From contig CAYUJZ010000001.1 of the NCBI GenBank assembly GCA_964445165.1, forward strand, positions 1,591-65,590: a DNA stretch of 64,000 bases, given 5' to 3'. The position numbers and the translations under genes were made by a program. Under the pieces are notes generated by a model. It worked only from the letters and a program-made list of their open reading frames with translations. It was not told the origin of the DNA and ran no database searches. The DNA comes from an uncultured Methanosarcinales archaeon. GTDB lineage: Archaea > Nanobdellota > Nanobdellia > Woesearchaeales > JASKKU01. Below, piece after piece: positions 1 to 64,000 of this stretch (position 1 is the first letter of the stretch; the number at the start of each line of letters is the position of its first letter).

Positions 1-899
1 GTAATTGAGATGGCTTTCAGGCCTTTTAGGGAGTTGTGCTTTGCTGTTATTGAGATTTCCCCGAAGTCTGAGCTGATGTCAAACGCGTCCTGGATTACTC
101 TCAGGATGGCTTCTGAAACCTCTTTTTTTTCCTCTGTGAAAATGATGTGATTCTTTAGCTCAGGGAGCCTTTTTCTGAATTCTTCTTTGTTTTTTAGGTT
201 GATTGTTGGCAAGGTGCTTGTGGATTCAGTGCTAAAAGCGAGTTTTGAGTCGAACTCGTTTTTGCAGTTAACGCAGTAGCTGCCCGCAGGAACGATTTTC
301 CTGCAGGCTGGGCATATAAGCACAGTGCCTGAATCTAAGACTGTGCCTGCAACCCTTGGCAGGAAGGCAAAGGATATAGCATCCCTCAGTATTCCGTCTC
401 CTATGCCTATTCTCAGGTCGCCGAGGATTAGCCTTGATATGTAGGCTGCCTCTTTCGGGCTTGAGTTCAGGAAGAGGTTCAGGACTGAGCTGGATTTCTG
501 GTCAACCGAGCCCTTGCCTTCTAAAGAAGGGATTTTGGCAAGGGCGGAGTGAACATCTTCTATGATGAGTTTCTTTTTGAATAATGACTGCTGGGTTTTT
601 CCTGTTATCAAAGACTCTGCAACCAGACCAAGGTCACCTTTTGACGCCCAGAGCTTCTCTACGACGCCTGGGCTTTTGCCTGAGGCTTTTGAGATGATTT
701 TAATCAATAGCCCTGATGAGATGCCCAGCTCCCTCGGGTCCCAGTGAGGGAAAACCCTGCCTTGGGCAAGGTAGGAGACTCTTTTCAGACATGCGTCATC
801 CAGGTCAGAGAGGAAGCTCCCCAGAATGTATGTCTTCTCCAGGCGCTTTGTTGTTGAGCGCAGCTTCTCGTAAAGCTCAACCAGCTCTTCAAATTCCAT
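1..899 (-). CDS. lig: ATP-dependent DNA ligase, N-terminal DNA-binding domain (gene starts at 899 and runs off the window at position 1); carries an inserted CPAC...CVNC zinc-ribbon
   Basis: I translated the minus strand by hand: MEFEELVELYEKLRSTTKRLEKTYILGSFL...YLAQGRVFPHWDPRELGISSGLLIKIISKASGKSPGVVEKLWASKGDLGLVAESL...SPKEAAYISRLILGDLRIGIGDGILRDAISFAF. This is the archaeal/eukaryotic ATP-ligase N-terminal domain signature. No ORF-track entry exists because the frame is open at the window edge. Confidence 0.6.
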   Translation of the reverse strand, partial: MEFEELVELYEKLRSTTKRLEKTYILGSFLSDLDDACLKRVSYLAQGRVFPHWDPRELGISSGLLIKIISKASGKSPGVVEKLWASKGDLGLVAESLITGKTQQSLFKKKLIIEDVHSALAKIPSLEGKGSVDQKSSSVLNLFLNSSPKEAAYISRLILGDLRIGIGDGILRDAISFAFLPRVAGTVLDSGTVLICPACRKIVPAGSYCVNCKNEFDSKLAFSTESTSTLPTINLKNKEEFRKRLPELKNHIIFTEEKKEVSEAILRVIQDAFDISSDFGEISITAKHNSLKGLKAISI

Positions 900-946
900 G
901 AGGAAAAAGCAAAGTGGTTTTTTGTTTATTAAACTTTCTTTTGGGG

Positions 947-2044
947 TTATGTGCATTTCAGGCTTGAAATGTCGCAGGTGTAGCCAGAGCCGCACCCTGC
1001 TGAAGCACCGTGGTAAACTGCAAGTCCTTTCAGGTAGAAGTGGCTGTTGCTGTTCATAGAGACAAGGTAAGTTGCGCCGTTTTTTACCACAACGTCGTTG
1101 CCGGACTCGGAAGGAACGCTTGCTTCTTCCTGGATTGTGCCTGTGATATAGCAGTTGCTTGTGCTGAATGCGAACCTGTCGGTTGCGCCTTGCCTGACTA
1201 TTAAGGAATTTGAAAGCGAGCCAGGGGGTGCTGTGTTCTGGTTCATGGTGTTGCATTTGAACAAGGCATTACCGTTTTTGTCAATCAAAAGAACACCAGT
1301 GCCTGAAGTGAGTGTAATATTCAGATAAGGCGCCTCAAAGACCACGCCGCACATACCGCCGATTCTTCTCCAGTATCCGCTATCACATTGGTAGCTGCCT
1401 CTAGTAGTGCCATGATTATAGCAAGTGTTGTCATACACACACTTGTTAGCCTGGTTGCAGCAGGCATTGGTATCGCCTCCTGTACAGGAACCTGTGTCTC
1501 CTTCACAGTTAATTATATATTCGTTTGAGTCGTCTCCGCAACAGGTGTTGATATCACCACCAAGAGCCCACCTCCCAGAACCAACTGCACATGTACAAAA
1601 GTCCTGATTTGCATCCCAATTTACTGTGTAAACTGTAACACCATCGTTCGATGGGGAACCAAAATCCGGATCGTCCGAGATAACGTGCGCTGTGTAAGCA
1701 CCCTCTACATTACAGCAAGCAGAGTCGTAGCTATAGTCATCACAGGTTGCAGTTACCTCTGTTAACGAAGATGCTCCTTCTGTTGGGCAACTCGAATGGC
1801 TTACTATAGTATCCTGGTCGCTTGCAACTACTACACTGTTCGGGTTTCTTATTTCGACCCGCATGTAATAGCCTTCTGCAAACTGGGCTAGTGAAAAGAA
1901 AGAGAATAAAATTATTAAAAATATTGAAGAGGACCTGCAAAACAGTGGTTTTCTGCCTTTTAGAGGCGCTACAGCAAAAAAAAAGCAGCACCTAACAAAA
2001 AAAATAATACTTATGCCCATCAGGAAAAGCCAAAACATGCTCAA
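947..2044 (-). CDS. Cys-rich secreted/membrane-anchored protein of unknown function (about 40 Cys, repeated CCGDD / CC-N motifs, N-terminal hydrophobic segments)
   Basis: 365 aa ORF. The N-terminus has two hydrophobic stretches followed by a Cys/Gly/Asp/Asn/Thr-rich ectodomain with an N-x-T sequon. I recognise no family. Confidence 0.45.
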   Translation of the reverse strand: MSMFWLFLMGISIIFFVRCCFFFAVAPLKGRKPLFCRSSSIFLIILFSFFSLAQFAEGYYMRVEIRNPNSVVVASDQDTIVSHSSCPTEGASSLTEVTATCDDYSYDSACCNVEGAYTAHVISDDPDFGSPSNDGVTVYTVNWDANQDFCTCAVGSGRWALGGDINTCCGDDSNEYIINCEGDTGSCTGGDTNACCNQANKCVYDNTCYNHGTTRGSYQCDSGYWRRIGGMCGVVFEAPYLNITLTSGTGVLLIDKNGNALFKCNTMNQNTAPPGSLSNSLIVRQGATDRFAFSTSNCYITGTIQEEASVPSESGNDVVVKNGATYLVSMNSNSHFYLKGLAVYHGASAGCGSGYTCDISSLKCT

Positions 2045-2165
2045 TTATCATTATGGTGCGCTGCATTTATAAATCTTGCTCTCCATGTTTTGTCGGTGCC
2101 AGAAAAAATCAATAAAAAGCATTCAGCAACAGAACAATATTTAAAAGGCAAGGAAAAACAACTAA

Positions 2166-2501
2166 ATGAAAAAACCGGGGAAGAATATGAAAAGCAGGTT
2201 GTCTGAGCTAATAAAAAGCCTTAGAATAACAAAGGAGAGCAGAGATATCCTATTAATGTTTATTATAATCCTTATAGTAATGGCTCTTCTTGAAACCATC
2301 AACCCAAGAGTAATTCAAACTGAATATGAGATAATTGACCCTGAATGCAGAATTGAGATTCTTGATAAGTTTCCGGTTGGAATGCAGGATATGCTGAAAA
2401 TACAAATCGACGGAGAGCAGAAGGTGTTTTTTGTTCCTGCTGACACTATCAGAAAAATGATTTATGTTGACTGTGAAGATGGCACTCTTGAACATTATTA
2501 A
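2166..2501 (+). CDS. small membrane protein, unknown function
   Basis: 111 aa ORF with a basic N-terminus, one hydrophobic helix (LLMFIIILIVMALL) and an acidic C-terminal domain. TATA-like tttaaaa lies about 27 nt upstream of the ATG. Confidence 0.35.
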   Translation: MKKPGKNMKSRLSELIKSLRITKESRDILLMFIIILIVMALLETINPRVIQTEYEIIDPECRIEILDKFPVGMQDMLKIQIDGEQKVFFVPADTIRKMIYVDCEDGTLEHY

Positions 2502-3642
2502 TGGACTTTGGTGGGCTTGCTTTATTTATCTTGGGCTTAAAACAAGCTTAAGCGACCTAAAGGACGGGAAAATCAAGAATAAGGATATAGCTTTAATGAT
2601 TGCTGCTTCGGTTGCTTTTTGTTTTGCCTGGAGCTTCTCTGCTTCTATTGAATTCGGAATCGGGTTTTTCAGCGTATTTGCAAGGTTTTTTTACCATCAG
2701 GCTATAAGCTTTATCCTTGGGATTTTGCTTGGCGTGGCCTTCTGGTTCCTTGGGCTTTGGCCCCCTGGTGACGCTAAGCTTTTCGCAGCTTACTGCTTTC
2801 TAATTCCGGTAGGAATGGTAAGGTATGGGCAGTTCCCTTTCTTCGTTAATTTTTTTATAAACATAACCGTGATCACGGCATTTGTAATCCTGCTTAAGAA
2901 AATAAAGAGATTCAGGTTCGAGAAATCAACATTTACATGGAAAGCCATGCTTATAACTCTTACTGGTGTCTTCTCCATAACCTGGATTATCGAAATAATT
3001 TCTAGGCTCTTCCAGATTGAGCTAGGCATGGTTGGATTCGTTTTCTTTATGTTTGCAATATTTGCCATTATGAATAAAGTGCTTAAAGTGTCTGCTTCGT
3101 ACTTTTTTATTGGAATCTCGCTCTTGAGGCTTCTTCTGGACTATCCTAACTATTTTGACTGGGGCACCCTTTTCAGTCTCTTTCAGCTCTGGTTTTTCCT
3201 TGTTGTCATCAGAATGGTTCTAGTTGACTTCAACTTCATAATAAACACCAAGAAAGTCAGAATAGAAGACCTAAAAGAGAATATGCTACTTGCTCAGGTT
3301 CCTGTGAAGGTAAAAGGTAAGGTCATAATGAAGCCCCGAAAACAGTTTGCTTTTTACCAGTATCTTATGACAAAATTCAATGTCGAGGATTCAGGAAAGC
3401 CTGTTTTTGATTATGACCCCACTTTCGGGCTCACTGCTGGCCAGATAAAACAGCTAAAGTCTTTAGCTGAAAGAAAAGGAATTCAGCACATCCTTGTCTT
3501 CAGAACCATCTTTTTTGCACCCATAATTTTCTTTGCCGCCATTGCGTCTATAATTGCAAGAGGAAGCATCTTTTATTTTTTCGGCTGGCATTTTGCCTTC
3601 CTTTTAGAGGCAATTGGAAATATCCTTAGGGTTATTTTTTAA
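2464..3642 (+). CDS. polytopic membrane protein, possible A24-family (prepilin/preflagellin) aspartyl peptidase with a C-terminal extension
   Basis: 392 aa with many TM helices. The motif LSDLKDGKIKN (first-Asp loop) and PPGDAKLFAAY resemble the D...K/R..IP and GGxD(V/A)KL catalytic motifs of FlaK/PibD-type peptidases. The start may be at an internal Met, since this ORF overlaps the previous one by 38 nt. Confidence 0.4.
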   Translation: MLTVKMALLNIINGLWWACFIYLGLKTSLSDLKDGKIKNKDIALMIAASVAFCFAWSFSASIEFGIGFFSVFARFFYHQAISFILGILLGVAFWFLGLWPPGDAKLFAAYCFLIPVGMVRYGQFPFFVNFFINITVITAFVILLKKIKRFRFEKSTFTWKAMLITLTGVFSITWIIEIISRLFQIELGMVGFVFFMFAIFAIMNKVLKVSASYFFIGISLLRLLLDYPNYFDWGTLFSLFQLWFFLVVIRMVLVDFNFIINTKKVRIEDLKENMLLAQVPVKVKGKVIMKPRKQFAFYQYLMTKFNVEDSGKPVFDYDPTFGLTAGQIKQLKSLAERKGIQHILVFRTIFFAPIIFFAAIASIIARGSIFYFFGWHFAFLLEAIGNILRVIF

Positions 3643-3734
3643 AGAGTAGGTTAAATAACAGGGATGTTAATGATCTTTTTTAGCGTCTTCAAACGAAAGG
3701 AATTTAAATCTGGAGAAAATCCATAAGAAAGAAA

Positions 3735-4331
3735 TTGGAAACTCAAAACAAGGCTTCTCTTAAGGCTGAAAAGAACGGACAAAAAACTATAATTGTTTGC
3801 AGAGAGCTATTCTCGCTGGCAACCGTGCTTGCATCTGCATATGAAATGCAGGAAGAAGCCTATTTTGACTTCAGGACAAAAAAGAATCAGATTGAGGTTT
3901 CCTTGGTTCATCTTAAGAAAAAAGAGGCAGAAAAAGAAGTTGTAGAGAAGAAATTTTTCAATAACCTTGTAAAGTTTTCATGGTATGAACTGAATCTGGC
4001 TAACAAGATAGCACTAAGGTGGCTTAACAACAAACAGTACTACTACTACTTTGACTATGCGCAAAGCCCAGAAGACTTTTTTGATGAGGAATATTTAAAC
4101 GGAAGCGAGAGAACACAACAAGAAGAGCCCAAAAAAGAAGATGTTTCAAATGAACAAGATACAGATATGGCTCCTTCGAGTCAAGATATAGAAACGCAAG
4201 AATCCAACAGGTATGACGATAATGCAGAGATTGATGACGTAGATGACTTCGATAAAATAATCATAGATGACCCTTCAGGCATTTCTGTTCCATGGGAGGT
4301 GAAGCATGGTGAAACAAGAAACAAAAAATGA
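3735..4331 (+). CDS. acidic hypothetical protein
   Basis: 198 aa ORF, D/E-rich, with no recognisable motif. Confidence 0.4.
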   Translation: METQNKASLKAEKNGQKTIIVCRELFSLATVLASAYEMQEEAYFDFRTKKNQIEVSLVHLKKKEAEKEVVEKKFFNNLVKFSWYELNLANKIALRWLNNKQYYYYFDYAQSPEDFFDEEYLNGSERTQQEEPKKEDVSNEQDTDMAPSSQDIETQESNRYDDNAEIDDVDDFDKIIIDDPSGISVPWEVKHGETRNKK

Positions 4332-4824
4332 GATTAAGCAAATTGAGAGGTTTGCAAACATAAAGATAATTGAAAAGCAGGGGAATGTTGTTTCCATAAT
4401 TGATATAGACGCCACGACCTTCCCCTTAAAGGTTATTCTTGCAGCGGTCTACACCAGCATTGAAAAAGCTGGGTTCATTGTTGATAAAAAAAATAAAAGC
4501 TATGTCATTGAAATCATGAAAACTAGTGCAAAGCCAAAAGAATTGCTTCAGCTTTCAAAGGAATTCCAGAACAGGCTGATAGACCATGCTTTTTACGAAT
4601 TGCAAACGATGAGGACTGCACCGCTTAATGACCTGCTTTTGCATGCAGTTGACTTTCCTTATGATTATGCAGAACAAAGCCTCAAAGAAGAGGAAACAGA
4701 GCAAGAACTAAAGCACATCCCTGACGAGGTTGACGAGAAAGAACTCGAAGAGGCATTTGGTGTGGAAGAGCTTGAAATTCCGTGGTCTGAAGAAGAGAAA
4801 AACGAAGGAGGTGAAAAAAGATGA
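4306..4824 (+). CDS. acidic hypothetical protein
   Basis: 172 aa ORF, overlaps the upstream ORF, E-rich C-terminus. Confidence 0.4.
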   Translation: MVKQETKNEIKQIERFANIKIIEKQGNVVSIIDIDATTFPLKVILAAVYTSIEKAGFIVDKKNKSYVIEIMKTSAKPKELLQLSKEFQNRLIDHAFYELQTMRTAPLNDLLLHAVDFPYDYAEQSLKEEETEQELKHIPDEVDEKELEEAFGVEELEIPWSEEEKNEGGEKR

Positions 4825-5126
4825 TAGAATACTCGCTTAAAAAAAACGCTGCTATCATTGAGTTTGAAGATTCTGTTTATCCCTATCCGATAATACTGGA
4901 AGCTGCCCACAACTTTCTGGAAGGCTGTTGGGTTACGCTTGAAAAGAAAGGCAAAAGGTACATTCTGGGAATTGAGTCAAAAGAAGACGATGAAGCTTCT
5001 GAAATAATCTCTGCTTTTTTCAATTTCATGAATGGGCTTATCTTCAGCAAAATTTCGGAAGAAGCCAACGATGATGAAAAAAACAAAGGCGAGGATGAGT
5101 GCAGACCGGAAAAGGAGGAATGTTAA
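4821..5126 (+). CDS. small hypothetical protein ending ...GEDECRPEKEEC, immediately upstream of the rSAM-SPASM gene
   Basis: 101 aa ORF. Its start overlaps the previous stop in an ATGA arrangement, and it is followed 27 nt later by the rSAM-SPASM ORF. Confidence 0.4.
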   Translation: MIEYSLKKNAAIIEFEDSVYPYPIILEAAHNFLEGCWVTLEKKGKRYILGIESKEDDEASEIISAFFNFMNGLIFSKISEEANDDEKNKGEDECRPEKEEC

Positions 5127-5153
5127 CCAAGCCAGATAAAAAGCGGTTGTTTT

Positions 5154-6581
5154 TTGAAGATGAAAAAAAAATATATCCTTGGAAGGGACTACAAAGAAAC
5201 TTTTTGCAGAGTTAAAGACTATGGGAAAAAGGGAAAGCTCATTATAAATGAGCTTGGCAAATGGCTTCTTCTGAGCAATGACGAATACAAAAGGTTTGTT
5301 TTCAAAGACTTTGACCAGGAGCTCTTCGAAAAGCTTGAGAAGAGCCTGCTCATAAAGACAAAAGCAAACTCAAAAGACATTCTTCATTTTTCAGGAAAAA
5401 TGTTTTGGGATATTACCAACGCGACAAGCCTCCATATCCTGGTGCCAACACTCAGGTGCAACCACACCTGTACCTACTGCTATGCTTTTAGAGAGCCTGA
5501 GGAAGCCAAAGGGTATGATATGAGTGAGGATACTGCAAAAAGAATTGTTGACTTCATTTTTCAGGCGCCTGCACCCAATATAGTTATTGAGTTTACGGGC
5601 GGAGAGCCCCTGCTTAAGCCAGACATTATCAGGTTCATTGTTGAATATGCAGAAGAAAAAAACAAAAAAGCACAGAAAAAACTAAGTTTTGCTCTCGTAA
5701 CAAATGGAACCTTGCTTGATGAGGGAATGTTTAAGTTTATCAAAGAACATAAAATAGGGCTTTGCTTTTCTCTGGATGGGCCAAAAGAAGTCCACGACAA
5801 GAATAGAAAATACACAAAATTCCCGGGAAAAAGCACATACGAAGATGTATACAGGCTGGTAAAAAAATACAAGATGAAAGAATACAAAGAGAGAACCTTT
5901 GCCCTTCCAGTCATAACAAAATCAGCTCTTCCCAAATATAAAAAGATAATTGACCTCTATGTCAGCTTGGGTTTCAAAAGCTTTAGATACAAGTACCTAA
6001 CCGACTTTGGCTTTGCCACATCAAACTGGAAGAATCTTTCTTACTCGCCGGAACAGTTTGTAAAAACTTGGAAGAATGTTGTTGAATATATCCTTGAGCT
6101 GAATAAAAAGGGCATCCAGATGAGAGAAGAAATTACAAGCATCTTCATTAGAAAGCTTATTTTGGGCGAAAATCCGGGCTTTGCAGAACTCGCTGTTCCT
6201 TGCGGGGCTGTTGACGGGCAGATTATTTATGATTACGATGGCGGGATTTACACCTGTGATGAGGCAAGAACGCTGGGAGACACCTTTAAGATTGGCAATG
6301 TTCACGATATTGACTACAAAGATATGAAGAACAACAAGATTAGAAAACTTATGAAAATCAATTCTGCCTTGTTTGGGTTTACTTGTGATGACTGCCCTTG
6401 GATTCCTTTTTGTGGCATATGTCCGCTTGAAAACTATAAAAAAGAGGGCACTATGGTAGTGAATATCCCTAAAAACAGCAGGTGCTACATTCACAAAAAC
6501 ATGATTGAATACCTTTTTGAGAAGGTTTTATTTGACAAGGAAGCTTCAGAGCTATTAAGAAAATGGCCAAAGATTAACTGA
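5154..6581 (+). CDS. radical SAM enzyme with a full C-terminal SPASM domain and a ~100 aa N-terminal extension (peptide-maturase-like architecture)
   Basis: CNHTCTYC is a CxxxCxxC motif and GGEPLL follows. The C-terminus reads C..GGIYTC(GX4C)...CDDCPWIPFCGICP...C, a 7-Cys SPASM pattern. Confidence 0.85.
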   Translation: MKMKKKYILGRDYKETFCRVKDYGKKGKLIINELGKWLLLSNDEYKRFVFKDFDQELFEKLEKSLLIKTKANSKDILHFSGKMFWDITNATSLHILVPTLRCNHTCTYCYAFREPEEAKGYDMSEDTAKRIVDFIFQAPAPNIVIEFTGGEPLLKPDIIRFIVEYAEEKNKKAQKKLSFALVTNGTLLDEGMFKFIKEHKIGLCFSLDGPKEVHDKNRKYTKFPGKSTYEDVYRLVKKYKMKEYKERTFALPVITKSALPKYKKIIDLYVSLGFKSFRYKYLTDFGFATSNWKNLSYSPEQFVKTWKNVVEYILELNKKGIQMREEITSIFIRKLILGENPGFAELAVPCGAVDGQIIYDYDGGIYTCDEARTLGDTFKIGNVHDIDYKDMKNNKIRKLMKINSALFGFTCDDCPWIPFCGICPLENYKKEGTMVVNIPKNSRCYIHKNMIEYLFEKVLFDKEASELLRKWPKIN

Positions 6582-6618
6582 ACCACTGAATTCAGCACAT
6601 TTTTTATCTTGCTCCAAA

Positions 6619-7581
6619 ATGACAGAAAGAGTAGATGTCAAAACAGGGTACTACTGCAATAATTGGTGCAGGTTCTGCGTTCAGGCTCAAAACAGGAAAT
6701 ATGGTAATAGAACTACTCAGGAGATTAAGGATTCTCTTGCTGAAGCAAAGAAAGGAGGGGTAACCGGAGTAGTTTTCACAGGCGGCGAGTTCACAATAAG
6801 AAAAGATGCCCTTACCTTGATTAAATATGCGAAATCCATTGGCTATAATGATGTGATGCTACAGTCAAATGGGAGAATGTTCTCCAACAAGGATTATGTT
6901 AAAAAACTTATCTCTGCAGGTGCAAACCAATTTTCTCCTGCAATTCATGGCTCTTGCGCCGAAATACACGACTACCTTACGCGTGCCCCCGGCGCATGGA
7001 ATCAGGCAGTTAGAGGAATCAGGCTCCTCAGAAGCCTGGACCAAAATGTAATCATTAACTGTGTTGTTGTGAAGGCAAACATGAGAGACCTGCCAAACAT
7101 TGCAAAGCTGCTTGTAAGCCTGGATGTGAACCAGTTTCAGTTTGCATTTGTTCATATAATGGGAAATGCTTTTGAGAATAAGGAATCAATTGTGCCTATC
7201 GCAAGCACCACTTCTCTTTATATGAAAAAAGGGCTCATAATAGGAATAAATGCCAAGAAAAGAGTTATGGTTGAGGCAATGCCTTATTGCCTTATGAAGG
7301 GCTACGAAAGGTATGTCACTGAGCTGTACATTCCAGAGACAATGGTGAGAGAAAAGGACTTTTGGATAAAAGACTTCGAGAAAGTCAGAAGAACAGAAGG
7401 AAAAACGCTTTTCTCTCAGTGCAAAGAATGCAGGTTCAGGCTAATTTGCGAGGGTCCCTGGAGAGAATACCCTGAACTAATGGGAAAGGACGAATTCAAG
7501 CCTGTTCCCGGGGAAGTAATAAAAAACAAAAAAGAAATACTTGATAACTATGAGGATTTTCCTGTTGTTCCAACAGTGTAA
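6619..7581 (+). CDS. short radical SAM enzyme, twitch-like C-terminus (family member 1)
   Basis: CNNWCRFC motif at residues 13-20, TGGEFT, HG...H..LTR...W.QAV.GIRLL, and C-terminal CKECRFRLIC. Confidence 0.8.
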   Translation: MTERVDVKTGYYCNNWCRFCVQAQNRKYGNRTTQEIKDSLAEAKKGGVTGVVFTGGEFTIRKDALTLIKYAKSIGYNDVMLQSNGRMFSNKDYVKKLISAGANQFSPAIHGSCAEIHDYLTRAPGAWNQAVRGIRLLRSLDQNVIINCVVVKANMRDLPNIAKLLVSLDVNQFQFAFVHIMGNAFENKESIVPIASTTSLYMKKGLIIGINAKKRVMVEAMPYCLMKGYERYVTELYIPETMVREKDFWIKDFEKVRRTEGKTLFSQCKECRFRLICEGPWREYPELMGKDEFKPVPGEVIKNKKEILDNYEDFPVVPTV

Positions 7582-7595
7582 CATCAATCTTTAAC

Positions 7596-8729
7596 TTGCT
7601 AGGGGAGGAAAAAATGATACAAAAAAACGAGAATAATTCCCGGAAAGATACATCTCTGGCTATCGACAAAATAGCTCACCTGAGAAATCCCTTTCAACTG
7701 CTTTCAAGAATCGCCTTTTTAATAATAATCGCCTTAATCCTGTACATTGGCTTGAATAGAAGAAGCTTTGTGCTGATAATCATTGGGGGCGTCCTTGTTG
7801 CAACCTTCGCTCTTTTTTTGCTTAATGGCCTCATGACGAAAGTATCCTTAAGTGAACAAAAGATTTGCATCAGGACATTAACAGACAAACTGGAAATAAA
7901 AAAGAAAAACACCAGGAGAATTACAAGACTAATTCCAAAAAAAAAAAATACAAACTATAGGGAATACATTATTGAATATGAAGACGAAGAAGAAAACGAA
8001 GTAATCAAGAAGAGAATATATGGAATTTATGATTATGCAACTTTTGAAGATGCCTTGCGGGAATGGGATATTCCTATAACCAATGTTTCGAAAAGAAAAT
8101 ACAACAAAAAAACAGCTTATTTTTTTGCTGGTGCCTTTGTAATACTCTCTATCATTTTTATGCTTGCGTATTTTGGCGGAAATAATAAAAACCTCGGAGA
8201 GCCTTCTATTCCCGGCGGATTCTTAACTGATTCAGAAGATGCATCAGAGCTAAATCTTCATAAGCTGAGCGTCAGGATGCAGTCTGTAATAGAAGACTTA
8301 AATCAGGGGCATCTTTTCGAAGGGATTGAAAAACCTATTCAAGCAAGAAGAGTATTTCTAAGTTCAGATAAGCTAATGCTTTTTTCAACAGAAGAGCCTT
8401 ATCCCAGACTTGCAATCCTTTACCTATTCTCTGATACTACTCTCAACTTTTCAATCAGGCTTTGCTTTGATGAATTATGCAAGTATTATTCTGAATTTAG
8501 AATGAAGGCTTCAGACTTTAGCCATCCTCCAGCTTTCATTACTTCCGCGGATTCGCCTCTTGTAGACATTGAGCTTAAAACTTCAATAAATGATTTGAGG
8601 GGAACTGCCTTTTTATCTTTTGGGCTGGATAAAATAGAAGGACTGTGGATTGAAAGGGTTGAATTGATCGAAAACGAAGCGAGAAGAGAAGAACACGCAG
8701 CCTTTGATGTTAAGGAGGTAATAAGATGA
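7596..8729 (+). CDS. membrane protein of unknown function (3 TM); its C-terminal domain is paralogous to the next ORF
   Basis: 377 aa. The LMLFSTEE...LNFSIRLCFDELC segment resembles LFLFSSSRKED...VKLCFSESCDE in the 8726 ORF. A 12-nt poly-A tract lies in the coding sequence at 7937-7948. Confidence 0.5.
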   Translation: MLGEEKMIQKNENNSRKDTSLAIDKIAHLRNPFQLLSRIAFLIIIALILYIGLNRRSFVLIIIGGVLVATFALFLLNGLMTKVSLSEQKICIRTLTDKLEIKKKNTRRITRLIPKKKNTNYREYIIEYEDEEENEVIKKRIYGIYDYATFEDALREWDIPITNVSKRKYNKKTAYFFAGAFVILSIIFMLAYFGGNNKNLGEPSIPGGFLTDSEDASELNLHKLSVRMQSVIEDLNQGHLFEGIEKPIQARRVFLSSDKLMLFSTEEPYPRLAILYLFSDTTLNFSIRLCFDELCKYYSEFRMKASDFSHPPAFITSADSPLVDIELKTSINDLRGTAFLSFGLDKIEGLWIERVELIENEARREEHAAFDVKEVIR

Positions 8730-9217
8730 GCGAAGGTAGCCTGGAGCAAAACATCCCTGATATGGAAGAGGTAAGAGAACTCATATTGAGCAGGGCAATA
8801 TTTAAAGAGGTAAAAGAGGTTAGGCCCCTGAGGAAAGTTTACTTTTCAAACGAAAGCCTATTTTTGTTCTCATCTTCAAGAAAAGAAGACAAATTAAGCA
8901 TGATTTACAGAATTGCAAAAAATGAAGAAGCAAGTGTTAAGCTATGCTTTAGCGAAAGCTGTGATGAGAATACTACATTTATAATGAGCAGAGATGGATT
9001 ATCTGACGGGAAAGTCAAGACAAGCATTTCCTACATGAGCCCTCTAAGAGACTTCGTACTTGTGACATCTTCAGATGACGAGTTGAGGGTTTTTCTATTA
9101 AGCTTTGACAAAAAAAGCGTGGATAACAAAATGCTTTTCAAGATAATAGTTGAAGAAATAAAAGAAGATGGTGAAAAAACTAAAAAAGAGTACACTGTTG
9201 GAAAAAAAATAAAATAA
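8726..9217 (+). CDS. soluble hypothetical protein, paralogous to the C-terminal domain of the preceding ORF
   Basis: 163 aa with an ATGA overlap to the upstream ORF. Confidence 0.5.
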   Translation: MSEGSLEQNIPDMEEVRELILSRAIFKEVKEVRPLRKVYFSNESLFLFSSSRKEDKLSMIYRIAKNEEASVKLCFSESCDENTTFIMSRDGLSDGKVKTSISYMSPLRDFVLVTSSDDELRVFLLSFDKKSVDNKMLFKIIVEEIKEDGEKTKKEYTVGKKIK

Positions 9218-9226
9218 TCTCCGAAA

Positions 9227-10897
9227 ATGACTGAAGAGCTAGTTAAAGTAAAGGGAATGGTTGTGCCTAAAAGCTTTAAGGATGAGATTTGTCCCAAGAT
9301 TACAGGAAAGCCTAATGCTGATTTTGTTGTATATAAGGGAGAGTATGCTCTTCTTTACCTGGATGACGACATAAGCTTCGATAGCCTGAAAGAAAAGCTG
9401 AGAAAAGTTGACTTTTCAAAGCTTAGAGAAAAGAAGACATTTATATTTCACAGAGGAGATAAAATATTCAGGACGGAGAAATACTTAACCTACCTGATGA
9501 TCTTCCTGGCAAAGGCAGGAATTGAATTTCAGGCTGTGGGAATTCCTTCGTGTTATTTGCAGGACAGGCTTTCAAGCTCATATGAAATAAAAGCCTTTAT
9601 GAAGGAGAATGAAACAGAGTTCGAAAATTACTTTTATTTTGAAGACTGCAAGGCCTGCAGGCTAAGATGTGCCTGTCCGGGCGCCCTTCAAAAGTACGCT
9701 GACCAGGTTTTTCCGGTTTTCTCTGATAAGAGAAAAGCCTTATCAAGCATAAGCCAGGAAATTAAGGCAAAACCAAAAGTAATCCTGAGCAAAATTGAAG
9801 ATTATGATGCCGCTCTTATTGAAAAACACATCGTTGAATCATTTGAAAAACTTGGCTTGCTGAGGCAAATAGGAAGTGAAACAAAAATTCTTATAAAGCC
9901 AAACTTAGCAGAGCCCTTCTCGCCTGAGAAGGCTGCAACGACTCATCCTGCAATTGTAGAAAGCATTATAATGCTTCTGATTAAGAAATGCAATCCAGAA
10001 AATATTTTTCTCGCGGATGTATCTGCCGGAACAAACTATAAAGAAAGCGAAAAAGCCTACAGCAATACAGGAATGCAGAAAATTGCCGATAATTACGGCA
10101 TCAAAATCATTCAATCGAAAGATATGCAATTCCTTTACAAGCAGTGTACCAACTCCTATTGGCTTGATGGCACAGATTACTTAACAATAATAAATGATGT
10201 CGATTTCATAATAAATGTTCCGAAATTCAAGACACATGGAATCTCGTTTTTTACTGGTGCGGTGAAAAACATTTTTGGGACAATCCATCCTGAAGAAAGA
10301 AAATTCATACACGCAAGGGAAGATAAGGAAGAATTTTGCAAGGGGCTTGTTGACTGCTTCTCCGGCATAGCGCATAAGGTTGCTGTTAACGTAATAGATG
10401 CGATTATTGGCATGGAAGGCGACGAAGGCCCAAGCTACGGAAATCCAAAAAAAATTGGAGCGTTGATAATTTCAAGAGATCCTGTTGCTGCTGATGCAAC
10501 TGCGTGCAGGCTAGTTGGATACAACCCCGAGGCAATGCCCACAATTAAGTTAGGCAAAGAAAAGCTTCTGGGAGAATTTGAAGAAAAAGAAATTGACATC
10601 AGCAAAGACGTCAGTAGCATGCAGGTTAAGGACTTCAAGAAGAACTCGCTTTTTGATTTTATTAACAAGCACAAGAAAGAGAAGGGCTTCGGAAAGACTT
10701 TTCTTTATAATGTAAAAATTACCGAAAAATGCGTTAAATGCGGCTCCTGCTTCCATTCCTGCCCTGTGAAAGCTATCGATATTGATGAAAACGGAAAATA
10801 TTACATCAACCAGCACAACTGCATAAGGTGCTACACCTGCCATGAATGCTGCCCAAACCACGCAATAGAACTAATCAAAATAAAAAACCCTGACTAA
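9227..10897 (+). CDS. DUF362-like domain protein with two C-terminal 4Fe-4S ferredoxin motifs and an N-terminal CKACRLRCACPG cluster
   Basis: C-terminal CVKCGSCFHSCP and CIRCYTCHECCP (2x CxxCxxCxxxCP). The central region (KILIKPNLAEP...THPAIVESII) looks DUF362-like. Confidence 0.55.
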   Translation: MTEELVKVKGMVVPKSFKDEICPKITGKPNADFVVYKGEYALLYLDDDISFDSLKEKLRKVDFSKLREKKTFIFHRGDKIFRTEKYLTYLMIFLAKAGIEFQAVGIPSCYLQDRLSSSYEIKAFMKENETEFENYFYFEDCKACRLRCACPGALQKYADQVFPVFSDKRKALSSISQEIKAKPKVILSKIEDYDAALIEKHIVESFEKLGLLRQIGSETKILIKPNLAEPFSPEKAATTHPAIVESIIMLLIKKCNPENIFLADVSAGTNYKESEKAYSNTGMQKIADNYGIKIIQSKDMQFLYKQCTNSYWLDGTDYLTIINDVDFIINVPKFKTHGISFFTGAVKNIFGTIHPEERKFIHAREDKEEFCKGLVDCFSGIAHKVAVNVIDAIIGMEGDEGPSYGNPKKIGALIISRDPVAADATACRLVGYNPEAMPTIKLGKEKLLGEFEEKEIDISKDVSSMQVKDFKKNSLFDFINKHKKEKGFGKTFLYNVKITEKCVKCGSCFHSCPVKAIDIDENGKYYINQHNCIRCYTCHECCPNHAIELIKIKNPD

Positions 10898-10941
10898 ATC
10901 AATGCTCTTTCAGAAAAATACAAGGTGAAACATATTTAAAA

Positions 10942-12663
10942 ATGAATAAGGAGATGCTTTTAGGGCTCGCTTCAGCAAATGTTCTTCTAATCAGGTTTTT
11001 CTTCACACTGCTTTTTCTTTCTTGCATTATCATTATTAAAAAAAAAAGAATTCCTTCAAAGGTTTTAATTATTGCACTTATTGCCTTCTCAATTGCCTTT
11101 GCTGATGCAATGCTTCTGCCAAAAAGAGACCTTATGTACAACGACGACTTCTACTACCAGTCTATGGCTTTATCTATAAAAGAACGCGGGAATTATTTTC
11201 TTTACCACAGGCAATTTGAAAGCGGCCCTTTTCCAAAGTCAATAGGGTACCCATTCATGCTTAGCCTCATTTACTCAACGGGAAACCTTAACCCAAAGCT
11301 CTCAAATTATGCCAATGCTTTCTTTTATGGGCTTTCTTTTGCACTTTTTGCTGTTCTTTTATGGAAAATAAATAAAACCAATGCGGAGGGAAAAAGAGAT
11401 GAAAAAGAAAAGGATAAACGCAAAAAGAAGGCACTTTTAGGCAAAAGCCTGCTTTTCACCATTTCCTTCATAGCAATGCTTTTGCTCATCTGGTCAAACA
11501 TACTCTTTAAAAAGCTTTCCACAACCGGAGAAACGCATGTTTTTTCCGTTTTTGCAATTGCTCTCTTCATTTATCTTTTTGTTAATTATGTTAAAAGAAG
11601 CTTTTCGGCATGGAGCTTTTTAGCTCTTATGGCTTCTGCCTTTCTGGCAATAGTTACAAGGCCCGAGAATGTAATGATAATATTCATTCTATACCTGGCT
11701 GCTTTTTCTCTTGCTCTGATTAACAGAAAAAAAGCTTTTTGGGTTTTTTTTTCGGCTATCCTGCTAAGCATTTTATGCATTCCTAATTTTCTGGTAATTA
11801 GGTCAGAATATATTGACATTCAATGGGGTGAGGGAAGTAATTTTGGATTGGAAAAAATACCCGAGAATGTTAGGTTTTTCTCAGATACTGTTTTTGGCAA
11901 TCAGTGGGAGTCCGGAATAGTTTTTCTGGCAGGATGCGCATACTCTTTGATTTTTTGCTTCTGGTTCCTTGCTTTTAAACTTTTGCCTTATTCAATTAAT
12001 AAGCTTAGGAAAAAATCATTTATGAAACAAGGCATTAATGCGTTTAATTTATTGTCGTTTTTCGTTATGTCGGTTCTTCTTGCTTTTACTCTTGTTATTT
12101 TTGTATCTCATGTTGACTCAAACAGGGCTCCAAGAATCTATCTCACACCAGTTATGCTTTCTTATGTTGTTTTTGGCTTGCTCGCTTTTTCGATTACAAG
12201 AAACTTTAGCAGCAAAAGGGGAAAAAAACACATCATTTACGGGGTTGCTTTTTTATCAATTGTATTGTTAGCACTTTCAAGCTTTTTCTCAGGTGTGAGG
12301 TGGGAAAAGGAGTTCAGGGAGTCAAGCAACCACAGGAAGGACCAACTTGACATGAGCGAACAGATTTACTTCTTTTTTCAGGGCATGAAAGGGGAGTATT
12401 ATGTAGTCACTCAATACCCTGAAGCTATGTTTTTTCTTGGTAAACGAGCCATAAGTGTTGATGCATTTATAGAGGGATACAACGAACTTAAAGGAAAAGA
12501 AATATATGTCTGGCTTAATAACCTATTTGACAATCCGGGATTTGCAAGAGACAAAACGCTGATGTTTTATAATCATATTAAAGAGGATGCTGAAATGATA
12601 ACGGTTCTCGAATATAAGGCCGGGCCTTATGAATCTAAGCTTGAGAAGCTGGAGTTTAATTGA
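10942..12663 (+). CDS. polytopic membrane protein, GT-C-fold (PMT/ArnT-like) glycosyltransferase candidate
   Basis: 573 aa, more than 12 predicted TM helices, acidic motif YNDDFYY in the first loop after TM1, no soluble domain. Confidence 0.45.
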   Translation: MNKEMLLGLASANVLLIRFFFTLLFLSCIIIIKKKRIPSKVLIIALIAFSIAFADAMLLPKRDLMYNDDFYYQSMALSIKERGNYFLYHRQFESGPFPKSIGYPFMLSLIYSTGNLNPKLSNYANAFFYGLSFALFAVLLWKINKTNAEGKRDEKEKDKRKKKALLGKSLLFTISFIAMLLLIWSNILFKKLSTTGETHVFSVFAIALFIYLFVNYVKRSFSAWSFLALMASAFLAIVTRPENVMIIFILYLAAFSLALINRKKAFWVFFSAILLSILCIPNFLVIRSEYIDIQWGEGSNFGLEKIPENVRFFSDTVFGNQWESGIVFLAGCAYSLIFCFWFLAFKLLPYSINKLRKKSFMKQGINAFNLLSFFVMSVLLAFTLVIFVSHVDSNRAPRIYLTPVMLSYVVFGLLAFSITRNFSSKRGKKHIIYGVAFLSIVLLALSSFFSGVRWEKEFRESSNHRKDQLDMSEQIYFFFQGMKGEYYVVTQYPEAMFFLGKRAISVDAFIEGYNELKGKEIYVWLNNLFDNPGFARDKTLMFYNHIKEDAEMITVLEYKAGPYESKLEKLEFN

Positions 12664-14162
12664 CAAAAATGGAGCTAATAGACACGATAATAAGGATGTC
12701 TTACAGAATCAATTTTGAAAGCTTCTATACTATATCGTCTTTCATTGTATTCCTGATAATTGCCTTGGTTGCACTTATTACATTCAAAGGAATAAGGCAA
12801 AGCCTAAAAGGCGGGATAAAAAAGGGAAAAATACGAAAATGGTCTAAAACTGCTATTGAAGTAATTATTGTTGGAGCAGTTGTGACAACATACTTTCTTA
12901 TAATTATGCAGGGAAAGGTGTTTTTTCCATATGATGAGACTGACATCAAGTATTATCACGGTTTCCAGAACATAATTGACCACTCAAGCTTTATGCTTTT
13001 TGGCACAACTGTCGGGCTGGGGTATTTTGCTGTCCCTATAATACTAATGCAAGCTTTCGGGATAAAAGACATGTTTCAGCTTTTCCCCCTGCTCAAGGCT
13101 CTCATGCTGTCCCTGATTTTGATTTTCTCTTATTTAATTTACTTCTTTTTCAGGAAAACGTCTCGGATTAAAGCCGGCTTTGCCTTAGCTGCCTTCCTTT
13201 CTTTTCCTGCGTTCGTAATGTCTGTCAGAGAGCTAAAAGCAATTTATTTTTTCGTTTTTCTCTCAACTTTGGCTTCTTACATGTTAATGTTGAAATGCAA
13301 GGATAAGAATTGCGGGGCAGAGTACCATTTGCTTTTTTTGCTTAATTATGCGCTTGGATCGCTTACAAGGCCAGAATTTCTTTTTTTTAACTTCCCTATT
13401 CTGATAGACTATGGGATAAGCCAATACAAAAATATAAAGGAGGAAGACTCCTGGCATGCAAAAGAGTGGCTGATTTTAGTTGTTTTTTGCCTGGTCTTAA
13501 TTGTCAGCATATTTCCTTTTTCAAGAACGATACAAAGAGTCACTGAACCTGATGAGGGCGGGAATTTTTTAAGGAATTTAAATTACCTTAAGGATTCTTT
13601 TCACAATCCAAACCTCTTTTTTGGGCCTGTTGCTCTATCATTAGTTTTTATTGTCTCGCTTCTTTTTTTCAAGCAAGCATTTTACTATGGCATAATTTAT
13701 CTGATGGTGCTAATGAGGCTCATGAATTCATTCTACTTTGATTCCCAGCTGTTTGGCTTTTATTTCTCAATTGCGTTAATAATACTCTTCCACAGGCTAA
13801 GGAAAAAAAAGGCTTTTTACTTGGCTGCGGCAATAACTATTATATTCAGTTTGAGCATTGTATTCAGCAATCTGGGCACAATCTTTATGGATGATGGCTC
13901 TGAAATCGTTGAATTTTTTTCTGACTATAAAGACAAAAACATGACCTTTTACACGAGATACCCTGGCGTATTTTTTTCGTACCTATTCAGAGGAACTAAT
14001 ATAACGGTTTTTGGAATGGATGAATGGAAGAATTTAAGCAATAATGAGATTCTTTTAGACCACAACTGCAACCCTATGAATATTGGAGGAACCCTGGTTG
14101 AGTTTGAAAAGGAAAGGTATCTAGGGTCTTTTATGCATTACTGCAAGCCAAAAAATAGCTGA
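12660..14162 (+). CDS. polytopic membrane protein, GT-C-like glycosyltransferase candidate
   Basis: 500 aa, many TM helices, PYDETD motif in the first loop, start overlaps the upstream stop. Confidence 0.45.
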   Translation: MTKMELIDTIIRMSYRINFESFYTISSFIVFLIIALVALITFKGIRQSLKGGIKKGKIRKWSKTAIEVIIVGAVVTTYFLIIMQGKVFFPYDETDIKYYHGFQNIIDHSSFMLFGTTVGLGYFAVPIILMQAFGIKDMFQLFPLLKALMLSLILIFSYLIYFFFRKTSRIKAGFALAAFLSFPAFVMSVRELKAIYFFVFLSTLASYMLMLKCKDKNCGAEYHLLFLLNYALGSLTRPEFLFFNFPILIDYGISQYKNIKEEDSWHAKEWLILVVFCLVLIVSIFPFSRTIQRVTEPDEGGNFLRNLNYLKDSFHNPNLFFGPVALSLVFIVSLLFFKQAFYYGIIYLMVLMRLMNSFYFDSQLFGFYFSIALIILFHRLRKKKAFYLAAAITIIFSLSIVFSNLGTIFMDDGSEIVEFFSDYKDKNMTFYTRYPGVFFSYLFRGTNITVFGMDEWKNLSNNEILLDHNCNPMNIGGTLVEFEKERYLGSFMHYCKPKNS

Positions 14163-14179
14163 AAAAAGAGGAAAAATAC

Positions 14180-15271
14180 ATGGAAAAAATCCCTATAGCA
14201 ATGCCGGACATTGACGAGAATGATATTAAGGCTGTTTCCAGTTGCCTTAGGTCTAGACAGATTGCTGCCGGAAAAATAACCGAAGAATTCGAGAAATTGT
14301 TTGCAAAAGAGATTGGCGTAAAGTGCTGCTTGGCTGTGAACAGCGGCACTACTGCCTTGAGAATAGCTCTCAGGTCGCTTAAACTGAGTAAAGGCTCAGA
14401 GGTGATTATTCCTGACATGTCTTTTGCCGCAACCGCCCATGCTGTATCCCTTGAGGGACTTATTCCTATTTTTTGTGACATCAAGCCTGATGGAAACATT
14501 GATGAAAGCTTAATTGAAAAAAGAATCACGCCCAAAACAAAAGCGGTTCTTGTTGTTCACCTGCACGGAATTTGCGCAAAGATTGATATGATATCAGAGA
14601 TTTGCAGGAAAAACGGGCTTTTTCTTGTTGAAGACTGCGCTCAGGCCTTTGGGTCAAATATTAATGAAAACATGGCTGGCTCTTTTGGAGATGTTTCTGC
14701 ATTCAGCTTATATGCTACAAAGAACATTGCAACAGGAGAGGGGGGAGTGGTTTGCTTTAATCATGCTGAAGATGAAGGCAAGGCTCTTAGATGGGTAAAC
14801 AACGGAAGAGAGAATGGAGAGGAGATTCTTTCCTTGGGAGACAATTTAAGGCTAAGCAATATTAATGCTTCACTTGGCATATCCCAGCTAAAGAAGCATA
14901 AAAAGATGCTAAATAAGAGGAAGGTAATTGCTGAGATATACAACAGTGAATTTTCTCGGTTAAACAGCATAATTCTGCCACCTTATTCTGGAAAATACGG
15001 GAATGCCTATCATCATTATAACCTTATCTTCAAGAGAGGAGTGGATTTTAATGAAGCGCTTGAATTTTTTGGCTCTGAAGGAATTTCGATTAAAAGGTAC
15101 TACCCTTATACCCTTTCGGAATGCGCTCCTTTTAGGAGAAAGCCTCTTAAAACTTCTGGCTTTATCTCAAAAAATTCATTTTGCATCCCAATCTTTTCCT
15201 CTATGAAAGAATCTGATGCAAAAAGAGTTGCTAAAGCTGTGAAAGATTTTGTGCGGAGGCGAGAAAAGTGA
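14180..15271 (+). CDS. DegT/DnrJ/EryC1/StrS-family PLP-dependent sugar aminotransferase
   Basis: AVNSGTTALRIAL and SLYATKNIATGEGG (PLP-Lys context) at family-typical spacing. Confidence 0.85.
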   Translation: MEKIPIAMPDIDENDIKAVSSCLRSRQIAAGKITEEFEKLFAKEIGVKCCLAVNSGTTALRIALRSLKLSKGSEVIIPDMSFAATAHAVSLEGLIPIFCDIKPDGNIDESLIEKRITPKTKAVLVVHLHGICAKIDMISEICRKNGLFLVEDCAQAFGSNINENMAGSFGDVSAFSLYATKNIATGEGGVVCFNHAEDEGKALRWVNNGRENGEEILSLGDNLRLSNINASLGISQLKKHKKMLNKRKVIAEIYNSEFSRLNSIILPPYSGKYGNAYHHYNLIFKRGVDFNEALEFFGSEGISIKRYYPYTLSECAPFRRKPLKTSGFISKNSFCIPIFSSMKESDAKRVAKAVKDFVRRREK

Positions 15272-16614
15272 ATATTCTCGTTCTGAACCTTCCGTTTGGC
15301 TCAAAGATTATAAGAAGGTACAGCTGCTCTTACTATGCGAGGGGATTTCTTTATCCGCCTGAAGAGTTGCTAAGAGTTGCAACAATTATAAAGGAATATT
15401 CTGAAAACCAGGTGTTTTTTTTAGACTCTATTGCTAAAAAAAGGAGTGTTTCAGATGTTTTGAGCTTTATTAAAAGTAGGAATATTCAACTGGTTATTAC
15501 TCTTCTGGGGATAGATTTTGTGCATAAAGACTATAAAACAATCAGAAGAATGAAAAAAGCAGTGCCCGGGCTTAAGATTGCCGGAATTGGGTATATGCCT
15601 TCTCGTTTCAAGGACAGTTTTCAGGAATTAGACTTTGTCCTTGACAACTTCTTTGAGCAAAGATTATTTGATGCGCTTAAAGAAAAAGACTTTCTCAAAG
15701 GGCTTAAGAAGAGCCAAAGCAAAAGATTAGAATTCAATCCAGATATCATTAGCTCAACTAACAGGAATTTTGTTAGGGCTTCTGATTATTCTGAGCTTTT
15801 CTGCAGGGGAAAAACCGCTTTTTTGTATTACGCCTTTGGCTGCTCATTCCACTGCAGTTACTGCATCCACTCATATGACTTAAAGCCTTCTGTAAAAAGA
15901 GACAAAGGAAAGGTGCTTTCAGAGATACTTGAGATTTACAAGGCGGGTTATAAGAATATAAGATTCCTCGATGATAACATTACGCAGGACGTTGGCTTTT
16001 TGGCGGATTTAAGAGATTTTGTAAGAAGGAAAAAAATAAAGCTAAATTTTTATGGTCTTTCTAGAATTGACTTGATTAACAGCAAAACGGTTGCCCTGCT
16101 TAAGGAAATTAATTTTAAAAGGCTTTACATTGGGCTGGAAACATTTAGCCCGGAAATGCAGAAGCTCTACAAAAAAAACATTGATGTGGATTTTGCCGGC
16201 TTAAGGAAAAAATTCTCTTTGTTGAGAAAGAACGGCATTGAAACTGGCGTATGGATTCTTTACAGCCCGATGCATGAAAACAAGAATGATATTGCGGATT
16301 ATGCAAAGAGTTTGCGAAAGTTGAAGGCTTCGCTAGTAAATATAAGCATAGTTACACCTTATATCGGAACAGAGCTTTTTGAAGATGAAAGAGAATCTAT
16401 AAGGTTTAGGCTTATGCCTTTCGTTTCTGAATTCACCCAGTCAAAAGGGGTGGTGAAGGTTGAACGGTGTTTTTGGATTTCTTACCTGGCAAGCCCCTGG
16501 AGTTTTTTAAGGTATTTTTGGCTTTCACTTAAACACCCTGTTGCTGCTGTAGAAATAGCCTTGGGGTTTATAAGCTTCGGCAGAAAAGATTCTGAAAGAA
16601 AAGATTTCATCTAG
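15268..16614 (+). CDS. class-B (B12-binding domain) radical SAM enzyme
   Basis: N-terminal Rossmann-like domain, then GCSFHCSYC (CxxxCxxC) at about residue 190; overlaps the aminotransferase stop. Confidence 0.8.
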   Translation: MNILVLNLPFGSKIIRRYSCSYYARGFLYPPEELLRVATIIKEYSENQVFFLDSIAKKRSVSDVLSFIKSRNIQLVITLLGIDFVHKDYKTIRRMKKAVPGLKIAGIGYMPSRFKDSFQELDFVLDNFFEQRLFDALKEKDFLKGLKKSQSKRLEFNPDIISSTNRNFVRASDYSELFCRGKTAFLYYAFGCSFHCSYCIHSYDLKPSVKRDKGKVLSEILEIYKAGYKNIRFLDDNITQDVGFLADLRDFVRRKKIKLNFYGLSRIDLINSKTVALLKEINFKRLYIGLETFSPEMQKLYKKNIDVDFAGLRKKFSLLRKNGIETGVWILYSPMHENKNDIADYAKSLRKLKASLVNISIVTPYIGTELFEDERESIRFRLMPFVSEFTQSKGVVKVERCFWISYLASPWSFLRYFWLSLKHPVAAVEIALGFISFGRKDSERKDFI

Positions 16615-16632
16615 CTTTTTTGCCCGCCAATC

Positions 16633-18408
16633 TTATTCTGGGAAAGGCACGGGGTTGTGGTTTTCTATAACATTCAAAACGAAAGCCTCGTTTCTGTAAA
16701 CTTCTGTTTTTTTGTCAAAAGCATCTATAATTTCCTCAAGATTTTCTCTCATTTCAGCAAAATGCCCGTATAACTCAGTTTCATTGCAGAAACTCAGGAA
16801 ATAAAAGCGCTCATAAGAATTTAACCTTTCCTTTAGGTATGATTGCTCTCCCAAATCATGAATCCTAAACAAAACGAAATCTCTCTCTGTCCTAAGAAAG
16901 ATTAGCTCTATATTTGTAATATGCATAAAAACTACTGGCAGATCTTCAGTCATCCTAAGCGCAACATCATCAAAAAAACCAATACTATCAAAATATCTTT
17001 GATTATGCTGGCTAAAACTAAATATTAAACTTAAGATAATGAACACTAAAACGACCATTAAAACTGAACTTGCCTTCCTGAGGCCTCTGTATTTGAATGC
17101 GGGAAAGGATAAAGCAATAGGAATAACAAGAAAATAAAAGAATACATGCAGAAACCTTCCATCAAAGTTAGAAGTTTCAAGGTAAGAGAGAATATTAAGT
17201 ATGCAAAATGAAAATAGTAAGAAAAAGGTTATTTCTCCTAGGGTTGTCTTCTCTTCCTTCCCTGATTTGCCAATTACCTGAAAAACAAGCCGAATCATGA
17301 ATAAAACAAAGAATGCGATAAGAGAATAAGTAACAAAAGGCTTAAAATAAAACAAATAATGCAATAATTCAGGTAACCAGTATGCAAAAAGCCTATCGAG
17401 ATAGCCTGAAAGGGAATAATGGCCTAATACCTGTGTTCGACTTAGGGAGTAAATAAGAATGGCAAGAAAAAAGATAACACCTGAGAGTGCATACAACCTT
17501 TTCTTTTTATGGCTAAAAAGCAAGAATGCCAAAGATGTGGATAAATATAAAGGGAAAAGCGCAAATGCACTAATAGAAACTTCTGTTTGGCCCATAACTC
17601 TTATTTCAGATGTGAGATAGAAAAAAAAGCCAAATAAAAGAAATACTGCCAGAGTTAAAAGAATAACTTTCCTAGTGGGCTTATTTTTCAGATTCAAGTC
17701 AATATTCCTTCGCGAGATGATGTATGCAATAATAACGGGGAGCAACAAGATAGTTTCTACCCGAGTAAGAACTAGAATAGATAGAATAAATGCAAGAAAG
17801 TGAAGGTTCTTCAGCTTAACATAATCAGTAATAAAGATTATAGAGAAAAATATCATTAGGTAAAGATTTTCAGAATAAAAATTAAAAACATAAAAAAGAA
17901 AAAGAGGCATCACAAAAAGAAGAAACGACGCAAATAGAGCTATGTAAGGGCCTTTTCTCCTTGAAACGAAAAGAAAAATAAAAAATGATGAAAGAAGATT
18001 CAGAAAAAAAACAAGGCCCCGCATTCCAAGGTCATAATGCTGCTGAGGAAATATTGTCCTGATAACGGATATAGCAATAGGATAAGTTAATTCATGCTCT
18101 CCTGAGAAGAGCCAGAAAGTGCAATACTCATCAAGTTCCGGAGTTCTAAAGAAGATCCTGTCAAGAATGCATTTTGCTTGGGACTCATAGGTTAATGACT
18201 CGGATGTCATTGACCTGTCGAAGAATGGTAACGAGAAGATAAAGGTCATCAAAGCTATCAGAATTAAAAGAAAGTACCGATTTTTTGAGATAAGTTTCAG
18301 AAATTCATTTTTGCTGTCTGCAAGTATTTTGAAAAAAGAAAAGATAGCGCCAGCAATGAATATAAAATAGCCCGCCAGTATTAAGTACAGTAAAGCCATT
18401 TTTTCCAC
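16633..18408 (-). CDS. polytopic membrane protein, GT-C-like glycosyltransferase candidate
   Basis: 591 aa, more than 12 TM helices, TPELDEY in an early loop. Confidence 0.45.
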   Translation of the reverse strand: MEKMALLYLILAGYFIFIAGAIFSFFKILADSKNEFLKLISKNRYFLLILIALMTFIFSLPFFDRSMTSESLTYESQAKCILDRIFFRTPELDEYCTFWLFSGEHELTYPIAISVIRTIFPQQHYDLGMRGLVFFLNLLSSFFIFLFVSRRKGPYIALFASFLLFVMPLFLFYVFNFYSENLYLMIFFSIIFITDYVKLKNLHFLAFILSILVLTRVETILLLPVIIAYIISRRNIDLNLKNKPTRKVILLTLAVFLLFGFFFYLTSEIRVMGQTEVSISAFALFPLYLSTSLAFLLFSHKKKRLYALSGVIFFLAILIYSLSRTQVLGHYSLSGYLDRLFAYWLPELLHYLFYFKPFVTYSLIAFFVLFMIRLVFQVIGKSGKEEKTTLGEITFFLLFSFCILNILSYLETSNFDGRFLHVFFYFLVIPIALSFPAFKYRGLRKASSVLMVVLVFIILSLIFSFSQHNQRYFDSIGFFDDVALRMTEDLPVVFMHITNIELIFLRTERDFVLFRIHDLGEQSYLKERLNSYERFYFLSFCNETELYGHFAEMRENLEEIIDAFDKKTEVYRNEAFVLNVIENHNPVPFPE

Positions 18409-18433
18409 TTAATAAAAAGATAACGCGCCTTTA

Positions 18434-19879
18434 TTAGTAATGAACAATATCAAATCCATAAACATGATAATAGGTTATAAGGTACTTAAAATCCATGCCT
18501 AATGCAAGCCCTCTTAATACATACCTAAAAAAGTTAATGAGATATTTAAGGTTTTGTTTTCTGAGAATTACTCCTATTCTTCTTGGGAGAGTCTGGCTGT
18601 ATGCCTTTGCCTGAAACATCTCAACATGCCGAGATGACAAGCCAGGGTAGTCTATCACTGCATCAAAGCTTATGTTGTTTGCTGTTTTAGATTTCCTTAG
18701 GTTAATCTTTCCGCCTTCCTTTATAACCAGTTCTTTGGATTCGTCAGTGAAAGGCTTGAAAACAAAAAACACGCTCCTGTCGCTTTTAATCTCTTTTGCC
18801 AGGCTTAATGTCTGGCGGAGTGTTGCCTTTGACTCTCCTGGGGCGCCAAGGATAAAGTATGCAGTTGTGCGGATTCCGTACTTTTTTGTGAGCCTGAACA
18901 CTTCTCTTACTTTTTGGGTTGAAAGCTGCTTGTTCATGATAAGGTTTCGGATTTTCTCGTTTCCTGACTCAACACCAAGCCTCAATATTTCGCACCCCGA
19001 ATCAGACAACAGCCTTATTTTCTCTTCATCAAGGTGATCAACTCTTGAGAACATTGAATATTTCTGCTTTTTTGTGTCTGCTGCTTTCTTATACTCTTTA
19101 CAAAACTCCTTCAGCCATTCTCTGTCCATTGTAGGGATCTGGTCAAAAAGCTGTATCAGCTTAAGGCCTTTATTCTGGTACTTATTCCACTGCCAGGCAA
19201 GCTCTTCTGCCAGCCTTTTTGGTGACATTGACCTGAAGTACCTGCCCGGGATTGCCTTCTTTATCCCGCAGGACTCGCAAAAAGTGCAATTGTATGTGCA
19301 GCCTCTTGTCCCAATCTGGTAAAGCATTCCGAGGAAATAGAAGTATTTGTCCAGGTCTTTCCATAGGCTCCAGTCCAAATAAGGCAGTGAATCAAGGTCT
19401 GAAAAGAAGTGACCAGGGTTTCTGGTTTCCTTGCCTTTTGCCTTAATCCAGACTCCGCTAATCCTGGCCAATTCATCGGGAGAGTTCAGGGAATCGAGGA
19501 TTTTGCAGATGGTGTCATCTGCATCACCTACTACAAGAACATCGCAGTAGCTGAGATTAAAGAGCTCCTCAGGATGCACTGATGCATGGTAGCCTCCGTA
19601 AAGGACTTTTGTTTTTGGCGAGATTCTTTTTACTTCTTTGCTTATTTCTTTTATAAACTGCAGGTAAAGCGAGTTAACTGAAAACCCTATTGCATCTGGC
19701 CTGTGCCTGGCAATATGCTCTCTCAAAAGCCTTCTCCATTGCTTTCTTCTGAAGGTAAAGTCAAGAATGGCTGCCTTGTGTGTGCCTTTTTTATTTACAA
19801 TTGTAGCAAGGGTAGTTATCGCTATATCTAGTGCGCTAAAATCACCGCCCAGAACCGGATTCACAAAAGTTATCTTCAT
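18434..19879 (-). CDS. class-B (B12-binding) radical SAM enzyme
   Basis: N-terminal B12-binding-like domain with YGGYHASVHPEE (GGxHxS/T), then GCTYNCTFC. Confidence 0.8.
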   Translation of the reverse strand: MKITFVNPVLGGDFSALDIAITTLATIVNKKGTHKAAILDFTFRRKQWRRLLREHIARHRPDAIGFSVNSLYLQFIKEISKEVKRISPKTKVLYGGYHASVHPEELFNLSYCDVLVVGDADDTICKILDSLNSPDELARISGVWIKAKGKETRNPGHFFSDLDSLPYLDWSLWKDLDKYFYFLGMLYQIGTRGCTYNCTFCESCGIKKAIPGRYFRSMSPKRLAEELAWQWNKYQNKGLKLIQLFDQIPTMDREWLKEFCKEYKKAADTKKQKYSMFSRVDHLDEEKIRLLSDSGCEILRLGVESGNEKIRNLIMNKQLSTQKVREVFRLTKKYGIRTTAYFILGAPGESKATLRQTLSLAKEIKSDRSVFFVFKPFTDESKELVIKEGGKINLRKSKTANNISFDAVIDYPGLSSRHVEMFQAKAYSQTLPRRIGVILRKQNLKYLINFFRYVLRGLALGMDFKYLITYYHVYGFDIVHY

Positions 19880-21243
19880 TCTAAAAGCCTTTTGAGCTTG
19901 TAAAAAAAGGTTTTTCTTTTTAAGGTTTGCCTTATGGATGTGGAAATCCTTTTTGGATGGAGATAGAAAGCCATAAAGGCATAGGTTTTTAGTAGCCTGA
20001 GAAGGGGTCGGGGAATGCCTGAAAGAGAGTCTTTTGAGCTTGTATAATAGCTTGAGAACGAACTATTCTTGCTTGCACTTCCTAAATATGTTCCTGGAAG
20101 CGCTGTGAGAACGCTGAAAGTTGCAAAATCCAGGCCTAAATTAGAGATTTTATTGATTTCTCTTACAGTTTCCCTTATTCCCTTGTTAGGAAAGCCAATC
20201 ATAAAAAAGCCAAGAGTTTTTATGCCAGCTTTGTTTAGGACCCGAATTGACTCTCTAACTTCTTTATGAGGAAGTACTTTTTTCAGCAGTTCGTTCCTAT
20301 TTTTTTCATCTAATGTTTCAATCCCCAGCCTTACTTCAACACATCCTGCCTTCTTCATAAGACTGGCTAATTCTGGTTTTACCAGGTCAGCCCTTGTATT
20401 GCATATCCAAGTGAATGAGATTCTTTGGGCTTTTTTAAGCTTAATAAGAGAATTGCAGAAATCAATTACATGTTCCTCATTCACAGTGAAGGAATCATCA
20501 TGAAGCATAAAGGAGTTTATATTGTGGTGTTTTTTCAGGAATTTCAGCTCTGAAAGTATAAAACTTATTTTTTTATGTTTTAATTTCTTTCCAAAAATGT
20601 TTTCCACTGTGGGCTGGCAGAATTTGCATTGGAAAGGGCATGAGCGTGAGGATGAGAAGCTCACTCCTCTTCGTTTTTTCAGGTAATCTAGGTACGGCCA
20701 GTGCCTAATGTAATCTTCAAGGTTTGGGATTATGCCCCAGTCTATCCTTGGGATTTCAAGGTTTGGAAAAAACTCTCTTTTTGTTTTGAGGATTTTCCTG
20801 TTTTTCCTAAAGCAAAGATTGGGAAGCTGCTCAAGCCTGCGATTCTGAAAAAGGGCTGAAATAGAGCCTGAATCTGCAAAGAGTTCAATTATGCTCTTTA
20901 ATGTTAACTCTCCCTCGCCCAAAACCGCAATGTCCGCGATGGTGAGGGATTTTTCTGGCTGTATTGTTGGGCCTGGGCCCCCTATTATTCTTAAAGCACT
21001 GATTTTTGAGAAAAAATGCCTGTTTTTGTTTAGATGGTATTCCATAGAAAAACTATTTGCAGAGAAAGCTACGATCTGGAACTTTTTAGAGAGAATCTCT
21101 TTGGAGAGTCTGTCAAAGTACCAAAAAGAAAAATCCTGCTCTTTCTTAAGGTAAGAGATTAGTTCAAGCAAGCCAGCGTTCACATGGCCTGTTTTTAAAC
21201 CCTGGTTCAGATCAACAAAGGCTATTCTAGGCTTTTGCCGCAT
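19876..21243 (-). CDS. class-B (B12-binding) radical SAM enzyme
   Basis: IIGGPGPT motif, then SCPFQCKFC; its stop overlaps the start of the upstream gene. Confidence 0.8.
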   Translation of the reverse strand: MRQKPRIAFVDLNQGLKTGHVNAGLLELISYLKKEQDFSFWYFDRLSKEILSKKFQIVAFSANSFSMEYHLNKNRHFFSKISALRIIGGPGPTIQPEKSLTIADIAVLGEGELTLKSIIELFADSGSISALFQNRRLEQLPNLCFRKNRKILKTKREFFPNLEIPRIDWGIIPNLEDYIRHWPYLDYLKKRRGVSFSSSRSCPFQCKFCQPTVENIFGKKLKHKKISFILSELKFLKKHHNINSFMLHDDSFTVNEEHVIDFCNSLIKLKKAQRISFTWICNTRADLVKPELASLMKKAGCVEVRLGIETLDEKNRNELLKKVLPHKEVRESIRVLNKAGIKTLGFFMIGFPNKGIRETVREINKISNLGLDFATFSVLTALPGTYLGSASKNSSFSSYYTSSKDSLSGIPRPLLRLLKTYAFMAFYLHPKRISTSIRQTLKRKTFFYKLKRLLE

Positions 21244-21534
21244 AAAACAGCAAGTATAAAGGGGTTTTTATTTATTTTGATTTTTCTGAGCTAAAAAAGA
21301 CATTCGGAATTAACCAAAGCAAATGCCTGAAACACAGCTAACATTATTAATCTAACAAAGGCTTGAGCTCGCCATCGCCATAAACTTCTTTATATGTGAT
21401 TGCTATTCCGGGACAGGAATCCTTGTAAATGCAGGGCTTGCATTTCTCGGTTTTTATGTGCATTTTGTCATCTTCTCCTGAGCCATTGATAAAGTAGGGG
21501 TTGTATTTCATCAGCCCAGGGAATATGCAGAAGG
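20829..21534. repeat. copy 1 of a ~706 bp segmental duplication (5' end of the B12-rSAM gene + intergenic spacer + 3' end of the short rSAM gene)
   Basis: Near-identical to 22433-23138 at a constant offset of 1604 bp. The antisense ORFs 20891-21154 and 22495-22758 encode identical peptides. Confidence 0.9.
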
Positions 21535-22228
21535 GAAAAGAGCCCGCACCTTCGGTGAGACCAAAAGGAACATCCTTCTTTGCAAAGAGCCTGAAAGCAC
21601 TTTCGATAAAGCCTGCATGAGAACTCAGCCTAAAAGAAACATGCTTGAATTTGCTGGCAGGTGAGTTTATCCTAGCCAAGGCAAAACAAAACTGGTTGAC
21701 GGAAAGTCCTGGAAAATTTTTTCTTACAAAAAAGGGAATCTTGTAAAAGTGAGCAAGGTTCTGCTTCATTATCACAATTAACATGGTTATAGGAACTTTA
21801 TGCTTCTCAAGGTTTTTCAGCGCGAGAAGCGCCTGCTGGTAGCAGTCTTTTTGGGCTATCATATTGTATGCTTCTTTCTGGTGAGAATTAAATGTAAGGA
21901 AAACGGACTGCAGGCCTAGCCCAACGAGTTTTCTGCAGTATTCCTCATCACTGAATTTAAGGCTGTTTGTCTCAACTGAAAACCTAATGCCTTTATCATG
22001 AGCAAACTCGCAAACTTTGATAAATTCTGGAAGCTGAGTTGGCTCGCCTCCGCCTAAAAAGAATAATTCTCTCAAACCGGGATTCTCTTCAATACCCTTT
22101 TTAATCTCCAGAATAATCTCTTCATAGGTTTTCACATGGCCATTAAACTCCTTTAGGTACTGGTTTCTCTCGCAGTAAATGCAATCTATCTCGCACGCCT
22201 GCTCAAAGTTTATGGATAATCTGCCCAT
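21347..22228 (-). CDS. short radical SAM enzyme, twitch-like C-terminus (family member 2)
   Basis: CEIDCIYC, GGGEPT, C-terminal CKPCIYKDSCPG. Confidence 0.8.
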   Translation of the reverse strand: MGRLSINFEQACEIDCIYCERNQYLKEFNGHVKTYEEIILEIKKGIEENPGLRELFFLGGGEPTQLPEFIKVCEFAHDKGIRFSVETNSLKFSDEEYCRKLVGLGLQSVFLTFNSHQKEAYNMIAQKDCYQQALLALKNLEKHKVPITMLIVIMKQNLAHFYKIPFFVRKNFPGLSVNQFCFALARINSPASKFKHVSFRLSSHAGFIESAFRLFAKKDVPFGLTEGAGSFPFCIFPGLMKYNPYFINGSGEDDKMHIKTEKCKPCIYKDSCPGIAITYKEVYGDGELKPLLD

Positions 22229-22340
22229 GAAATCACTATTGTTAGTCTTGCTTTATTATTTATAAAGCCTTTGGATTAAAAACAGTTTATTAATGGAAAG
22301 ATATAAAACATAAACCTTACTTCACAGAAAGATGCCAAAC

Positions 22341-22847
22341 CTATTGCTCACAAACTACTGCAATCGGTCGTGCCCTTACTGCTTTGCGAAGCAGAAGGTT
22401 GACCTTGAGAAGACAGAGGGGCTTGAGGGCGAGCTCAAGCCTTCGATTTTGAAAAAGGGCTGAAATAGAGCCTGAATCTGCAAAGAGTTCAATTATGCTC
22501 TTTAATGTTAACTCTCCCTCGCCCAAAACCGCAATGTCCGCGATGGTGAGGGATTTTTCTGGCTGTATTGTTGGGCCTGGGCCCCCTATTATTCTTAAAG
22601 CACTGATTTTTGAGAAAAAATGCCTGTTTTTGTTTAGATGGTATTCCATAGAAAAACTATTTGCAGAGAAAGCTACGATCTGGAACTTTTTAGAGAGAAT
22701 CTCTTTGGAGAGTCTGTCAAAGTACCAAAAAGAAAAATCCTGCTCTTTCTTAAGGTAAGAGATTAGTTCAAGCAAGCCAGCGTTCACATGGCCTGTTTTT
22801 AAACCCTGGTTCAGATCAACAAAGGCTATTCTAGGCTTTTGCCGCAT
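22341..22847 (-). pseudogene. truncated duplicate of the N-terminal 138 aa of the B12-rSAM gene at 19876-21243
   Basis: The N-terminal 138 aa (codons inside duplication copy 2) are identical to the 19876-21243 product, then it diverges into 30 unrelated residues and stops. Confidence 0.75.
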
Positions 22848-23138
22848 AAAACAGCAAGTATAAAGGGGTTTTTATTTATTTTGATTTTTCTGAGCTAAAA
22901 AAGACATTCGGAATTAACCAAAGCAAATGCCTGAAACACAGCTAACATTATTAATCTAACAAAGGCTTGAGCTCGCCATCGCCATAAACTTCTTTATATG
23001 TGATTGCTATTCCGGGACAGGAATCCTTGTAAATGCAGGGCTTGCATTTCTCGGTTTTTATGTGCATTTTGTCATCTTCTCCTGAGCCATTGATAAAGTA
23101 AGGGTTGTATTTCATCAGCCTAGGGAATATGCAGAAAA
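22433..23138. repeat. copy 2 of the ~706 bp segmental duplication; also carries a 3' fragment (about 60 codons) of the short rSAM gene
   Basis: A handful of mismatches relative to 20829-21534, e.g. gtagggg/gtaaggg. Confidence 0.9.
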
Positions 23139-23289
23139 GGCTATGCCCGCGAGAATTATCCCGTTGTTAACTAGGCTAAAAGAACTGACACTGCCTCTTT
23201 AATCATCCAGAAAAAAAGCAATCCTCTTTTTAACTTTAGGGAGCATTTCAATCATTAAGTTGTTGAGGATTCTTAAACATTTCCCTTTT

Positions 23290-24855
23290 CTAAATGCCTA
23301 TTATCTTAAATCGGGTGTTAAAAAAGCCTCTTTTTTGGGCTTTTTCAAGCACTTTCTGGTTCTCTTTATACCCTTCCTGGAACAAAGCCAGCTCAACCAC
23401 AAAAGGGTCCAAACAGCCAAACATCTGTCTTGCCGAGGGGTCATAAACAAAACTTAGCCTGAACTTTGGCGAAACAAACGAAAGCAGGTCCAGAAAAAGC
23501 TCATCCAGGTCAATCCCTGGCTTATTGGCAAACTCATCAAAAACCTCCTTAAAGGGGTTAGCCTTAACAAGATGGTCTAAGGTATAAAGAAATCTGGGTG
23601 AGCCCTGAATAATTGAAAGGTTTATTGCCACAAAGGAGCTTTTTAAGCCAGAATTAAAGAACATGTCCTTAACAGCCCTATTAAATGGCCTGTAAAAGTG
23701 CTCTTTCTTATTCGAAAAATCAAAAACAAGCTTAGGATAATCGCGCGTAATGCATGCCCGGGTATCCTTTGAGAATTCGCTCTCATCCGCAAGAAAGAAT
23801 ATCTTTTTATTGTTAAAAAACCTCTTATTTCCCCCGAATTGATTAACCAGCTTAAGCACAGAGGAATAGGTATCTTTGGGGTTAACATTAACAAGAAAGC
23901 CGTCATCCACAAAATTGCTCTTTTCTTTGATTCTCACTGAAGCAGCAAGAGGGTCGCTAAATACCGGGTTTAGCTCTTTTACATCATAAACATTCAGGTA
24001 GCTTTGCTTTACCCCGGGGCATAATGAGGTAAAGAAGCAATTTTCACAAATCTCGGGGTTTTTGACATACTCAAACTCACCGTAAGACTGCTCTCTATCA
24101 AGAAACTTCGTCTCATAATACTCTACTCCAGACGCCCTGAGAGCCTCAGAAGAGTAATACTCGAAATCTTTAAGGTAGCAAAGAGGCACCCTTTCTATCC
24201 TAAGGGTTGTCTCATGTCTCTCAGCTTCCTTTGCGGCATTATACAAGTAAGGCTCTGCAAGGGAATACCTGGGAACAACATTCTTTCTTATGGACTTCAT
24301 AATTTCCGGGTCATTTGAAGCAGGATCAACAAAATTCATTGTCCAGGTGTTTATTTTTGAGTGCTTTGAAGCATCTTTTATAATTTGTGGCAGAACCATA
24401 TAATTCTTTTCAATAATGGTTGTGTTCATGTTAACCTCAAAGCCGTGCTTGTGTGCAAAAGCCATGTTTTGGAATACTGTGGGAAGCTCAATCTCATCAG
24501 CACCGTTTATCTCCATCTCGGCTTCAGCATCGTAATGATGTATAGAAAAGACAAACTTATCAACATACCCTTTAAGCTTAAGAATAAGCTCTTCAGTAAG
24601 CTTTGTGCCATTAGTTATCATTCTTACCTGGGCTTTTGGGGCCTTTGCTCTGAGCATCTGAGCAAGCTCAACAATTTCAGGGTGCATAGCTGGCTCCCCA
24701 CCAGTAAGCACGAACATGTCTGCACCCTTTGAAATAAACTCATCAACCTTCTTCTCAAAAAGCTCTTTTGAGATATAATCTTCTGTCTTTTCTACTGAGC
24801 AGAAAATGCACTTGTGATTACAGTCAAGGGTAACAACAATATAGCCATCCATCAC
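23290..24855 (-). CDS. radical SAM enzyme of the short-family type with a ~200 aa C-terminal extension (family member 3)
   Basis: CNHKCIFC at residues 12-19, TGGEPA, CENCFFTSLCPG near residue 300. Confidence 0.8.
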   Translation of the reverse strand: MMDGYIVVTLDCNHKCIFCSVEKTEDYISKELFEKKVDEFISKGADMFVLTGGEPAMHPEIVELAQMLRAKAPKAQVRMITNGTKLTEELILKLKGYVDKFVFSIHHYDAEAEMEINGADEIELPTVFQNMAFAHKHGFEVNMNTTIIEKNYMVLPQIIKDASKHSKINTWTMNFVDPASNDPEIMKSIRKNVVPRYSLAEPYLYNAAKEAERHETTLRIERVPLCYLKDFEYYSSEALRASGVEYYETKFLDREQSYGEFEYVKNPEICENCFFTSLCPGVKQSYLNVYDVKELNPVFSDPLAASVRIKEKSNFVDDGFLVNVNPKDTYSSVLKLVNQFGGNKRFFNNKKIFFLADESEFSKDTRACITRDYPKLVFDFSNKKEHFYRPFNRAVKDMFFNSGLKSSFVAINLSIIQGSPRFLYTLDHLVKANPFKEVFDEFANKPGIDLDELFLDLLSFVSPKFRLSFVYDPSARQMFGCLDPFVVELALFQEGYKENQKVLEKAQKRGFFNTRFKIIGI

Positions 24856-25715
24856 TCCTCGCCTCCTTCCTTAAGTGGGCTGAGTGCATGGCCCGGCTCA
24901 ATCCTGAACTCCTTAAAATATCTTTCATAAAAACCCGCACATTTTTCATTAAAACAGCACGTGCTGCAGGATTCTGCTTTTATCCTGGGCACAATGCCAA
25001 CAGGATTTTTAACTAACGCCTTGCCAAGCTGGCCTTCAGCCAGAAAGCAGAAGGGAATGTTTCTTAACTCCAGAGCCATTCCTGTCTTGCTGGCACTCTC
25101 AATTATTTCCGTTAAAGCATCCTGCAGTATTAAATGATGCGGCATAAGCATAAAAAAGTTATCTTTTCCCAAGCCTGCAGGCTCAAAAAGCATGATTTTC
25201 CATTTAGATGCCTTAAGCCTCTTAAGCAAAAAAGGCATGCTTTTCAGGTTGGAATCATTGCATTTCGTCAGCACAGTGCTCACTTTGGTATCAAAGCCGG
25301 CAGAGGCAAGGTCTAAAAGCCCCTTCACAGACTGAATCCATGAATCCTCTGTACGAGTAAGGAAGTCGTGGATGTCCCTTCTCGAGGCATGCAGGGAAAC
25401 ATTGAACACAAGCTTTTTCTGAAAAGGCTTAAACTCCTTCAAGAAGGCAGGCACTGCAAGCATCCTACCGTTTGTATTAACCTCTATCATTTCAAAGAGA
25501 GAAAAAGCCTTCTTCACCAAAATCGGCAAGCCTTTGTACAGAGTTGGCTCCCTTGCAGAAATAACTAGCCTTTGCCCCTTTGCCAGGCCCTCAGCATCCA
25601 AGGCCTCCTGAATTTGCTTTATCTCGATTGACGGGTTTTTGCAAAACCAGCAATTATTGTTGCAGGCCTCAGAAACCTGCAATTTCAAGCATTCGGAGTG
25701 CATGGCTAAAGGCAA
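24852..25715 (-). CDS. short radical SAM enzyme, twitch-like C-terminus (family member 4)
   Basis: CNNNCWFC, LHASRRDIHDFLTR, C-terminal CSTCCFNEKC; overlaps the upstream gene. Confidence 0.8.
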   Translation of the reverse strand: MPLAMHSECLKLQVSEACNNNCWFCKNPSIEIKQIQEALDAEGLAKGQRLVISAREPTLYKGLPILVKKAFSLFEMIEVNTNGRMLAVPAFLKEFKPFQKKLVFNVSLHASRRDIHDFLTRTEDSWIQSVKGLLDLASAGFDTKVSTVLTKCNDSNLKSMPFLLKRLKASKWKIMLFEPAGLGKDNFFMLMPHHLILQDALTEIIESASKTGMALELRNIPFCFLAEGQLGKALVKNPVGIVPRIKAESCSTCCFNEKCAGFYERYFKEFRIEPGHALSPLKEGGEE

Positions 25716-25782
25716 AAAACAGGATTTATAAGCTTTTTGTTAGGTTTACCGGGGTTTCTCAAAGAAGGCTGCTTCTTTCCGA

Positions 25783-27372
25783 TTAGCCAGGAATTCTAAG
25801 GATTATGAACTCCGGGCTTTCATTATAAACAAGCTCAAAGGAGATGTTAAGGCTAGCCAGCTCATCTCTAACATCAAAATCCGCCCTCTCTGCAAACACA
25901 ATCAGGGTTTCCCCAGCTTCAGGCCTGTAATCTTCAAAAGAAATAGTATGGTCAAACCGTTTTATACATCTTTCATCAGAATAGAAAGCCATTAGATTAT
26001 CAGAAAGCATATCGGAAAACGGGATATTATAAAGAGTGAATCTTGCTGAACCAATATCAGCCACGCTCTCTAGGTAAGAGCAGTTTGCAGCCTTGCTAAT
26101 AAAATCCAGGCCATGGCTTTTTTGCGTACTTACATGCCCATAAATCGAAGGGTATGCATAAAAGCCGAAAAACAAGCTTGCTCCTGCCAAAAATACCAAA
26201 AGTGAAATGAATGCCATCTTTATCAAGGATTTTCTTTTGATAAGCTCAATCGAGCCTGATTCAAAAAAGCATGCGAGCAGAACAAAAAAGAAGAACAAAA
26301 GATAGGAAAAAAAATATTTCTGATTTACAAAAGTGGATGTTTCAAAAGATGAAAACAGAATAAGGAAAAAGAAGGGAAGCAGTGCCCACCATTTCTTAAA
26401 ATAAAACACATAAAAAGCTGTGAAGACAGAAAAACCAAGAAAGATAAAAAAAGACGGAAAATACGACAGCAAGCTCTCACTGACATTCATAAAGAAATAA
26501 TAAAGAGAGAAGCCGCGATTCACATTAAAGAACAGAACGTGATAGACAAATGGGGCAGCCAAAATAAAGAAAGCAGACAGGGCAACTGCAGAAAAAGCCT
26601 TATTCTTTTTAAGAAATTTATACGAGAAAACAAAAGGAATAAGAAAAAAAATCGCTCCGTGTTCAAACTTGATATATGCCATAGCAAGAAGAATTAGAAG
26701 AAAAAGCGAGACAAGAAAATAGCGTTTAGGCTTAGGCATAAAAAGCTTTCTATTTCCTTCGAGGCTGCAAAAAACAGGCACCAGCGCCACGATCAGGAAA
26801 AGAGAGAAAAATTCCGCAACTGAATATAGCGAACCATACAATGTTATTGGATTAAAGAAAATAAAGCACAATAATGCAAAAGAAGCAAGCCTGCTCAATT
26901 TTGTAGTCTTTAAGAGAAAGTAAAGCAAAATCCCGGCAGAAACAAAAACCAGGGGATTTAACAGGCTGATTTTTCTGGCGAAGCCAGAAAAAAGAGAAAA
27001 AAGGTACAGCACAAAAGAGTAACCCATAGGGTGAGATGGGTGAACAAAAGGGAGCAGAATCATTTTTTCAGAGAAGGGAATCTCAGGGTCCCGCATTATA
27101 TCAACATGATTCAGATATGTCCAAACTTGGGCGTCATGCCCAAAAAACGGCTCGTGCCTGAAAGAGAAAGCAGAATACAAAAAAACAAAGGCAATAATGA
27201 AAGCTACCAAGAAAAATGCGTCTTTCCAGCCAAGCTTAATTCCACTAAGGTGCTTTAAAAAAAAATAAAGCAAAAAACAGAAAAGCAAAGAGAATATAAT
27301 TATTACAAAAGGATACTCGAGCCTGCCCAATGCTGATAAGCCCGGTTCAAGAAAAGACAGGAACATAGGCAC
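25783..27372 (-). CDS. polytopic membrane protein, GT-C-like glycosyltransferase candidate
   Basis: 529 aa, more than 12 TM helices, FFGHDAQ in the first loop. Confidence 0.45.
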   Translation of the reverse strand: MPMFLSFLEPGLSALGRLEYPFVIIIFSLLFCFLLYFFLKHLSGIKLGWKDAFFLVAFIIAFVFLYSAFSFRHEPFFGHDAQVWTYLNHVDIMRDPEIPFSEKMILLPFVHPSHPMGYSFVLYLFSLFSGFARKISLLNPLVFVSAGILLYFLLKTTKLSRLASFALLCFIFFNPITLYGSLYSVAEFFSLFLIVALVPVFCSLEGNRKLFMPKPKRYFLVSLFLLILLAMAYIKFEHGAIFFLIPFVFSYKFLKKNKAFSAVALSAFFILAAPFVYHVLFFNVNRGFSLYYFFMNVSESLLSYFPSFFIFLGFSVFTAFYVFYFKKWWALLPFFFLILFSSFETSTFVNQKYFFSYLLFFFFVLLACFFESGSIELIKRKSLIKMAFISLLVFLAGASLFFGFYAYPSIYGHVSTQKSHGLDFISKAANCSYLESVADIGSARFTLYNIPFSDMLSDNLMAFYSDERCIKRFDHTISFEDYRPEAGETLIVFAERADFDVRDELASLNISFELVYNESPEFIILRIPG

Positions 27373-27413
27373 AAGTAAACCGGTTTTATTATAAATTTTT
27401 CTTTTTAATAAAA

Positions 27414-28409
27414 TTACTTAGATACGCCAGGATTTACCTTTGAGAAAGCTATGTTTTTCTTAACCCTGTTATAAAGGTCTTCTGAAAGTGGGTTAAAGTG
27501 ATAATCTTTATTATTCAGCAAATGCTCTCTCAGAATACCACCGCAAATACCATCTTTTTTCAGAAAGCACTTTTCACATTGCCAAAGATATTCCTGATTC
27601 CTGTAGTCTTTTACAATATCCTTTATTCTTTTGTTAATCTCATCATCTGAAAGGTTGTAAAGGTAGAAAACATTAAAAAATCTTATCGAATTAAACCCAA
27701 GAAGATCTTCTTCAGAGAAAATGCACAGGGGAACATATTCGATTCTTATATCTTCAGCATCTAACCTGCTAATCTTAAGGACGGCCCTTCTGATATCAGA
27801 AAAAGAAACCAAAAAATCCTGAAACCTTATGTTCTTATTATCGTTATGAAGATAAGGCATTGTGAGCCGCCAGGGATATATCCCAAACTCTTTCCTGCAG
27901 AAAACAAACATATCATAAAAGTTCTCGATGTTCTGCTTAAGAAAAACAGAAGTCAGCCTAATTTCAATGCCCGAATCCAGCTCAAGAAGATTCTTAATTC
28001 CCTTGACAACCTGATTAAAGGCGCCCGGATTTCCAACTGCAGCATCGTGGTATTTTGCTTCTGAGCCATAAATAGGTATAAAAACCCTCGAGATGCCGGT
28101 CTTAGCAAACCTGCTGGCAAAACTCTTGTCAGCAAGCCTGTTTCCCGGGTCAAGAAGACTTATATCATCAAAACTTTTAGATAACCAGGAAAGAAATTCT
28201 ATGATTTTAGAGTATTTCAAAGGCTCAGAGCCAGAAACATCAATCCTTTTAAATCCGTTTTTTCTGAAGTAAAGCGCATCTTTGAGAAGCTTCTTCTCTT
28301 CTTCAAGGCCTAGGTCGTCGTTATGTAAACTCTTGTCCGGCTTACAAAACACGCAGTTATTAGAGCAACGCGGATTGATGAGAATGCTCCCAAACTTGTC
28401 TTCTTTCAT
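27414..28409 (-). CDS. short radical SAM enzyme, twitch-like C-terminus (family member 5)
   Basis: CSNNCVFC, SGSEPL, C-terminal CEKCFLKKDGIC. Confidence 0.8.
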   Translation of the reverse strand: MKEDKFGSILINPRCSNNCVFCKPDKSLHNDDLGLEEEKKLLKDALYFRKNGFKRIDVSGSEPLKYSKIIEFLSWLSKSFDDISLLDPGNRLADKSFASRFAKTGISRVFIPIYGSEAKYHDAAVGNPGAFNQVVKGIKNLLELDSGIEIRLTSVFLKQNIENFYDMFVFCRKEFGIYPWRLTMPYLHNDNKNIRFQDFLVSFSDIRRAVLKISRLDAEDIRIEYVPLCIFSEEDLLGFNSIRFFNVFYLYNLSDDEINKRIKDIVKDYRNQEYLWQCEKCFLKKDGICGGILREHLLNNKDYHFNPLSEDLYNRVKKNIAFSKVNPGVSK

Positions 28410-28497
28410 AAAAAAAGAAAAAAGTCTTTTCGTTTAAAAATATTTGCCTTGCCCTTAAATAGGCAATATTTTTAAATCCGGCAACCTCACTATTTAT

Positions 28498-29439
28498 ATG
28501 CAAAAAGAGTACTGCATCCTGAAAATAAACAACAAGTGCAACTACATATGCAACTTTTGTGCCGACTCTCTCAAGATTAAGGCTGAGGAGGAAATAGAAT
28601 TAAATGAAATTCTTTCCATAATTAAAAAAGAAAAAGATGAGGGTGCAATCAAGCTTCTTATAACAGGAGGGGAGCCAACCATATCCCCGCACCTTTTACC
28701 TGCTATTAAGAAAGGAAAAGAGCTTGGCTTTGAGAGCATTAGCCTAACAACAAATGGAAGAAAGCTTTCAGAAGATGATTTTTTCGCAGATGTTAACAGC
28801 TATATTGATGTTTACCTTATATCATTTTTCTCGGCTGACCCTTACACTTTTGACACTATCGCCGGAGTAAAAGGAGCTTTCTCAGATGTGAGTAAGGCTC
28901 TTCTTAAGATTTCAAGAGAGAAAAAAAAGAAACTTTGCATTAATTGTGTCATCTCAAGAATGAATTATAGAGAACTCAACAACATTGTTGTATATCTTGC
29001 ATCACTTGAAGCCTCTTTAATACAGTTCAGCTTTGCTAATATTGTTGGGTTTTTTAGAGATAATTTCGATAATCTTTTTGTTGATTACAATGAAATCTTG
29101 CCCTATGCTGTGAAAGCAATCCGGCTCTCTGAATACCTTAATTATAAAGGGCTTAGTTTTGAGAATTTTCCAATATGCCTTTTTTCAGGACACCTGCCTC
29201 TAAAAAAGGTTATGCCTAGGATATCTGACTTACACCATCCTGCAGGAAACAAAAAATACTATTCAAGCGGCAAGATGCATACACAAAAATGCAGGGAATG
29301 CTTCTTTCTAAACAGGTGCGAGGGCATTTACGAAGAGTACTATAGAAGAAGAGGAGACGGTGTGCTGACATCAATAAAAAAAGAAGATTTTGAAGACGAA
29401 AAAAAAGCAAATAAAAAAGAAAAAGTTAAAAATCATTAA
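28498..29439 (+). CDS. short radical SAM enzyme, twitch-like C-terminus (family member 6)
   Basis: CNYICNFC, TGGEPT, C-terminal CRECFFLNRC. Confidence 0.8.
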   Translation: MQKEYCILKINNKCNYICNFCADSLKIKAEEEIELNEILSIIKKEKDEGAIKLLITGGEPTISPHLLPAIKKGKELGFESISLTTNGRKLSEDDFFADVNSYIDVYLISFFSADPYTFDTIAGVKGAFSDVSKALLKISREKKKKLCINCVISRMNYRELNNIVVYLASLEASLIQFSFANIVGFFRDNFDNLFVDYNEILPYAVKAIRLSEYLNYKGLSFENFPICLFSGHLPLKKVMPRISDLHHPAGNKKYYSSGKMHTQKCRECFFLNRCEGIYEEYYRRRGDGVLTSIKKEDFEDEKKANKKEKVKNH

Positions 29440-29459
29440 AAAAACATGAGCGTGTTTTT
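29440..29459. terminator. hairpin AAAAACA-tgagcg-TGTTTTT flanked by T/A runs in the 22-nt gap between the convergent rSAM and rpL15 genes
   Basis: Perfect 7-bp inverted repeat with oligo-T on both strands, placed between two convergent stop codons. Confidence 0.35.
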
Positions 29460-29461
29460 GC

Positions 29462-29986
29462 TTATTTTGCTGCTCCTGCTTCTGGAGAATTATCAGGTGG
29501 CGCTTCTGCGGGCTTCCCTGGCTTGCTTTCCTGCCCTGGCTTTTTCTTAGGCTTTGCCTGAGCCAGCTCCACATCCCCGCCTGCTGCCTTGACCTTGGCT
29601 ATTGCCTTTTCTGTTGCAAATGCGACTTTAACCTTAAATGCCGCAGCAACCATGCCTTTTCCAAGGAGCTTCTGGTAGCCTTTCTCAGCTAAGTCAACAG
29701 GAATGCTCTGGCCTTTCTTAGGTTCAATGCCTGAAGAAAGCGCGAGAGCCTCAAGCTGGAAGACATTTATCGCTTTGTACTTGTTCTGCTTTGGGGGCCT
29801 GAACTTCCTGCTTGAGAAGTATTTTTTGTCCTTCCAGATGCTTGGCTTTTTCTGGTCTGCCTTCTTGCCTGTGCCTGCCATGCCTCTGCCGCCCCTGTGA
29901 CCGGCTCTCCTGCCGTACCTGTGGCCTGAGCCGCTCCACCTATTGCCTCTCTGCCTTCCTGCTTTTTTTCTCTTGTTGACAACCAT
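29462..29986 (-). CDS. rpl15: ribosomal protein L15 (uL15) with a K/A/P-rich C-terminal tail
   Basis: N-terminal RKKAGRQRGNRWSGSGHRYGRRAGHRGGRGMAGTGKK is typical of uL15; it sits last in the cluster. Confidence 0.85.
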   Translation of the reverse strand: MVVNKRKKAGRQRGNRWSGSGHRYGRRAGHRGGRGMAGTGKKADQKKPSIWKDKKYFSSRKFRPPKQNKYKAINVFQLEALALSSGIEPKKGQSIPVDLAEKGYQKLLGKGMVAAAFKVKVAFATEKAIAKVKAAGGDVELAQAKPKKKPGQESKPGKPAEAPPDNSPEAGAAK

Positions 29987-30361
29987 CTAAACCATCCTCT
30001 TGACCAGCTCGTTCATCTTGTCTTTCCTGTAGCCAAGGGCTCCGCCCCTGCTGAACGGCTTCTTGACTCCTTTTCTCTCAAATCCCTTTACCGGCGGGGA
30101 AAGGAAAAACACGCTGCTCTTGCTTCCTGAGCCGGCATTCCTGTCTTTTCTCTTTTCTGAGAGAAGCTTAAAGGTCTCTTCGCTGATCTCGCCAAAAGTC
30201 GCGTAATCCTTAACCCTTTCGAGCATTCCCATCACAGAAGGAGTCTTCTCAAAAACGGAGCATGCCATCTTCTTCCTAAGGTTTAGCTTATCCAAGGTAT
30301 CCTTTATCCTGATATCTGCCCCTATCCTTGACCTGATTAAAACAACTGCTATTCTTTCCAT
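29987..30361 (-). CDS. rpl30: ribosomal protein L30 (uL30/L7Ae-unrelated L7e type)
   Basis: MERIAVVLIRSRIGADIRIKDTL... The ORF-track start at 30445 is probably too far upstream, and I prefer the internal Met at 30361. Confidence 0.8.
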   Translation of the reverse strand: MERIAVVLIRSRIGADIRIKDTLDKLNLRKKMACSVFEKTPSVMGMLERVKDYATFGEISEETFKLLSEKRKDRNAGSGSKSSVFFLSPPVKGFERKGVKKPFSRGGALGYRKDKMNELVKRMV

Positions 30362-30362
30362 T

Positions 30363-31571
30363 TTACTCAGCCTTCGCTGCTTCTTCTGCCTGCCCTGCTT
30401 CTTCAAGCTCGGGCTGCTCGGGCTTTTCTTTTGGCACCGAGCCATCTATTATGCCGAGCGAACTGACATAAGCATAATCATTAACCTTGATTGCAGAGAG
30501 CTGGTAAAGCGCTTTCTCAACTGCCTTAACAAGGTTAAACTTGTTCCTGGCAAGGCCAGATGCATTAACCCAGATGTCTTTTATCCCGGCCTTATCGAGT
30601 ATTTTCTTCACCTCTTTCTCTGCAACAATTCCATTGCCTTTTGGCGCTGGCAGAAGCGTTACCTCTACAGAGCTGCTCTTTCCGTACACCTTAAACGGAA
30701 TCGAGTGGGGCTCCTTGCAGCCGCATTCCCATGAGCCGCAGCCCCTCTTAATTTTAATAACATTAACCTTGGCCTGCTTTGTTGCCTTTTCCCTTGCAGG
30801 CACTGTATCTTTTGACTTGCCGAATCCTATGCCGACATGGCCGTCGCTGTCACCTACAACCGCAACCGTGGCAAACCTCGGCTTGTTTCCTTCAGCAGTC
30901 TTTTTCTGTGTCTGCTTGAAAACCCTTCTCTTTCCGCCACCGAACTTTCCCTTTGCCTGCCCTGTAAGCAGAAGCTCAGAATCCAGCTCCGGCAGCAGGA
31001 TTTCCACTATCTCAGGTTCAAGGATTCTCAGGCCTTTTGAAAGGATATCATCAAGATTGGTTATCTCCTTGCTCTTTACCTTTTTCCCAAGGGTTGTCCT
31101 GGGTGTCCAGTCATCAAAAGAAGCAAGCCTGTCCCGTGGCTTGGCTTTTTCCGGCTTTGTCACTGTTTCTTCGTCTTCCTTAAATTCATCGAGGACTTCT
31201 TTTGGGAGCGGGCTTGCGTTTTCATCAGCATTGTCATCTGTCTCATCATCAGTTTTTTCTGCTGTCTCTTCCTCAGGCTCAGCTTTGTTTCCCTTTTTTT
31301 TCTTTTCTTCTTTTGCTTCTTCAGGCTTGGGCTCTGCCTCAGGCTTCTGTTCCGGCTTTTTCTCAGGCTCCGAGCCTTTTTCCTGCTTCTGCGCTTTGGG
31401 CTTGGCTGCCTTGTTTTCTTTTTCCACTTTCTTTGCCTTCTCCGCTTTCTCTTGCTTTTGAGCCTCTGCAGCTTTCTGCTGGGATTTCGGCTCTTCAGCA
31501 GCAACCGGTTCCTGCCCTGCTGCTGCCTCTGGCTGCTCCTTCTTGGCCTCTGCAGGCTTTTTTGCTAACAT
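30363..31571 (-). CDS. rps5: ribosomal protein S5 (uS5) with a ~190 aa K/E/A/P-rich N-terminal low-complexity extension and an acidic C-terminal tail
   Basis: The conserved core runs LASFDDWTPRT...GKFGGGKRRVF...VAVVGDSDGHVGIGFGKSKD...LLPAPKGNGIVA. Archaeal S5 is normally about 210-240 aa, and this one is 402 aa. Confidence 0.85.
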   Translation of the reverse strand: MLAKKPAEAKKEQPEAAAGQEPVAAEEPKSQQKAAEAQKQEKAEKAKKVEKENKAAKPKAQKQEKGSEPEKKPEQKPEAEPKPEEAKEEKKKKGNKAEPEEETAEKTDDETDDNADENASPLPKEVLDEFKEDEETVTKPEKAKPRDRLASFDDWTPRTTLGKKVKSKEITNLDDILSKGLRILEPEIVEILLPELDSELLLTGQAKGKFGGGKRRVFKQTQKKTAEGNKPRFATVAVVGDSDGHVGIGFGKSKDTVPAREKATKQAKVNVIKIKRGCGSWECGCKEPHSIPFKVYGKSSSVEVTLLPAPKGNGIVAEKEVKKILDKAGIKDIWVNASGLARNKFNLVKAVEKALYQLSAIKVNDYAYVSSLGIIDGSVPKEKPEQPELEEAGQAEEAAKAE

Positions 31572-32200
31572 TAAAGATCACCTTTTAAGATTGAGTTTTT
31601 GGCTTTTTCAAAGCCTTTTGTGATGTCTAAAGGGGAAATCTTCTTTGAAAGATATCCTGAGAACTGCTTTTTGTACTGCTCCGGGCTTTCCTTCTCGAGC
31701 TTCTGTGCATAGCTTTCTATGTGCTTTCCTGAAAGCCTGTCCTCAGGAGGGTAAACGCCTTCTCCGTGCGAAACTGAAAGCTCTGCATCAACCAGGCCTT
31801 TCAGAAACGCTGACTCAACAGAGCCCTTGAAGAATGGCCTAATGCCAAAGTCTAAAATGAACCCGTCCTTAAACTGGTTGAAGTCTTTTGCCTGCTTTAG
31901 CTTCTTTCCAAAAAACAAGCCGAAGAGATAGGCTGCTGGAATGCTGTTCTTCGAGTAATCCCAGCCAAGCTTAGGCAGGACTTTTGAGCTCATGCCATAA
32001 AGAACCTTATCTCCCTTTGCATCAAACCTTACTACCTGTGCACTAAGGCTCTTGCTTCCTCTCTTAAAAACAATCCTAGCTTTTCCTGACTTAAGGAGGT
32101 TTAGCCTCTTCCTGTAGTCAGTCTTGCCTTCCCTTTTCCTTCTAAACGGTAAAACTATTGCCATTTTAACCTTTCTTATCTGCTTTCTCTTTTTTTTCAA
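31571..32200 (-). CDS. rpl18: ribosomal protein L18 (uL18/L5e)
   Basis: RKREGKTDYRKRLNLLKSGKARIVFKRGSKSLSAQVV. Confidence 0.85.
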   Translation of the reverse strand: MKKKRKQIRKVKMAIVLPFRRKREGKTDYRKRLNLLKSGKARIVFKRGSKSLSAQVVRFDAKGDKVLYGMSSKVLPKLGWDYSKNSIPAAYLFGLFFGKKLKQAKDFNQFKDGFILDFGIRPFFKGSVESAFLKGLVDAELSVSHGEGVYPPEDRLSGKHIESYAQKLEKESPEQYKKQFSGYLSKKISPLDITKGFEKAKNSILKGDL

Positions 32201-32639
32201 AAAGCTCCTTCTCGGACATGAAGTACTTCAAGTGCCTCAGGCTCCTGAAAAACCCGCTTTTTGCCCTTCTGTACAGCTCTCGATAATTGCTATCTGAAAC
32301 AAGCTTTTTCAGCTTAACTTCTTTAAGGAACTGCCTTTGCTTCCTTATTTTTGACATCCAAGTTTCCTTCTTTGACTGCCTGGCGCCTGCTGTGCCTTTT
32401 CTAGAGCCATGGCCTTTCCTGTGGCCTTTTTTCTTTTTTTCCTGGAGCTCTTTTGACCTTGAATTTGAGATTCCCCTGGCCGGTAGCTTGATAATCGCTC
32501 CCTTATGAATAAGTATCTTGATGTCTTCTCTTGTGATTGCCTCTTTAATCTCATCCAGGGAAGCCTCATCCAGCGAAACCCTGCTCGGAGAGCACTTCAT
32601 AATGTCTGCCGCAATCCGTTTTTTGATTTTGAGATTCAT
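32166..32639 (-). CDS. rpl19e: ribosomal protein L19e (eL19)
   Basis: MNLKIKKRIAADIMKCSPSRV...KGHRKGHGSRKGTAGAR. Confidence 0.85.
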   Translation of the reverse strand: MNLKIKKRIAADIMKCSPSRVSLDEASLDEIKEAITREDIKILIHKGAIIKLPARGISNSRSKELQEKKKKGHRKGHGSRKGTAGARQSKKETWMSKIRKQRQFLKEVKLKKLVSDSNYRELYRRAKSGFFRSLRHLKYFMSEKELFEKKEKADKKG

Positions 32640-32659
32640 TTAAATCACATTACCTGCTT

Positions 32660-33316
32660 TTAGCTTCTTTTCGTAAGTATCTTTTCATACTCCCTTCTTT
32701 TCTGCTTTTCCTTCTCTTCCGGAGAGAGCTCTTTTTCCTTCTGCTTCCCTGCTTCTTTATCTTCTTTGCCGGCTTCTTTCTTTTCTTCTGGCTTCGCTGC
32801 CTTTGCCTCTTTTTCCTTCTTCTCTTTCTCCTTATCTTCTTTCTCTTTTTCTTCAACTATCTTTTCCATTGACTTCTTCTTTTTCTTTGCCTTTTCTTCC
32901 TTGGCTTTCTTCTTCCCGTAAATCTTTGACTTTGCTTCCTCAAGTGTTGCATTTACAACCAGAAGCCTGAGCTTCCTGGCTTCCTCAAGGATAGAAAGCC
33001 TTTTTCTGAGCCCAACTGTTGAGCCTATGAAAATACAATGCTTCTCCGGATTTAGCTTTGAAAGCTGTGCTGGGGACATAATAACAACAGGCAAAAGCCC
33101 TGATGGGTGATAGCCCTTAACCTCGCCTGGGCTGGAATAGCCAACCTGTGCCATCTTTGCATACCCCCTGAACTTCCTCCGGATTTTTGACTGGTGGCCT
33201 TTCGGCTTTCTCCACTTGCCCTGGTTTCTTACTCTCCGTTTTGAGCCCGGGAACTTGTAATCAGGCTTTTTCCCCTTTATTTTTTTCCTTAGCTCAAGGC
33301 TTTCTTTGATTCCCAT
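32660..33316 (-). CDS. rpl32e: ribosomal protein L32e (eL32) with a ~80 aa K/E-rich C-terminal extension
   Basis: KFPGSKRRVRNQGKWRKPKGHQSKIRRKFRGY...YSSPGEVKGYHPSGL. Confidence 0.85.
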   Translation of the reverse strand: MGIKESLELRKKIKGKKPDYKFPGSKRRVRNQGKWRKPKGHQSKIRRKFRGYAKMAQVGYSSPGEVKGYHPSGLLPVVIMSPAQLSKLNPEKHCIFIGSTVGLRKRLSILEEARKLRLLVVNATLEEAKSKIYGKKKAKEEKAKKKKKSMEKIVEEKEKEDKEKEKKEKEAKAAKPEEKKEAGKEDKEAGKQKEKELSPEEKEKQKRREYEKILTKRS

Positions 33317-33326
33317 GATTATCTCC

Positions 33327-33875
33327 TTATGATAGCTGCTTTCCGTTTTTTTCGATTATGTATATCCCGTCCTGGAAGACTCTCCTGTCCCTGTTCGAGA
33401 TTCTTGTGAGCTGCTCCAGCCTCGTGGCGCAGTTCCCCACTTTTTCAATGTCTATGCCTTTTACATCGATGATATCCCCGTTAAGCTTGACCTCAACATC
33501 CGAAGGCAGGGCAAGCTTTCTTGGGATGTTCTCTCCAAAAAGGTTTTTTACTGAAATCTCTCCTTTCTGAACAGACACCGAAACTGGAAAGTGGCTGTGG
33601 CATACCTTAAGCCTGTAAACAAAGCCTTCTGACACGCCTTTGAAAAGGTTTCTAATGTGCGCTGCATAGGTCAGCATCATCCTTTTTTCCCTTTTTGTAG
33701 CATTCTTCGCTGAGAGCAAAACTTTCTTTCCGTCTGACTCAATCTTAACCTTAGGATAGCTAAAGGCTTTCCTGGCTTCCCCAAGAGGGCCTTTTACTAA
33801 TATTGACTTGCCCTCTACTGACAGCTGGATGCCTTCAGGTATTTCTACTTCCTGTGCCAGGTTTTCTATTTTCAT
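33327..33875 (-). CDS. rpl6: ribosomal protein L6 (uL6)
   Basis: VEGKSILVKGPLGE...LTYAAHIRNLFKGVSEGFVYRLKVCHSHFP. Confidence 0.85.
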   Translation of the reverse strand: MKIENLAQEVEIPEGIQLSVEGKSILVKGPLGEARKAFSYPKVKIESDGKKVLLSAKNATKREKRMMLTYAAHIRNLFKGVSEGFVYRLKVCHSHFPVSVSVQKGEISVKNLFGENIPRKLALPSDVEVKLNGDIIDVKGIDIEKVGNCATRLEQLTRISNRDRRVFQDGIYIIEKNGKQLS

Positions 33876-33894
33876 TTTGGTTTGTTTAAAGCAG

Positions 33895-34290
33895 TCAGTA
33901 GCAGTAAGCTATCAGCCTTCCTCCGGTGTTCTTTTCCAGTGCCTCCTTGTGTGTCATAATGCCCTGGGGTGTTGAAACAACAATGATTCCAAAGCCATGC
34001 GCAGGAAGGTATCTTTTCTCAACATTCGTGTAGTCTGTGCTTCTGACAGATATTCTTGGCCTGATGGATGCGCACTTGTTAATGTGCCCGAGCAGGCTCA
34101 CTCTTATATGCCTGCCTTTAGAGGTCTGCTCGATGCCAAAGCCTCCAATGTACTTGTTATCCTGGAGGAGCTCAAGTACCTTAAGCAGCATGTTTGAAAC
34201 ATACTGAATCTCACACTCTTTCTTGTTTTCTTTCTCGTATGTGTACAATTTTGATAATGCGTTTGAAACTAAGTCTGTCATCATTAACAC
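33895..34290 (-). CDS. rps8: ribosomal protein S8 (uS8)
   Basis: TDLVSNALSKLYTYEKENKKECEI...GFGIIVVSTPQGIMTHKEA. Confidence 0.85.
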   Translation of the reverse strand: MLMMTDLVSNALSKLYTYEKENKKECEIQYVSNMLLKVLELLQDNKYIGGFGIEQTSKGRHIRVSLLGHINKCASIRPRISVRSTDYTNVEKRYLPAHGFGIIVVSTPQGIMTHKEALEKNTGGRLIAYCY

Positions 34291-34292
34291 CT

Positions 34293-34535
34293 TTATGAGT
34301 ATTTTTTGAACCCCAGCTCTGTGGCTATATCCCTAAAGCACTGCCTGCACAGGTGAAGCCCGTATTTCTGTATGTGTGCGCCATGCCTTCCGCAGTTCGC
34401 GCACTTGTATTTTGTCTTTCCGCAGCTCCTATCCTGCTTCTTGCCGTGCTTAAGAAACTTGTTAAGCTTTGCCGGCTTTGGCTTAAGCTGCTCTGCCCCT
34501 TTTCTATAGTCTGTTGCGGTCATTCTGTCAGGCAC
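34293..34535 (-). CDS. rps14: ribosomal protein S14 (uS14, Zn-binding type) with an N-terminal extension
   Basis: C-terminal [25 protein letters not shown]. Confidence 0.8.
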
Positions 34536-34536
34536 C

Positions 34537-35136
34537 TCACGATATTATGCTCGCTCCAAGCTCTTTCTTTGCGAATTCCATTGCATCCTGCTTTGAGATT
34601 GCAACCTTACTCCTGATTGGCTTCTTCAGAAGCTTTCTTCTTCTCAGCCTGAACCCGTCTCTCCTAAGGGTTACTGCTGCCTCAAACCCGAAGATTCCTA
34701 GCTTTGGGTCATATTTCAGTTCAGGAACATCAATGTACTCAGGTATGCCAAAGGAGAAGTTTCCTGCATCATCAAAGCACGACTCTTTCAAAGACAGGTT
34801 AACTGCTGCCAAGAGCCTCTTGAGAACCTCCTTTGCCTTTGGTCCTCTTAAAGTTACCTTAACTCCCAACGGGAGGCCCGGCCTTATGTCCCAGGTCGGA
34901 ATCCTTTTTGTTGTAAAGGTTTTTACTGGCTTCATTCCTGTTAGCCTTTCAAGCAGCACCAGGCCTGCATCAAGCCTGGCTGCATCCCTTCCTGCGCCAA
35001 TATTAAGCGTTACCTTCTCTATCTTCACAGCCCTGTGCGGGTTCTGGGATTTTGGCTTAGCTTTGCCCTTAGCCTTTGGCTCTTTGGCTTCCGGCTTCTT
35101 GCCTTTTGCTTCCTTCTGGACTGCTTCAGCTGCCAT
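34537..35136 (-). CDS. rpl5: ribosomal protein L5 (uL5) with a K-rich N-terminal extension
   Basis: [25 protein letters not shown]...[28 protein letters not shown]. Confidence 0.85.
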
Positions 35137-35836
35137 TTGAATCCCTCCGTATTGTTAATGCTGGCTCTTTTTTTCCAACTACAAGCAAGCTTTTAACCTC
35201 GACTTCTTTTGAATAGTCACCTATTTTAACAACAGCTTTCTTGCCTGATACTGAATCCACTATGCCAAGCTCAGCTATGTGGCTTCCTGAAGCAAAAAAC
35301 ACAACACTGCCCTTGTCAAGCTTAAAGGTTTCCAATATTTTGTTTTCCTTGAAGTCCAGCACAGCACTGTCTCCTGTTGAAATTTCCAGCTTTCCATCAT
35401 GAAGAAGGTTTGTGCCGTCACTAAAGTTAAGATGCACTTTCCCTGCCTTAAGTGTGGATTTAGATATAAGCTTGACAATCTTTTTGGTGCTTTCCTTTTC
35501 AGTTATAGGAATGCTGCCTAAGTAGCCTCCTTTGGTAAGAACTACCCTGAAATGCTGCTTTGCTTCAGGGATGGATATAACATCAAAGAGAGAAACAGGA
35601 ACCTTGTGGCTTTTTGGGGCTTTCTGGTTAACAAGCACCTTGTTATTGCGTATAAGGTAGCTTACCTCGCTTGTTGTAGAGCAGATGCCAAGCTTTTCCT
35701 TAAGCCAGGTCGAAAGCGGCATGCCAAGCCTTAGGCTGCCCCTACCCGGAAGCGGCCTTGCAATAAACACTGACGACTTCCTTGTGATTTTCCATGTCCT
35801 GGGCGCTGCCACCCTTTTAAGATGATACTTTACCAT
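35126..35836 (-). CDS. rps4e: ribosomal protein S4e (eS4)
   Basis: MVKYHLKRVAAPRTWKITRKSSVFIARPLPG. Confidence 0.85.
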   Translation of the reverse strand: MVKYHLKRVAAPRTWKITRKSSVFIARPLPGRGSLRLGMPLSTWLKEKLGICSTTSEVSYLIRNNKVLVNQKAPKSHKVPVSLFDVISIPEAKQHFRVVLTKGGYLGSIPITEKESTKKIVKLISKSTLKAGKVHLNFSDGTNLLHDGKLEISTGDSAVLDFKENKILETFKLDKGSVVFFASGSHIAELGIVDSVSGKKAVVKIGDYSKEVEVKSLLVVGKKEPALTIRRDSNGS

Positions 35837-36305
35837 TTGAACCTACCTTTTCTTTTTCTTCCTTGCCCTTTTTTTCCTTGAGCTCTTCTGCTTTAGGCTT
35901 TTCTGCCTTTTTCTTTGCCTTTGCCGGCTTTTCCGGCTTAATGTTCTTTAGCCTTCTCGGGTCTTTGAGATTCAGCTCCACAACCTGAAGGCTTGAAGCC
36001 CTGAACGGGATTGCAGCCTTGCTTCCGTCCTTCTTTTTTGTTTCGAAGCCTTCAATATAAACCACAGAAGCTTTTGTGTCCACGCGGGAAATCTTTCCTT
36101 GCTTGCCCTTGCCTGTGCCGCGCATAACCTTTACTTTGTCTCCTGTTGACGCCCTTACGCTCCTTGTTTTGTACTTGTCTCTTAGCTCTTTTGATAGATG
36201 CGAATTTAAAAAGCCCTGCTTAATATGAAGCGGAGCATTGAAGAGGTACTTCCTCTGCTTCCTTGGCTTTGTGCTTGACACCCATTTTTTTGAAAAAACC
36301 TTCAT
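35817..36305 (-). CDS. rpl24: ribosomal protein L24 (uL24) with a K/E-rich C-terminal tail
   Basis: MKVFSKKWVSSTKPRKQRKYLFNAPLHIKQ...GDKVKVMRGTGKGKQGKISRVD. The ORF-track start at 36365 is probably wrong, and I prefer the internal ATG at 36305. Confidence 0.8.
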   Translation of the reverse strand: MKVFSKKWVSSTKPRKQRKYLFNAPLHIKQGFLNSHLSKELRDKYKTRSVRASTGDKVKVMRGTGKGKQGKISRVDTKASVVYIEGFETKKKDGSKAAIPFRASSLQVVELNLKDPRRLKNIKPEKPAKAKKKAEKPKAEELKEKKGKEEKEKVGSNGKVSS

Positions 36306-36316
36306 CACAATCACTC

Positions 36317-36718
36317 TCAGTAAATTATCGACGCCAGCCTTGCTATTGCAGGCCACCTGTCGCATGCCTCTTTTGCAACCGGGCCTTTGATAACCGTGCC
36401 TTTGAGGTTTCCAAGCTCATCCTTGATTACAACAGCTGAATTGTCTTCAAACTTAACCCTTAGCCCGGATGGCCTTCTGTACTCTTTTTTCTGCCTTATT
36501 AAAACAGCCTCAATCACCTTTTTTCTCATTTCGGGATTGCCTTTGATTACGCTGGCAAGTATTATATCGCCTACTCCTGCTGCCTGAAGCCTTCCTTTTG
36601 TTGTGCCGATTTTCTTTACCGAGATTATCTTGATAATCTTGGCTCCCGAATTGTCAGCTACATTAAGGAATGCGCCCAATGGCAGCCCTCTTGTTACGCT
36701 TGATGATATGCCTTTCAT
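36317..36718 (-). CDS. rpl14: ribosomal protein L14 (uL14)
   Basis: LPLGAFLNVADNSGAKIIKIISVKK. Confidence 0.85.
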   Translation of the reverse strand: MKGISSSVTRGLPLGAFLNVADNSGAKIIKIISVKKIGTTKGRLQAAGVGDIILASVIKGNPEMRKKVIEAVLIRQKKEYRRPSGLRVKFEDNSAVVIKDELGNLKGTVIKGPVAKEACDRWPAIARLASIIY

Positions 36719-37056
36719 GACAAGTCCTCTTTTTTCTTTACAATCTCAAGCACCACAAAGCTTTTGGTTTTGCTTAATGGCCTTGTCTCTCCTATTTTGA
36801 CAAAATCCCCAACTTTAGCACTTATGCAGAGGGGATTGTGAGCCTTGTATGTTGTGAACCTTTTTGAGTACCTGTTATATTTTGGAAAATAGTAAAGCCT
36901 CTCCTTTTTCACAGTAACGGTCTTTGTCATCTTGTCTGAAGTAACAAGGCCTTCAAAAGCCCTTCCTCTTGTCTTAAGGTGCCCATGCACAGGGCATAGT
37001 GGGTCTTTGCACTCACTTTGTGCTTCCTTTGGCTTTTCTGTGGTTTTTTTTGCCAT
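36715..37056 (-). CDS. rps17: ribosomal protein S17 (uS17)
   Basis: CKDPLCPVHGHLKTRGRAFEGLVTSDKMTKTVTV. Confidence 0.8.
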   Translation of the reverse strand: MAKKTTEKPKEAQSECKDPLCPVHGHLKTRGRAFEGLVTSDKMTKTVTVKKERLYYFPKYNRYSKRFTTYKAHNPLCISAKVGDFVKIGETRPLSKTKSFVVLEIVKKKEDLS

Positions 37057-37309
37057 TTTTTATGCGACCTTTTTTGTTTGTTCTTGAATACAACTTACCT
37101 TGAAGGGCATTCCCATTGATTATAAAAAGGTTTCCCTTTTTTTCTACCCTGAAAATCCTGTTTTTCTTCAGGATAACCTTGAATTTTTTTCCTTCCCGCA
37201 GCACCAAGGAATTCTTAAGGTCAAGCACTGGTTTTCCGCTTATCCCTTTTTCAAGCGGGTTCGGTGATTCCAGCACCTCGATTCTGCAGCCTATCAGGAA
37301 CATTTTCAA
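37013..37309 (-). CDS. rnp1: RNase P protein component 1 (Rpp29/Pop4 homologue)
   Basis: LIGCRIEVLESPNPLEKGISGKPVLDLKNSLVL; sits at the conserved archaeal position between L29/SUI1 and S17. Confidence 0.7.
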   Translation of the reverse strand: MKMFLIGCRIEVLESPNPLEKGISGKPVLDLKNSLVLREGKKFKVILKKNRIFRVEKKGNLFIINGNALQGKLYSRTNKKGRIKNGKKNHRKAKGSTK

Positions 37310-37338
37310 CCTCGCAATCTTTTCGGCAAGCCTTAGGC

Positions 37339-37647
37339 TTACCTTACCTTGATTGAGCTTGGCGGGAAGCCCTGCTCCATTAAGATGTCGTAAGCCTTTT
37401 TTACATGGTGGCCCTGAAGCTCAATTTCGTTTTTGCTAAAGGTTCCGCCACAAGCAAGCTTGTTTTTAAGCACCTTCGCCAGCTCCTTGACATCTATGTT
37501 GTCTGCCTCAATCCCTTTGATTACTGTGCAGATCTTTCCGAACCTCCTCTTTTCTGTGGAGATCCGAATCTCGAGGTTTTCCTTTGCTATTGTTCCGCAA
37601 ACGCAGAGCTCTTTTGGGAGCCCGCATGTCGTGCATATCTCACTCAT
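37339..37647 (-). CDS. translation initiation factor SUI1 (aIF1/eIF1 family)
   Basis: CTTCGLPKELCVCG...GKICTVIKGIE...LACGGTFSKNEIELQGHH. Confidence 0.8.
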   Translation of the reverse strand: MSEICTTCGLPKELCVCGTIAKENLEIRISTEKRRFGKICTVIKGIEADNIDVKELAKVLKNKLACGGTFSKNEIELQGHHVKKAYDILMEQGFPPSSIKVR

Positions 37648-37853
37648 TTGCTTTTTTGTTCAACTTTCGCATTAAGCAGGCTTTTTATCCTTGCTATATC
37701 TCTTTTTGAGTTCCTTATTTCTGATGCAACCTTCGAGTTTGTTGATGAGGCTCTCTGGTTATTAAGCTTAACCAGCTCCTGCCTGAGGCTGTTTAGTGCT
37801 TTCTTAAGCTCATCCACACTCATGTCATCAAACTTTCTTGAGCGCTTGCTCAT
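37644..37853 (-). CDS. rpl29: ribosomal protein L29 (uL29)
   Basis: MSVDELKKALNSLRQELVKLNNQRASS. Confidence 0.8.
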   Translation of the reverse strand: MSKRSRKFDDMSVDELKKALNSLRQELVKLNNQRASSTNSKVASEIRNSKRDIARIKSLLNAKVEQKSK

Positions 37854-38467
37854 TTCGCTTCACCTTCTGCTTTCTGCTTAATGGAAACATCATCTGGGAG
37901 AGTTACTCCTGGCGGCAATATTTTAACAACAACCCCTACAGAGCCTGCCTTAAGGCTTGCAACGCTGATGTTTTTTCGCACCAGTGTCTGTGCCGGGTTG
38001 CCGCACTTCTTCAGGTATCCTTTTGAAACTCTCCAGGTTCTTGCCCTTGCACCAGGGATCTTGCCTGACAGGACTACTTCAACCCCGCGGGCGCCGGCTC
38101 TCATAATCTTATCAATGGTTTTATGCATTGCTGACTTGAACCCGTTTGGGCCGAACCTTTGCAGGGAAACAACAATTCCTTCTGCCATAATCTTTGCATC
38201 AAGGAACGGGTTTTCTACTTCCAGCACTTCGATTTCGGGGTTTTCCAGCCCGAACTTTTCCTTAAGCTCATCTGAAAGGGAGATTATGTTTCTTCCCTTT
38301 CTTCCAACAACGAGGCCGGGCATTGAAGATGAGATTATTACTTTTTCTCCAAGCGGAGTCCTCTTAACTTCTACTAATGATATCCCAGCATTAGGGAATT
38401 TTTTGAATATGTATGCTCTTATGCTGAACAGGTTTACATTATTTTTGATAAAGGTACGCTCAATCAT
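37850..38467 (-). CDS. rps3: ribosomal protein S3 (uS3)
   Basis: KH domain GLVVGRKGRNIISLSDELKEKFG; GARGVEVVLSGKIPGARAR. Confidence 0.85.
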   Translation of the reverse strand: MIERTFIKNNVNLFSIRAYIFKKFPNAGISLVEVKRTPLGEKVIISSSMPGLVVGRKGRNIISLSDELKEKFGLENPEIEVLEVENPFLDAKIMAEGIVVSLQRFGPNGFKSAMHKTIDKIMRAGARGVEVVLSGKIPGARARTWRVSKGYLKKCGNPAQTLVRKNISVASLKAGSVGVVVKILPPGVTLPDDVSIKQKAEGEAK

Positions 38468-39210
38468 TTTTGATCGCCTCTCCTGGCTTTATTATCATAA
38501 TCTTGCTTTGATTCTTTTTGCTCTTTTTCAGAAGGCTCTTCTGGCTTACCCGCGGGTTTCTGCCCAGGCTGCTTCTTCTGTTCTTTTTTTTGTTCTGGCT
38601 CGAGCTTCTTTTCTTCTTTTTTCTCTGGCTTAGCTCTTGGCTTTGGCTTTTCCTGCTGCTTCTCTTCAACTTTGGTTTCTTTCTTTGCTGGCTTTGGCTC
38701 GGGCTTTTCTGCTGGTTTCTCCTGCTTCTTTGCTGCCTGCGGCCTTGGCTGCTTCTTTTCTTTTCTGCTTTTTGCACTGCCTTCCTTTTCTATCAGGATA
38801 ACCTGCAAGTGCGTGCTTTTCGCTGTCCTGCCTCTTTTTCTTCCGTATTTTGGCCTTGCGGTGCCCTTGTCTGCGCAGATCAGCTTGATTGCAAGGTCTT
38901 CCTTGCTTAGGCCTTTCAGGGATGCGTTTGCCTCAGCGTTCTTAAGCAGCTTAATGAAATAGCCTGCTGTTTTCTGGGGGTATCTTCCGGAAGCCATGTT
39001 TCTCTTATGCGCAACAGCATGGCCATACCTTTTGAAAGGCACTGCTATCTCTTTCTTAACCACGCCCTCAAGGAGAGCATATGCTCTTGTGAGCGGCTTA
39101 TTTTTGATAAACCGTGCTACCTCAACGCTCTGCTTAAGCGAGACCGGGATATTATCCATCCTTGCTCTTGCAAAGCTTTCCCCTTCCTTAACTTTTATTT
39201 TGTAATTCAT
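38464..39210 (-). CDS. rpl22: ribosomal protein L22 (uL22) with a ~100 aa K/E/P-rich C-terminal extension
   Basis: The conserved core covers about residues 1-150 (AVPFKRYGHAVAHKR...ADKGTARPKYGRKRGRTAKSTHL). The remainder is a KEKPEPK repeat-like tail. Confidence 0.85.
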   Translation of the reverse strand: MNYKIKVKEGESFARARMDNIPVSLKQSVEVARFIKNKPLTRAYALLEGVVKKEIAVPFKRYGHAVAHKRNMASGRYPQKTAGYFIKLLKNAEANASLKGLSKEDLAIKLICADKGTARPKYGRKRGRTAKSTHLQVILIEKEGSAKSRKEKKQPRPQAAKKQEKPAEKPEPKPAKKETKVEEKQQEKPKPRAKPEKKEEKKLEPEQKKEQKKQPGQKPAGKPEEPSEKEQKESKQDYDNKARRGDQK

Positions 39211-39227
39211 TTAAGTGCACCGTCCAA

Positions 39228-39611
39228 TCACTTGACTGAAGCGTGGGCTGTGGATTTTGTTGCCCCTATTCCTGGTGAATTGTGCTTCACCGGCTTTCTT
39301 GTTGGAACGAACTCCCCGAGCCTGTGGCCAAGCATCTCTGATGTTACCTGGATTGAAACAAACTCTTTTCCGTTGTAAATTGCGATTTTCTTGCCTACAA
39401 AAACAGGCAGCACAATCATATCCCTGCAATGGGTTTTTATGAAGTCCTTTTTCTTTGCCTTTTCTATAAGCTTTTTTTCCGGCTCAGTAAATCCCCTGTT
39501 AATTTTTCTCCTTTCCCTTGATGACAAGAGCTGGGAAAACTCCTTGATGCTCATTGAATTTATTTCGCTAAGCTCCTTTCCCCTGAATTGAATTTCTTTT
39601 GCCATGTTCAA
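39228..39611 (-). CDS. rps19: ribosomal protein S19 (uS19)
   Basis: GKKIAIYNGKEFVSIQVTSEMLGHRLGEFVPTRK. Confidence 0.85.
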   Translation of the reverse strand: MNMAKEIQFRGKELSEINSMSIKEFSQLLSSRERRKINRGFTEPEKKLIEKAKKKDFIKTHCRDMIVLPVFVGKKIAIYNGKEFVSIQVTSEMLGHRLGEFVPTRKPVKHNSPGIGATKSTAHASVK

Positions 39612-39615
39612 TCAC

Positions 39616-40329
39616 TCACTTTTTGCCTGTTCTCTTTGCAGCAATATAGCCGGCTTTTCTTCCTGGCGGCGCATGCCTGGAGACTGGCTTGGCTCTTGAC
39701 TTCCTCAGTGACCTCTTGTTCCCGAATGGATGGTCTACTGCATTCATTGCATTGCCTGAAACCTTTGGCCAGTTCTTATGCTTGTACTTTGCGAAAAAGC
39801 CTTTTGTTCCTGCCTTAAGGAATGGCTTGTCCACCCTTCCTGAGCCTGCAACAACGCCAATGGTTGCCCTGCAGCTAAGGCTGAAGGATTTCTCCTTTTT
39901 CGATGGAAGGAGCACGACTGCATGGGTTGGGTGCTTTGCCACAAGCTTTGCGCTTGAGCCGCCTGACCTGACGAACTTTCCGCCGTCTCCCGGCCTTCCT
40001 TCAAGATTAAAAAGGCTTGTCCCTTCCGGAACCTGCTTTAGCATAAGGACATTGCCCGGCTTAAGCTGGGCCGGGTCATAATATGAAACATTATCTCCTT
40101 CTGAAATGCCCTGAGCTGCAACATGTGCAAACTTCCTGCCGTTGTGGGCTATCTTAACTAAAGGTGCAGAGTGGGACCGGTCATCAAAGATTTCCTTTAT
40201 CCTGGCTGAAAAAGGCGCTGTCCCGTGCTCAAGGGGAATGTATTTTGCCTCTTCTTTTGCCCAGAATTTAGGGTACTTGTAGAGCGACGACCCTGAACCC
40301 CTCCTCTGAGCAATTATCCTTTTTCCCAT
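39616..40329 (-). CDS. rpl2: ribosomal protein L2 (uL2)
   Basis: GKRIIAQRRGSGSS...PGDGGKFVRSGGSSAKLV. Confidence 0.9.
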   Translation of the reverse strand: MGKRIIAQRRGSGSSLYKYPKFWAKEEAKYIPLEHGTAPFSARIKEIFDDRSHSAPLVKIAHNGRKFAHVAAQGISEGDNVSYYDPAQLKPGNVLMLKQVPEGTSLFNLEGRPGDGGKFVRSGGSSAKLVAKHPTHAVVLLPSKKEKSFSLSCRATIGVVAGSGRVDKPFLKAGTKGFFAKYKHKNWPKVSGNAMNAVDHPFGNKRSLRKSRAKPVSRHAPPGRKAGYIAAKRTGKK

Positions 40330-40345
40330 TTTGCCTCACCTGTGG

Positions 40346-40603
40346 TTATACCAGCCCCAGCTTTGTTGCTATGTCAAACGCCGGGGTCTCTTTTGAGATT
40401 GAAACAACAGCCCTCTTCTTGCCTTTTGGCGTTATCATTATTTTCACACCTTCAACCTTAACCTTAAAGGCACTCTCAACCTCTGCCCTGACATCTGTCC
40501 TTGAGGCATTGAAATCTACCTCAAAGGCTATCTTGTTCTCTGTCTCAAGCAGCTTGATGTACTTTTCCGAGTTTATTGGTTTTATGAGCACCATTTTTAT
40601 CAC
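40346..40603 (-). CDS. rpl23: ribosomal protein L23 (uL23)
   Basis: VLIKPINSEKYIKLLETENKIAFEVD...KVEGVKIMITPKGKKRA. Confidence 0.85.
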   Translation of the reverse strand: MIKMVLIKPINSEKYIKLLETENKIAFEVDFNASRTDVRAEVESAFKVKVEGVKIMITPKGKKRAVVSISKETPAFDIATKLGLV

Positions 40604-41409
40604 TTAAAAAGGCCTTTCTCTTCTATGGCCCTTACTGCTGATTCTGTAAAAAGCGTGAGCCTGCCAGGCACTCCGCCTGGTGCAAGCAGCTCTACGTTTA
40701 GCTTGTCAGCCGGGACAACATCCACGCCCGGGATGTTCCTGGCGCTTTTGCTAAGGCCTGCCTCTTTATTTGAAACAACCACGAGCAGGCTCTTTTTCCT
40801 GAGGTATCTTCTTCCCCGGGATTTTCCCTTGCCTGCCCTTTGGGTCTTTGCCTTAGCCCTTTTAATGTCAGCTGAAAAGCCGAGCTTCCCAAGGGCTTCT
40901 ATTGCTTTTTTTGTCTTATCTATTGACTCAAATTTCTCTGAAATTATAAAAGGGTAATTATCCGGGACTAAATGGCCCCGTGCCTCACTTAGGCTTTTAT
41001 CTAATACAGCTGAAAGCGCTGAGCGGAGTGCCTTTTTTCTCTCTTTTGTATTAAGGTGCTTTGCCCACTGTTTCTCTGATTTTGGGGGATGTGCCCTTCT
41101 TCCGCCGACTGTGCCAGGAACCTGGGCGCCAACCCAGTACATTCTTGTCCCTCTTCTTACAAGGATTTTTCTGGGGATTCTGGAGATGCCGAAGCCATAA
41201 GAGCCCCTGTAGTGCCTTCTCCTTCTTGAAAGGTCAGGTGCATATCTCTTGCCTGCCAGAGGGGTTGCCCCATATCTCTGCCTGCTGTTTGCCCTGATGG
41301 ACTCGAATGCCCTTTTAATCAGGTCAGCCCTGAATGGCTCCTGAAACTGTAAAGGCATCTCTATTTTGCCTGCTTCCTTGCAATCCAGGTCAAAAACGCT
41401 TATTTTCAT
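40600..41409 (-). CDS. rpl4: ribosomal protein L4 (uL4/L1e)
   Basis: 269 aa, in the position and with the composition typical of archaeal L4. Confidence 0.8.
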   Translation of the reverse strand: MKISVFDLDCKEAGKIEMPLQFQEPFRADLIKRAFESIRANSRQRYGATPLAGKRYAPDLSRRRRHYRGSYGFGISRIPRKILVRRGTRMYWVGAQVPGTVGGRRAHPPKSEKQWAKHLNTKERKKALRSALSAVLDKSLSEARGHLVPDNYPFIISEKFESIDKTKKAIEALGKLGFSADIKRAKAKTQRAGKGKSRGRRYLRKKSLLVVVSNKEAGLSKSARNIPGVDVVPADKLNVELLAPGGVPGRLTLFTESAVRAIEEKGLFK

Positions 41410-41422
41410 CTTCTAAACCTTC

Positions 41423-42406
41423 CTATTGGTTTGAGCCAAGGTCAATATGCCTAAGCTCATAAGACTCTGGCTTCTTTTGCCGCAATGGCTGGGTAAGCAC
41501 AACCGGCCTTCTCTGGCTCCCAAACACTGAGCCTTTTATCAGGATGTATGGATTCCTGACCAAGCCATAATGCAGGTAGCCTCCCTTAACATTAACTTTG
41601 GCAGGGTCATCTTCAATAGCAACAATAAGCTTGTTGTGCTCTGTCCTCTGGTGAAAGCCCATCTGGCCTGCTAAAGGAACCCTATAGGAAAAATGGCCTT
41701 TAGTGCCCCATGAGCCTAGAGAGCCTGGGCCTCTTTTTGTCTTCTCTGCCTTGTGGCTTCTCAGGTCAACCCCGAACCTCTTTACCGGGCCCTGGTAGCC
41801 TTTTCCTTTAGTTACACCGCGAACATCAACAAACTTTCCCTGTGAAACAAAATCCTTAGCAGAGATTGGCTTGCCTATTACAGACTTAAGGTAGTCAATC
41901 TTTTCCTGAACAGACTTTCCTCCAACTGCAACCTCAAGAAGCTCCGGGGTTTTCTTGTTAGATGAGATAAGGTTAGGCTGTGTGTAAATAACCGCCCTGG
42001 CATCAATAACGCCCTCAAGAAGCTCTGGGGTTAGCTTGTCAAGCGAGCCTTTCTTTGAGTCAATAAAGGGCATAAGCCTTTTAAGGCTCTTGCCTGAATC
42101 GACAAAGATTTCCCAGAAAAGCTGCTTTCCATAGTATGTGTTTTTGTATAGCCTGACTGATAAAACCTTTACTGGTGGGCACTCTAATACTGTTACCGGA
42201 ATAGAGATTGCCTGGCCTTTTGTAAGCGAGTTTGCACGGTTGTCTTTTACCTGTACTGAGGTCATGCCAACCTTGTAAGCGATGAAGCCCAGAAGCTTTG
42301 GCTCGGCAACTGCCGGGAAGCTTCTTGTCCTTGCAATTAGCCTGGAAGCCCTCTTCCTGGGCCAGTACTGCATCGTGCCCCTTTTAGGGTGTCTCTTATT
42401 TGGCAT
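41423..42406 (-). CDS. rpl3: ribosomal protein L3 (uL3)
   Basis: MPNKRHPKRGTMQYWPRKRASR..., first gene of the cluster. Confidence 0.9.
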   Translation of the reverse strand: MPNKRHPKRGTMQYWPRKRASRLIARTRSFPAVAEPKLLGFIAYKVGMTSVQVKDNRANSLTKGQAISIPVTVLECPPVKVLSVRLYKNTYYGKQLFWEIFVDSGKSLKRLMPFIDSKKGSLDKLTPELLEGVIDARAVIYTQPNLISSNKKTPELLEVAVGGKSVQEKIDYLKSVIGKPISAKDFVSQGKFVDVRGVTKGKGYQGPVKRFGVDLRSHKAEKTKRGPGSLGSWGTKGHFSYRVPLAGQMGFHQRTEHNKLIVAIEDDPAKVNVKGGYLHYGLVRNPYILIKGSVFGSQRRPVVLTQPLRQKKPESYELRHIDLGSNQ

Positions 42407-42637
42407 TTCAATCGACCTCAGAGAATCCTGTACTAGAAATCCGCGTCTATAGCGGAACCCTGCAGGATTCCTTGTCAGACGGTTAATGAATATGTGCGTA
42501 GCATATCCTTTGTCCGAAGTGCAAACCAGTGGATAGGTGGTTCATTTATAAAGCTTTTTGTTTGGCTAAACGAAAAAGGCAGGCAAACATTCAGCTGAAA
42601 CAAAATTTATAAACCGCACAGAAAAGCCTAGCCCCGC

Positions 42638-42710
42638 GGGGCTGTGGGGTAGCTTGGTAGCCTCCTACCTTGGGGTGGTAGTGACCCGGATTCAAATTCC
42701 GGCAGCCCCA
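42638..42710 (+). tRNA. tRNA-Pro (anticodon GGG), no encoded CCA
   Basis: I hand-folded the cloverleaf. Acceptor GGGGCTG/CAGCCCC, anticodon stem CTACC/GGTAG with loop TTGGGGT (U33, G37), T-arm CCGGA-TTCAAAT-TCCGG, discriminator A. Confidence 0.75.
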
Positions 42711-42820
42711 TTTTTTTTAAGTTTGCAAAATAAACAAGTTTATATTCTTAATCTGAAATAATAATTCAACAAGAGGAGGTAATTGCTATGAACTCTCAGG
42801 TTGTGGAAAAGCTGGCTGCG

Positions 42821-43039
42821 CTAAATACTGCAGCCTTTGGGCTGGTTGCAGCCAGGCATGGAATGATGCGATAAGGTCTTTATTTGCAGGGCCTTGCGGA
42901 GCTGAAGGAGCCGGGCCGTTGTGCGTGCTTTCTGGCGGAGACCCGTGGGTATACCAGTGCTTGTAACAATCTTGGCAGTAATTGCAACAATCTGGATTGC
43001 CAAGGTTGCTAAGAAGCAGAAGTAAGTGGTTTTTGCCAT
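42821..43039 (-). CDS. doubtful small ORF (72 aa, hydrophobic N-terminus) in a GC-elevated spacer
   Basis: ORF track only; overlaps a second antisense ORF and an SD-preceded 28-codon plus-strand ORF at 42788-42874. Confidence 0.15.
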   Translation of the reverse strand: MAKTTYFCFLATLAIQIVAITAKIVTSTGIPTGLRQKARTTARLLQLRKALQIKTLSHHSMPGCNQPKGCSI

Positions 43040-43276
43040 TTAATTCTTTCATTTTTTAACAGACAATCATAGATTATTTTCAAATACAGAATATTATTAC
43101 TATATTATTGATAATATTGTTATACTGTTGTTTTTTTCTTAGTTGCCCGATGATTTCTTCCCTTGCTAAACTGGAAAAGGAATCCGAAAAAAAAAGGGAA
43201 CCCCTGAAAAAACAGCAAAAAGCGCTCTCGGAAACCATAAATTTTTTAAAACCCAGCCAAACTCAGGGTTCCTACA

Positions 43277-43510
43277 ATGGCATACGAAAAAGAACTAGAC
43301 AAAGAGCTGTTTAAAACTGAAAGGGAATTTTTCAACTCGAAGATTGTTGTTTCTGTAATGAGCTACAATGAGGGAACACCAAAGATTCAGATATCTAGGC
43401 TCAACAAAAATGATGACCAATGGACTTTCTCTAAGCTTGGCAGGCTTACAAGCGAAGAGTCCGCTGCCCTGGTTGAAATGATAAAGGAAGCAAGGGACCA
43501 CCTTGCTTAA
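43277..43510 (+). CDS. small protein, possibly PC4/YdbC-like ssDNA-binding fold
   Basis: 77 aa with the pattern ...IVVSVMSYNEGTPKIQISRLNKNDDQWTFSKLGRLTSEESAALVEMIKEA. The resemblance is weak. Confidence 0.3.
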   Translation: MAYEKELDKELFKTEREFFNSKIVVSVMSYNEGTPKIQISRLNKNDDQWTFSKLGRLTSEESAALVEMIKEARDHLA

Positions 43511-43577
43511 TTTTTGTTTTTTCGGTTTCTCTTGATTCTAAAGCCTTAGGATTTTTGTGTAATTAGATAAAGTAGAA

Positions 43578-43652
43578 GCCCCTCCGATGGGATTCGAACC
43601 CACAACCTTCTCCTTAGGAGGGAGACGCCCTATCCAGGTTGGGCTACGGAGG
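43578..43652 (-). tRNA. tRNA-Arg (anticodon CCT), no encoded CCA
   Basis: Folded by hand on the minus strand: acceptor CCCTCCG/CGGAGGG, D-stem GCCC/GGGC, anticodon stem TCTCC/GGAGA with loop CTCCTAA, T-arm GTGGG-TTCGAAT-CCCAT. Confidence 0.75.
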
Positions 43653-43679
43653 GATAAGCGAAGCAGGTTCTGGCCTGTT

Positions 43680-44858
43680 TTAAATGTTTTGCGGAAATTC
43701 GATTACTTTTACATCCTTTAATGTTGCTTCCACAATCCTGTTTAGGCTAATCTGCTCAGCAAGCTGGCCTATGCTTTCCGGCTTAGACTTTGTTGCCGGG
43801 GATTTTGCAAAGATTGAGCAGCAGTCTTTGTATTTTTCTATGCTTAGCTCGTAAGTCCGGATTTTTTTTGCAAGCTCTATTATCTCATGCTTGTCGTAGC
43901 CTACAAGAGGCCTGAGAATTAAAGTGTTTATTCCATGTGACTGGCTTTTTAGGTTATCGAGAGTCTGGCTTGAAACCTGGCCCAGAGAGTCTCCTGTAAC
44001 CAAGCCCGGATAGCCTTTGTTCTCGGCAAGCCTGGATGCTGTCTCAAGCAGAAACCTCTTGAAAAGCAAAACCTCAAGCCTTCCATGCTCCTTTTCAAGC
44101 CCAAGGGAAGCTTTGTAGAAATGCTTGTATGGAGCCATGTAAAGCCTGCAGTGCGGCTGGAATTTTGAAAGCCTTTCTGCCATCCTTATTATCTTTGACT
44201 CTTTTGCCTGGGAATATGCGCTTGCATAAAAATGAATAAAGTCGAGCCTGCAGCCTCTTTTCATAATAAGAAATGCTGCAACTGGCGAATCAATTCCACC
44301 TGAAAGCAGGCTTAGCACTCTGCCTTCTATGCCTACAGGAAGGCCGCCAGGGCCCTGGTGCCTTTCAGAGAAATACAGGAATCCTTTGTTGTTAACTATT
44401 ACCTCTGCTGTAAATTCAGGCGACTTAAGGCTAACTGGCTTGGAAAACCTGGATGAGACAAGGCTGCCAAGCTCATAATTCAGCTCAACAGAAGTTTTTG
44501 GGTAGCTCTTGTCAGACCTTATCGTATTTATTTTGAAAGAGCCTGCTGAAAGAAACTTATGATTCTGGCTTAGGCTCTCAATAAGCGCTTGGGCAAGCTC
44601 TTCATAGCTGCCTGCTTTCCGTGCCTGGGCAAACCATGCCACCCCAAAGGTTGATGAAAGGATATCAGCTACCTTTTCAATTTCTTTTTCAGCTAAGCCC
44701 TGCTTAAACTCCAACAGTACTCTCATGTTTGAAACTGCTGCCTTAAATGTAAGCGTAGAAGGAATCATTGCAGAAATATTCCTAATCAGCTGCTTCTCAA
44801 ACAGTGGGCGATTTTTTCCCTTAAGCCCTATCTCCGAGTAGCTTATAATGAATAGCAT
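43680..44858 (-). CDS. thiI: tRNA 4-thiouridine sulfurtransferase ThiI (THUMP + PP-loop ATPase)
   Basis: LLSGGIDSPVAAFLIMKRG is the PP-loop SGGxDS motif, with an N-terminal THUMP-like region. Confidence 0.85.
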   Translation of the reverse strand: MLFIISYSEIGLKGKNRPLFEKQLIRNISAMIPSTLTFKAAVSNMRVLLEFKQGLAEKEIEKVADILSSTFGVAWFAQARKAGSYEELAQALIESLSQNHKFLSAGSFKINTIRSDKSYPKTSVELNYELGSLVSSRFSKPVSLKSPEFTAEVIVNNKGFLYFSERHQGPGGLPVGIEGRVLSLLSGGIDSPVAAFLIMKRGCRLDFIHFYASAYSQAKESKIIRMAERLSKFQPHCRLYMAPYKHFYKASLGLEKEHGRLEVLLFKRFLLETASRLAENKGYPGLVTGDSLGQVSSQTLDNLKSQSHGINTLILRPLVGYDKHEIIELAKKIRTYELSIEKYKDCCSIFAKSPATKSKPESIGQLAEQISLNRIVEATLKDVKVIEFPQNI

Positions 44859-44922
44859 AATAAGGCATAGTGAGTTAGCTGTGCTTTTAATATTTTCTGT
44901 ACAGGAAAAGGAAGAACAAGCC

Positions 44923-47900
44923 TCAGTATTTTACTGAAAGCCTTGTTTCTGTGTCCTTGGATATGAGGAAGCAGGAGAAAGGGTACGCCCTGTTCTTCAT
45001 GTCCTGCCCCAGAATAATTATTCTCAGGTTCCTTGCCTTAGGCAGCTCAAACCCGTAAATTGTACCGCAATAGGTCTGCCTTGGGCTAAGCTCAGTTATT
45101 GTCCTGTTTATTCTTATTGCCGAGTATGACCTGCCTGAGACAAACTTCTCCGGCAGGTCAAGCCTTGTGGCTATTGAAGAGAGATTGCCAAAAAGAAGAG
45201 GAGCAAGGCTGTCTTCCAATACAACTGCATAAAGGGTATTGGGGTGGCTGGAGTATATTATATCCAGGCACAGCTCAGCCTCGTGCGCATAAGCCCTGGG
45301 AATGGATGTCAGGTTAAAGCTCAAGACTGGATAAAAGCCCAGGCCGTCTGCTCCTGAATTGGATTTCGCACAAAAGAATGACGCATTGCTGCCAAGGTCC
45401 TGGGAGCAGGTTGGGCAAAAGCTCACAAGCTCTGCTGATATGTTAGTAAAAACTACTGTCTCTGTAGGTGTTGCATTCTTGGTTATGTTCATAAAGCTGA
45501 AGCGGATAACGGAATCTTCATCAGGAACAGAAAGCTCTAATTCCATCTCAGCACACTGGCCGGTCTCTGCAATATAGCCTTCTTCATTTTCTTCAAAGAA
45601 TATATTAAAGCTCACAGCATCTTTGCTTTCTGGCTCTGGCTCATCCTGAACAGATGCAGAATCAGTTTGAAAGCCGTCCTGCTGCTCCGGCTCTGGCTCA
45701 GAGCCTGTTAAGTTGTCTGCCTGGTTATGCTGGATGGTTGAGTTTGCTTCCAGTTCAGATAGATCCGGCTCAGATGAATCTTCACCGGCTTCAGCCAAAT
45801 CTGCTGGTTGAGGCTCAGCAGAGTTAGTTAAGTTTCCGGCTCTCTCTGTTTCGTTTATAAAGATGCTTTCAGGGTCTGTCTTGCTTTCGGCGGGCTCAAC
45901 TGATACATTGTTTGCAACTGGCTCACGAAGCCCTCTGCACACAATTGCCTTAACCTCAAATTCAGATTTGTTGTGGGAAGATATAAGGAGCGTATCGTTA
46001 AACTCTGTTTCAAAACTCACATTCCATGAGCCATTAATCCAGGAGCCTGATGAGAGGGAGAAGGTATCGTATATTGAGTAGATTGAAAATGATGACACCT
46101 GATAAGGCAGAATCTCATTGAATGTAATTCTGGCTATGCTGTTTGAGGCTGTGGGCTTGGTAAAGCTTATTTCATTGGTTGGGGAAACTATCTGGTATTG
46201 GTGAGCAGGCTTTTCTTCCATCTCAATAATAAAGTCGTAATAGGTAATGTTATCAAGGTTTTTTAACCTGAACTCTTTATAATGTGTGAGGCCGGTAACT
46301 ATTGAGTAATTTGACTGTGTCCTTATTCCTCTGGTGTAATATGTTATAACTATTTCCTTTGTGGCAAAGGGGTCATAGAAATCAGTTACATGAATTATTA
46401 AAGAGTCAGGGGCTTCTGTGACTGAAAACCCTTTCTGCTGGATTTGCCCTGACTCTTTTTCAGAGCCCTGGCTAAGGTTAATTGCTGATTTGTTATGCAT
46501 TGCCTCTATCTTTGGCTGGTTTTCTAGGGAGGAATTTTCTGGTTTTTGTTGTGCTGGACTTCCTGGCTCAGTGTAATCCCGAGAATCGCTTTCGGTCTCT
46601 TCGGAATCGGGTGAATGCAACTCATGCAAAACTGCAGGCGAAATCAAAGAAAGCTTTTGCCTGTTGGAAGATACAGAGATGTTCTCTGCATGCGTGGGTA
46701 TGGACACTGAGATTGTCTTGTATTTCCAGTCTCTCTCCTGGTTGGTTACCCTGATGGCTTTTCTCCATTCTGCTGGCTGGTCAAGCTCAAGCTTGTACAG
46801 GTCTGCCAGCTTTTCATCAAAAATCTTCTCCGATATGTTGTCAGCGATGTCTTCATCTGTTATATTCATATCATCTGTTATATTAACGGAAATGTTAAGC
46901 TCCTCCGGAGAATAGGTATAATTCACATAAAATTCCAGCGAGGTAATGTTTATTGAGTCGAATGCCATTACCTTTACTCTTCTCTCTCCTTCAAAGGGTA
47001 TGCTTGCATAAAGATTAAGCTCTGACTGCTCAACAAAAGAGACTACCGGGAAGTCTGATACAGCAAGGAAAACCAATGTGTCGTTGTCTGGATCACGGAA
47101 GGTTGTATTTAAGTCGATTGAAAATGTTTCATTTTGCTTAAGCGAAAGAAATGAGATGTTTCCTATAATCTCTGGCGGGCTGTTTGGCTCTTCTGCAGTT
47201 TCTTCAACTTCTGTTTCATTTAAAAGTTGCCTAAGGGCAGCGTCTTCGACAAGGGTTATATTGAAGGCAACACTCTCTGTTTGGTTAAGGTTTGAGCAGA
47301 ATATCCTAAACCGCGAGGTGGCATTAATGTTTTTTATTGGCTCAATTATCGTTAATGAGGAGTTCTCATAAACTGAGAGAAGCGAGAAATTGTAGGCGTA
47401 TGTAAAAATAAGGGATGAATTGCTCCAGAAGTATACGCTTCGGTTTATTTCTATTTGGTCGCCAAAAGCAATCTCTATATCCGGGATTGGCTTTGAAAAA
47501 ACAGGGACAGACAGATTGTCAAGAGAGTGGTTTTCATCCAGAGGCTGATGCTCGTCGCCTATGCTTATGTTAAGTGTGGCATTATGCCGAGCAAAGACAT
47601 AGAAGATGTTTGAGTGATAGGTGTTATTATCATAATGCGCAAGCAGCTTCAGGCTGAAGTTTCCTTCTTTTTCAGGCCTATATGAAAGAAACCTGTCAGA
47701 TACAGAAGCGGTCAGGTTGTCGTAATTTATCAGCATGAATGTTGTGTTTGTGCGGTTGAATGCCGAGCTTAAGCTTAGGTATGCTGTTGTATTTGTGCGG
47801 GCTGTCTGGTTTCTCACAAAAAAGGCCAGGTTAATCTCTTCAGGAGTTTCTTCTGTAATGTTTAGCTCCGGCTTTTCAGTCTCATTAATGAACGTCTCAT

Positions 47901-48792
47901 TGTAATCTGGCTGTGTTTTGTTTATTTCCGGCTCTGTTATGTTAAGCTCTGGAGGCTCTGATTCTGTCTCGTTGATAGTTATATTCTGGATTGGCTCTGT
48001 TATGTTTATAGAAATATTGTCAGTTATGCCTTCTGAAATGTTGCCTGTTATGTTGGGAATAATTGGAGGGGTTAAGTTTAATTCTGTATCGTTAATTGAG
48101 ATGTTATCGATTTCCGGCTCGCTGATATTGCCTGTTAAATTGTCTGTGATGTTTATTAAGGAGATGTTTTCAACTATGCTGGATTCGTTTTCTGTAAGGT
48201 TTACTGTGAGGTTGTCTTCCACCGGCAGGGATATTTGCTCTTCTTCCTGATCGCGGCTTCGCCCTGGGCGGATGGTTATGCCTTCGGGCTCTTCTGTTTC
48301 CGGCTCTTCCAGCTCTTGCTCTGGCTGAGGGTGCTCTTCTGGCTCTGCAACAACTGGCTCGGCTGGCTCTGATTCTGCAACTGTTTGGTTCTGCTGGGCT
48401 AAAGAGTCTGTGAAGAGCAGGCCTGTTAAAGCGTCTGTGCCGAGATCTGAATCTGCAAGAAAAGGTATTAAAAAAGCAAACATAAGCAAAGCTGCTGCCA
48501 CTGAAACCATCTTCCGCTTCTTTTCCTGCTGGCGCAGCTCGGACTGAAGCGTGGACTTCTCAAGGGCATATTTTCTCATAAAAGAGTTGTAGTGCGCTAT
48601 TGTCTCTACCCTGTCCCTGCCTCCCAACTGCTTTCTTAGCTCTTTTTCATACTCTTCGTGTGAAATCTGCCCTTTGGCATACTTTGAAAGAAGGGAATTT
48701 GCCAGGGAATTTGCTTTGGCTTTCTCATCTTCGCACTTCTTAATCTTGCTTTTTAGCTCCTTAAGCCTTGCTCTCTTTTCTGAAATGCCCAT
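44923..48792 (-). CDS. giant (1289 aa) type-II-oriented surface protein: cytoplasmic K/E coiled N-terminus, one TM helix, acidic linker, then a large ectodomain saturated with N-x-S/T sequons
   Basis: TM segment MVSVAAALLMFAFLIPFLA at about residues 95-113. The stretch NLTVNLTENESS..NISLINITDNLTGNISEPEIDNISINDTELNLT..NITGNISEGITDNISINITEPIQNITINETE shows the sequon density; more than 100 sequons overall. Confidence 0.6.
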   Translation of the reverse strand: MGISEKRARLKELKSKIKKCEDEKAKANSLANSLLSKYAKGQISHEEYEKELRKQLGGRDRVETIAHYNSFMRKYALEKSTLQSELRQQEKKRKMVSVAAALLMFAFLIPFLADSDLGTDALTGLLFTDSLAQQNQTVAESEPAEPVVAEPEEHPQPEQELEEPETEEPEGITIRPGRSRDQEEEQISLPVEDNLTVNLTENESSIVENISLINITDNLTGNISEPEIDNISINDTELNLTPPIIPNITGNISEGITDNISINITEPIQNITINETESEPPELNITEPEINKTQPDYNETFINETEKPELNITEETPEEINLAFFVRNQTARTNTTAYLSLSSAFNRTNTTFMLINYDNLTASVSDRFLSYRPEKEGNFSLKLLAHYDNNTYHSNIFYVFARHNATLNISIGDEHQPLDENHSLDNLSVPVFSKPIPDIEIAFGDQIEINRSVYFWSNSSLIFTYAYNFSLLSVYENSSLTIIEPIKNINATSRFRIFCSNLNQTESVAFNITLVEDAALRQLLNETEVEETAEEPNSPPEIIGNISFLSLKQNETFSIDLNTTFRDPDNDTLVFLAVSDFPVVSFVEQSELNLYASIPFEGERRVKVMAFDSINITSLEFYVNYTYSPEELNISVNITDDMNITDEDIADNISEKIFDEKLADLYKLELDQPAEWRKAIRVTNQERDWKYKTISVSIPTHAENISVSSNRQKLSLISPAVLHELHSPDSEETESDSRDYTEPGSPAQQKPENSSLENQPKIEAMHNKSAINLSQGSEKESGQIQQKGFSVTEAPDSLIIHVTDFYDPFATKEIVITYYTRGIRTQSNYSIVTGLTHYKEFRLKNLDNITYYDFIIEMEEKPAHQYQIVSPTNEISFTKPTASNSIARITFNEILPYQVSSFSIYSIYDTFSLSSGSWINGSWNVSFETEFNDTLLISSHNKSEFEVKAIVCRGLREPVANNVSVEPAESKTDPESIFINETERAGNLTNSAEPQPADLAEAGEDSSEPDLSELEANSTIQHNQADNLTGSEPEPEQQDGFQTDSASVQDEPEPESKDAVSFNIFFEENEEGYIAETGQCAEMELELSVPDEDSVIRFSFMNITKNATPTETVVFTNISAELVSFCPTCSQDLGSNASFFCAKSNSGADGLGFYPVLSFNLTSIPRAYAHEAELCLDIIYSSHPNTLYAVVLEDSLAPLLFGNLSSIATRLDLPEKFVSGRSYSAIRINRTITELSPRQTYCGTIYGFELPKARNLRIIILGQDMKNRAYPFSCFLISKDTETRLSVKY

Positions 48793-48905
48793 TTCCTGCT
48801 TTTTTCTCGGGCTTTGTTTTTATAAACCTTTCTCAAAAGCTGGGTTCCTGAATGCCTGATTCTGAGAAAACCTGAAACTAGCACAATCTTTTTATACTAA
48901 CAGGA

Positions 48906-50285
48906 ATGACATGGCTAAATATGGTATTGGAAAAGCTAGGGGAATCGCTGAAGGGCACTCTCAGCAAGATTAAGAATGCTATTTTTGTTGACGAAAAGCT
49001 TATAAATGAGATTGTGAAGGAGATTCAGAGGTCTCTTATCCAGTCTGATGTAAATATTGCGCTTGTGCAGGAGATTTCCCAGAGCATTAAGAAGAAGTTC
49101 AGGGAGGAAAAGGCTATTCCGGGCCTGTCTGAGAAAGAGAGAATTATCAAGATTCTTTATGAGGAGCTTGCGGGGCTGATGGGGGGCGAGGCTGCTGGCG
49201 AGCCTAAGATTGAAAAAAGGCCTTTTAAGATAATGCTCGTAGGGCTGTTTGGCTCGGGAAAGACTACCCAGGCTGCTAAGCTTGGGAATTACTATGCCAA
49301 GAGGGGATATAAGGTTGCGCTTGTCTCTACGGATACATGGAGGCCTGCTGCTTTTGAGCAGCTTGAGCAGCTTGGCAAAAAAATCAACCTTCCTGCTTTT
49401 GGAAACAAAAAGGAAAAAAACCCGCTTAAGATTTATGAAAGCTTTGAAAAGCAGCTTAAGGAGTTCGACATTGTTATTATCGACACTGCCGGCAGGGATG
49501 CACTGAGCAAGGAGCTTATTGATGAGCTCGAAAAACTGTACAAGAAAATTTTGCCTGATGAAGTTCTTCTTGTACTGAGCGCAGACATTGGGCAGAGTGC
49601 AGAAAAGCAGGCCAGGGCTTTTCATGAAACAACTCATGTTACCGGAGTTATTATAACCAAGCTTGACGGAACTGCAAAAGGGGGAGGGGCGCTAAGCGCG
49701 TGCTCTGTTACCAATGCGAAGGTTAAGTTTATTGGCACAGGAGAGAAAATCAATGACTTTGAGAAATTCAACCCTAAGGGGTTTGTCGGCAGGATGCTCG
49801 GGCTGGGAGATATTGATGCGCTACTCGAAAAGGCTAAAGAGAGCATTGATGAGGAAAGGGCAAAAGACCTGGGGAGCAAGTTCCTGAAGGGGGAATACAA
49901 CCTTCTTGATCTGTACGAGCAGATTGAGGCAATGAAAAAGATGGGGCCGCTGAATAAGATAATCCAGATGATTCCGGGGCTGGGTGGGGCTAACCTCCCA
50001 AAGGAGATGCTTGACCTTCAGGACCAGAAGCTTGATGAGTGGAAGATTATCTTTAACTCGATGACAAAAGGAGAGCTTGAAAGCCCTGGAGAGCTGAATA
50101 TTTCAAGGATTAGGAGAATTGCTGAAGGCTCTGGCAAAAAGGAAGAGGATGTAAGGGAAATTGTCAAGTACTACAAGAAATCCAAGAAGATTATGAAGCT
50201 TTTCAAGGGAAAGAGCGAGAAGGGCCTTGAGAAGATGATGGGCAACATGGGAAATATGAAAGGGATGAAGAACATGAAATTCTGA
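48906..50285 (+). CDS. srp54: signal recognition particle protein SRP54
   Basis: GLFGSGKTT, DTWRPAAFEQL, DTAGR, TKLDGTAKGGGALS, Met-rich C-terminal M domain. Confidence 0.95.
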   Translation: MTWLNMVLEKLGESLKGTLSKIKNAIFVDEKLINEIVKEIQRSLIQSDVNIALVQEISQSIKKKFREEKAIPGLSEKERIIKILYEELAGLMGGEAAGEPKIEKRPFKIMLVGLFGSGKTTQAAKLGNYYAKRGYKVALVSTDTWRPAAFEQLEQLGKKINLPAFGNKKEKNPLKIYESFEKQLKEFDIVIIDTAGRDALSKELIDELEKLYKKILPDEVLLVLSADIGQSAEKQARAFHETTHVTGVIITKLDGTAKGGGALSACSVTNAKVKFIGTGEKINDFEKFNPKGFVGRMLGLGDIDALLEKAKESIDEERAKDLGSKFLKGEYNLLDLYEQIEAMKKMGPLNKIIQMIPGLGGANLPKEMLDLQDQKLDEWKIIFNSMTKGELESPGELNISRIRRIAEGSGKKEEDVREIVKYYKKSKKIMKLFKGKSEKGLEKMMGNMGNMKGMKNMKF

Positions 50286-50298
50286 GATTTGCCTGCCT

Positions 50299-51783
50299 TT
50301 ACTGAATCACATAGAATTCTTTTAAGAGCTTCCTGCATATTGCCTTTGCGTGACGAAGCTTTTGCTCGCTGTTTGAGTAAACTGTAAAAAGCAGCTGCCC
50401 TTTCTGGACATTTTCCTCTTCCAGCCTGTCAAGGTAGATGCCGGCCTCTGCGTCTTTTGGCGCGCCTGCTGCTCTTGCTATTGAGACAGCAATGTCGTTT
50501 TTTATTGTCTTTACCCTGCCTGACCTGTATGCCTTAACTTTGTAAGAGAGCTTGCCAAGGGGAATTGTGCCTGGCTCAATATGCTTTTTTCCCTGGGCTT
50601 TGATGATTTCCACCATCTTGTCGTATGCAAGCCCAGAGTCAAGTATCTTCCTGGCTATTGCAAGCCCATTTCTTTTTCCGGCCATCTCTATCATCTTGCC
50701 AGCCATCTGCAGGGATTTTTTCCTTAAGTCTAAAGGCTGCCTCGGGTCATTTTTCAGCACATAAAGAACATCCCTTGCTTCCAGTGCTGGGCCAATCCCT
50801 TTCCCGACTGGCTTTGAGCCTTTGCTGTACATTAAATGGATTTCTAAGCCAATCTTTTTTCCAACATACTGAAAAATGCCCCCTAGCTTTTCAGCCCTGG
50901 GCTTGGTCTTTACTTTGGCTCCTGGCCCATAGGGAATGTCTATCAGTACATGCGTGCTTGAGACTGACTTTTTCTTTCCGAGTACGCTTGCTACGAGCTG
51001 CCCATATGCATCTATTCCCAGCGGGTGCTCTACCCTGATGATGATGTCATCTGCTGGGGCCAGGGAAAGTGCGCCTCCCCAGACAATGCAGGCTCCTGTC
51101 TTTGCAACAACCTTCTTGACTTTTTCAAGCGGAATCGCAACATTGCATAAGACTTCCATTGTATCTGCTGTGCCTGCTGGGCTGGTTATGCTTCTTGACG
51201 ATGTTTTTGGAACGGTATAGCCTGCTGCTGCCACAATCGGTACTACAAGCATTGTAGTCCTGTTTCCAGCAACCCCGCCAATGCAGTGCTTGTCAAGCAC
51301 AAATTTCTTGTTTAGCTTAAGGATATCGCCAGTGCTTATCATTGCCTTTGTAAGAGATGCTGTTTCTTCATTAGAAAGCCCGTGCACATAGCAGGCAGAA
51401 ACGAAATATGTGGTCTCGATTTCGCTTAGCGCGTTTCTTGCAATGTCCCTGATGATTGGAATAAATTCTTTCTCTGAAAGCTCCTTTCCATCAAGCTTTT
51501 TCCTGATGCATGCAAGAGAATGGGATTTTTCAATAAACGCAGCATCAAGAAGCCCTGAATTGCCAAGCCTCTGGCAGAGCTCCAGGTTCAAGCCCAGGCT
51601 GCCCGGCGGAACCAGCGAATCGTCTTTTGTTGTGTCAACAATGGCAATTGCCTTTTTAGAGCCTTTCTTAAGCTCGAGCCTGTCCCCCCTATGAAGATTA
51701 TTTTCTGCAGCATCAGAAAGGCTTACAACTGCAACAAGAGGACCGCCTGAAGAAATCTGTATTCTCTTAATCCTGAATCTCAT
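50299..51783 (-). CDS. AMP phosphorylase / thymidine phosphorylase family protein
   Basis: KHCIGGVAGNRTTMLVVPIVAAAG and SITSPAGTADTME. The ~500 aa size with an N-terminal extension fits archaeal AMP phosphorylase. Confidence 0.75.
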   Translation of the reverse strand: MRFRIKRIQISSGGPLVAVVSLSDAAENNLHRGDRLELKKGSKKAIAIVDTTKDDSLVPPGSLGLNLELCQRLGNSGLLDAAFIEKSHSLACIRKKLDGKELSEKEFIPIIRDIARNALSEIETTYFVSACYVHGLSNEETASLTKAMISTGDILKLNKKFVLDKHCIGGVAGNRTTMLVVPIVAAAGYTVPKTSSRSITSPAGTADTMEVLCNVAIPLEKVKKVVAKTGACIVWGGALSLAPADDIIIRVEHPLGIDAYGQLVASVLGKKKSVSSTHVLIDIPYGPGAKVKTKPRAEKLGGIFQYVGKKIGLEIHLMYSKGSKPVGKGIGPALEARDVLYVLKNDPRQPLDLRKKSLQMAGKMIEMAGKRNGLAIARKILDSGLAYDKMVEIIKAQGKKHIEPGTIPLGKLSYKVKAYRSGRVKTIKNDIAVSIARAAGAPKDAEAGIYLDRLEEENVQKGQLLFTVYSNSEQKLRHAKAICRKLLKEFYVIQ

Positions 51784-51792
51784 CTTCTGCCC

Positions 51793-52812
51793 CTACGCTA
51801 CTTTTCTTATAAACTTTATTGTGTTTATTGTCAACCCAAGTATAATTGGCCCTACAAAGATTCCTACAAACCCGAAAGTAAACAAGCCCCCAATTACTCC
51901 GACAAAGATAAGCATCGGGTGAATCCTGGTTTTTGAGCTCACAAAATAAGCCCTTACAAAGTGGTCTATATTAGCAACGACAAGTGCCCCCCACACCAGG
52001 ATGAAAACGCCATAAAAAATCATGCTGTTCGTCTCTGTGAGCACCCCATTTGCTATTTTCATTGCAGAGAGGGGAAGCCAAATTAAGCCTGTCCCAAACA
52101 CCGGGACCAGAGAGCAGATTGCCATAAGGGTGCCCCAGATAAGGGGAGAAGCGCTGGGAATGCCAAATATAAGCGAGCCAATCAGTATACCTATCCCTCC
52201 TGAAAAGCCCTGAACCAACCCAACAAGTATCTGGCCATAAACTATCCCGTAGGTTGTCTTAACTGTTTCCTTGACAAGAAAATTTGCGTGGGTTTCCTTA
52301 ATTATTTTTAATTCAAGTATTTTCTTGGTTGCAGCCACTCCATCTGAAAGAAGGAAAAAGGTTACGCCGAGGATTACAACATACCTCAAAAGGATTCCAG
52401 GAAGTGCTAGAAAAAACTGGCTTGCTTTTGCAAATACAACTGTTTTAAGGTTTTCCAGCTCGTAAAATATTGATTCCGAAAAAGGGAGCTGCTGAATAAA
52501 TGAAACTATGGGGTTTACTTCAGCATCACTGAATGAATTGAAGAAATAAATAAGCTCAGTTGTCATTGCCCTTGTAGTAAGGTATATTGGAAAAAGGGTG
52601 AGTGCAATTATTATTGAAATGATAATCAAGGAAGATATCCACTTTATCCTTATTCTCTTATTGATAAAGCTATAAAGGGGATAAAAAATGATTGTAAGAA
52701 CTATAGCAAGCAGCAGCTCCCTGTGGAGGGGCCATAACACAAAAAGAGAAAGAACCAGCAAGGCTGCCAGAAGAGCGAACTCGCTTATCTTTTCGTATTT
52801 TGATTTCCTCAT
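51793..52812 (-). CDS. AI-2E family (UPF0118/PerM-like) transporter
   Basis: 8 TM helices; motif region GFSGGIGILIGSLIFGIPS...PVFGTGLIWLP...NIDHFVRAY...RIHPMLIFVGVIGG. Confidence 0.6.
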   Translation of the reverse strand: MRKSKYEKISEFALLAALLVLSLFVLWPLHRELLLAIVLTIIFYPLYSFINKRIRIKWISSLIIISIIIALTLFPIYLTTRAMTTELIYFFNSFSDAEVNPIVSFIQQLPFSESIFYELENLKTVVFAKASQFFLALPGILLRYVVILGVTFFLLSDGVAATKKILELKIIKETHANFLVKETVKTTYGIVYGQILVGLVQGFSGGIGILIGSLIFGIPSASPLIWGTLMAICSLVPVFGTGLIWLPLSAMKIANGVLTETNSMIFYGVFILVWGALVVANIDHFVRAYFVSSKTRIHPMLIFVGVIGGLFTFGFVGIFVGPIILGLTINTIKFIRKVA

Positions 52813-52920
52813 AAATGGCTAATAACAGCCAGACTTTATAAAACTTTTCAGGATGAAGAGAGCATTTGCACCCGACAAGAATCACAAAAATATTTAAATG
52901 TAAGGTTCATTAGGCTTAAC

Positions 52921-54273
52921 ATGCATGCAAAAAGATGCACAAAAGGCAGGGAGTATGCAGCTTTTGCAAGCTTCGGCTTTCTGGCTTTGCTTCTTGCGGC
53001 TTCTTATGGGTATGCACAGGTGAATCAGAGCATAAGGGTTAATGGATGCAGGGAAATAAACCAGTCCGGGACATACCAAATAAGCAATGACATCGCGGCT
53101 ACTGCAAAGGAAAAGGCCTGCATAACTGTAAAAGCAAGCAACGTGCTAATTGATGGAAATAACAAAAGGCTTTATGGATATAACGAGTTTGGCTCAAAAA
53201 CCATTTTTGTCTGGGGAAATTCAACAAGCAAAATAAGAAATGTAACCATCAGGAATGCTAAATTCATAGAAGACTATGCAGGAGTATATGCCATTGACTC
53301 GGAAGATGTAAGGCTGGTATCCCTTTCTTTTGACAAAAGCATTATTGGAGTGCATATTGTTAACTCTTCAGGTGTTTCTGTATCAAAAAGCAGATTCAGC
53401 ACTGAGCAGAATGCAATTGTTGGCGAAGGCAGCAAAGACATATCAATTTTTGGGTCTCAGGTAAGCTCTTACAGGGGAAACGGAATCAGGCTCAAAGGGT
53501 GCTCCGGGCTAATATTATCCGATAATTTTCTTAGAGATATTCCTGGTGTTTCCCTTGAGTTTCAGGATAGCAGGGATATTGCTGTTAAGAGGTGCGCCTT
53601 TGAGGCAAATTTAAGGGGTATTCAGGCAACCGGGTGCGAAAACATAACTATTTCTGAAAGCAGGCTCTTAAGCAACCTTGAGCATGGGCTTTCCCTTCAC
53701 TCCTCGCAGGATATTGGTGTTTCTGGAAACAGCTTTCTGGGAAACTCCGTGGGCATATTCACCCAGCAGGCATCAGGAATCACACTCTCAGACAATGCTT
53801 ACCTGGAGAATAACTTTGCTGTAATGATAAGAAACTCCAGCAGCGTGCTTGCCGGGGATATGGATATAAACAATAACACAAATGCTTATGTTGTTCACGA
53901 AACAGAGGGGTTTGAAGGATTTCTTTCCAGTTTTAACAGCAGCTTTAGGGATTTCTTCTTCAGCAGCAGCAACGGAAACATCTCTGGCACTCTGGAACAA
54001 TTTAAGAGTGCTTCTATAATTGCAGAAAGGTCAGACATAAGATTTATTGTAGAAAGCAATGGAAACATTACTATGGAAACAACCCTGGAATTTACTTTTG
54101 AGGAAGAAGAGGAAGTTCCTCTTAATGTTTCCATAAAAGAACAGCGTAGAAGAGACTTGGCAGGGTTTTTTACAGCAAGAAACCTGCTTATTTTAGGGGT
54201 TTCAGTAATCCTGATTTACCTTCTTTCATCAGAAGCAAAAAGAAAAAAAAGAAGGAATAAAAAGAATAAATAA
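52921..54273 (+). CDS. secreted right-handed parallel beta-helix (NosD/pectate-lyase-like) repeat protein with a C-terminal TM anchor and basic tail
   Basis: Signal peptide; repeated ~22-aa units (IRNVTIRNAKF.., VSVSKSRF.., IRLKGCSGLILSDNF..); C-terminal LLILGVSVILIYLL then RKKRRNKKNK. Confidence 0.6.
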   Translation: MHAKRCTKGREYAAFASFGFLALLLAASYGYAQVNQSIRVNGCREINQSGTYQISNDIAATAKEKACITVKASNVLIDGNNKRLYGYNEFGSKTIFVWGNSTSKIRNVTIRNAKFIEDYAGVYAIDSEDVRLVSLSFDKSIIGVHIVNSSGVSVSKSRFSTEQNAIVGEGSKDISIFGSQVSSYRGNGIRLKGCSGLILSDNFLRDIPGVSLEFQDSRDIAVKRCAFEANLRGIQATGCENITISESRLLSNLEHGLSLHSSQDIGVSGNSFLGNSVGIFTQQASGITLSDNAYLENNFAVMIRNSSSVLAGDMDINNNTNAYVVHETEGFEGFLSSFNSSFRDFFFSSSNGNISGTLEQFKSASIIAERSDIRFIVESNGNITMETTLEFTFEEEEEVPLNVSIKEQRRRDLAGFFTARNLLILGVSVILIYLLSSEAKRKKRRNKKNK

Positions 54274-54284
54274 TGCTTTCTCCT

Positions 54285-54686
54285 TCAGCTGGCTTTTTTG
54301 TTTTTCTCCTGCTTCTTATCCTGGGAAGGTGCTTTTTGCTTTTGCTTCTCGGGATTTGCCAGTGCCACATTTTCCACAAGCCTCGAAATCTTTGACTCCA
54401 GCTGCTCTGTTTTCAGTGCCTGCCTGATTAGCAGGTAAAACAATACAATTACCGATAGGTATAGAAGAAAGTCTGAGCCCCTCTGGATTCCAAAAAGCGA
54501 GGCTGCTGCAAAGGAAAGCTGGGGAAACAACCCAACAATTATCATAACAAGCCCGCCTGCAGAGAAAAGAAGGTAGCTTTCCTTTTTTAGCTTGTTCCAG
54601 GACAGGTTCAGCCTGGAAAAAACAATAATGAATACTCCCAATACAATCAGCAGAATGCTAAAAGGTGTCATTTTTTTATCCTCCAA
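54285..54686 (-). CDS. small 2-TM membrane protein, DUF2304-like
   Basis: 133 aa with two TM helices, FPQL motif and a C-terminal coiled segment; overlaps the GT2 gene by 11 nt. Confidence 0.45.
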   Translation of the reverse strand: MEDKKMTPFSILLIVLGVFIIVFSRLNLSWNKLKKESYLLFSAGGLVMIIVGLFPQLSFAAASLFGIQRGSDFLLYLSVIVLFYLLIRQALKTEQLESKISRLVENVALANPEKQKQKAPSQDKKQEKNKKAS

Positions 54687-55368
54687 ATATTTTTTTGTTT
54701 ATCATTCTGATAACAATCTTCAGGGCGTTTGATGTTTTTTGGCCTTTGCTCAAACTTTCCTCTGAGTAGGTAATGGTTACCGGAACCTCAACAAACCTGA
54801 TTCCTTTTTTATGGATTTCGTCAAGTATCTCTGATGCGTGCGCCATGTCATTTATCTTTATCTCTATCTTTGAGGCTGCTTTTCTTGACAGCGCCCTGAA
54901 GCCGTTGTGGGTGTCAGTAACCTTTATTCTGGATATTAACCTTGTGAAAACAACACCTGCCTTGAGGAAAAGCTTTCTTGAGCGCGGTATATTCACAGCA
55001 GCGCCTTTGCTGATAAACCTTGACCCAAGCGCTGCATCTGCCTTGCCTTCAATTATTGGCTTAATCAGCCTGGAGATTTCACCTGCCTGATGCTGGCCAT
55101 CCCCGTCAAAAGTAACAATGATGCCTGCCCCTGCTTTCAGGGCGTAACGAATTCCTGTCCTGAGGGCTGCACCTTGGCCTAAGTTTACCGGATGGGTTAG
55201 CACAGTCGCCCCTGAAGCGAGCGCAGCTTCTTTTGTCCTGTCTCTGGAGCCATCGTTAACTACAACAATATTCTGATAGCCATGGCTTTTCAGGTCCGAA
55301 ATGGCTTTACTGATTCTCTTATCCTCGTTGTATGCTGCAACAACCACAAAGATTTCTGGGGATTTCAT
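54676..55368 (-). CDS. family 2 glycosyltransferase (dolichyl-phosphate sugar synthase-like)
   Basis: VVVAAYNEDKRI, VVVNDGSRDRT, TFDGDGQH (DxD region). Confidence 0.85.
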   Translation of the reverse strand: MKSPEIFVVVAAYNEDKRISKAISDLKSHGYQNIVVVNDGSRDRTKEAALASGATVLTHPVNLGQGAALRTGIRYALKAGAGIIVTFDGDGQHQAGEISRLIKPIIEGKADAALGSRFISKGAAVNIPRSRKLFLKAGVVFTRLISRIKVTDTHNGFRALSRKAASKIEIKINDMAHASEILDEIHKKGIRFVEVPVTITYSEESLSKGQKTSNALKIVIRMINKKIFGG

Positions 55369-55526
55369 TGGGCTTCTGTCAGAATCTTTTCCTTATCGTT
55401 TCCAAGCTTCTTCTGGCAGGATGAGCACACCGCAACCTGCTTTCCTTTTTTATCTTTGATGTATGTTCCAAGGATTTTGTTCAGGAAGATTGTCTTTATC
55501 TTTTCTCCACATATTTTGCATTTCAT
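55365..55526 (-). CDS. small (53 aa) Zn-ribbon protein (CxxC...CxxC), translationally coupled on both sides
   Basis: My hand translation gives MKCKICGEKIKTIFLNKILGTYIKDKKGKQVAVCSSCQKKLGNDKEKILTEAQ. Its ATG overlaps the Kae1 stop (ATGA), and its TGA overlaps the GT2 ATG. It is below the ORF-track size cutoff. Confidence 0.4.
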   Translation of the reverse strand: MKCKICGEKIKTIFLNKILGTYIKDKKGKQVAVCSSCQKKLGNDKEKILTEAQ

Positions 55527-56494
55527 GGTTGCACCTCGTCTGTCCTCCAGTAGGGTAGAATAAATGTTTTATCAATCTTTTCAAAGTTTCGCTTTTTTGC
55601 CTCAACCAGGCCAAGCCAGGCTATCATTGCCCCATTGTCTGTGTTGAACTGGTTCTCTAAGGTAAAGCACTTTGCACTTCTCTCTGAGCACATGGTTCTG
55701 GCCATTTCCTGAAGGCGCTTGTTGCACGCAACCCCACCGCCTAAGAGAAGTTCTTTTTTTCCTGTGTGAGCCATTGCCCTTTCGCTTGCCTCGAGCAGCA
55801 TAGCAAAGGATGTTTCCTGAAGCGAGAAGCATAGGTCTTTAACAGAGTGCTCTTTTAGCATTTTTTTAATAGCTGTAAGAATACCGCCAAAGGAGAAATC
55901 CATTCCCTTTACTACATAAGGCAGCTCGATATACTTTCCTGAGGCTTTTTTAGCAAGCTTCTCTACAGGTGGCCCGCCCGGAAACCCAAGCCCTGCCTCT
56001 CTTGCAAAAGCATCTATAAAATTGCCCATGCCAATGTCAAGCGTTTCCCCAAAGATTCGGTATTTTCCCTTCTCAAAGGCTACTATTTGGGTGTTTGCGC
56101 CTGAAACATAAAGAAAAACCGGGTCTGTGCAATCTGAAAGAAGCTTCCCTATCTCAAGATGGGCTATGCAATGGTTAACCCCGACTATTGGCTTTTTCAG
56201 AAGAAGTGCAAGTGAGCGTGCAAGCGCAGAGCCTATCCTTAGCGAATGCCCTATACCCGGGCCTTTTGAGTATGCAATCAAGTCAACCTGGCTAAGGCTT
56301 ATGCCTGCATCATCAAGCGCTCCTATAAGCACCTCTTCAAAGTTGTCCAGGTGGTGCTCTGAAACCTTTGCTGGAATCATGCCGCCTTTTTTTGTTGCAT
56401 AAACGCTTTTCCTGTTTGCAAGAATCCTTCCTTTGCTGCCTGCAATCCCTATCCCGAAGGTATGGGCTGTGCTTTCTATACCTAAAGATATCAT
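55523..56494 (-). CDS. kae1: Kae1/TsaD tRNA N6-threonylcarbamoyladenosine synthase
   Basis: MISLGIESTAHTFGIGIA, HCIAHLE, ASGGH-like ASKKH fold motifs. Confidence 0.9.
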   Translation of the reverse strand: MISLGIESTAHTFGIGIAGSKGRILANRKSVYATKKGGMIPAKVSEHHLDNFEEVLIGALDDAGISLSQVDLIAYSKGPGIGHSLRIGSALARSLALLLKKPIVGVNHCIAHLEIGKLLSDCTDPVFLYVSGANTQIVAFEKGKYRIFGETLDIGMGNFIDAFAREAGLGFPGGPPVEKLAKKASGKYIELPYVVKGMDFSFGGILTAIKKMLKEHSVKDLCFSLQETSFAMLLEASERAMAHTGKKELLLGGGVACNKRLQEMARTMCSERSAKCFTLENQFNTDNGAMIAWLGLVEAKKRNFEKIDKTFILPYWRTDEVQP

Positions 56495-56537
56495 TTTTTA
56501 TCAGGCGGCTGAAAAGAGAGGCTACTGAAAAAGCCAA

Positions 56538-58532
<1,995 letters not shown>

Positions 58533-58594
58533 TTAAAAACCGGGTTTTCATTTAAAAAGGAAAAAATGTCCAGAAAATGCTTTATTTTCTGCCA

Positions 58595-59905
58595 TTATAT
58601 TAGGAAATATTCTACCGACGACTCCTTTCCGTGTTCAGTTTCAATAAAAGCGGTAACAAATGGTTGCTTAAGGCCAGGAGTGCCTTGAGGGAAGTGGCAA
58701 TTGCTCTCATCTATATTATCTGCTACATTTAAATTATGCCCGTCAGGGTCTGTTGCTGCAACAATCCCTGTCTCATAAAAAAGGGTTCTCAGGCTTTCCC
58801 TTAAAAGGTCTAGATCACAAGCAGGCTGAGAATAATTTTCATATATGTATGTTGCAGCCTGCTCAAATTGCGAGTTTGAAGAACTCAAGTACAATGATAT
58901 GTTTACTATATTTACAACATTTCCTGAAGGATCTTGAAGCTTAGGCATTGCATGAACAATAGGCTCCCTGTTTCTCCTTGCAACCTGGAATACGAACTCT
59001 TCTCCTGCCACATAATGCCTGGAGTCTTTTACGAAGATGATGTCATCGCCAGGGTTTGAGCTTGGCATGGGATTCCTGATTAAGCCAACTATCATTTCAT
59101 CCCTAGAGCCTCCTGGCTCAAAAGTGGCAATTGAAGAATCATTGTAAATGTGCTCTTCAAGGAAATCCAGCATCTCGTAAAGCCTTAGCGGAACAAAAGA
59201 CTCAAACCCTGTCAGTGTCCTTGTTTCTCCAGTGCCAACTCTTCTCAGGGTAACCTCATAATCCAGCCTTGCCAGCATTCCGGATTCTGAAAGAAAAACC
59301 TCAACTCTGGGCTCGGAAGACTCCAGGATTTCAAAATCTTCGCTTACTAAGCCAACATTCTCGGATGGCAGGCAGAACTCAACGCCACTTTCACCGTTCA
59401 GGAAAGCCTTAATGTTTCTGGCCATTATCGTTGCCCTTAACCCTCTTAAAGGTGGGAGATACCTGATTTGCGTTGAAAAAGAGTAATCCTTATCGCAATT
59501 AGCTTGTTCATAAAGATGTGGTATTGTATCAGTACCATAAGGATTCTCGCAATCAAAAGGGAACATATCTGAAAAATAAACCGTTTCATCTGTTATAAAA
59601 GGCACATAATACTGCGAGCCTGGTGATTCCTGAAGAAAGTGATGCTGGGATAGCTGTGTAATGCCGCCCTGGGCTGAGAAGATTATCCCACCCTGTCTTG
59701 CTGACATAGAGATTGCCTGCTCAAAGCTGCTTTCAAGGCAGTTAAGAACCTCTGCCCTGACTGGCTCAAAAGACCCTACGCTTCCTATTGTTTCCGTATC
59801 ATCTGCCTGAATAACAAGAAGTATCACAACAAAAACAACCATCAAAATTAGGACTGCCAGAATAAGTATTACAGAGAGCTGGGCTTTCTTTGGCTTAACC
59901 TGCAT
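58595..59905 (-). CDS. N-terminally membrane-anchored extracellular protein of unknown function
   Basis: 436 aa with a single N-terminal TM helix and no recognised motifs. Confidence 0.45.
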   Translation of the reverse strand: MQVKPKKAQLSVILILAVLILMVVFVVILLVIQADDTETIGSVGSFEPVRAEVLNCLESSFEQAISMSARQGGIIFSAQGGITQLSQHHFLQESPGSQYYVPFITDETVYFSDMFPFDCENPYGTDTIPHLYEQANCDKDYSFSTQIRYLPPLRGLRATIMARNIKAFLNGESGVEFCLPSENVGLVSEDFEILESSEPRVEVFLSESGMLARLDYEVTLRRVGTGETRTLTGFESFVPLRLYEMLDFLEEHIYNDSSIATFEPGGSRDEMIVGLIRNPMPSSNPGDDIIFVKDSRHYVAGEEFVFQVARRNREPIVHAMPKLQDPSGNVVNIVNISLYLSSSNSQFEQAATYIYENYSQPACDLDLLRESLRTLFYETGIVAATDPDGHNLNVADNIDESNCHFPQGTPGLKQPFVTAFIETEHGKESSVEYFLI

Positions 59906-59953
59906 AGCAAGCCTTTTTTACTCATCATTTAAAAAATTTTTTAAATTTGGGCA

Positions 59954-60652
59954 GTGAATACACTTAAAATGGAGCTTTTTGGAAGATTTGTTATAAAGGG
60001 AACCTGCCTCATTATAAAAAACTCAGCGACAGCTGTTGTGTCTGACCTGCACCTCGGCTTTTCGGATTATCTTAATGAAAGGGGCATTCTTTCTTACTTT
60101 GATGAAAGCAAAGGCCTGAAATGGCTGCTTAGTGCCTGCGAGGAAAACGGGATAAAAAGGCTTATCCTTAACGGGGATATTCTGCATGACTTTTCAAAGC
60201 TAAGGCAAAGGGTGGAAAAAAGGCTTGACTGGCTTATTAGTAGCCTTGATGAAAAAGGCATTAAATGTGACTTGGTTGAGGGAAACCACGACAACCTACT
60301 TAGGTTTTTTCTTGACAAAAGGGGAATTAAGGCAAAAAAGAAAATTCTCGCAGGAGATGTTTTTATCACTCACGGAGATAAGCTATTCAGGGTTCCTGAA
60401 AAGGCAAAGTACATTGTAATAGGGCACGAGCACCCTGCGGTTGAGGTTGAAGAGAAAAGATTTAAGGCTTACCTGGTCTCGGAGTATGAAAAAAGGCACT
60501 TAATTGTAATGCCGTCGTTCTTTGGCTTCAGGGAGGGAAGCGAAAATAAAGGAAATCCGGAGAAGCCCTGGAGCCCGTTTATTAAAGGCAGGATTAAGAA
60601 AAGAATAATTGTTGAAAAGGCGGGCTCAGAACATATTGCAGTGCCTTTTTAG
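59954..60652 (+). CDS. calcineurin-like metallophosphoesterase
   Basis: VSDLHLG, LNGDILHD, VEGNHDN, ITHGDK, GHEHP. Confidence 0.7.
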   Translation: MNTLKMELFGRFVIKGTCLIIKNSATAVVSDLHLGFSDYLNERGILSYFDESKGLKWLLSACEENGIKRLILNGDILHDFSKLRQRVEKRLDWLISSLDEKGIKCDLVEGNHDNLLRFFLDKRGIKAKKKILAGDVFITHGDKLFRVPEKAKYIVIGHEHPAVEVEEKRFKAYLVSEYEKRHLIVMPSFFGFREGSENKGNPEKPWSPFIKGRIKKRIIVEKAGSEHIAVPF

Positions 60653-60680
60653 AGGGAAGATGCTTAATGGATTCAAAAGC

Positions 60681-60690
60681 TTTTTATATT
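60681..60690 (+). promoter_or_regulatory. candidate TATA box (tttttatatt) for albA; AGGAGG Shine-Dalgarno at 60718-60723, 8 nt before the ATG
   Basis: The AT-rich box lies about 42-52 nt upstream of the start, and the GGAGG spacing is canonical. Confidence 0.3.
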
Positions 60691-60731
60691 AACCAGACAA
60701 CCACATATAAAAACTCTAGGAGGTTACAAGA

Positions 60732-61016
60732 ATGGCAGCAGATAACGCAATATATATCGGGAACAAGCCCTTTATGAACTATGTGACGGCAGTTGTAATG
60801 CAGTTTACAACTCAGGGAGCTGAAGAAGTGACAATAAAAGCAAGAGGAAAATTCATATCCAGGGGTGTAGACATTGCAGAGATTTCTGCAAAGAGGTTCT
60901 TGGTAGACCAGGTTTATGTGAAGGATATCAAGATAGACTCTGAAGAGTTCAAAAACAAGGAAGACAGGCAGGTAAGGGTTTCTACAATAGAAATAACCCT
61001 GGCAAAGAAAGAATAA
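60732..61016 (+). CDS. albA: Alba DNA/RNA-binding protein
   Basis: 94 aa, IYIGNKPFMNYVTAVVMQF...VTIKARGKFISRGVDIAEI. Confidence 0.85.
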   Translation: MAADNAIYIGNKPFMNYVTAVVMQFTTQGAEEVTIKARGKFISRGVDIAEISAKRFLVDQVYVKDIKIDSEEFKNKEDRQVRVSTIEITLAKKE

Positions 61017-61079
61017 GCCTGCTGGCTTTTTTTCTGGTTTTTTATAATATTTATTTTTTTATTTTCTAACGCGCAAGCC

Positions 61080-62003
61080 ATGCAAAAAAGGAAAAGATTA
61101 ATTAAAAGAGCGAAAAACCAACAACGCATGGCAGTGGTTTACAGGCATATTACGGGCAATTATTATATTGGGAATGAGAACGAAGAGGATGTTTCTGAGA
61201 TAACGCCTGATTCCCTGAACATGGAGCTTTTTGAGAGGCTTTCCAGAAAAGCAATTAAAAGCAGGGAAGAACTCGTAAGGAAGTCTATTGAGATTGCAAA
61301 GGAAAAGATTTCAAAGAAAGACTATTCTGAAGACCTGATAATTCAGGCTGCCGGGCTTGTTGATGAAACAGATAAAACGGTAAACCTGTTATCAAGAAGA
61401 TTAAGGAGGCTTGCCCTGACTGTTTACCCTGAACTATGCTTAAGGGTTGATGATAATAAAAAGATTGTTGAGATTCTCTCTTCAAAAGAAAAAGCAGGCA
61501 TACTTGCATTCTTGGGGATTCAGAAAAGCATGGGCTTTGAATGCAAAAAAGAAGACGCGGAATTTATAAAAGAGATGGCGGGTAGGACAAAAGGCCTGTT
61601 TTCAACAAGGGAGCAGGCTTCGGAGTTTATTGAGCAAAAGGAAAAGAAGATTATGCCTAATTTTTCTGCTGTTGCTGGCCCGAGCATTGCTGCAAAGCTG
61701 CTTTCTCATGCCGGGAGCTTAAGGAGCCTTGCTATGATGCCGGCGTCCACTATTCAGCTTCTTGGTGCAGAAAAAGCCCTGTTTCGGCACATTACAAGAG
61801 GGTCAAGATGCCCAAAATACGGGATTCTGTTTCAGCACCCGGAAGTTCAGGCTGCGCCAAAGAAAGCCAGGGGAAAGGTTGCAAGAATAATTGCCGACAA
61901 GCTTTCAATAGCAGCAAAGATCGACTTCTTCAGCAGGGAAGACAAAAGCCCGGAGCTGCTTGAAGAAATGGAGAGAAGGATAAAGGATGCAAAAAGAAAA
62001 TAG
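61080..62003 (+). CDS. nop5: Nop5 (Nop56/58) C/D box snoRNP protein, short form
   Basis: Nop domain AGPSIAAKLLSHAGSLRSLAMMPASTIQLLGAEKALFRH...KYGILFQHP. Confidence 0.8.
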   Translation: MQKRKRLIKRAKNQQRMAVVYRHITGNYYIGNENEEDVSEITPDSLNMELFERLSRKAIKSREELVRKSIEIAKEKISKKDYSEDLIIQAAGLVDETDKTVNLLSRRLRRLALTVYPELCLRVDDNKKIVEILSSKEKAGILAFLGIQKSMGFECKKEDAEFIKEMAGRTKGLFSTREQASEFIEQKEKKIMPNFSAVAGPSIAAKLLSHAGSLRSLAMMPASTIQLLGAEKALFRHITRGSRCPKYGILFQHPEVQAAPKKARGKVARIIADKLSIAAKIDFFSREDKSPELLEEMERRIKDAKRK

Positions 62004-62658
62004 CCAGAGGGTGAGAATTATCAGGCTGAAAGGCAAAAAAGCCATTGTTACTGAGAGCCTTGCCCCGGGAAGGAGTGTTTATGGGGAAAGCCTAACCAAC
62101 ATAGATGGAAAAGAGTACAGGGAATGGGTGCCTTTCAGGTCAAAGATTGCTGCCGGGATAATGAAGGGGCTTAATATGCCTGAGCTTAAAGCTAATGCGG
62201 TCGTCCTTTACCTTGGCGCTGCATCAGGAACCACAGTCAGCCATATTTCAGACATTGTTAAAGAAGGCCTAGTGTTTGCTGTTGAGATGAGCCCGTTTGT
62301 AGTGTACTCGCTGATCGGCCTTGCTGAGGCCAGGGGAAACATTGTGCCAATCCTTGAAGATGCAAACAAGCCTGGGCAATACTTTAACACTGTTGTTGCG
62401 TGCGATTTTGTTTTTCAGGATATTGCACAGAAGAACCAGGTGGAAATTTTCCTTAAGAACTGCAGGCTGTTTCTTAAAGGCTCAGGCTCTGCAATGATTT
62501 CAATAAAAGCAAGAAGCATAGACATATCAAGAAAGCCAAGGGCCATCTTTGATGATGTCAAAAGAGAATTAAGCCAGAATTTTAATGATGTTAAGCTTTT
62601 AACCCTGGAGCCTTTCCAGAAAGACCACTGCCTATTTCTTTGCCTGGGAAGAAAGTGA
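61987..62658 (+). CDS. flpA: fibrillarin rRNA/tRNA 2'-O-methyltransferase
   Basis: VLYLGAASGTTVSHISDIV, AVEMSP, EDANKP; overlaps the nop5 stop. Confidence 0.9.
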   Translation: MQKENSQRVRIIRLKGKKAIVTESLAPGRSVYGESLTNIDGKEYREWVPFRSKIAAGIMKGLNMPELKANAVVLYLGAASGTTVSHISDIVKEGLVFAVEMSPFVVYSLIGLAEARGNIVPILEDANKPGQYFNTVVACDFVFQDIAQKNQVEIFLKNCRLFLKGSGSAMISIKARSIDISRKPRAIFDDVKRELSQNFNDVKLLTLEPFQKDHCLFLCLGRK

Positions 62659-63054
62659 GAAGTTCTTGAAAGTCTCACCGAGGTCAATGTAATACTTGCC
62701 CTCGCTGATTTTGTATACCAGGGGCTGCTTGTTGAATATGCTCACCAGGTCCAGGAGGTAGGTTCCCTGCTTGTCAATCCTTACTGACTCTAGGTCAAGC
62801 ACAATAGGCTTCTCCCTGTCAACTTCCTCTCCAATCATTTCCCTTACGTCCTGCTCAATTCTTGTAATCTCGTCGTCGCTAAGTTTCCTCTGGATTTTCT
62901 TAAGGTGCTCAAGCCTTTCTTTCCTTATGAAGAAAAAAAGCCTGGACTGGCACTTGCTGCAGCCTTCGATGATTTCTTTTGCATTGTCATCGTACAGCTC
63001 TCCGCAGTGAACACATTGGTGCGGCATTTTACTTTTTTCTCCTCTTGGACACAT
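62632..63054 (-). CDS. Zn-ribbon protein (DUF2072-like) of the GTPase-associated trio
   Basis: N-terminal CVHCG...CSKCQ; conserved neighbourhood with the next two genes. Confidence 0.45.
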   Translation of the reverse strand: MCPRGEKSKMPHQCVHCGELYDDNAKEIIEGCSKCQSRLFFFIRKERLEHLKKIQRKLSDDEITRIEQDVREMIGEEVDREKPIVLDLESVRIDKQGTYLLDLVSIFNKQPLVYKISEGKYYIDLGETFKNFSLSSQAKK

Positions 63055-63421
63055 TCAGGTCAAGCAGCAGCTGCATCTTCTCTGGGTCTCTCTTGATTTC
63101 CTTGATGAGGTTTGCAGGCCCAACAAGGGTAATGCCCTGCCTGTCGGAAAGCAGCATATTGATGAACTTCTCTTTCAGGTATCTCATAAAGTTGCCTGAG
63201 TTCTTAATTTCAGGAGAGAAAATTGCAGGCTCAATCCCATGAAACTTCTCATTTACCATGGACATTGTAAGCTTTATTAGCTCTGTCTCCTCATCTTTTT
63301 TAAGCTTTCCCTGAATCAGGACTATCTTGTCAGACTTGACAGCCTTAAGAATCTTTTTTATTTTCTGCTCTGTATTAAGGCCGGAAATCTGCGAGAACGG
63401 AATAAACTCAATGGTAATCAT
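63029..63421 (-). CDS. DUF2073-like hypothetical protein
   Basis: 130 aa; overlaps both neighbours. Confidence 0.4.
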   Translation of the reverse strand: MITIEFIPFSQISGLNTEQKIKKILKAVKSDKIVLIQGKLKKDEETELIKLTMSMVNEKFHGIEPAIFSPEIKNSGNFMRYLKEKFINMLLSDRQGITLVGPANLIKEIKRDPEKMQLLLDLNVSKRRKK

Positions 63422-63987
63422 GGTTTCACCAAGTTAAAGAGCTCTTTGTAAAAGTCCTCTATTGAGGTTCCGTACTTAGCTGAAATCCCTACTACATTAT
63501 ACTGTGGAAAGGTCTTTTCTATTTTCTTTAGGTCTGCACGCTTAAGGTCGATCTTGTTTCCAACAACCAGGACAGGGATTTTTTTTGCCTGAAGGTTTCC
63601 CAGAATCGTTATGTTTACTTGGTTTAAGGGATCTTTCGTTGCATCCAGGACAACAACAACAGCGTCCACCGAGTCTAGCCACTTTATTGAGTCTATAACA
63701 CCTTTTGTGGCTTCTTTAGCCCTGGTTTTTGCCTCTTCCTCATCAAGGCCTGCCTTGACAAAGTCCTCGTAGTCTATCCTGGTGGCTATTCCCGGAGTAT
63801 CCACTAGGTTAAATGTGAGCTGCTTATTGCCTGACTTTATAAGAATCTGCTCCTTAATTTTGATTTCCCTGGTCTCGTGAGGAATGTTCGAAACTGTGCC
63901 CATCTCCTCGCCAAGCCAGTCCTTGCATATCTTATTCGCAAGGGTAGTCTTGCCTCCGTTGGGCGGGCCGTAAAGGCCAAGCTTCAT
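63418..63987 (-). CDS. small Ras/Arf-like GTP-binding protein
   Basis: GPPNGGKTT (P-loop), DTPG, GNKID (NKxD). Confidence 0.8.
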   Translation of the reverse strand: MKLGLYGPPNGGKTTLANKICKDWLGEEMGTVSNIPHETREIKIKEQILIKSGNKQLTFNLVDTPGIATRIDYEDFVKAGLDEEEAKTRAKEATKGVIDSIKWLDSVDAVVVVLDATKDPLNQVNITILGNLQAKKIPVLVVGNKIDLKRADLKKIEKTFPQYNVVGISAKYGTSIEDFYKELFNLVKP

Positions 63988-64000
63988 CTGCTTCTTCTTC

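Follow-up and report, generated by a model that had tools for sequence, protein, structure and literature searches.

The window, a 64-kb stretch of DNA from a genome assigned to Woesearchaeota (DPANN), carries an archaeal ribosomal protein operon running from L3 to L15 (29462..42406; ORFs and Pfam) on its minus strand, to which all coordinates below refer. It comprises L3, L4, L23, L2, S19, L22, S3, L29, SUI1, Rpp29, S17, L14, L24, S4e, L5, S14, S8, L6, L32e, L19e, L18, S5, L30, and L15, in a gene order matched in independent assemblies; the host, as a member of Woesearchaeota, is a tiny-celled archaeon. All ribosomal proteins expected in an L3-to-L15 operon were found among the ORFs and Pfam matches, and the 64-kb window contains no rRNA. 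A preliminary description of this DNA had reported long charged extensions on several of these proteins: its ORFs and Pfam cores lie where it placed them, the cores are intact as it claimed, and the extensions are genuine, with several lengths corrected here. We set the limits of the extensions against chains from solved archaeal ribosomes together with Pfam cores, and this alignment to archaeal orthologues places them outside the conserved domains. Measured against model archaea with solved ribosomes, the tracts are unusual, as had been proposed.

Extended proteins of the operon

The uS5 protein is 402 aa long, as first given, and bears the largest tract of the set, an N-terminal extension with a net charge of -7. 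Its length, previously put at ~190 aa, is ~149 aa against solved archaeal chains, because the archaeal-conserved part starts at about residue 150. The distal part (aa 1-118; 31218..31571) has no counterpart in PDB uS5 chains and is a hypervariable K/E/A/P/Q polyampholyte with no internal Met; its pLDDT is 36-67 in an AF2 model that predicts disorder over aa 1-145, and it is 29% identical to its congener counterpart, compared with 90% for the core. The proximal part (aa 119-149, SPLPKEVLDEFKEDEE..KPEKAKPRDRLASFDD; 31125..31217) is a conserved linker to the core, 68% identical to that of the congener, L088, and gap-free. Inside the protein, a 15-aa Gly/Lys insert, GQAKGKFGGGKRRVF (aa 204-218; 30918..30962), falls in a gap of the displayed PDB chains, is unchanged across 28 Woesearchaeota uS5 sequences, and has a pLDDT below 50 over aa 206-213 (AF2). 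Solved-chain alignment and composition also delimit an acidic C-terminal tail of ~25 aa and net charge -5 (aa 378-402; 30366..30440), which overlaps the long ORF of L30, whose true start is Met29, and which has an in-frame 8-aa deletion in the congener.

The uL22 protein has a C-terminal tail rich in K, E, P, and Q (aa 144-248; 38467..38781; net +14), which measures 105 aa by solved-chain alignment, in agreement with the ~100 aa first stated; solved archaeal uL22 chains (150-156 aa) stop aligning at query aa 131-141. The shorter tails described on L24, L15, and L5 are likewise present, with 35, 32, and 14-30 aa, respectively, relative to solved archaeal chains. That of uL24 is C-terminal (35820..35924; net +6), where the protein has 162 aa and PDB alignments stop at about aa 123-127; the gene proper spans 35817-36305 (-), with its true start at Met21 of a 182-aa ORF. 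The A/P/K-rich C-terminal tail of uL15 (29465..29560; net +3) was delimited by alignment to the Thermococcus kodakarensis protein, which stops at query aa 142, and is 24% identical to that of the congener (core, 89%). Alignment to reference archaea gives uL5 an N-terminal extension of 30 aa ahead of its core (35047..35136; net +6), of which 14-30 residues exceed the reference archaea; relatives have a median extension of 6 aa. The extension on uS14 exists, but it is N-terminal, ~20 aa long (34458..34523), and not low-complexity: PDB uS14 chains (50-56 aa) align from query aa 26-33, and the extension is lineage-wide with a median of 22 aa in relatives. Tails previously assigned to L19e and L18 fell away, since eL19 has 157 aa compared with ~150 in references, leaving no real tail, and uL18, 197 aa from its true start, is without a low-complexity tail. 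The uS3 protein of the window also lacks a tail.

The tail described on L32e is present, but with 92 rather than ~80 aa (aa 127-218; 32663..32938), the core ending near aa 126. It has 68% charged residues and a net charge of +11, and AF2 predicts a long helix of 58 residues (aa 125-182), with block-mean pLDDT of 94-98 to about aa 170 and ~70 over aa 171-180, followed, beyond a low-confidence linker, by a terminal helix (aa 199-215). AF2 commonly scores charged helices with high confidence, which bears on the reading of this tail. The terminal helix is conserved: the window sequence ends in ...EYEKILTKRS, and the tip motif across the lineage is ..EKKEKDK[VIL]LTK... No solved eL32 structure aligns past the core into the tail. 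Proline and glycine together make up 2% of eL32 tails in 75 species compared with 6-10% of other tails. On the predicted model, the eL32 tail looks like a structured element, unlike the disordered tails. Such a separate, structured kind of element was absent from the preliminary description.

Reading frames and conservation of length

Four independent assemblies are 99.93-100% identical and gap-free. The L18 stop and the uS5 ATG overlap in TAATG, as do the uL22 stop and the S3 start. Traced upstream, the uS5 frame stays open as far as the stop codon of L18 in 74 of 81 species; 67 of the 81 have an ATG within -10..+30 nt, regardless of the length of the uS5 extension. At the other end of the proteins, the frame of the C-tail covers at least 80% of the inter-core space in 41 of 44 species for uL22 (1.9 expected from shuffles), 22 of 22 for uS3 (0.3), 73 of 76 for eL32 (1.3), and 32 of 33 for uS17 (4.0). 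By the evidence of these reading frames, the tails are genuine translated coding extensions.

Cores of the window and L088 share 78-90% identity and align gap-free, compared with 24-39% identity and in-frame indels in the distal tails, whose lengths are similar in the two genomes; exceptions to the low tail identity are eL32 (66%), uL24 (64%), and the uS5 proximal segment. Divergence at four-fold sites is 0.79 per site, and the neutral expectation is ~18 nonsense hits per long tail (P about 1e-8) under an equal-rates model, a figure that would be lower if changes to T were disfavored. This comparison of coding sequences shows selection against tail truncation: length has been kept, and sequence has not.

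Occurrence and composition of the extensions

Tracts with at least 80% K/E/A/P/Q/D over at least 30 aa occur in uS5, uL22, eL32, uL24, uL15, and uL5. Such tracts are found in 5/16 ribosomal proteins compared with 1/46 other ORFs of the stretch (Fisher p=0.003), and 6/7 of the 64 kb's total of 30-residue segments with this composition lie in the operon. The enrichment extends across relatives, with 167/1128 ribosomal ORFs compared with 18/695 others (2.6%; odds ratio 6.5, p=1e-19). Terminal extensions of A/E/K type recur in orthologues from ~80 species-level genomes. All 75 related species examined for eL32 have a tail of 47 aa or more on this protein, with the terminal motif in 57-58 of the 75, and tails of at least 20 aa occur on uS3 in 89% of related species, on uL22 in 72% of 61, and on uL24, where they are uncommon, in 12%. 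Relatives also bear tails on uS17 and uL4. Among relatives, N-extensions of uS5 reach up to 134 aa around a median of 39 aa, some Woesearchaeota having fewer than 15 extra residues and being nearly unextended. When all extensions are added up, the window comes to 438 aa; the relatives have a median of 252 aa and go up to 620. Lineage-wide conservation holds for the presence of extensions over ~80 species, but not for their length, which is variable, nor for the sequence of the disordered tails. Several disordered tails are absent in some species (e.g., uS3 in the window), and therefore none is singly essential. These genome comparisons mark ribosomal protein extensions as characteristic of Woesearchaeota-type DPANN archaea at large, and not of the source genome alone. 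The preliminary description had not included this lineage-wide occurrence of tailed ribosomal proteins.

In composition, the disordered tails (uS5 N, uL22 C, uL15 C, uL5 N, and uL24 C) are well-mixed in lysine and glutamate, with about half of their residues charged. The tails of the window, that of eL32 included, are 12-28% acidic and nearly devoid of arginine [R/(K+R) 0-0.14], and their net charge per residue is -0.05 to +0.20 (+0.09 to +0.20 in all but uS5 N). The rRNA-buried arms of operon proteins (uL15 N-arm, uL3, uL4 loop, and uL2 C-terminus) are rich in arginine and glycine. They contain 0-7% acidic residues and carry +0.23 to +0.40 net charge per residue, with R/(K+R) of 0.35-0.86; the uL15 N-arm, the only one of them compared with the congener, is identical at 48 of 53 positions. 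Across the lineage, mean net charge per residue is +0.09 to +0.22 in the uL22, uL4, uL24, and eL32 tails and slightly negative in those of uS5 and uS17. Tails from genomes with higher GC contain more alanine, proline, and glycine, as is expected of weakly constrained sequence. Tandem repeats in the tail DNA are weak and short only.

Comparable systems and candidate roles

A survey of low-complexity regions in prokaryotic ribosomal proteins, including 102 archaeal proteomes (Ntountoumi et al. 2019, PMC6821194), highlights S3, S24, L10, and L12, mostly with alanine/glutamate tracts, and lists archaeal uS3. Like those regions, the window tails are terminal, lie outside the conserved domain, are dominated by A, E, and K, and recur in orthologues from other taxa, the survey's regions doing so in many genera; it does not include the eL32, uL22, and uS5 tails or their concentration in one lineage, nor tracts of 100-150 aa on several proteins of one operon. 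Classical rRNA-penetrating extensions differ from the window tails in their strongly basic arginine/glycine composition and core-like conservation. Individual archaeal ribosomal proteins can bear ~100 extra residues, as in Haloarcula marismortui eL32 (240 aa) and Methanosarcina acetivorans uS3 (318 aa), whose C-terminal extension lies at a terminus that is also a Woesearchaeota hot spot; in archaea with solved ribosomes these are isolated cases per organism, compared with a set of 6-8 tailed proteins here. The H. marismortui eL32 chain aligns from its residue ~122, its extension being N-terminal and at the opposite end from the window tail. A halophile-type acidic extension was ruled out for the eL32 tail, which is C-terminal and net positive.

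Eukaryotic uS5 (N-terminal), uL22, and uL24 (C-terminal) are extended at the same termini as their window counterparts. The core of uS5 begins near residue 28-55 in eukaryotic chains of solved structure, in which uL22 has ~184 aa and uL24 ~145, compared with 150-155 and 121 in archaea; the window tails are hypervariable and simple in composition, and have 2-4 times the length of the eukaryotic extensions. In phmmer searches, eukaryotic uL22 and uL24 alignments enter the tails by ~15-25 low-complexity residues, which may reflect composition alone. Eukaryotic eL19 and eL24 have long C-terminal alpha-helices that form intersubunit bridges eB12 and eB13 (PMC9932298), and the eL32 tail is likewise predicted to be a long charged helix projecting from a large-subunit protein; the protein concerned is a different one, a helix of this kind is absent from solved eL32 chains, and the window's own eL19 is the short archaeal form. 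The eL32 tail also resembles ER/K single alpha-helix domains in being a highly charged stretch, poor in proline and glycine, with a long predicted helix (AF2), but its opposite-charge pairs at i/i+3 or i/i+4 do not exceed those of shuffles (z=+0.5, simple pair score). The remaining tails, in contrast to such domains, are proline-rich and predicted to be disordered.

We lean towards the reading that these genuine, lineage-typical extensions are surface elements, one of two roles suggested in the preliminary description, with the disordered polyampholyte tails as flexible appendages and the eL32 tail as one long helical arm. We infer both their function and their location at the ribosome surface. 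The extensions fall into two kinds. In the disordered tails, selection holds presence, approximate length, and charge character, and not sequence; they would act through bulk properties, as a hydrated charged brush of perhaps ~250-600 residues per ribosome. Such a brush would keep ribosomes in solution and separate from one another, and do the same for unbound, highly basic ribosomal proteins, and the mildly basic large-subunit tails could provide weak, nonspecific contacts with the rRNA surface. The structured eL32 tail would be a nearly proline-free helix ~9 nm long with a short linker and the conserved terminal helix, and may serve as a spacer arm that carries its tip to a remote site on rRNA or protein.

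The other suggested role, that of rRNA-binding polycationic arms by which a reduced genome would make up for shortened expansion segments in its rRNA or for ribosomal proteins it has lost, is rather unlikely: the uS5 tract is net negative and the lineage means of uS5 and uS17 slightly so, the tails contain 12-28% acidic residues and little arginine where rRNA-buried arms of the same proteins are rich in arginine and glycine, distal parts are unconserved between congeners, and the ribosomal proteins expected of the operon are all present. Such arms would fit the net positive charge of the large-subunit tails (uL22, eL32, uL24, and uL5), the conserved eL32 tip and the uL22 and uL24 ends could be docking sites, and nucleic-acid binding has been proposed for lysine-rich low-complexity regions of ribosomal proteins (PMC6821194).

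We also consider it unlikely that the tails are functionless, the tolerated product of slippage-prone AAG/GAA-rich codons expanding at solvent-exposed ends, which presumes weak selection in small symbiont populations. Hypervariable length and sequence, patchy presence (uS3, uL24, uL5, and uL15), the tracking of genomic GC, weak and mixed correlations of length between sites, and the near absence of the uS5 extension in some species are consistent with such growth. Against it stand the strong enrichment in the most highly expressed proteins, the retention of length between congeners despite the nonsense hits expected, the weakness of DNA repeats, and the eL32 tail, universal in sampled relatives with its conserved motif and predicted helix.

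A built-in chaperone or assembly aid, in which acidic/basic tails shield the strongly basic cores of unassembled ribosomal proteins and promote assembly where a lineage is poor in assembly factors, is improbable as a separate explanation: it overlaps the favored action through bulk properties without excluding it, and leaves unexplained why the set of tailed proteins varies greatly among species. It would accord with the specificity of the tails to ribosomal proteins, with a mixed charge suited to solubilizing basic proteins, and with the match to termini extended in eukaryotes, where dedicated chaperones bind some ribosomal protein extensions.

Annotation artefact, whether through wrong starts or stops or through unrecognized frameshifts joining spacers or neighboring ORFs to the cores, had been named at the outset as what would overturn the extensions and can be dismissed given the agreement of independent assemblies, frame continuity over ~80 species far beyond chance, conserved C-terminal residues downstream of in-frame indels, and start codons that overlap the stops of preceding genes, even though the T-poor coding strand leaves further frames open (31160-31504 and 38460-38777) and GTG codons inside the uS5 extension could in principle be later starts. 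One related contig, L001, has a truncated uS5; it comes from the same population as L088, whose 393-aa uS5 is intact, and L001 is therefore chimeric or rearranged.

Extent and authenticity of the extensions

The archaeal ribosomal protein operon spans 29462-42406 on the minus strand (L3 L4 L23 L2 S19 L22 S3 L29 SUI1 Rpp29 S17 L14 L24 S4e L5 S14 S8 L6 L32e L19e L18 S5 L30 L15), and the named nearest database relatives of its uS5 and eL32 are labelled Candidatus Woesearchaeota, Nanoarchaeota or Nanoarchaeia, which places the source of the window among DPANN archaea of Woesearchaeota type. We set the core limits of each protein by alignment with chains of solved archaeal ribosomes. The preliminary description gave uS5 (402 aa) a tract of ~190 aa, counted up to the Pfam domain instead of stopping at the N-terminal region conserved in archaea; the long N-terminal extension stands, at a length of ~149 aa (residues 5-13 of solved archaeal uS5 pair with window residue ~150), and the protein also has a 15-aa insert and a C-tail of ~25 aa. 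C-tails of 105, 92, 35 and 32 aa are found on uL22 (248 aa), eL32 (218 aa), uL24 (162 aa counted from Met21) and uL15 (174 aa), respectively, and an N-terminal surplus of 14-30 residues on uL5 (199 aa). Three further proteins had been listed as tailed: uL18 (197 aa counted from the real start) has no extension, eL19 (157 aa) has none of note, and the N-terminal surplus of ~20 residues on uS14 (76 aa; extension at 34458-34523, minus strand) is of ordinary composition. Relatives throughout the lineage share this uS14 segment (median 22 aa), whereas the uS14 chains in solved archaeal ribosomes, at 50-56 aa, lack it.

The extensions are genuine, and their origin in calling or assembly error is excluded. 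The same operon was recovered from at least four independently assembled samples at 99.93-100% identity, with zero gaps and equal called gene lengths, and this gap-free agreement of four assemblies rules out frameshift or assembly error. Source samples include JGI 3300037528, ENA ERZ27252303 and ERZ27252306, and SRR10872671, and the population is represented by five assemblies that hardly differ from one another. The uS5 ATG overlaps the L18 stop codon (TAATG), and uS5 has no other Met. Among ~80 species-level relatives recovered from GTDB genomes, the uS5 frame is open back to the L18 stop in 74/81 species and an ATG lies at -10 to +30 nt of that stop in 67/81, regardless of a distance from the L18 stop to the uS5 core of 17-398 nt, which rules out a wrong start such as an internal GTG. 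In addition, C-tail frames fill at least 80% of the inter-core space in 41/44 species for uL22, 22/22 for uS3, 73/76 for eL32 and 32/33 for uS17, against 1.9, 0.3, 1.3 and 4.0 species, respectively, predicted from shuffled spacers.

One apparent exception, locus L001, comes from the same population as the congener locus L088. Its uS5 appears to be 273 aa long, lacking the first 120 residues, and synteny breaks within the low-complexity uS5 extension (L001 positions ~9980-9993). From position 9987 on, exactly where the truncation falls, L001 is 99.97% identical to L088, in which the operon is intact and uS5 has 393 aa; upstream of the break we found no homology to the window. L001 is therefore probably chimeric or rearranged, with low-complexity DNA as the likely site of misassembly, and its short uS5 does not prove the extension dispensable. 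The case is a warning for gene catalogues: assemblers may break within tails, which also have to be anticipated and trimmed in gene calling and phylogenomics. Tail DNA also contains overlapping long ORFs in other frames (31160-31504, 38460-38777 and 32650-32856, minus strand) and on the opposite strand (30541-31461 and 37881-38633, plus strand); these are a by-product of a T-poor, purine-rich coding strand, with AT skew reaching -0.35 within 30-42 kb, and warrant no gene calls.

Distribution among relatives and selection on length

Conservation within the lineage, raised as a check in the preliminary description, is borne out: tails recur across the ~80 species, with variable length. The eL32 tail is universal (75/75 species), with a median length of 68 aa and a range of 47-102. 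If tails of 20 aa or more are counted, the share of species is 89% for uS3 (K/E-rich, median 48 aa), 72% for uL22 (maximum 156), 50% for uS17, 27% for uL15, 25% for uL4 and 12% for uL24. In relatives, the N-extension of uS5 reaches 134 aa at most (median 39); that of the window, with 149 aa, exceeds all of these and those of the best 120 database matches. Summed over eight sites, tails amount to a median of 252 residues in relatives (range 112-620); the 438 of the window are high but not unique. On the ribosome, uS3 adjoins uS5 at the mRNA entry site. Window uS3 (37850-38467, minus strand; 205 aa) has no extension, nor has that of L088 (205 aa), while their uS5 extension is the longest seen; across species, uS3 tail and uS5 extension lengths are not correlated (rho -0.12). 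Total tail length and GC content are likewise uncorrelated (rho -0.12, p=0.38), and site-to-site correlations are weak and of either sign (-0.31 to +0.55), so a species-level factor stretching all tails jointly was rejected.

The tracts are specific to ribosomal proteins. The 64 kb contain seven K/E/A/P/Q/D-rich windows, six of them in the operon, and such tracts occur in 5/16 ribosomal proteins vs 1/46 other ORFs (p=0.003). In the relatives' loci, they are found in 14.8% of ribosomal protein ORFs vs 2.6% of others (odds ratio 6.5, p=1e-19), and none was found in the window's Nop5, fibrillarin, SRP54, Kae1 or GyrB. Their rarity in other ORFs of the window and of 80 loci rules out a proteome-wide K/E bias.

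Comparison with L088 reveals that the length and character of the tails are conserved and their sequence is not. Cores are 78-90% identical and gap-free; in the distal uS5 (aa 1-118), uL22, uL15 and uL5 extensions, identity is down to 24-39% and in-frame indels are numerous. The rRNA-buried uL15 N-arm, the sole arm compared, is identical at 48/53 residues. Lengths are similar in the window and L088: 118 and 117 aa for distal uS5, 105 and 133 for uL22, 32 and 41 for uL15, 30 and 31 for uL5, 35 and 36 for uL24, and 92 and 84 for eL32. The variable stretches end in conserved terminal residues, indicating that the frame is maintained. Given a divergence of 0.79 per four-fold degenerate site and ~69 one-step paths to a stop codon per long tail, neutrality predicts ~18 nonsense hits per long tail (P(none) ~1e-8, a size that is approximate under the equal-rates model). 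The combined content of alanine, proline and glycine in tails tracks genomic GC, as expected if the sequence is constrained only in bulk.

Composition and predicted conformation

The tails are strong, well-mixed polyampholytes in which 34-68% of residues are charged. We compared them with rRNA-buried arms (uL15 N-arm, uL3 N-terminus, uL4 loop, uL2 C-terminus, eL19 basic region and eL32 N-terminus): net charge per residue is -0.05 (uS5) to +0.20 in tails vs +0.23 to +0.40 in arms, acidic residues make up 12-28% vs 0-7%, and R/(K+R) is 0-0.14 vs 0.35-0.86. Because of these differences, the polycationic rRNA-binding arms of the preliminary description are a poor characterization of near arginine-free tails. 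In the window, net charge is -7 for the uS5 N-extension, +14 over 105 aa for uL22 and +11 over 92 aa for eL32; on average across the lineage, tails of the large subunit are mildly basic and those of uS5 and uS17 slightly acidic. AlphaFold2 (AF2) predicts uS5 residues 1-145 to be disordered (pLDDT 36-67). Charge blocks and single-alpha-helix charge patterning in tails mostly do not differ from shuffles, the exceptions being a pair score of z=-2.5 in uL22 and a charge segregation of z=+2.1 in uL15. Tandem Repeats Finder returned only weak, short arrays (scores 30-52), and a tandem-repeat origin was rejected for want of clear repeat structure.

The Gly/Lys-rich 15-aa uS5 insert, GQAKGKFGGGKRRVF (aa 204-218; 30918-30962, minus strand), is invariant in 28 Woesearchaeota uS5, corresponds to a gap in solved archaeal uS5, and forms a low-confidence loop in the AF2 prediction. 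Being basic and conserved, unlike the tails, it is the better candidate for RNA contact, as judged from its sequence.

The eL32 tail can be aligned lineage-wide. Its start is amphipathic, its middle is rich in K/E, and its terminal motif (..EKKEKDK[VIL]LTK..) is found in 57-58/75 species; proline plus glycine content is 2% vs 6-10% in other tails. The AF2 model, built with 64 homologues, predicts a single helix of ~87 Å over residues 125-182 (block-mean pLDDT 94-98 up to about residue 170 and ~70 over 171-180), followed by a low-confidence linker and, over the conserved tip, a helix at 199-215. A fold search with this model matched eL32 cores only and gave no precedent for the tail, no solved eL32 aligning past the core. 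The tail is probably a rigid spacer arm whose tip would be docked at a distance, and this predicted arm resembles the eukaryotic eL19 and eL24 helices, which form bridges eB12 and eB13 (PMC9932298).

Proposed roles, precedents and neighboring features

Beyond the translation frame, distribution, composition, selection and predicted conformation established here, we infer the location and function of the tails. Most of them probably form a hydrated brush of charged chains on the surface, at termini emerging on the solvent side; it would keep both ribosomes and free, basic ribosomal proteins in solution and separate, with rRNA contact at most weak and electrostatic. Eukaryotic uS5, uL22 and uL24 are extended at the same ends. 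A cis-chaperone role is compatible with such a brush and hard to tell apart from it. For the basic large-subunit tails, arms that compensate by binding rRNA are possible; no rRNA genes lie within the 64-kb window. Purely non-adaptive expansion is argued against by the retained tail length, the specificity for ribosomal proteins and the conservation of the eL32 tail.

According to a survey of prokaryotes, low-complexity regions are frequent in ribosomal proteins and mostly composed of A/E/K, with S3, S24, L10 and L12 named for archaea (PMC6821194). In solved ribosomes, H. marismortui eL32 (240 aa) has a single long N-terminal extension and M. acetivorans uS3 (318 aa) a single long extension; literature searches on ribosomal protein extensions in Woesearchaeota or DPANN yielded no account of the tail set or the eL32 arm.

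Lengthening of ribosomal proteins by extensions is usually presented as a eukaryotic development, linked to larger rRNA. That a lineage of very small genomes and cells should extend its most abundant proteins by hundreds of residues, and retain these under selection, is costly and unexpected. We tentatively suggest, as a possible but rather doubtful picture, that Woesearchaeota ribosomes carry a lineage-defining helical eL32 arm of ~9 nm with a conserved docking tip, present in no solved ribosome and maybe a new intra-ribosomal or inter-particle bridge, plus a selectable polyampholyte corona of 250-600 residues, extreme DPANN genome reduction going alongside a ribosomal protein expansion that would independently mirror eukaryotic extensions. 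The arm is one concrete, testable structural prediction, and the ~80 species, with widely differing tail lengths at the same sites, constitute a natural experiment that could reveal whether disordered ribosomal tails serve solubility, spacing, assembly or RNA contact.

Several other features of the window were recorded. L15 is not followed by secY in the window or in the congener, where a radical-SAM gene cluster on both strands (23290-29439 in the window) takes its place; a more distant relative, L002, retains the usual L15-SecY order. Just upstream of the operon lie tRNA-Pro(GGG) (42638-42710, plus strand) and tRNA-Arg(CCT) (43578-43653, minus strand), the latter but not the former being reported by Rfam at the gathering threshold. 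An ORF of 1289 aa (44923-48792, minus strand) without a Pfam match contains the sole non-ribosomal low-complexity tract, which is acidic and E/P-rich (48280-48378). Eukaryotic Nop56/58 have a K/E/D-rich tail, which is absent from the 307-aa Nop5. Nop5 and fibrillarin adjoin the origin-associated OapB and OapC (61080-63421), so that a replication origin may lie near the right end of the window.

Follow-up and report, generated by a model that had tools for sequence, protein, structure and literature searches.

A sequon-rich, N-terminally anchored predicted surface glycoprotein that founds a protein family in Woesearchaeota-type genomes

The gene described here lies on the minus strand at positions 44923 to 48792 of a 64,000-nucleotide stretch of DNA (GCA_964445165.1, CAYUJZ010000001.1:1591-65590), which is referred to below as the window and from whose first letter all positions are counted. 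It is a complete open reading frame (ORF) of 1289 codons plus a stop codon in the ORF list, exactly as stated in the original prediction, and its product has a calculated mass of about 145 kDa. The ORF is a real gene, and its start position is conserved in the orthologues. It was present as a single copy in every species genome where it was found, and the gene order Kae1–GT2–β-helix–AI-2E–AMP phosphorylase–SRP54–1289-aa gene–ThiI–L3 is conserved in relatives. The identity between orthologues is 57% for this gene versus 74-92% for its neighbours, and about 31% versus 42-72% in a second comparison; by these alignments the gene evolves faster than its neighbours. With one copy, retained synteny and fast evolution, it behaves as a core gene. 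Its codon usage scores 0.008, an intermediate value at the lower edge of the range spanned by ribosomal proteins. The distance of about 30 nt between the TATA-like box TTTATAAAA and the ATG suggests a leaderless or near-leaderless mRNA. The features of the gene and of its product are summarized in Table 1.

Table 1. Features of the 1289-aa gene and its product, with positions in the window
Feature	Residues	Position	Strand	Characteristics or basis
TATA-like box TTTATAAAA and preceding purine-rich stretch		48818..48826	minus	Read from the sequence; centre about 30 nt upstream of the ATG
Basic helical cytoplasmic domain (predicted)	1-94	48511..48792	minus	Heptad pattern L10/L13/I17/C20/K24/A27/A31/L34/Y38
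Sole transmembrane (TM) helix, predicted signal anchor	95-113	48454..48510	minus	Hydropathy maximum 2.47 at residue 95
Conserved juxtamembrane motif (LTG-hydrophobic), then variable acidic Glu/Pro-rich linker	114-190	48223..48453	minus	Alignments
Low-complexity stalk	191-320	47833..48222	minus	21 sequons in 130 aa; sequon peak 16 per 100 aa
β-rich domains A-D	321-725	46618..47832	minus	30 sequons; profile search
Putative Ig-like module B	~430-520	47233-47505	minus	Big_9/Cadherin_4/He_PIG type
Putative Ig-like module C	~535-625	46918-47190	minus	Big_9/Cadherin_4/He_PIG type
Poorly conserved acidic/polar linker	726-785	46438..46617	minus	Alignments
Strongly conserved β domain E	786-955	45928..46437	minus	Motifs NLDNITYY and TEFN; alignments
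Variable acidic linker	956-1055	45628..45927	minus	Alignments; disorder predicted by AF2
Membrane-distal conserved all-β domain	1056-1289	44926..45627	minus	7 invariant Cys; motif PF[AS]CF

Neither the whole protein nor its parts gave a significant match in Pfam, NCBIfam (0 families) or the PDB sequences (0 at E<=0.1), and no description of such proteins was found in the literature on Woesearchaeota and DPANN surface glycoproteins. On the evidence of sequence searches, the protein founds a rare, previously unannotated family of about seven members, all in Woesearchaeota-type MAGs (DPANN). Six members are full-length and one is partial, and they share the same architecture, with an N-terminal anchor and a 7-Cys C-terminal domain. 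The distant members came from an exhaustive HMMER search; a full-length word-index search missed them, probably through crowding of its candidates by low-complexity words. Word-index searches with the N-terminal 135 residues, as an alignment or as a single sequence, did not retrieve even the 99% and 57% relatives and are uninformative.

The original prediction of a K/E-rich N-terminus followed by one TM helix was borne out: the first 94 residues are rich in K, R and E, and a single hydrophobic segment follows at about residues 95-113. Conservation along the protein is highest in this N-terminal region (25 K+R, 14 D+E, zero sequons), with 77% identity in an orthologue that is 57% identical overall. 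Its Pfam matches were only of the coiled-coil noise type, and a PDB sequence search returned no relative. Assignment to the SHOCT domain was rejected, as the match occurred in one of five members only (E=0.046) and other matches were generic coiled-coil noise. The TM helix is found at residues 92-94 in all family members. Its flanking charges (+3 on the N-terminal side, -4 on the C-terminal side) predict an N-in/C-out (type II) orientation, which places the acidic ectodomain (193 D+E versus 75 K+R) outside the cell. A cleavable Sec signal peptide is absent, the first and only hydrophobic segment being that at residues 95-113, behind the conserved charged 94-aa domain; in the family alignments the sequence behind the TM segment shows no conserved cleavage motif of small residues (-3, -1). 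Neither a C-terminal TM helix nor a PGF-CTERM/archaeosortase signal was found in the 1289-aa protein, which has no second hydrophobic segment and whose C-terminus (...TRLSVKY) falls inside a conserved β domain.

Within the ectodomain, the stalk differs in length among family members; a recent origin of this region from DNA tandem repeats was rejected, with only four weak 2-copy arrays. A search for homologues of repeat domains matched residues ~430-625 to Ig-like repeats of the Big_9/Cadherin type. In the exhaustive profile search there were 179 matches at E<=1e-10; most of the 150 listed match best at profile positions ~215-300, and some of them span positions 100-305. The top matches are Big_9/Cadherin_4/5/He_PIG repeat proteins whose coordinates coincide in the reverse profile search (E down to 1e-65), whereas a direct Pfam search gave just Cadherin_4 at E=0.06, below the cut-off. 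Domain E had no relatives beyond the family in the exhaustive profile search. An AF2 model of residues 320-1289 (2-sequence alignment) was unusable (pLDDT 28), and one of residues 786-1289 (5 sequences) was usable in part (pLDDT 47 overall), with strands in domain E at pLDDT ~45-64. For the C-terminal domain, modelled at pLDDT 50-74, a CBM96-like fold was returned from three structure libraries, and it is tentatively regarded as a CBM96/DNRLRE-like β-sandwich. A DNRLRE/CBM96 sequence match was found neither in Pfam nor, with five members, in NCBIfam at E<=10 (matches above ~0.1 being mostly dropped). The identity to the CBM96/DNRLRE modules PDB 7vbo (alginate-binding) and 8wab (chondroitin-sulfate-binding) is 11-13%, and the 7 invariant Cys distinguish the Woesearchaeota family from these modules.

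The protein contains 73 N-x(not P)-S/T sequons (44 NxT, 29 NxS), or 5.7 per 100 aa, and not the more than 100 first reported; 100 is its total number of Asn residues. The two quoted sequon-rich strings, NLTVNLTENESS and NISLINITDNLTGNISEPEIDNISINDTELNLT, are present at residues 194-241. The excess over composition was confirmed: composition-preserving protein shuffles (n=5000) gave 16.7±3.6 sequons with a maximum of 31, which is 4.4-fold below the observed count (z≈16). None of the control motifs exceeded expectation ([ST]-x-N 19, N-[ST] 16, N-x-x-[ST] 7, Q-x-[ST] 4, D-x-[ST] 3). Every one of the 73 sequons falls on the C-terminal side of the TM helix. The description as a membrane-anchored protein with a very sequon-rich ectodomain is thereby supported. 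The other 51 ORFs of the window have a mean of ~0.3 sequons per 100 aa, with z from -2.0 to 3.1. In the window and four related genomes, an excess was seen only in proteins with predicted TM or signal segments (z of 13-16 for the product of this gene, 2.7-3.8 for the β-helix protein and ≈7 for a 260-aa single-TM protein), whereas cytoplasmic proteins were at or below expectation. This restriction to predicted exported proteins points to an active N-glycosylation system.

The sequons are also conserved in position. In the 57%-identical orthologue 62 of the 73 occupy the same aligned column, and 19 persist throughout the five family members aligned (29-58% identity); conservation of sequon positions exceeds the background, inside folded domains too. 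Among the residue types of the ectodomain, Asn ranks third in conservation (34% invariant versus 11% overall). Of six members tested, five show an enrichment of Thr at sequon position +2 (p 1e-3 to 5e-2; for P0002, p=0.17), and all six show one of Ile/Leu at +1. The six full-length members, which are Asn-rich as the family is generally (7.8-15% N), have 72-154 sequons each, or 5.6-8.8 per 100 aa. Taken together, the excess, its limitation to exported proteins and the positional conservation argue that the sequons are under selection. The protein is almost certainly an exported N-glycoprotein, as predicted from these patterns, and its 73 sequons are probable N-glycan attachment sites.

The original prediction also connected the protein with glycosylation-related genes at 10.9-27.4 kb and with a GT2 gene at 54.7 kb. 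The link to the former region is weak: most of its products are radical-SAM enzymes or polytopic membrane proteins without assignment, alongside a DegT aminotransferase and a single weak PMT_2 (GT-C) match, and searches of the 64-kb window with Pfam, NCBIfam and a six-frame scan for the WWDxG motif found no STT3/AglB oligosaccharyltransferase. The connection with the GT2 gene is plausible but not specific. Its product is of the polyprenyl-phosphate sugar synthase type, with matches to PpgS (1e-59) and AglJ (3e-28) that both fall short of the curated cut-offs, and the gene is syntenic with the 1289-aa gene in all relatives. [quoted passage not shown] AglB is near-universal in Archaea, and a DPANN-type AglB has been described (PMC11407970, PMC8993221).

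We consider it fairly probable that the protein is a type-II-anchored, hyper-N-glycosylated spike or coat of the Woesearchaeota envelope with a lectin-like tip. Residues 95-113 would act as an uncleaved signal anchor, a topology indicated by the sequence itself, while the basic, coiled-coil-like N-terminus would remain cytoplasmic, where it probably oligomerises or tethers the protein; any function of this domain, oligomerisation included, is pure inference. The acidic remainder of 1176 aa would be translocated across the membrane, and an AglB encoded elsewhere in the genome would put dolichol-linked glycans on many of the 73 N-x-S/T sites, a loading suggested by the directional, conserved and compartment-specific sequon excess. 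Residues 191-320, with a sequon every ~6 residues, would then form a stiff, hydrated and protease-resistant N-glycan 'bottle-brush' spacer of species-variable length, an N-linked analogue of a mucin stalk, that projects the Ig-like β-sandwich domains and the disulfide-capable, CBM-like C-terminal head. Many copies would build a dense glycoprotein coat round the cell, which would serve as a glycocalyx or stand in functionally for an S-layer, and the distal head could bind glycans of neighbouring molecules, of a partner cell or of the matrix.

Several known systems invite comparison. In eukaryotic type-II and type-I surface glycoproteins, mucin-like low-complexity spacers that are densely glycosylated and variable in length project globular binding domains; mucin stalks are O-linked at Ser/Thr, whereas N-linkage (N-x-S/T every ~6 residues) is predicted here, so that the likeness is an analogy only. 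Most of the bacterial Big_9/Cadherin_4/Cadherin_5/He_PIG proteins listed match residues ~430-625 through their repeats, but Big_9-type proteins have 5-20 tandem repeats and a median of 0.48 sequons per 100 aa (observed/expected ~1), compared with only about two modules and a 3-4-fold sequon excess in the Woesearchaeota family. Thermoplasmatales without an S-layer have an unordered glycoprotein layer instead (PMC12448462). The resemblance is one of concept, a dense non-crystalline coat of membrane-anchored glycoproteins in place of the S-layer; the family belongs to another phylum (DPANN) and has no known homology to that layer.

A dedicated adhesin is possible but rather less likely. The protein would then be the attachment spike of an episymbiotic DPANN cell and not a general coat, with a head that binds a glycan of the partner cell or of an extracellular polysaccharide and a glycan-brush stalk that merely supplies reach and protease resistance. 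Every DPANN archaeon in culture lives as a contact-dependent ectosymbiont (PMC11291902), a lifestyle in keeping with such a spike. The modelled resemblance of the membrane-distal domain to polysaccharide-binding CBM96/DNRLRE modules in three fold searches would also suit it, as would Ig/cadherin-like modules, which are typical of adhesins, the faster evolution relative to the neighbours, and the variation in linkers and stalk length. However, adhesin repertoires are usually variable and multi-copy, whereas this gene is single-copy and strictly syntenic in every related genome where it was found. The C-terminal head also ranks with the best conserved regions of the protein, not with the most variable ones, and its assignment to a CBM fold comes from a low-confidence model without sequence support.

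Still less likely, and doubtful overall, is a true paracrystalline S-layer subunit that self-assembles into a regular lattice and has its membrane anchor at the N-terminus instead of the C-terminus. Known archaeal S-layer glycoproteins are likewise large, acidic, β-sandwich/Ig-like and sequon-rich (PMC10903991), the gene is a single-copy, fast-evolving core envelope gene, and a strong-looking TATA box lies near its start codon. For Sulfolobus acidocaldarius SlaA, described as highly glycosylated, the count is 31 sequons in 1424 aa, or 2.2 per 100 aa (PMC10903991); SlaB, with 14 in 475 aa, carries a signal peptide and ends in a C-terminal TM helix (PMC10903991, PMC2948927). The SlaA/SlaB system shares with the 1289-aa protein a helical membrane-proximal element and a presumed glycan-shield function besides these general features, but its proteins show no sequence homology to it; their sequon density is 2.2-2.9 per 100 aa versus 5.6-8.8, with up to 154 sites, in the Woesearchaeota family, and SlaB is anchored C-terminally, whereas an uncleaved signal anchor behind a 94-aa cytoplasmic domain is predicted here. 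The major S-layer-like identity originally proposed is not supported by the hallmarks tested, namely a cleavable signal peptide, a C-terminal TM helix or sorting signal, and homology to S-layer families in Pfam, NCBIfam and the PDB sequences, all of which are absent. Moreover, ~300 residues of flexible linker and stalk fit a brush better than a lattice, the codon usage does not clearly mark a top-expressed gene, and it is the neighbouring β-helix protein that bears the canonical topology, with a signal peptide and an anchor at the C-terminus. A point against the preferred coat reading is that expression of genes annotated as S-layer proteins is known from some Woesearchaeota (PMC11606122), so a separate true S-layer protein may exist in the source organism.

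It is very improbable that the sequons go unused and simply follow from an AT-rich genome and a low-complexity composition rich in N, S, T and I: the members are Asn-rich and the stalk is of low complexity, but neither the shuffles nor the reversed, register-shifted and Q/D control motifs reproduce the excess, which is limited to exported proteins, and the sites are conserved above background even in folded domains.

A more far-reaching form of the preferred reading, a glycoprotein spike or coat, is that the protein represents an envelope subunit of a new kind in this clade, which replaces or tops a canonical S-layer and combines an N-terminal signal anchor, a conserved cytoplasmic coiled coil, an N-glycan 'mucin' with 70-150 occupied sites and a lectin-like tip. 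We regard this as unlikely. If true, it would place these proteins among the most densely N-glycosylated prokaryotic proteins known and would provide a transmembrane link from the surface coat to a cytoplasmic partner.

To our knowledge, there is no experimental knowledge of the cell envelope of Woesearchaeota, and little of DPANN envelopes generally. The family provides a candidate main surface glycoprotein for one Woesearchaeota clade that is concrete, conserved and easy to recognise. With 5.6-8.8 sequons per 100 aa, and 16 in the stalk, it exceeds by a factor of 2-4 the S-layer proteins that are generally quoted as examples of heavy glycosylation, and its predicted orientation in the membrane is opposite to the common one. 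If the CBM-like tip is real, it would point to glycan-mediated cell-cell contact. If the sites are occupied, the protein would be a natural N-linked counterpart of mucin domains, a demanding substrate for the study of AglB on closely spaced sequons, and an antibody or lectin target by which these uncultured cells may be visualised or enriched.

The ORF at 44923..48792 (minus strand) encodes 1289 aa, exactly as in the original prediction, and its domains are listed in the table. The topology proposed there was also upheld: residues 1-94 are basic and helical-looking (25 K+R vs 14 D+E), the only hydrophobic segment peaks at residues 95-113, and the 1176 residues that follow the TM helix are acidic (193 D+E vs 75 K+R). 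Flanking charges of +3 on the N-side and -4 on the C-side of the helix predict an N-in/C-out arrangement, and the sequence thus indicates a single-pass protein in type-II orientation. Residues 1-94 were suspected of resembling SHOCT, which was not borne out in a profile search. A TATA-like box, TTTATAAAA, lies ~30 nt 5' of the ATG. Codon usage is intermediate relative to ribosomal-protein genes, which does not settle the expression level.

Predicted domains of the 1289-aa protein (residues) and two further proteins with sequons (nucleotides)
Feature	Location	Strand	Remarks
Cytoplasmic domain	1-94		clear heptad pattern; best conserved segment; no family match
Signal anchor	95-113
Juxtamembrane region	114-190		conserved motif, then acidic linker
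Sequon stalk	191-320		length differs among members
β domains	321-725		at least two Ig modules, ~430-520 and ~535-625, of Big_9/Cadherin_4/5/He_PIG type
Family-confined domain	786-955		strongly conserved
C-terminal domain	1056-1289		contains Cys
Linkers	between domains		variable, acidic
Right-handed β-helix (NosD-like) surface protein	52921-54273	+	classical signal peptide, C-terminal TM helix, basic tail
Extra single-TM protein of distant relatives	L005 6777-7553; L006 6287-7087; L007 6898-7680		between AMP phosphorylase and SRP54

More than 100 N-x-S/T sequons had been claimed for the ectodomain; the actual number of N-x(not P)-S/T sites is 73 (44 NxT and 29 NxS), 100 being the total of Asn residues. 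The sequon runs originally quoted were found at residues 194-241. Counted against the expectation from composition, the 73 sites compare with 16.7±3.6 in shuffled proteins (maximum 31 among 5000 shuffles; z ~16), and controls for direction and register gave 19 [ST]-x-N, 16 N-[ST], 7 N-x-x-[ST], 4 Q-x-[ST] and 3 D-x-[ST], so that composition alone can effectively be ruled out as the cause. The cytoplasmic part has three Asn residues, none of them in a sequon. Regarding the ectodomain, the density per 100 aa reaches 16 in the stalk (191-320) and 7.4 in the β domains (321-725), against 3-5 in the rest; a tandem-repeat check of the stalk DNA found no recent tandem repeat from which the stalk might have originated. 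Over the whole protein the density is 5.7 per 100 aa, whereas it is ~0.3 in the 51 other ORFs of the window (z -2.0 to 3.1), among which the β-helix protein has the highest density (12 sequons, z 2.7).

A word-index protein search with the full-length query identified two proteins only, one a 99% copy, the other an orthologue at 57% identity (P0002, from Woesearchaeota); the nearest named relative is from a 'Candidatus Woesearchaeota archaeon' MAG. The same kind of search with the N-terminal 135 residues (48388-48792), whether submitted singly or as an alignment of five sequences, yielded zero matches, missing even the known 99%- and 57%-identical proteins, and is therefore no evidence that the domain is absent elsewhere. 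Three distant relatives of full length, P0003 (1447 aa), P0004 (1407 aa) and P0006 (2012 aa), came from an exhaustive HMMER search in which residues 320-1289 were compared with 1.84 billion representatives. In all, 179 proteins reached E<=1e-10, and among the best 150 of 179 listed the majority align only at profile positions ~215-300. The Ig-repeat proteins from this search have a median of 0.48 sequons per 100 aa (observed/expected ~1). The Ig modules are matched directly by Pfam only at E 0.06; in the reverse search such repeats were matched at coinciding coordinates. Since GTDB species genomes and JGI metagenomes, when scanned, gave nothing beyond L007 (1437 aa, full-length), L011 (a partial 30% relative) and L010 (a 100%-identical fragment), the family is, on present sequence data, rare, with ~7 distinct members.

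All full-length members follow a common plan: a conserved ~92-aa cytoplasmic N-terminus, a TM helix (residues 92-94) and an ectodomain extremely rich in sequons; their C-terminal domain is likewise conserved, and seven of its Cys are invariant. They carry 72-154 sequons (5.6-8.8 per 100 aa), with z values of 13-16 in five members and 16.2 in L007. In the window the gene has an archaeal setting, with neighbours that include SRP54, Kae1/TsaD, Nop56/58, fibrillarin, AMP phosphorylase, ThiI and an archaeal ribosomal-protein cluster. It was found once per species genome, in the conserved order Kae1–GT2–(DUF2304)–β-helix–AI-2E–AMP phosphorylase–SRP54–gene–ThiI–…–L3. The family is rare, unannotated, vertically inherited and belongs to the Woesearchaeota. 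It evolves fast, with an identity of 57% in the near genome vs 74-92% for housekeeping neighbours and of ~31% vs 42-72% in distant genomes; the β-helix protein does likewise (53% near, 23-25% distant). The records holding L005 (CAYLQM010000008.1) and L007 (CAYQFL010000008.1) are titled 'uncultured Methanosarcinales archaeon', probably a mislabelling, because they share the gene family and full local synteny with Woesearchaeota MAGs. The ribosomal protein S5 ORF of the window (30363-31571, minus strand; 402 aa) has ~170 K/E/A/P-rich low-complexity residues before its S5 domains.

The sequons are better retained than the protein as a whole: 62 of the 73 stand in the same column as in the 57% orthologue, against an overall identity of 58%, and 19 are retained in all five members compared (29-58% identity). 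In the ectodomain only Cys and Trp are more conserved than Asn, which is 34% invariant (vs 11% overall). Five of six members have an excess of Thr at the +2 position, and all six an excess of Ile/Leu at +1. In four related genomes a sequon excess occurs only where a signal or TM segment is predicted, namely in the target orthologues, in the β-helix protein (z 2.7-3.8) and in a single-TM protein of 260 aa, while cytoplasmic neighbours have sequons at or below expectation. Judged by these alignments and counts, the sequon excess of the exported part is strongly selected and conserved, a pattern that would be expected of an active N-glycosylation system favouring sequons on exported proteins.

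The β-helix protein, which is syntenic, is a probable second surface glycoprotein of canonical topology. The extra single-TM protein (258-266 aa, 13-18 sequons, 5-6.8 per 100 aa, z≈7) is confined to L005-L007 and is missing from the window and from L004.

A search of the window in six frames revealed no oligosaccharyltransferase (no STT3 profile match, no WWDxG motif). Nearly all Archaea have AglB, and a type of it is known from DPANN (PMC11407970, PMC8993221); it is from this literature, and not from a window gene, that the oligosaccharyltransferase step is taken. A link to supposed glycosylation machinery at 10.9-27.4 kb found no support, as most of that region codes for radical-SAM enzymes and for polytopic membrane proteins without assignment, besides a single DegT aminotransferase and a protein with a weak match to GT-C (PMT_2), and no oligosaccharyltransferase was found in it. 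Ten radical-SAM ORFs, several with B12-binding domains, are clustered at 5154-29439. Interleaved with them are five polytopic membrane proteins without family match (weak PMT_2 in one, weak Wzy_C in one), the DegT sugar aminotransferase and a DUF362-ferredoxin protein. The ORF at 22341-22847 (168 aa) has the B12-binding part only and may be a truncated paralogue, as its domain matches duplicate those at the N-terminus of 19876-21243. The GC content of the region is lower (0.34-0.40 vs 0.43-0.47), and nowhere else in the window is codon usage less like that of ribosomal-protein genes. The cluster may serve, as an island, to modify a glycan or lipid in an unusual way.

Regarding the GT2 gene (54676-55368, minus strand), also linked to the target originally, its product might plausibly help to provide a lipid-linked sugar, but not one specific to the target. 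The enzyme is of the polyprenyl-phosphate sugar synthase type and syntenic in all relatives; its best matches, the polyprenyl-phospho-GalNAc synthase PpgS (1e-59) and AglJ (3e-28), fall short of the curated cut-offs. The gene after it encodes a small membrane protein of 133 aa (pair 54285-55368, minus strand), annotated as DUF2304 at the orthologous locus L001, and the pair adjoins Kae1 in all relatives.

AlphaFold2 gave a pLDDT of 28 for residues 320-1289; with five sequences and residues 786-1289 the C-terminal domain was modelled as all-β (pLDDT 50-74). The top-ranked fold was common to three independent structure libraries, including PDB and BFVD: Foldseek matched 8wab and 7vbo in PDB (E about 1e-3), and a CBM96-domain phage protein ranked second in BFVD. 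These matches are CBM96/'DNRLRE' modules, which bind acidic polysaccharides. As 146-151 residues were aligned, the match must fall on the 224-residue C-terminal domain. No sequence-level CBM96/'DNRLRE' match was found, and the modelled CBM96-like head is thus a lead, not an assignment.

Most likely, the protein forms a dense glycoprotein coat. The cytoplasmic coiled coil would oligomerise or tether the molecule, AglB would glycosylate many of its sequons, and the 130-aa stalk would thereby become an extended glycan brush, displaying a β-sandwich/CBM-like head tens of nanometres off the membrane. The putative lectin-like tip could also mediate binding, and the main rival to a coat is a dedicated adhesin role. 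A true crystalline S-layer is possible, but neither it nor the S-layer-like character first proposed is supported by any canonical feature testable here. Expression of genes with an S-layer protein annotation is known from some Woesearchaeota (PMC11606122). In S. acidocaldarius, SlaA, the textbook example of a 'highly glycosylated' S-layer protein, carries 31 sequons in 1424 aa, and SlaB, with a C-terminal TM helix, 14 in 475 aa (PMC10903991, PMC2948927), whereas the present family has 2-4 times their sequon density and the opposite topology. It is rated an archaeal surface N-glycoprotein and not a categorically new system. In function, the dense glycoprotein coat would be comparable to an S-layer or to the unordered layer of glycoproteins in the Thermoplasmatales (PMC12448462).
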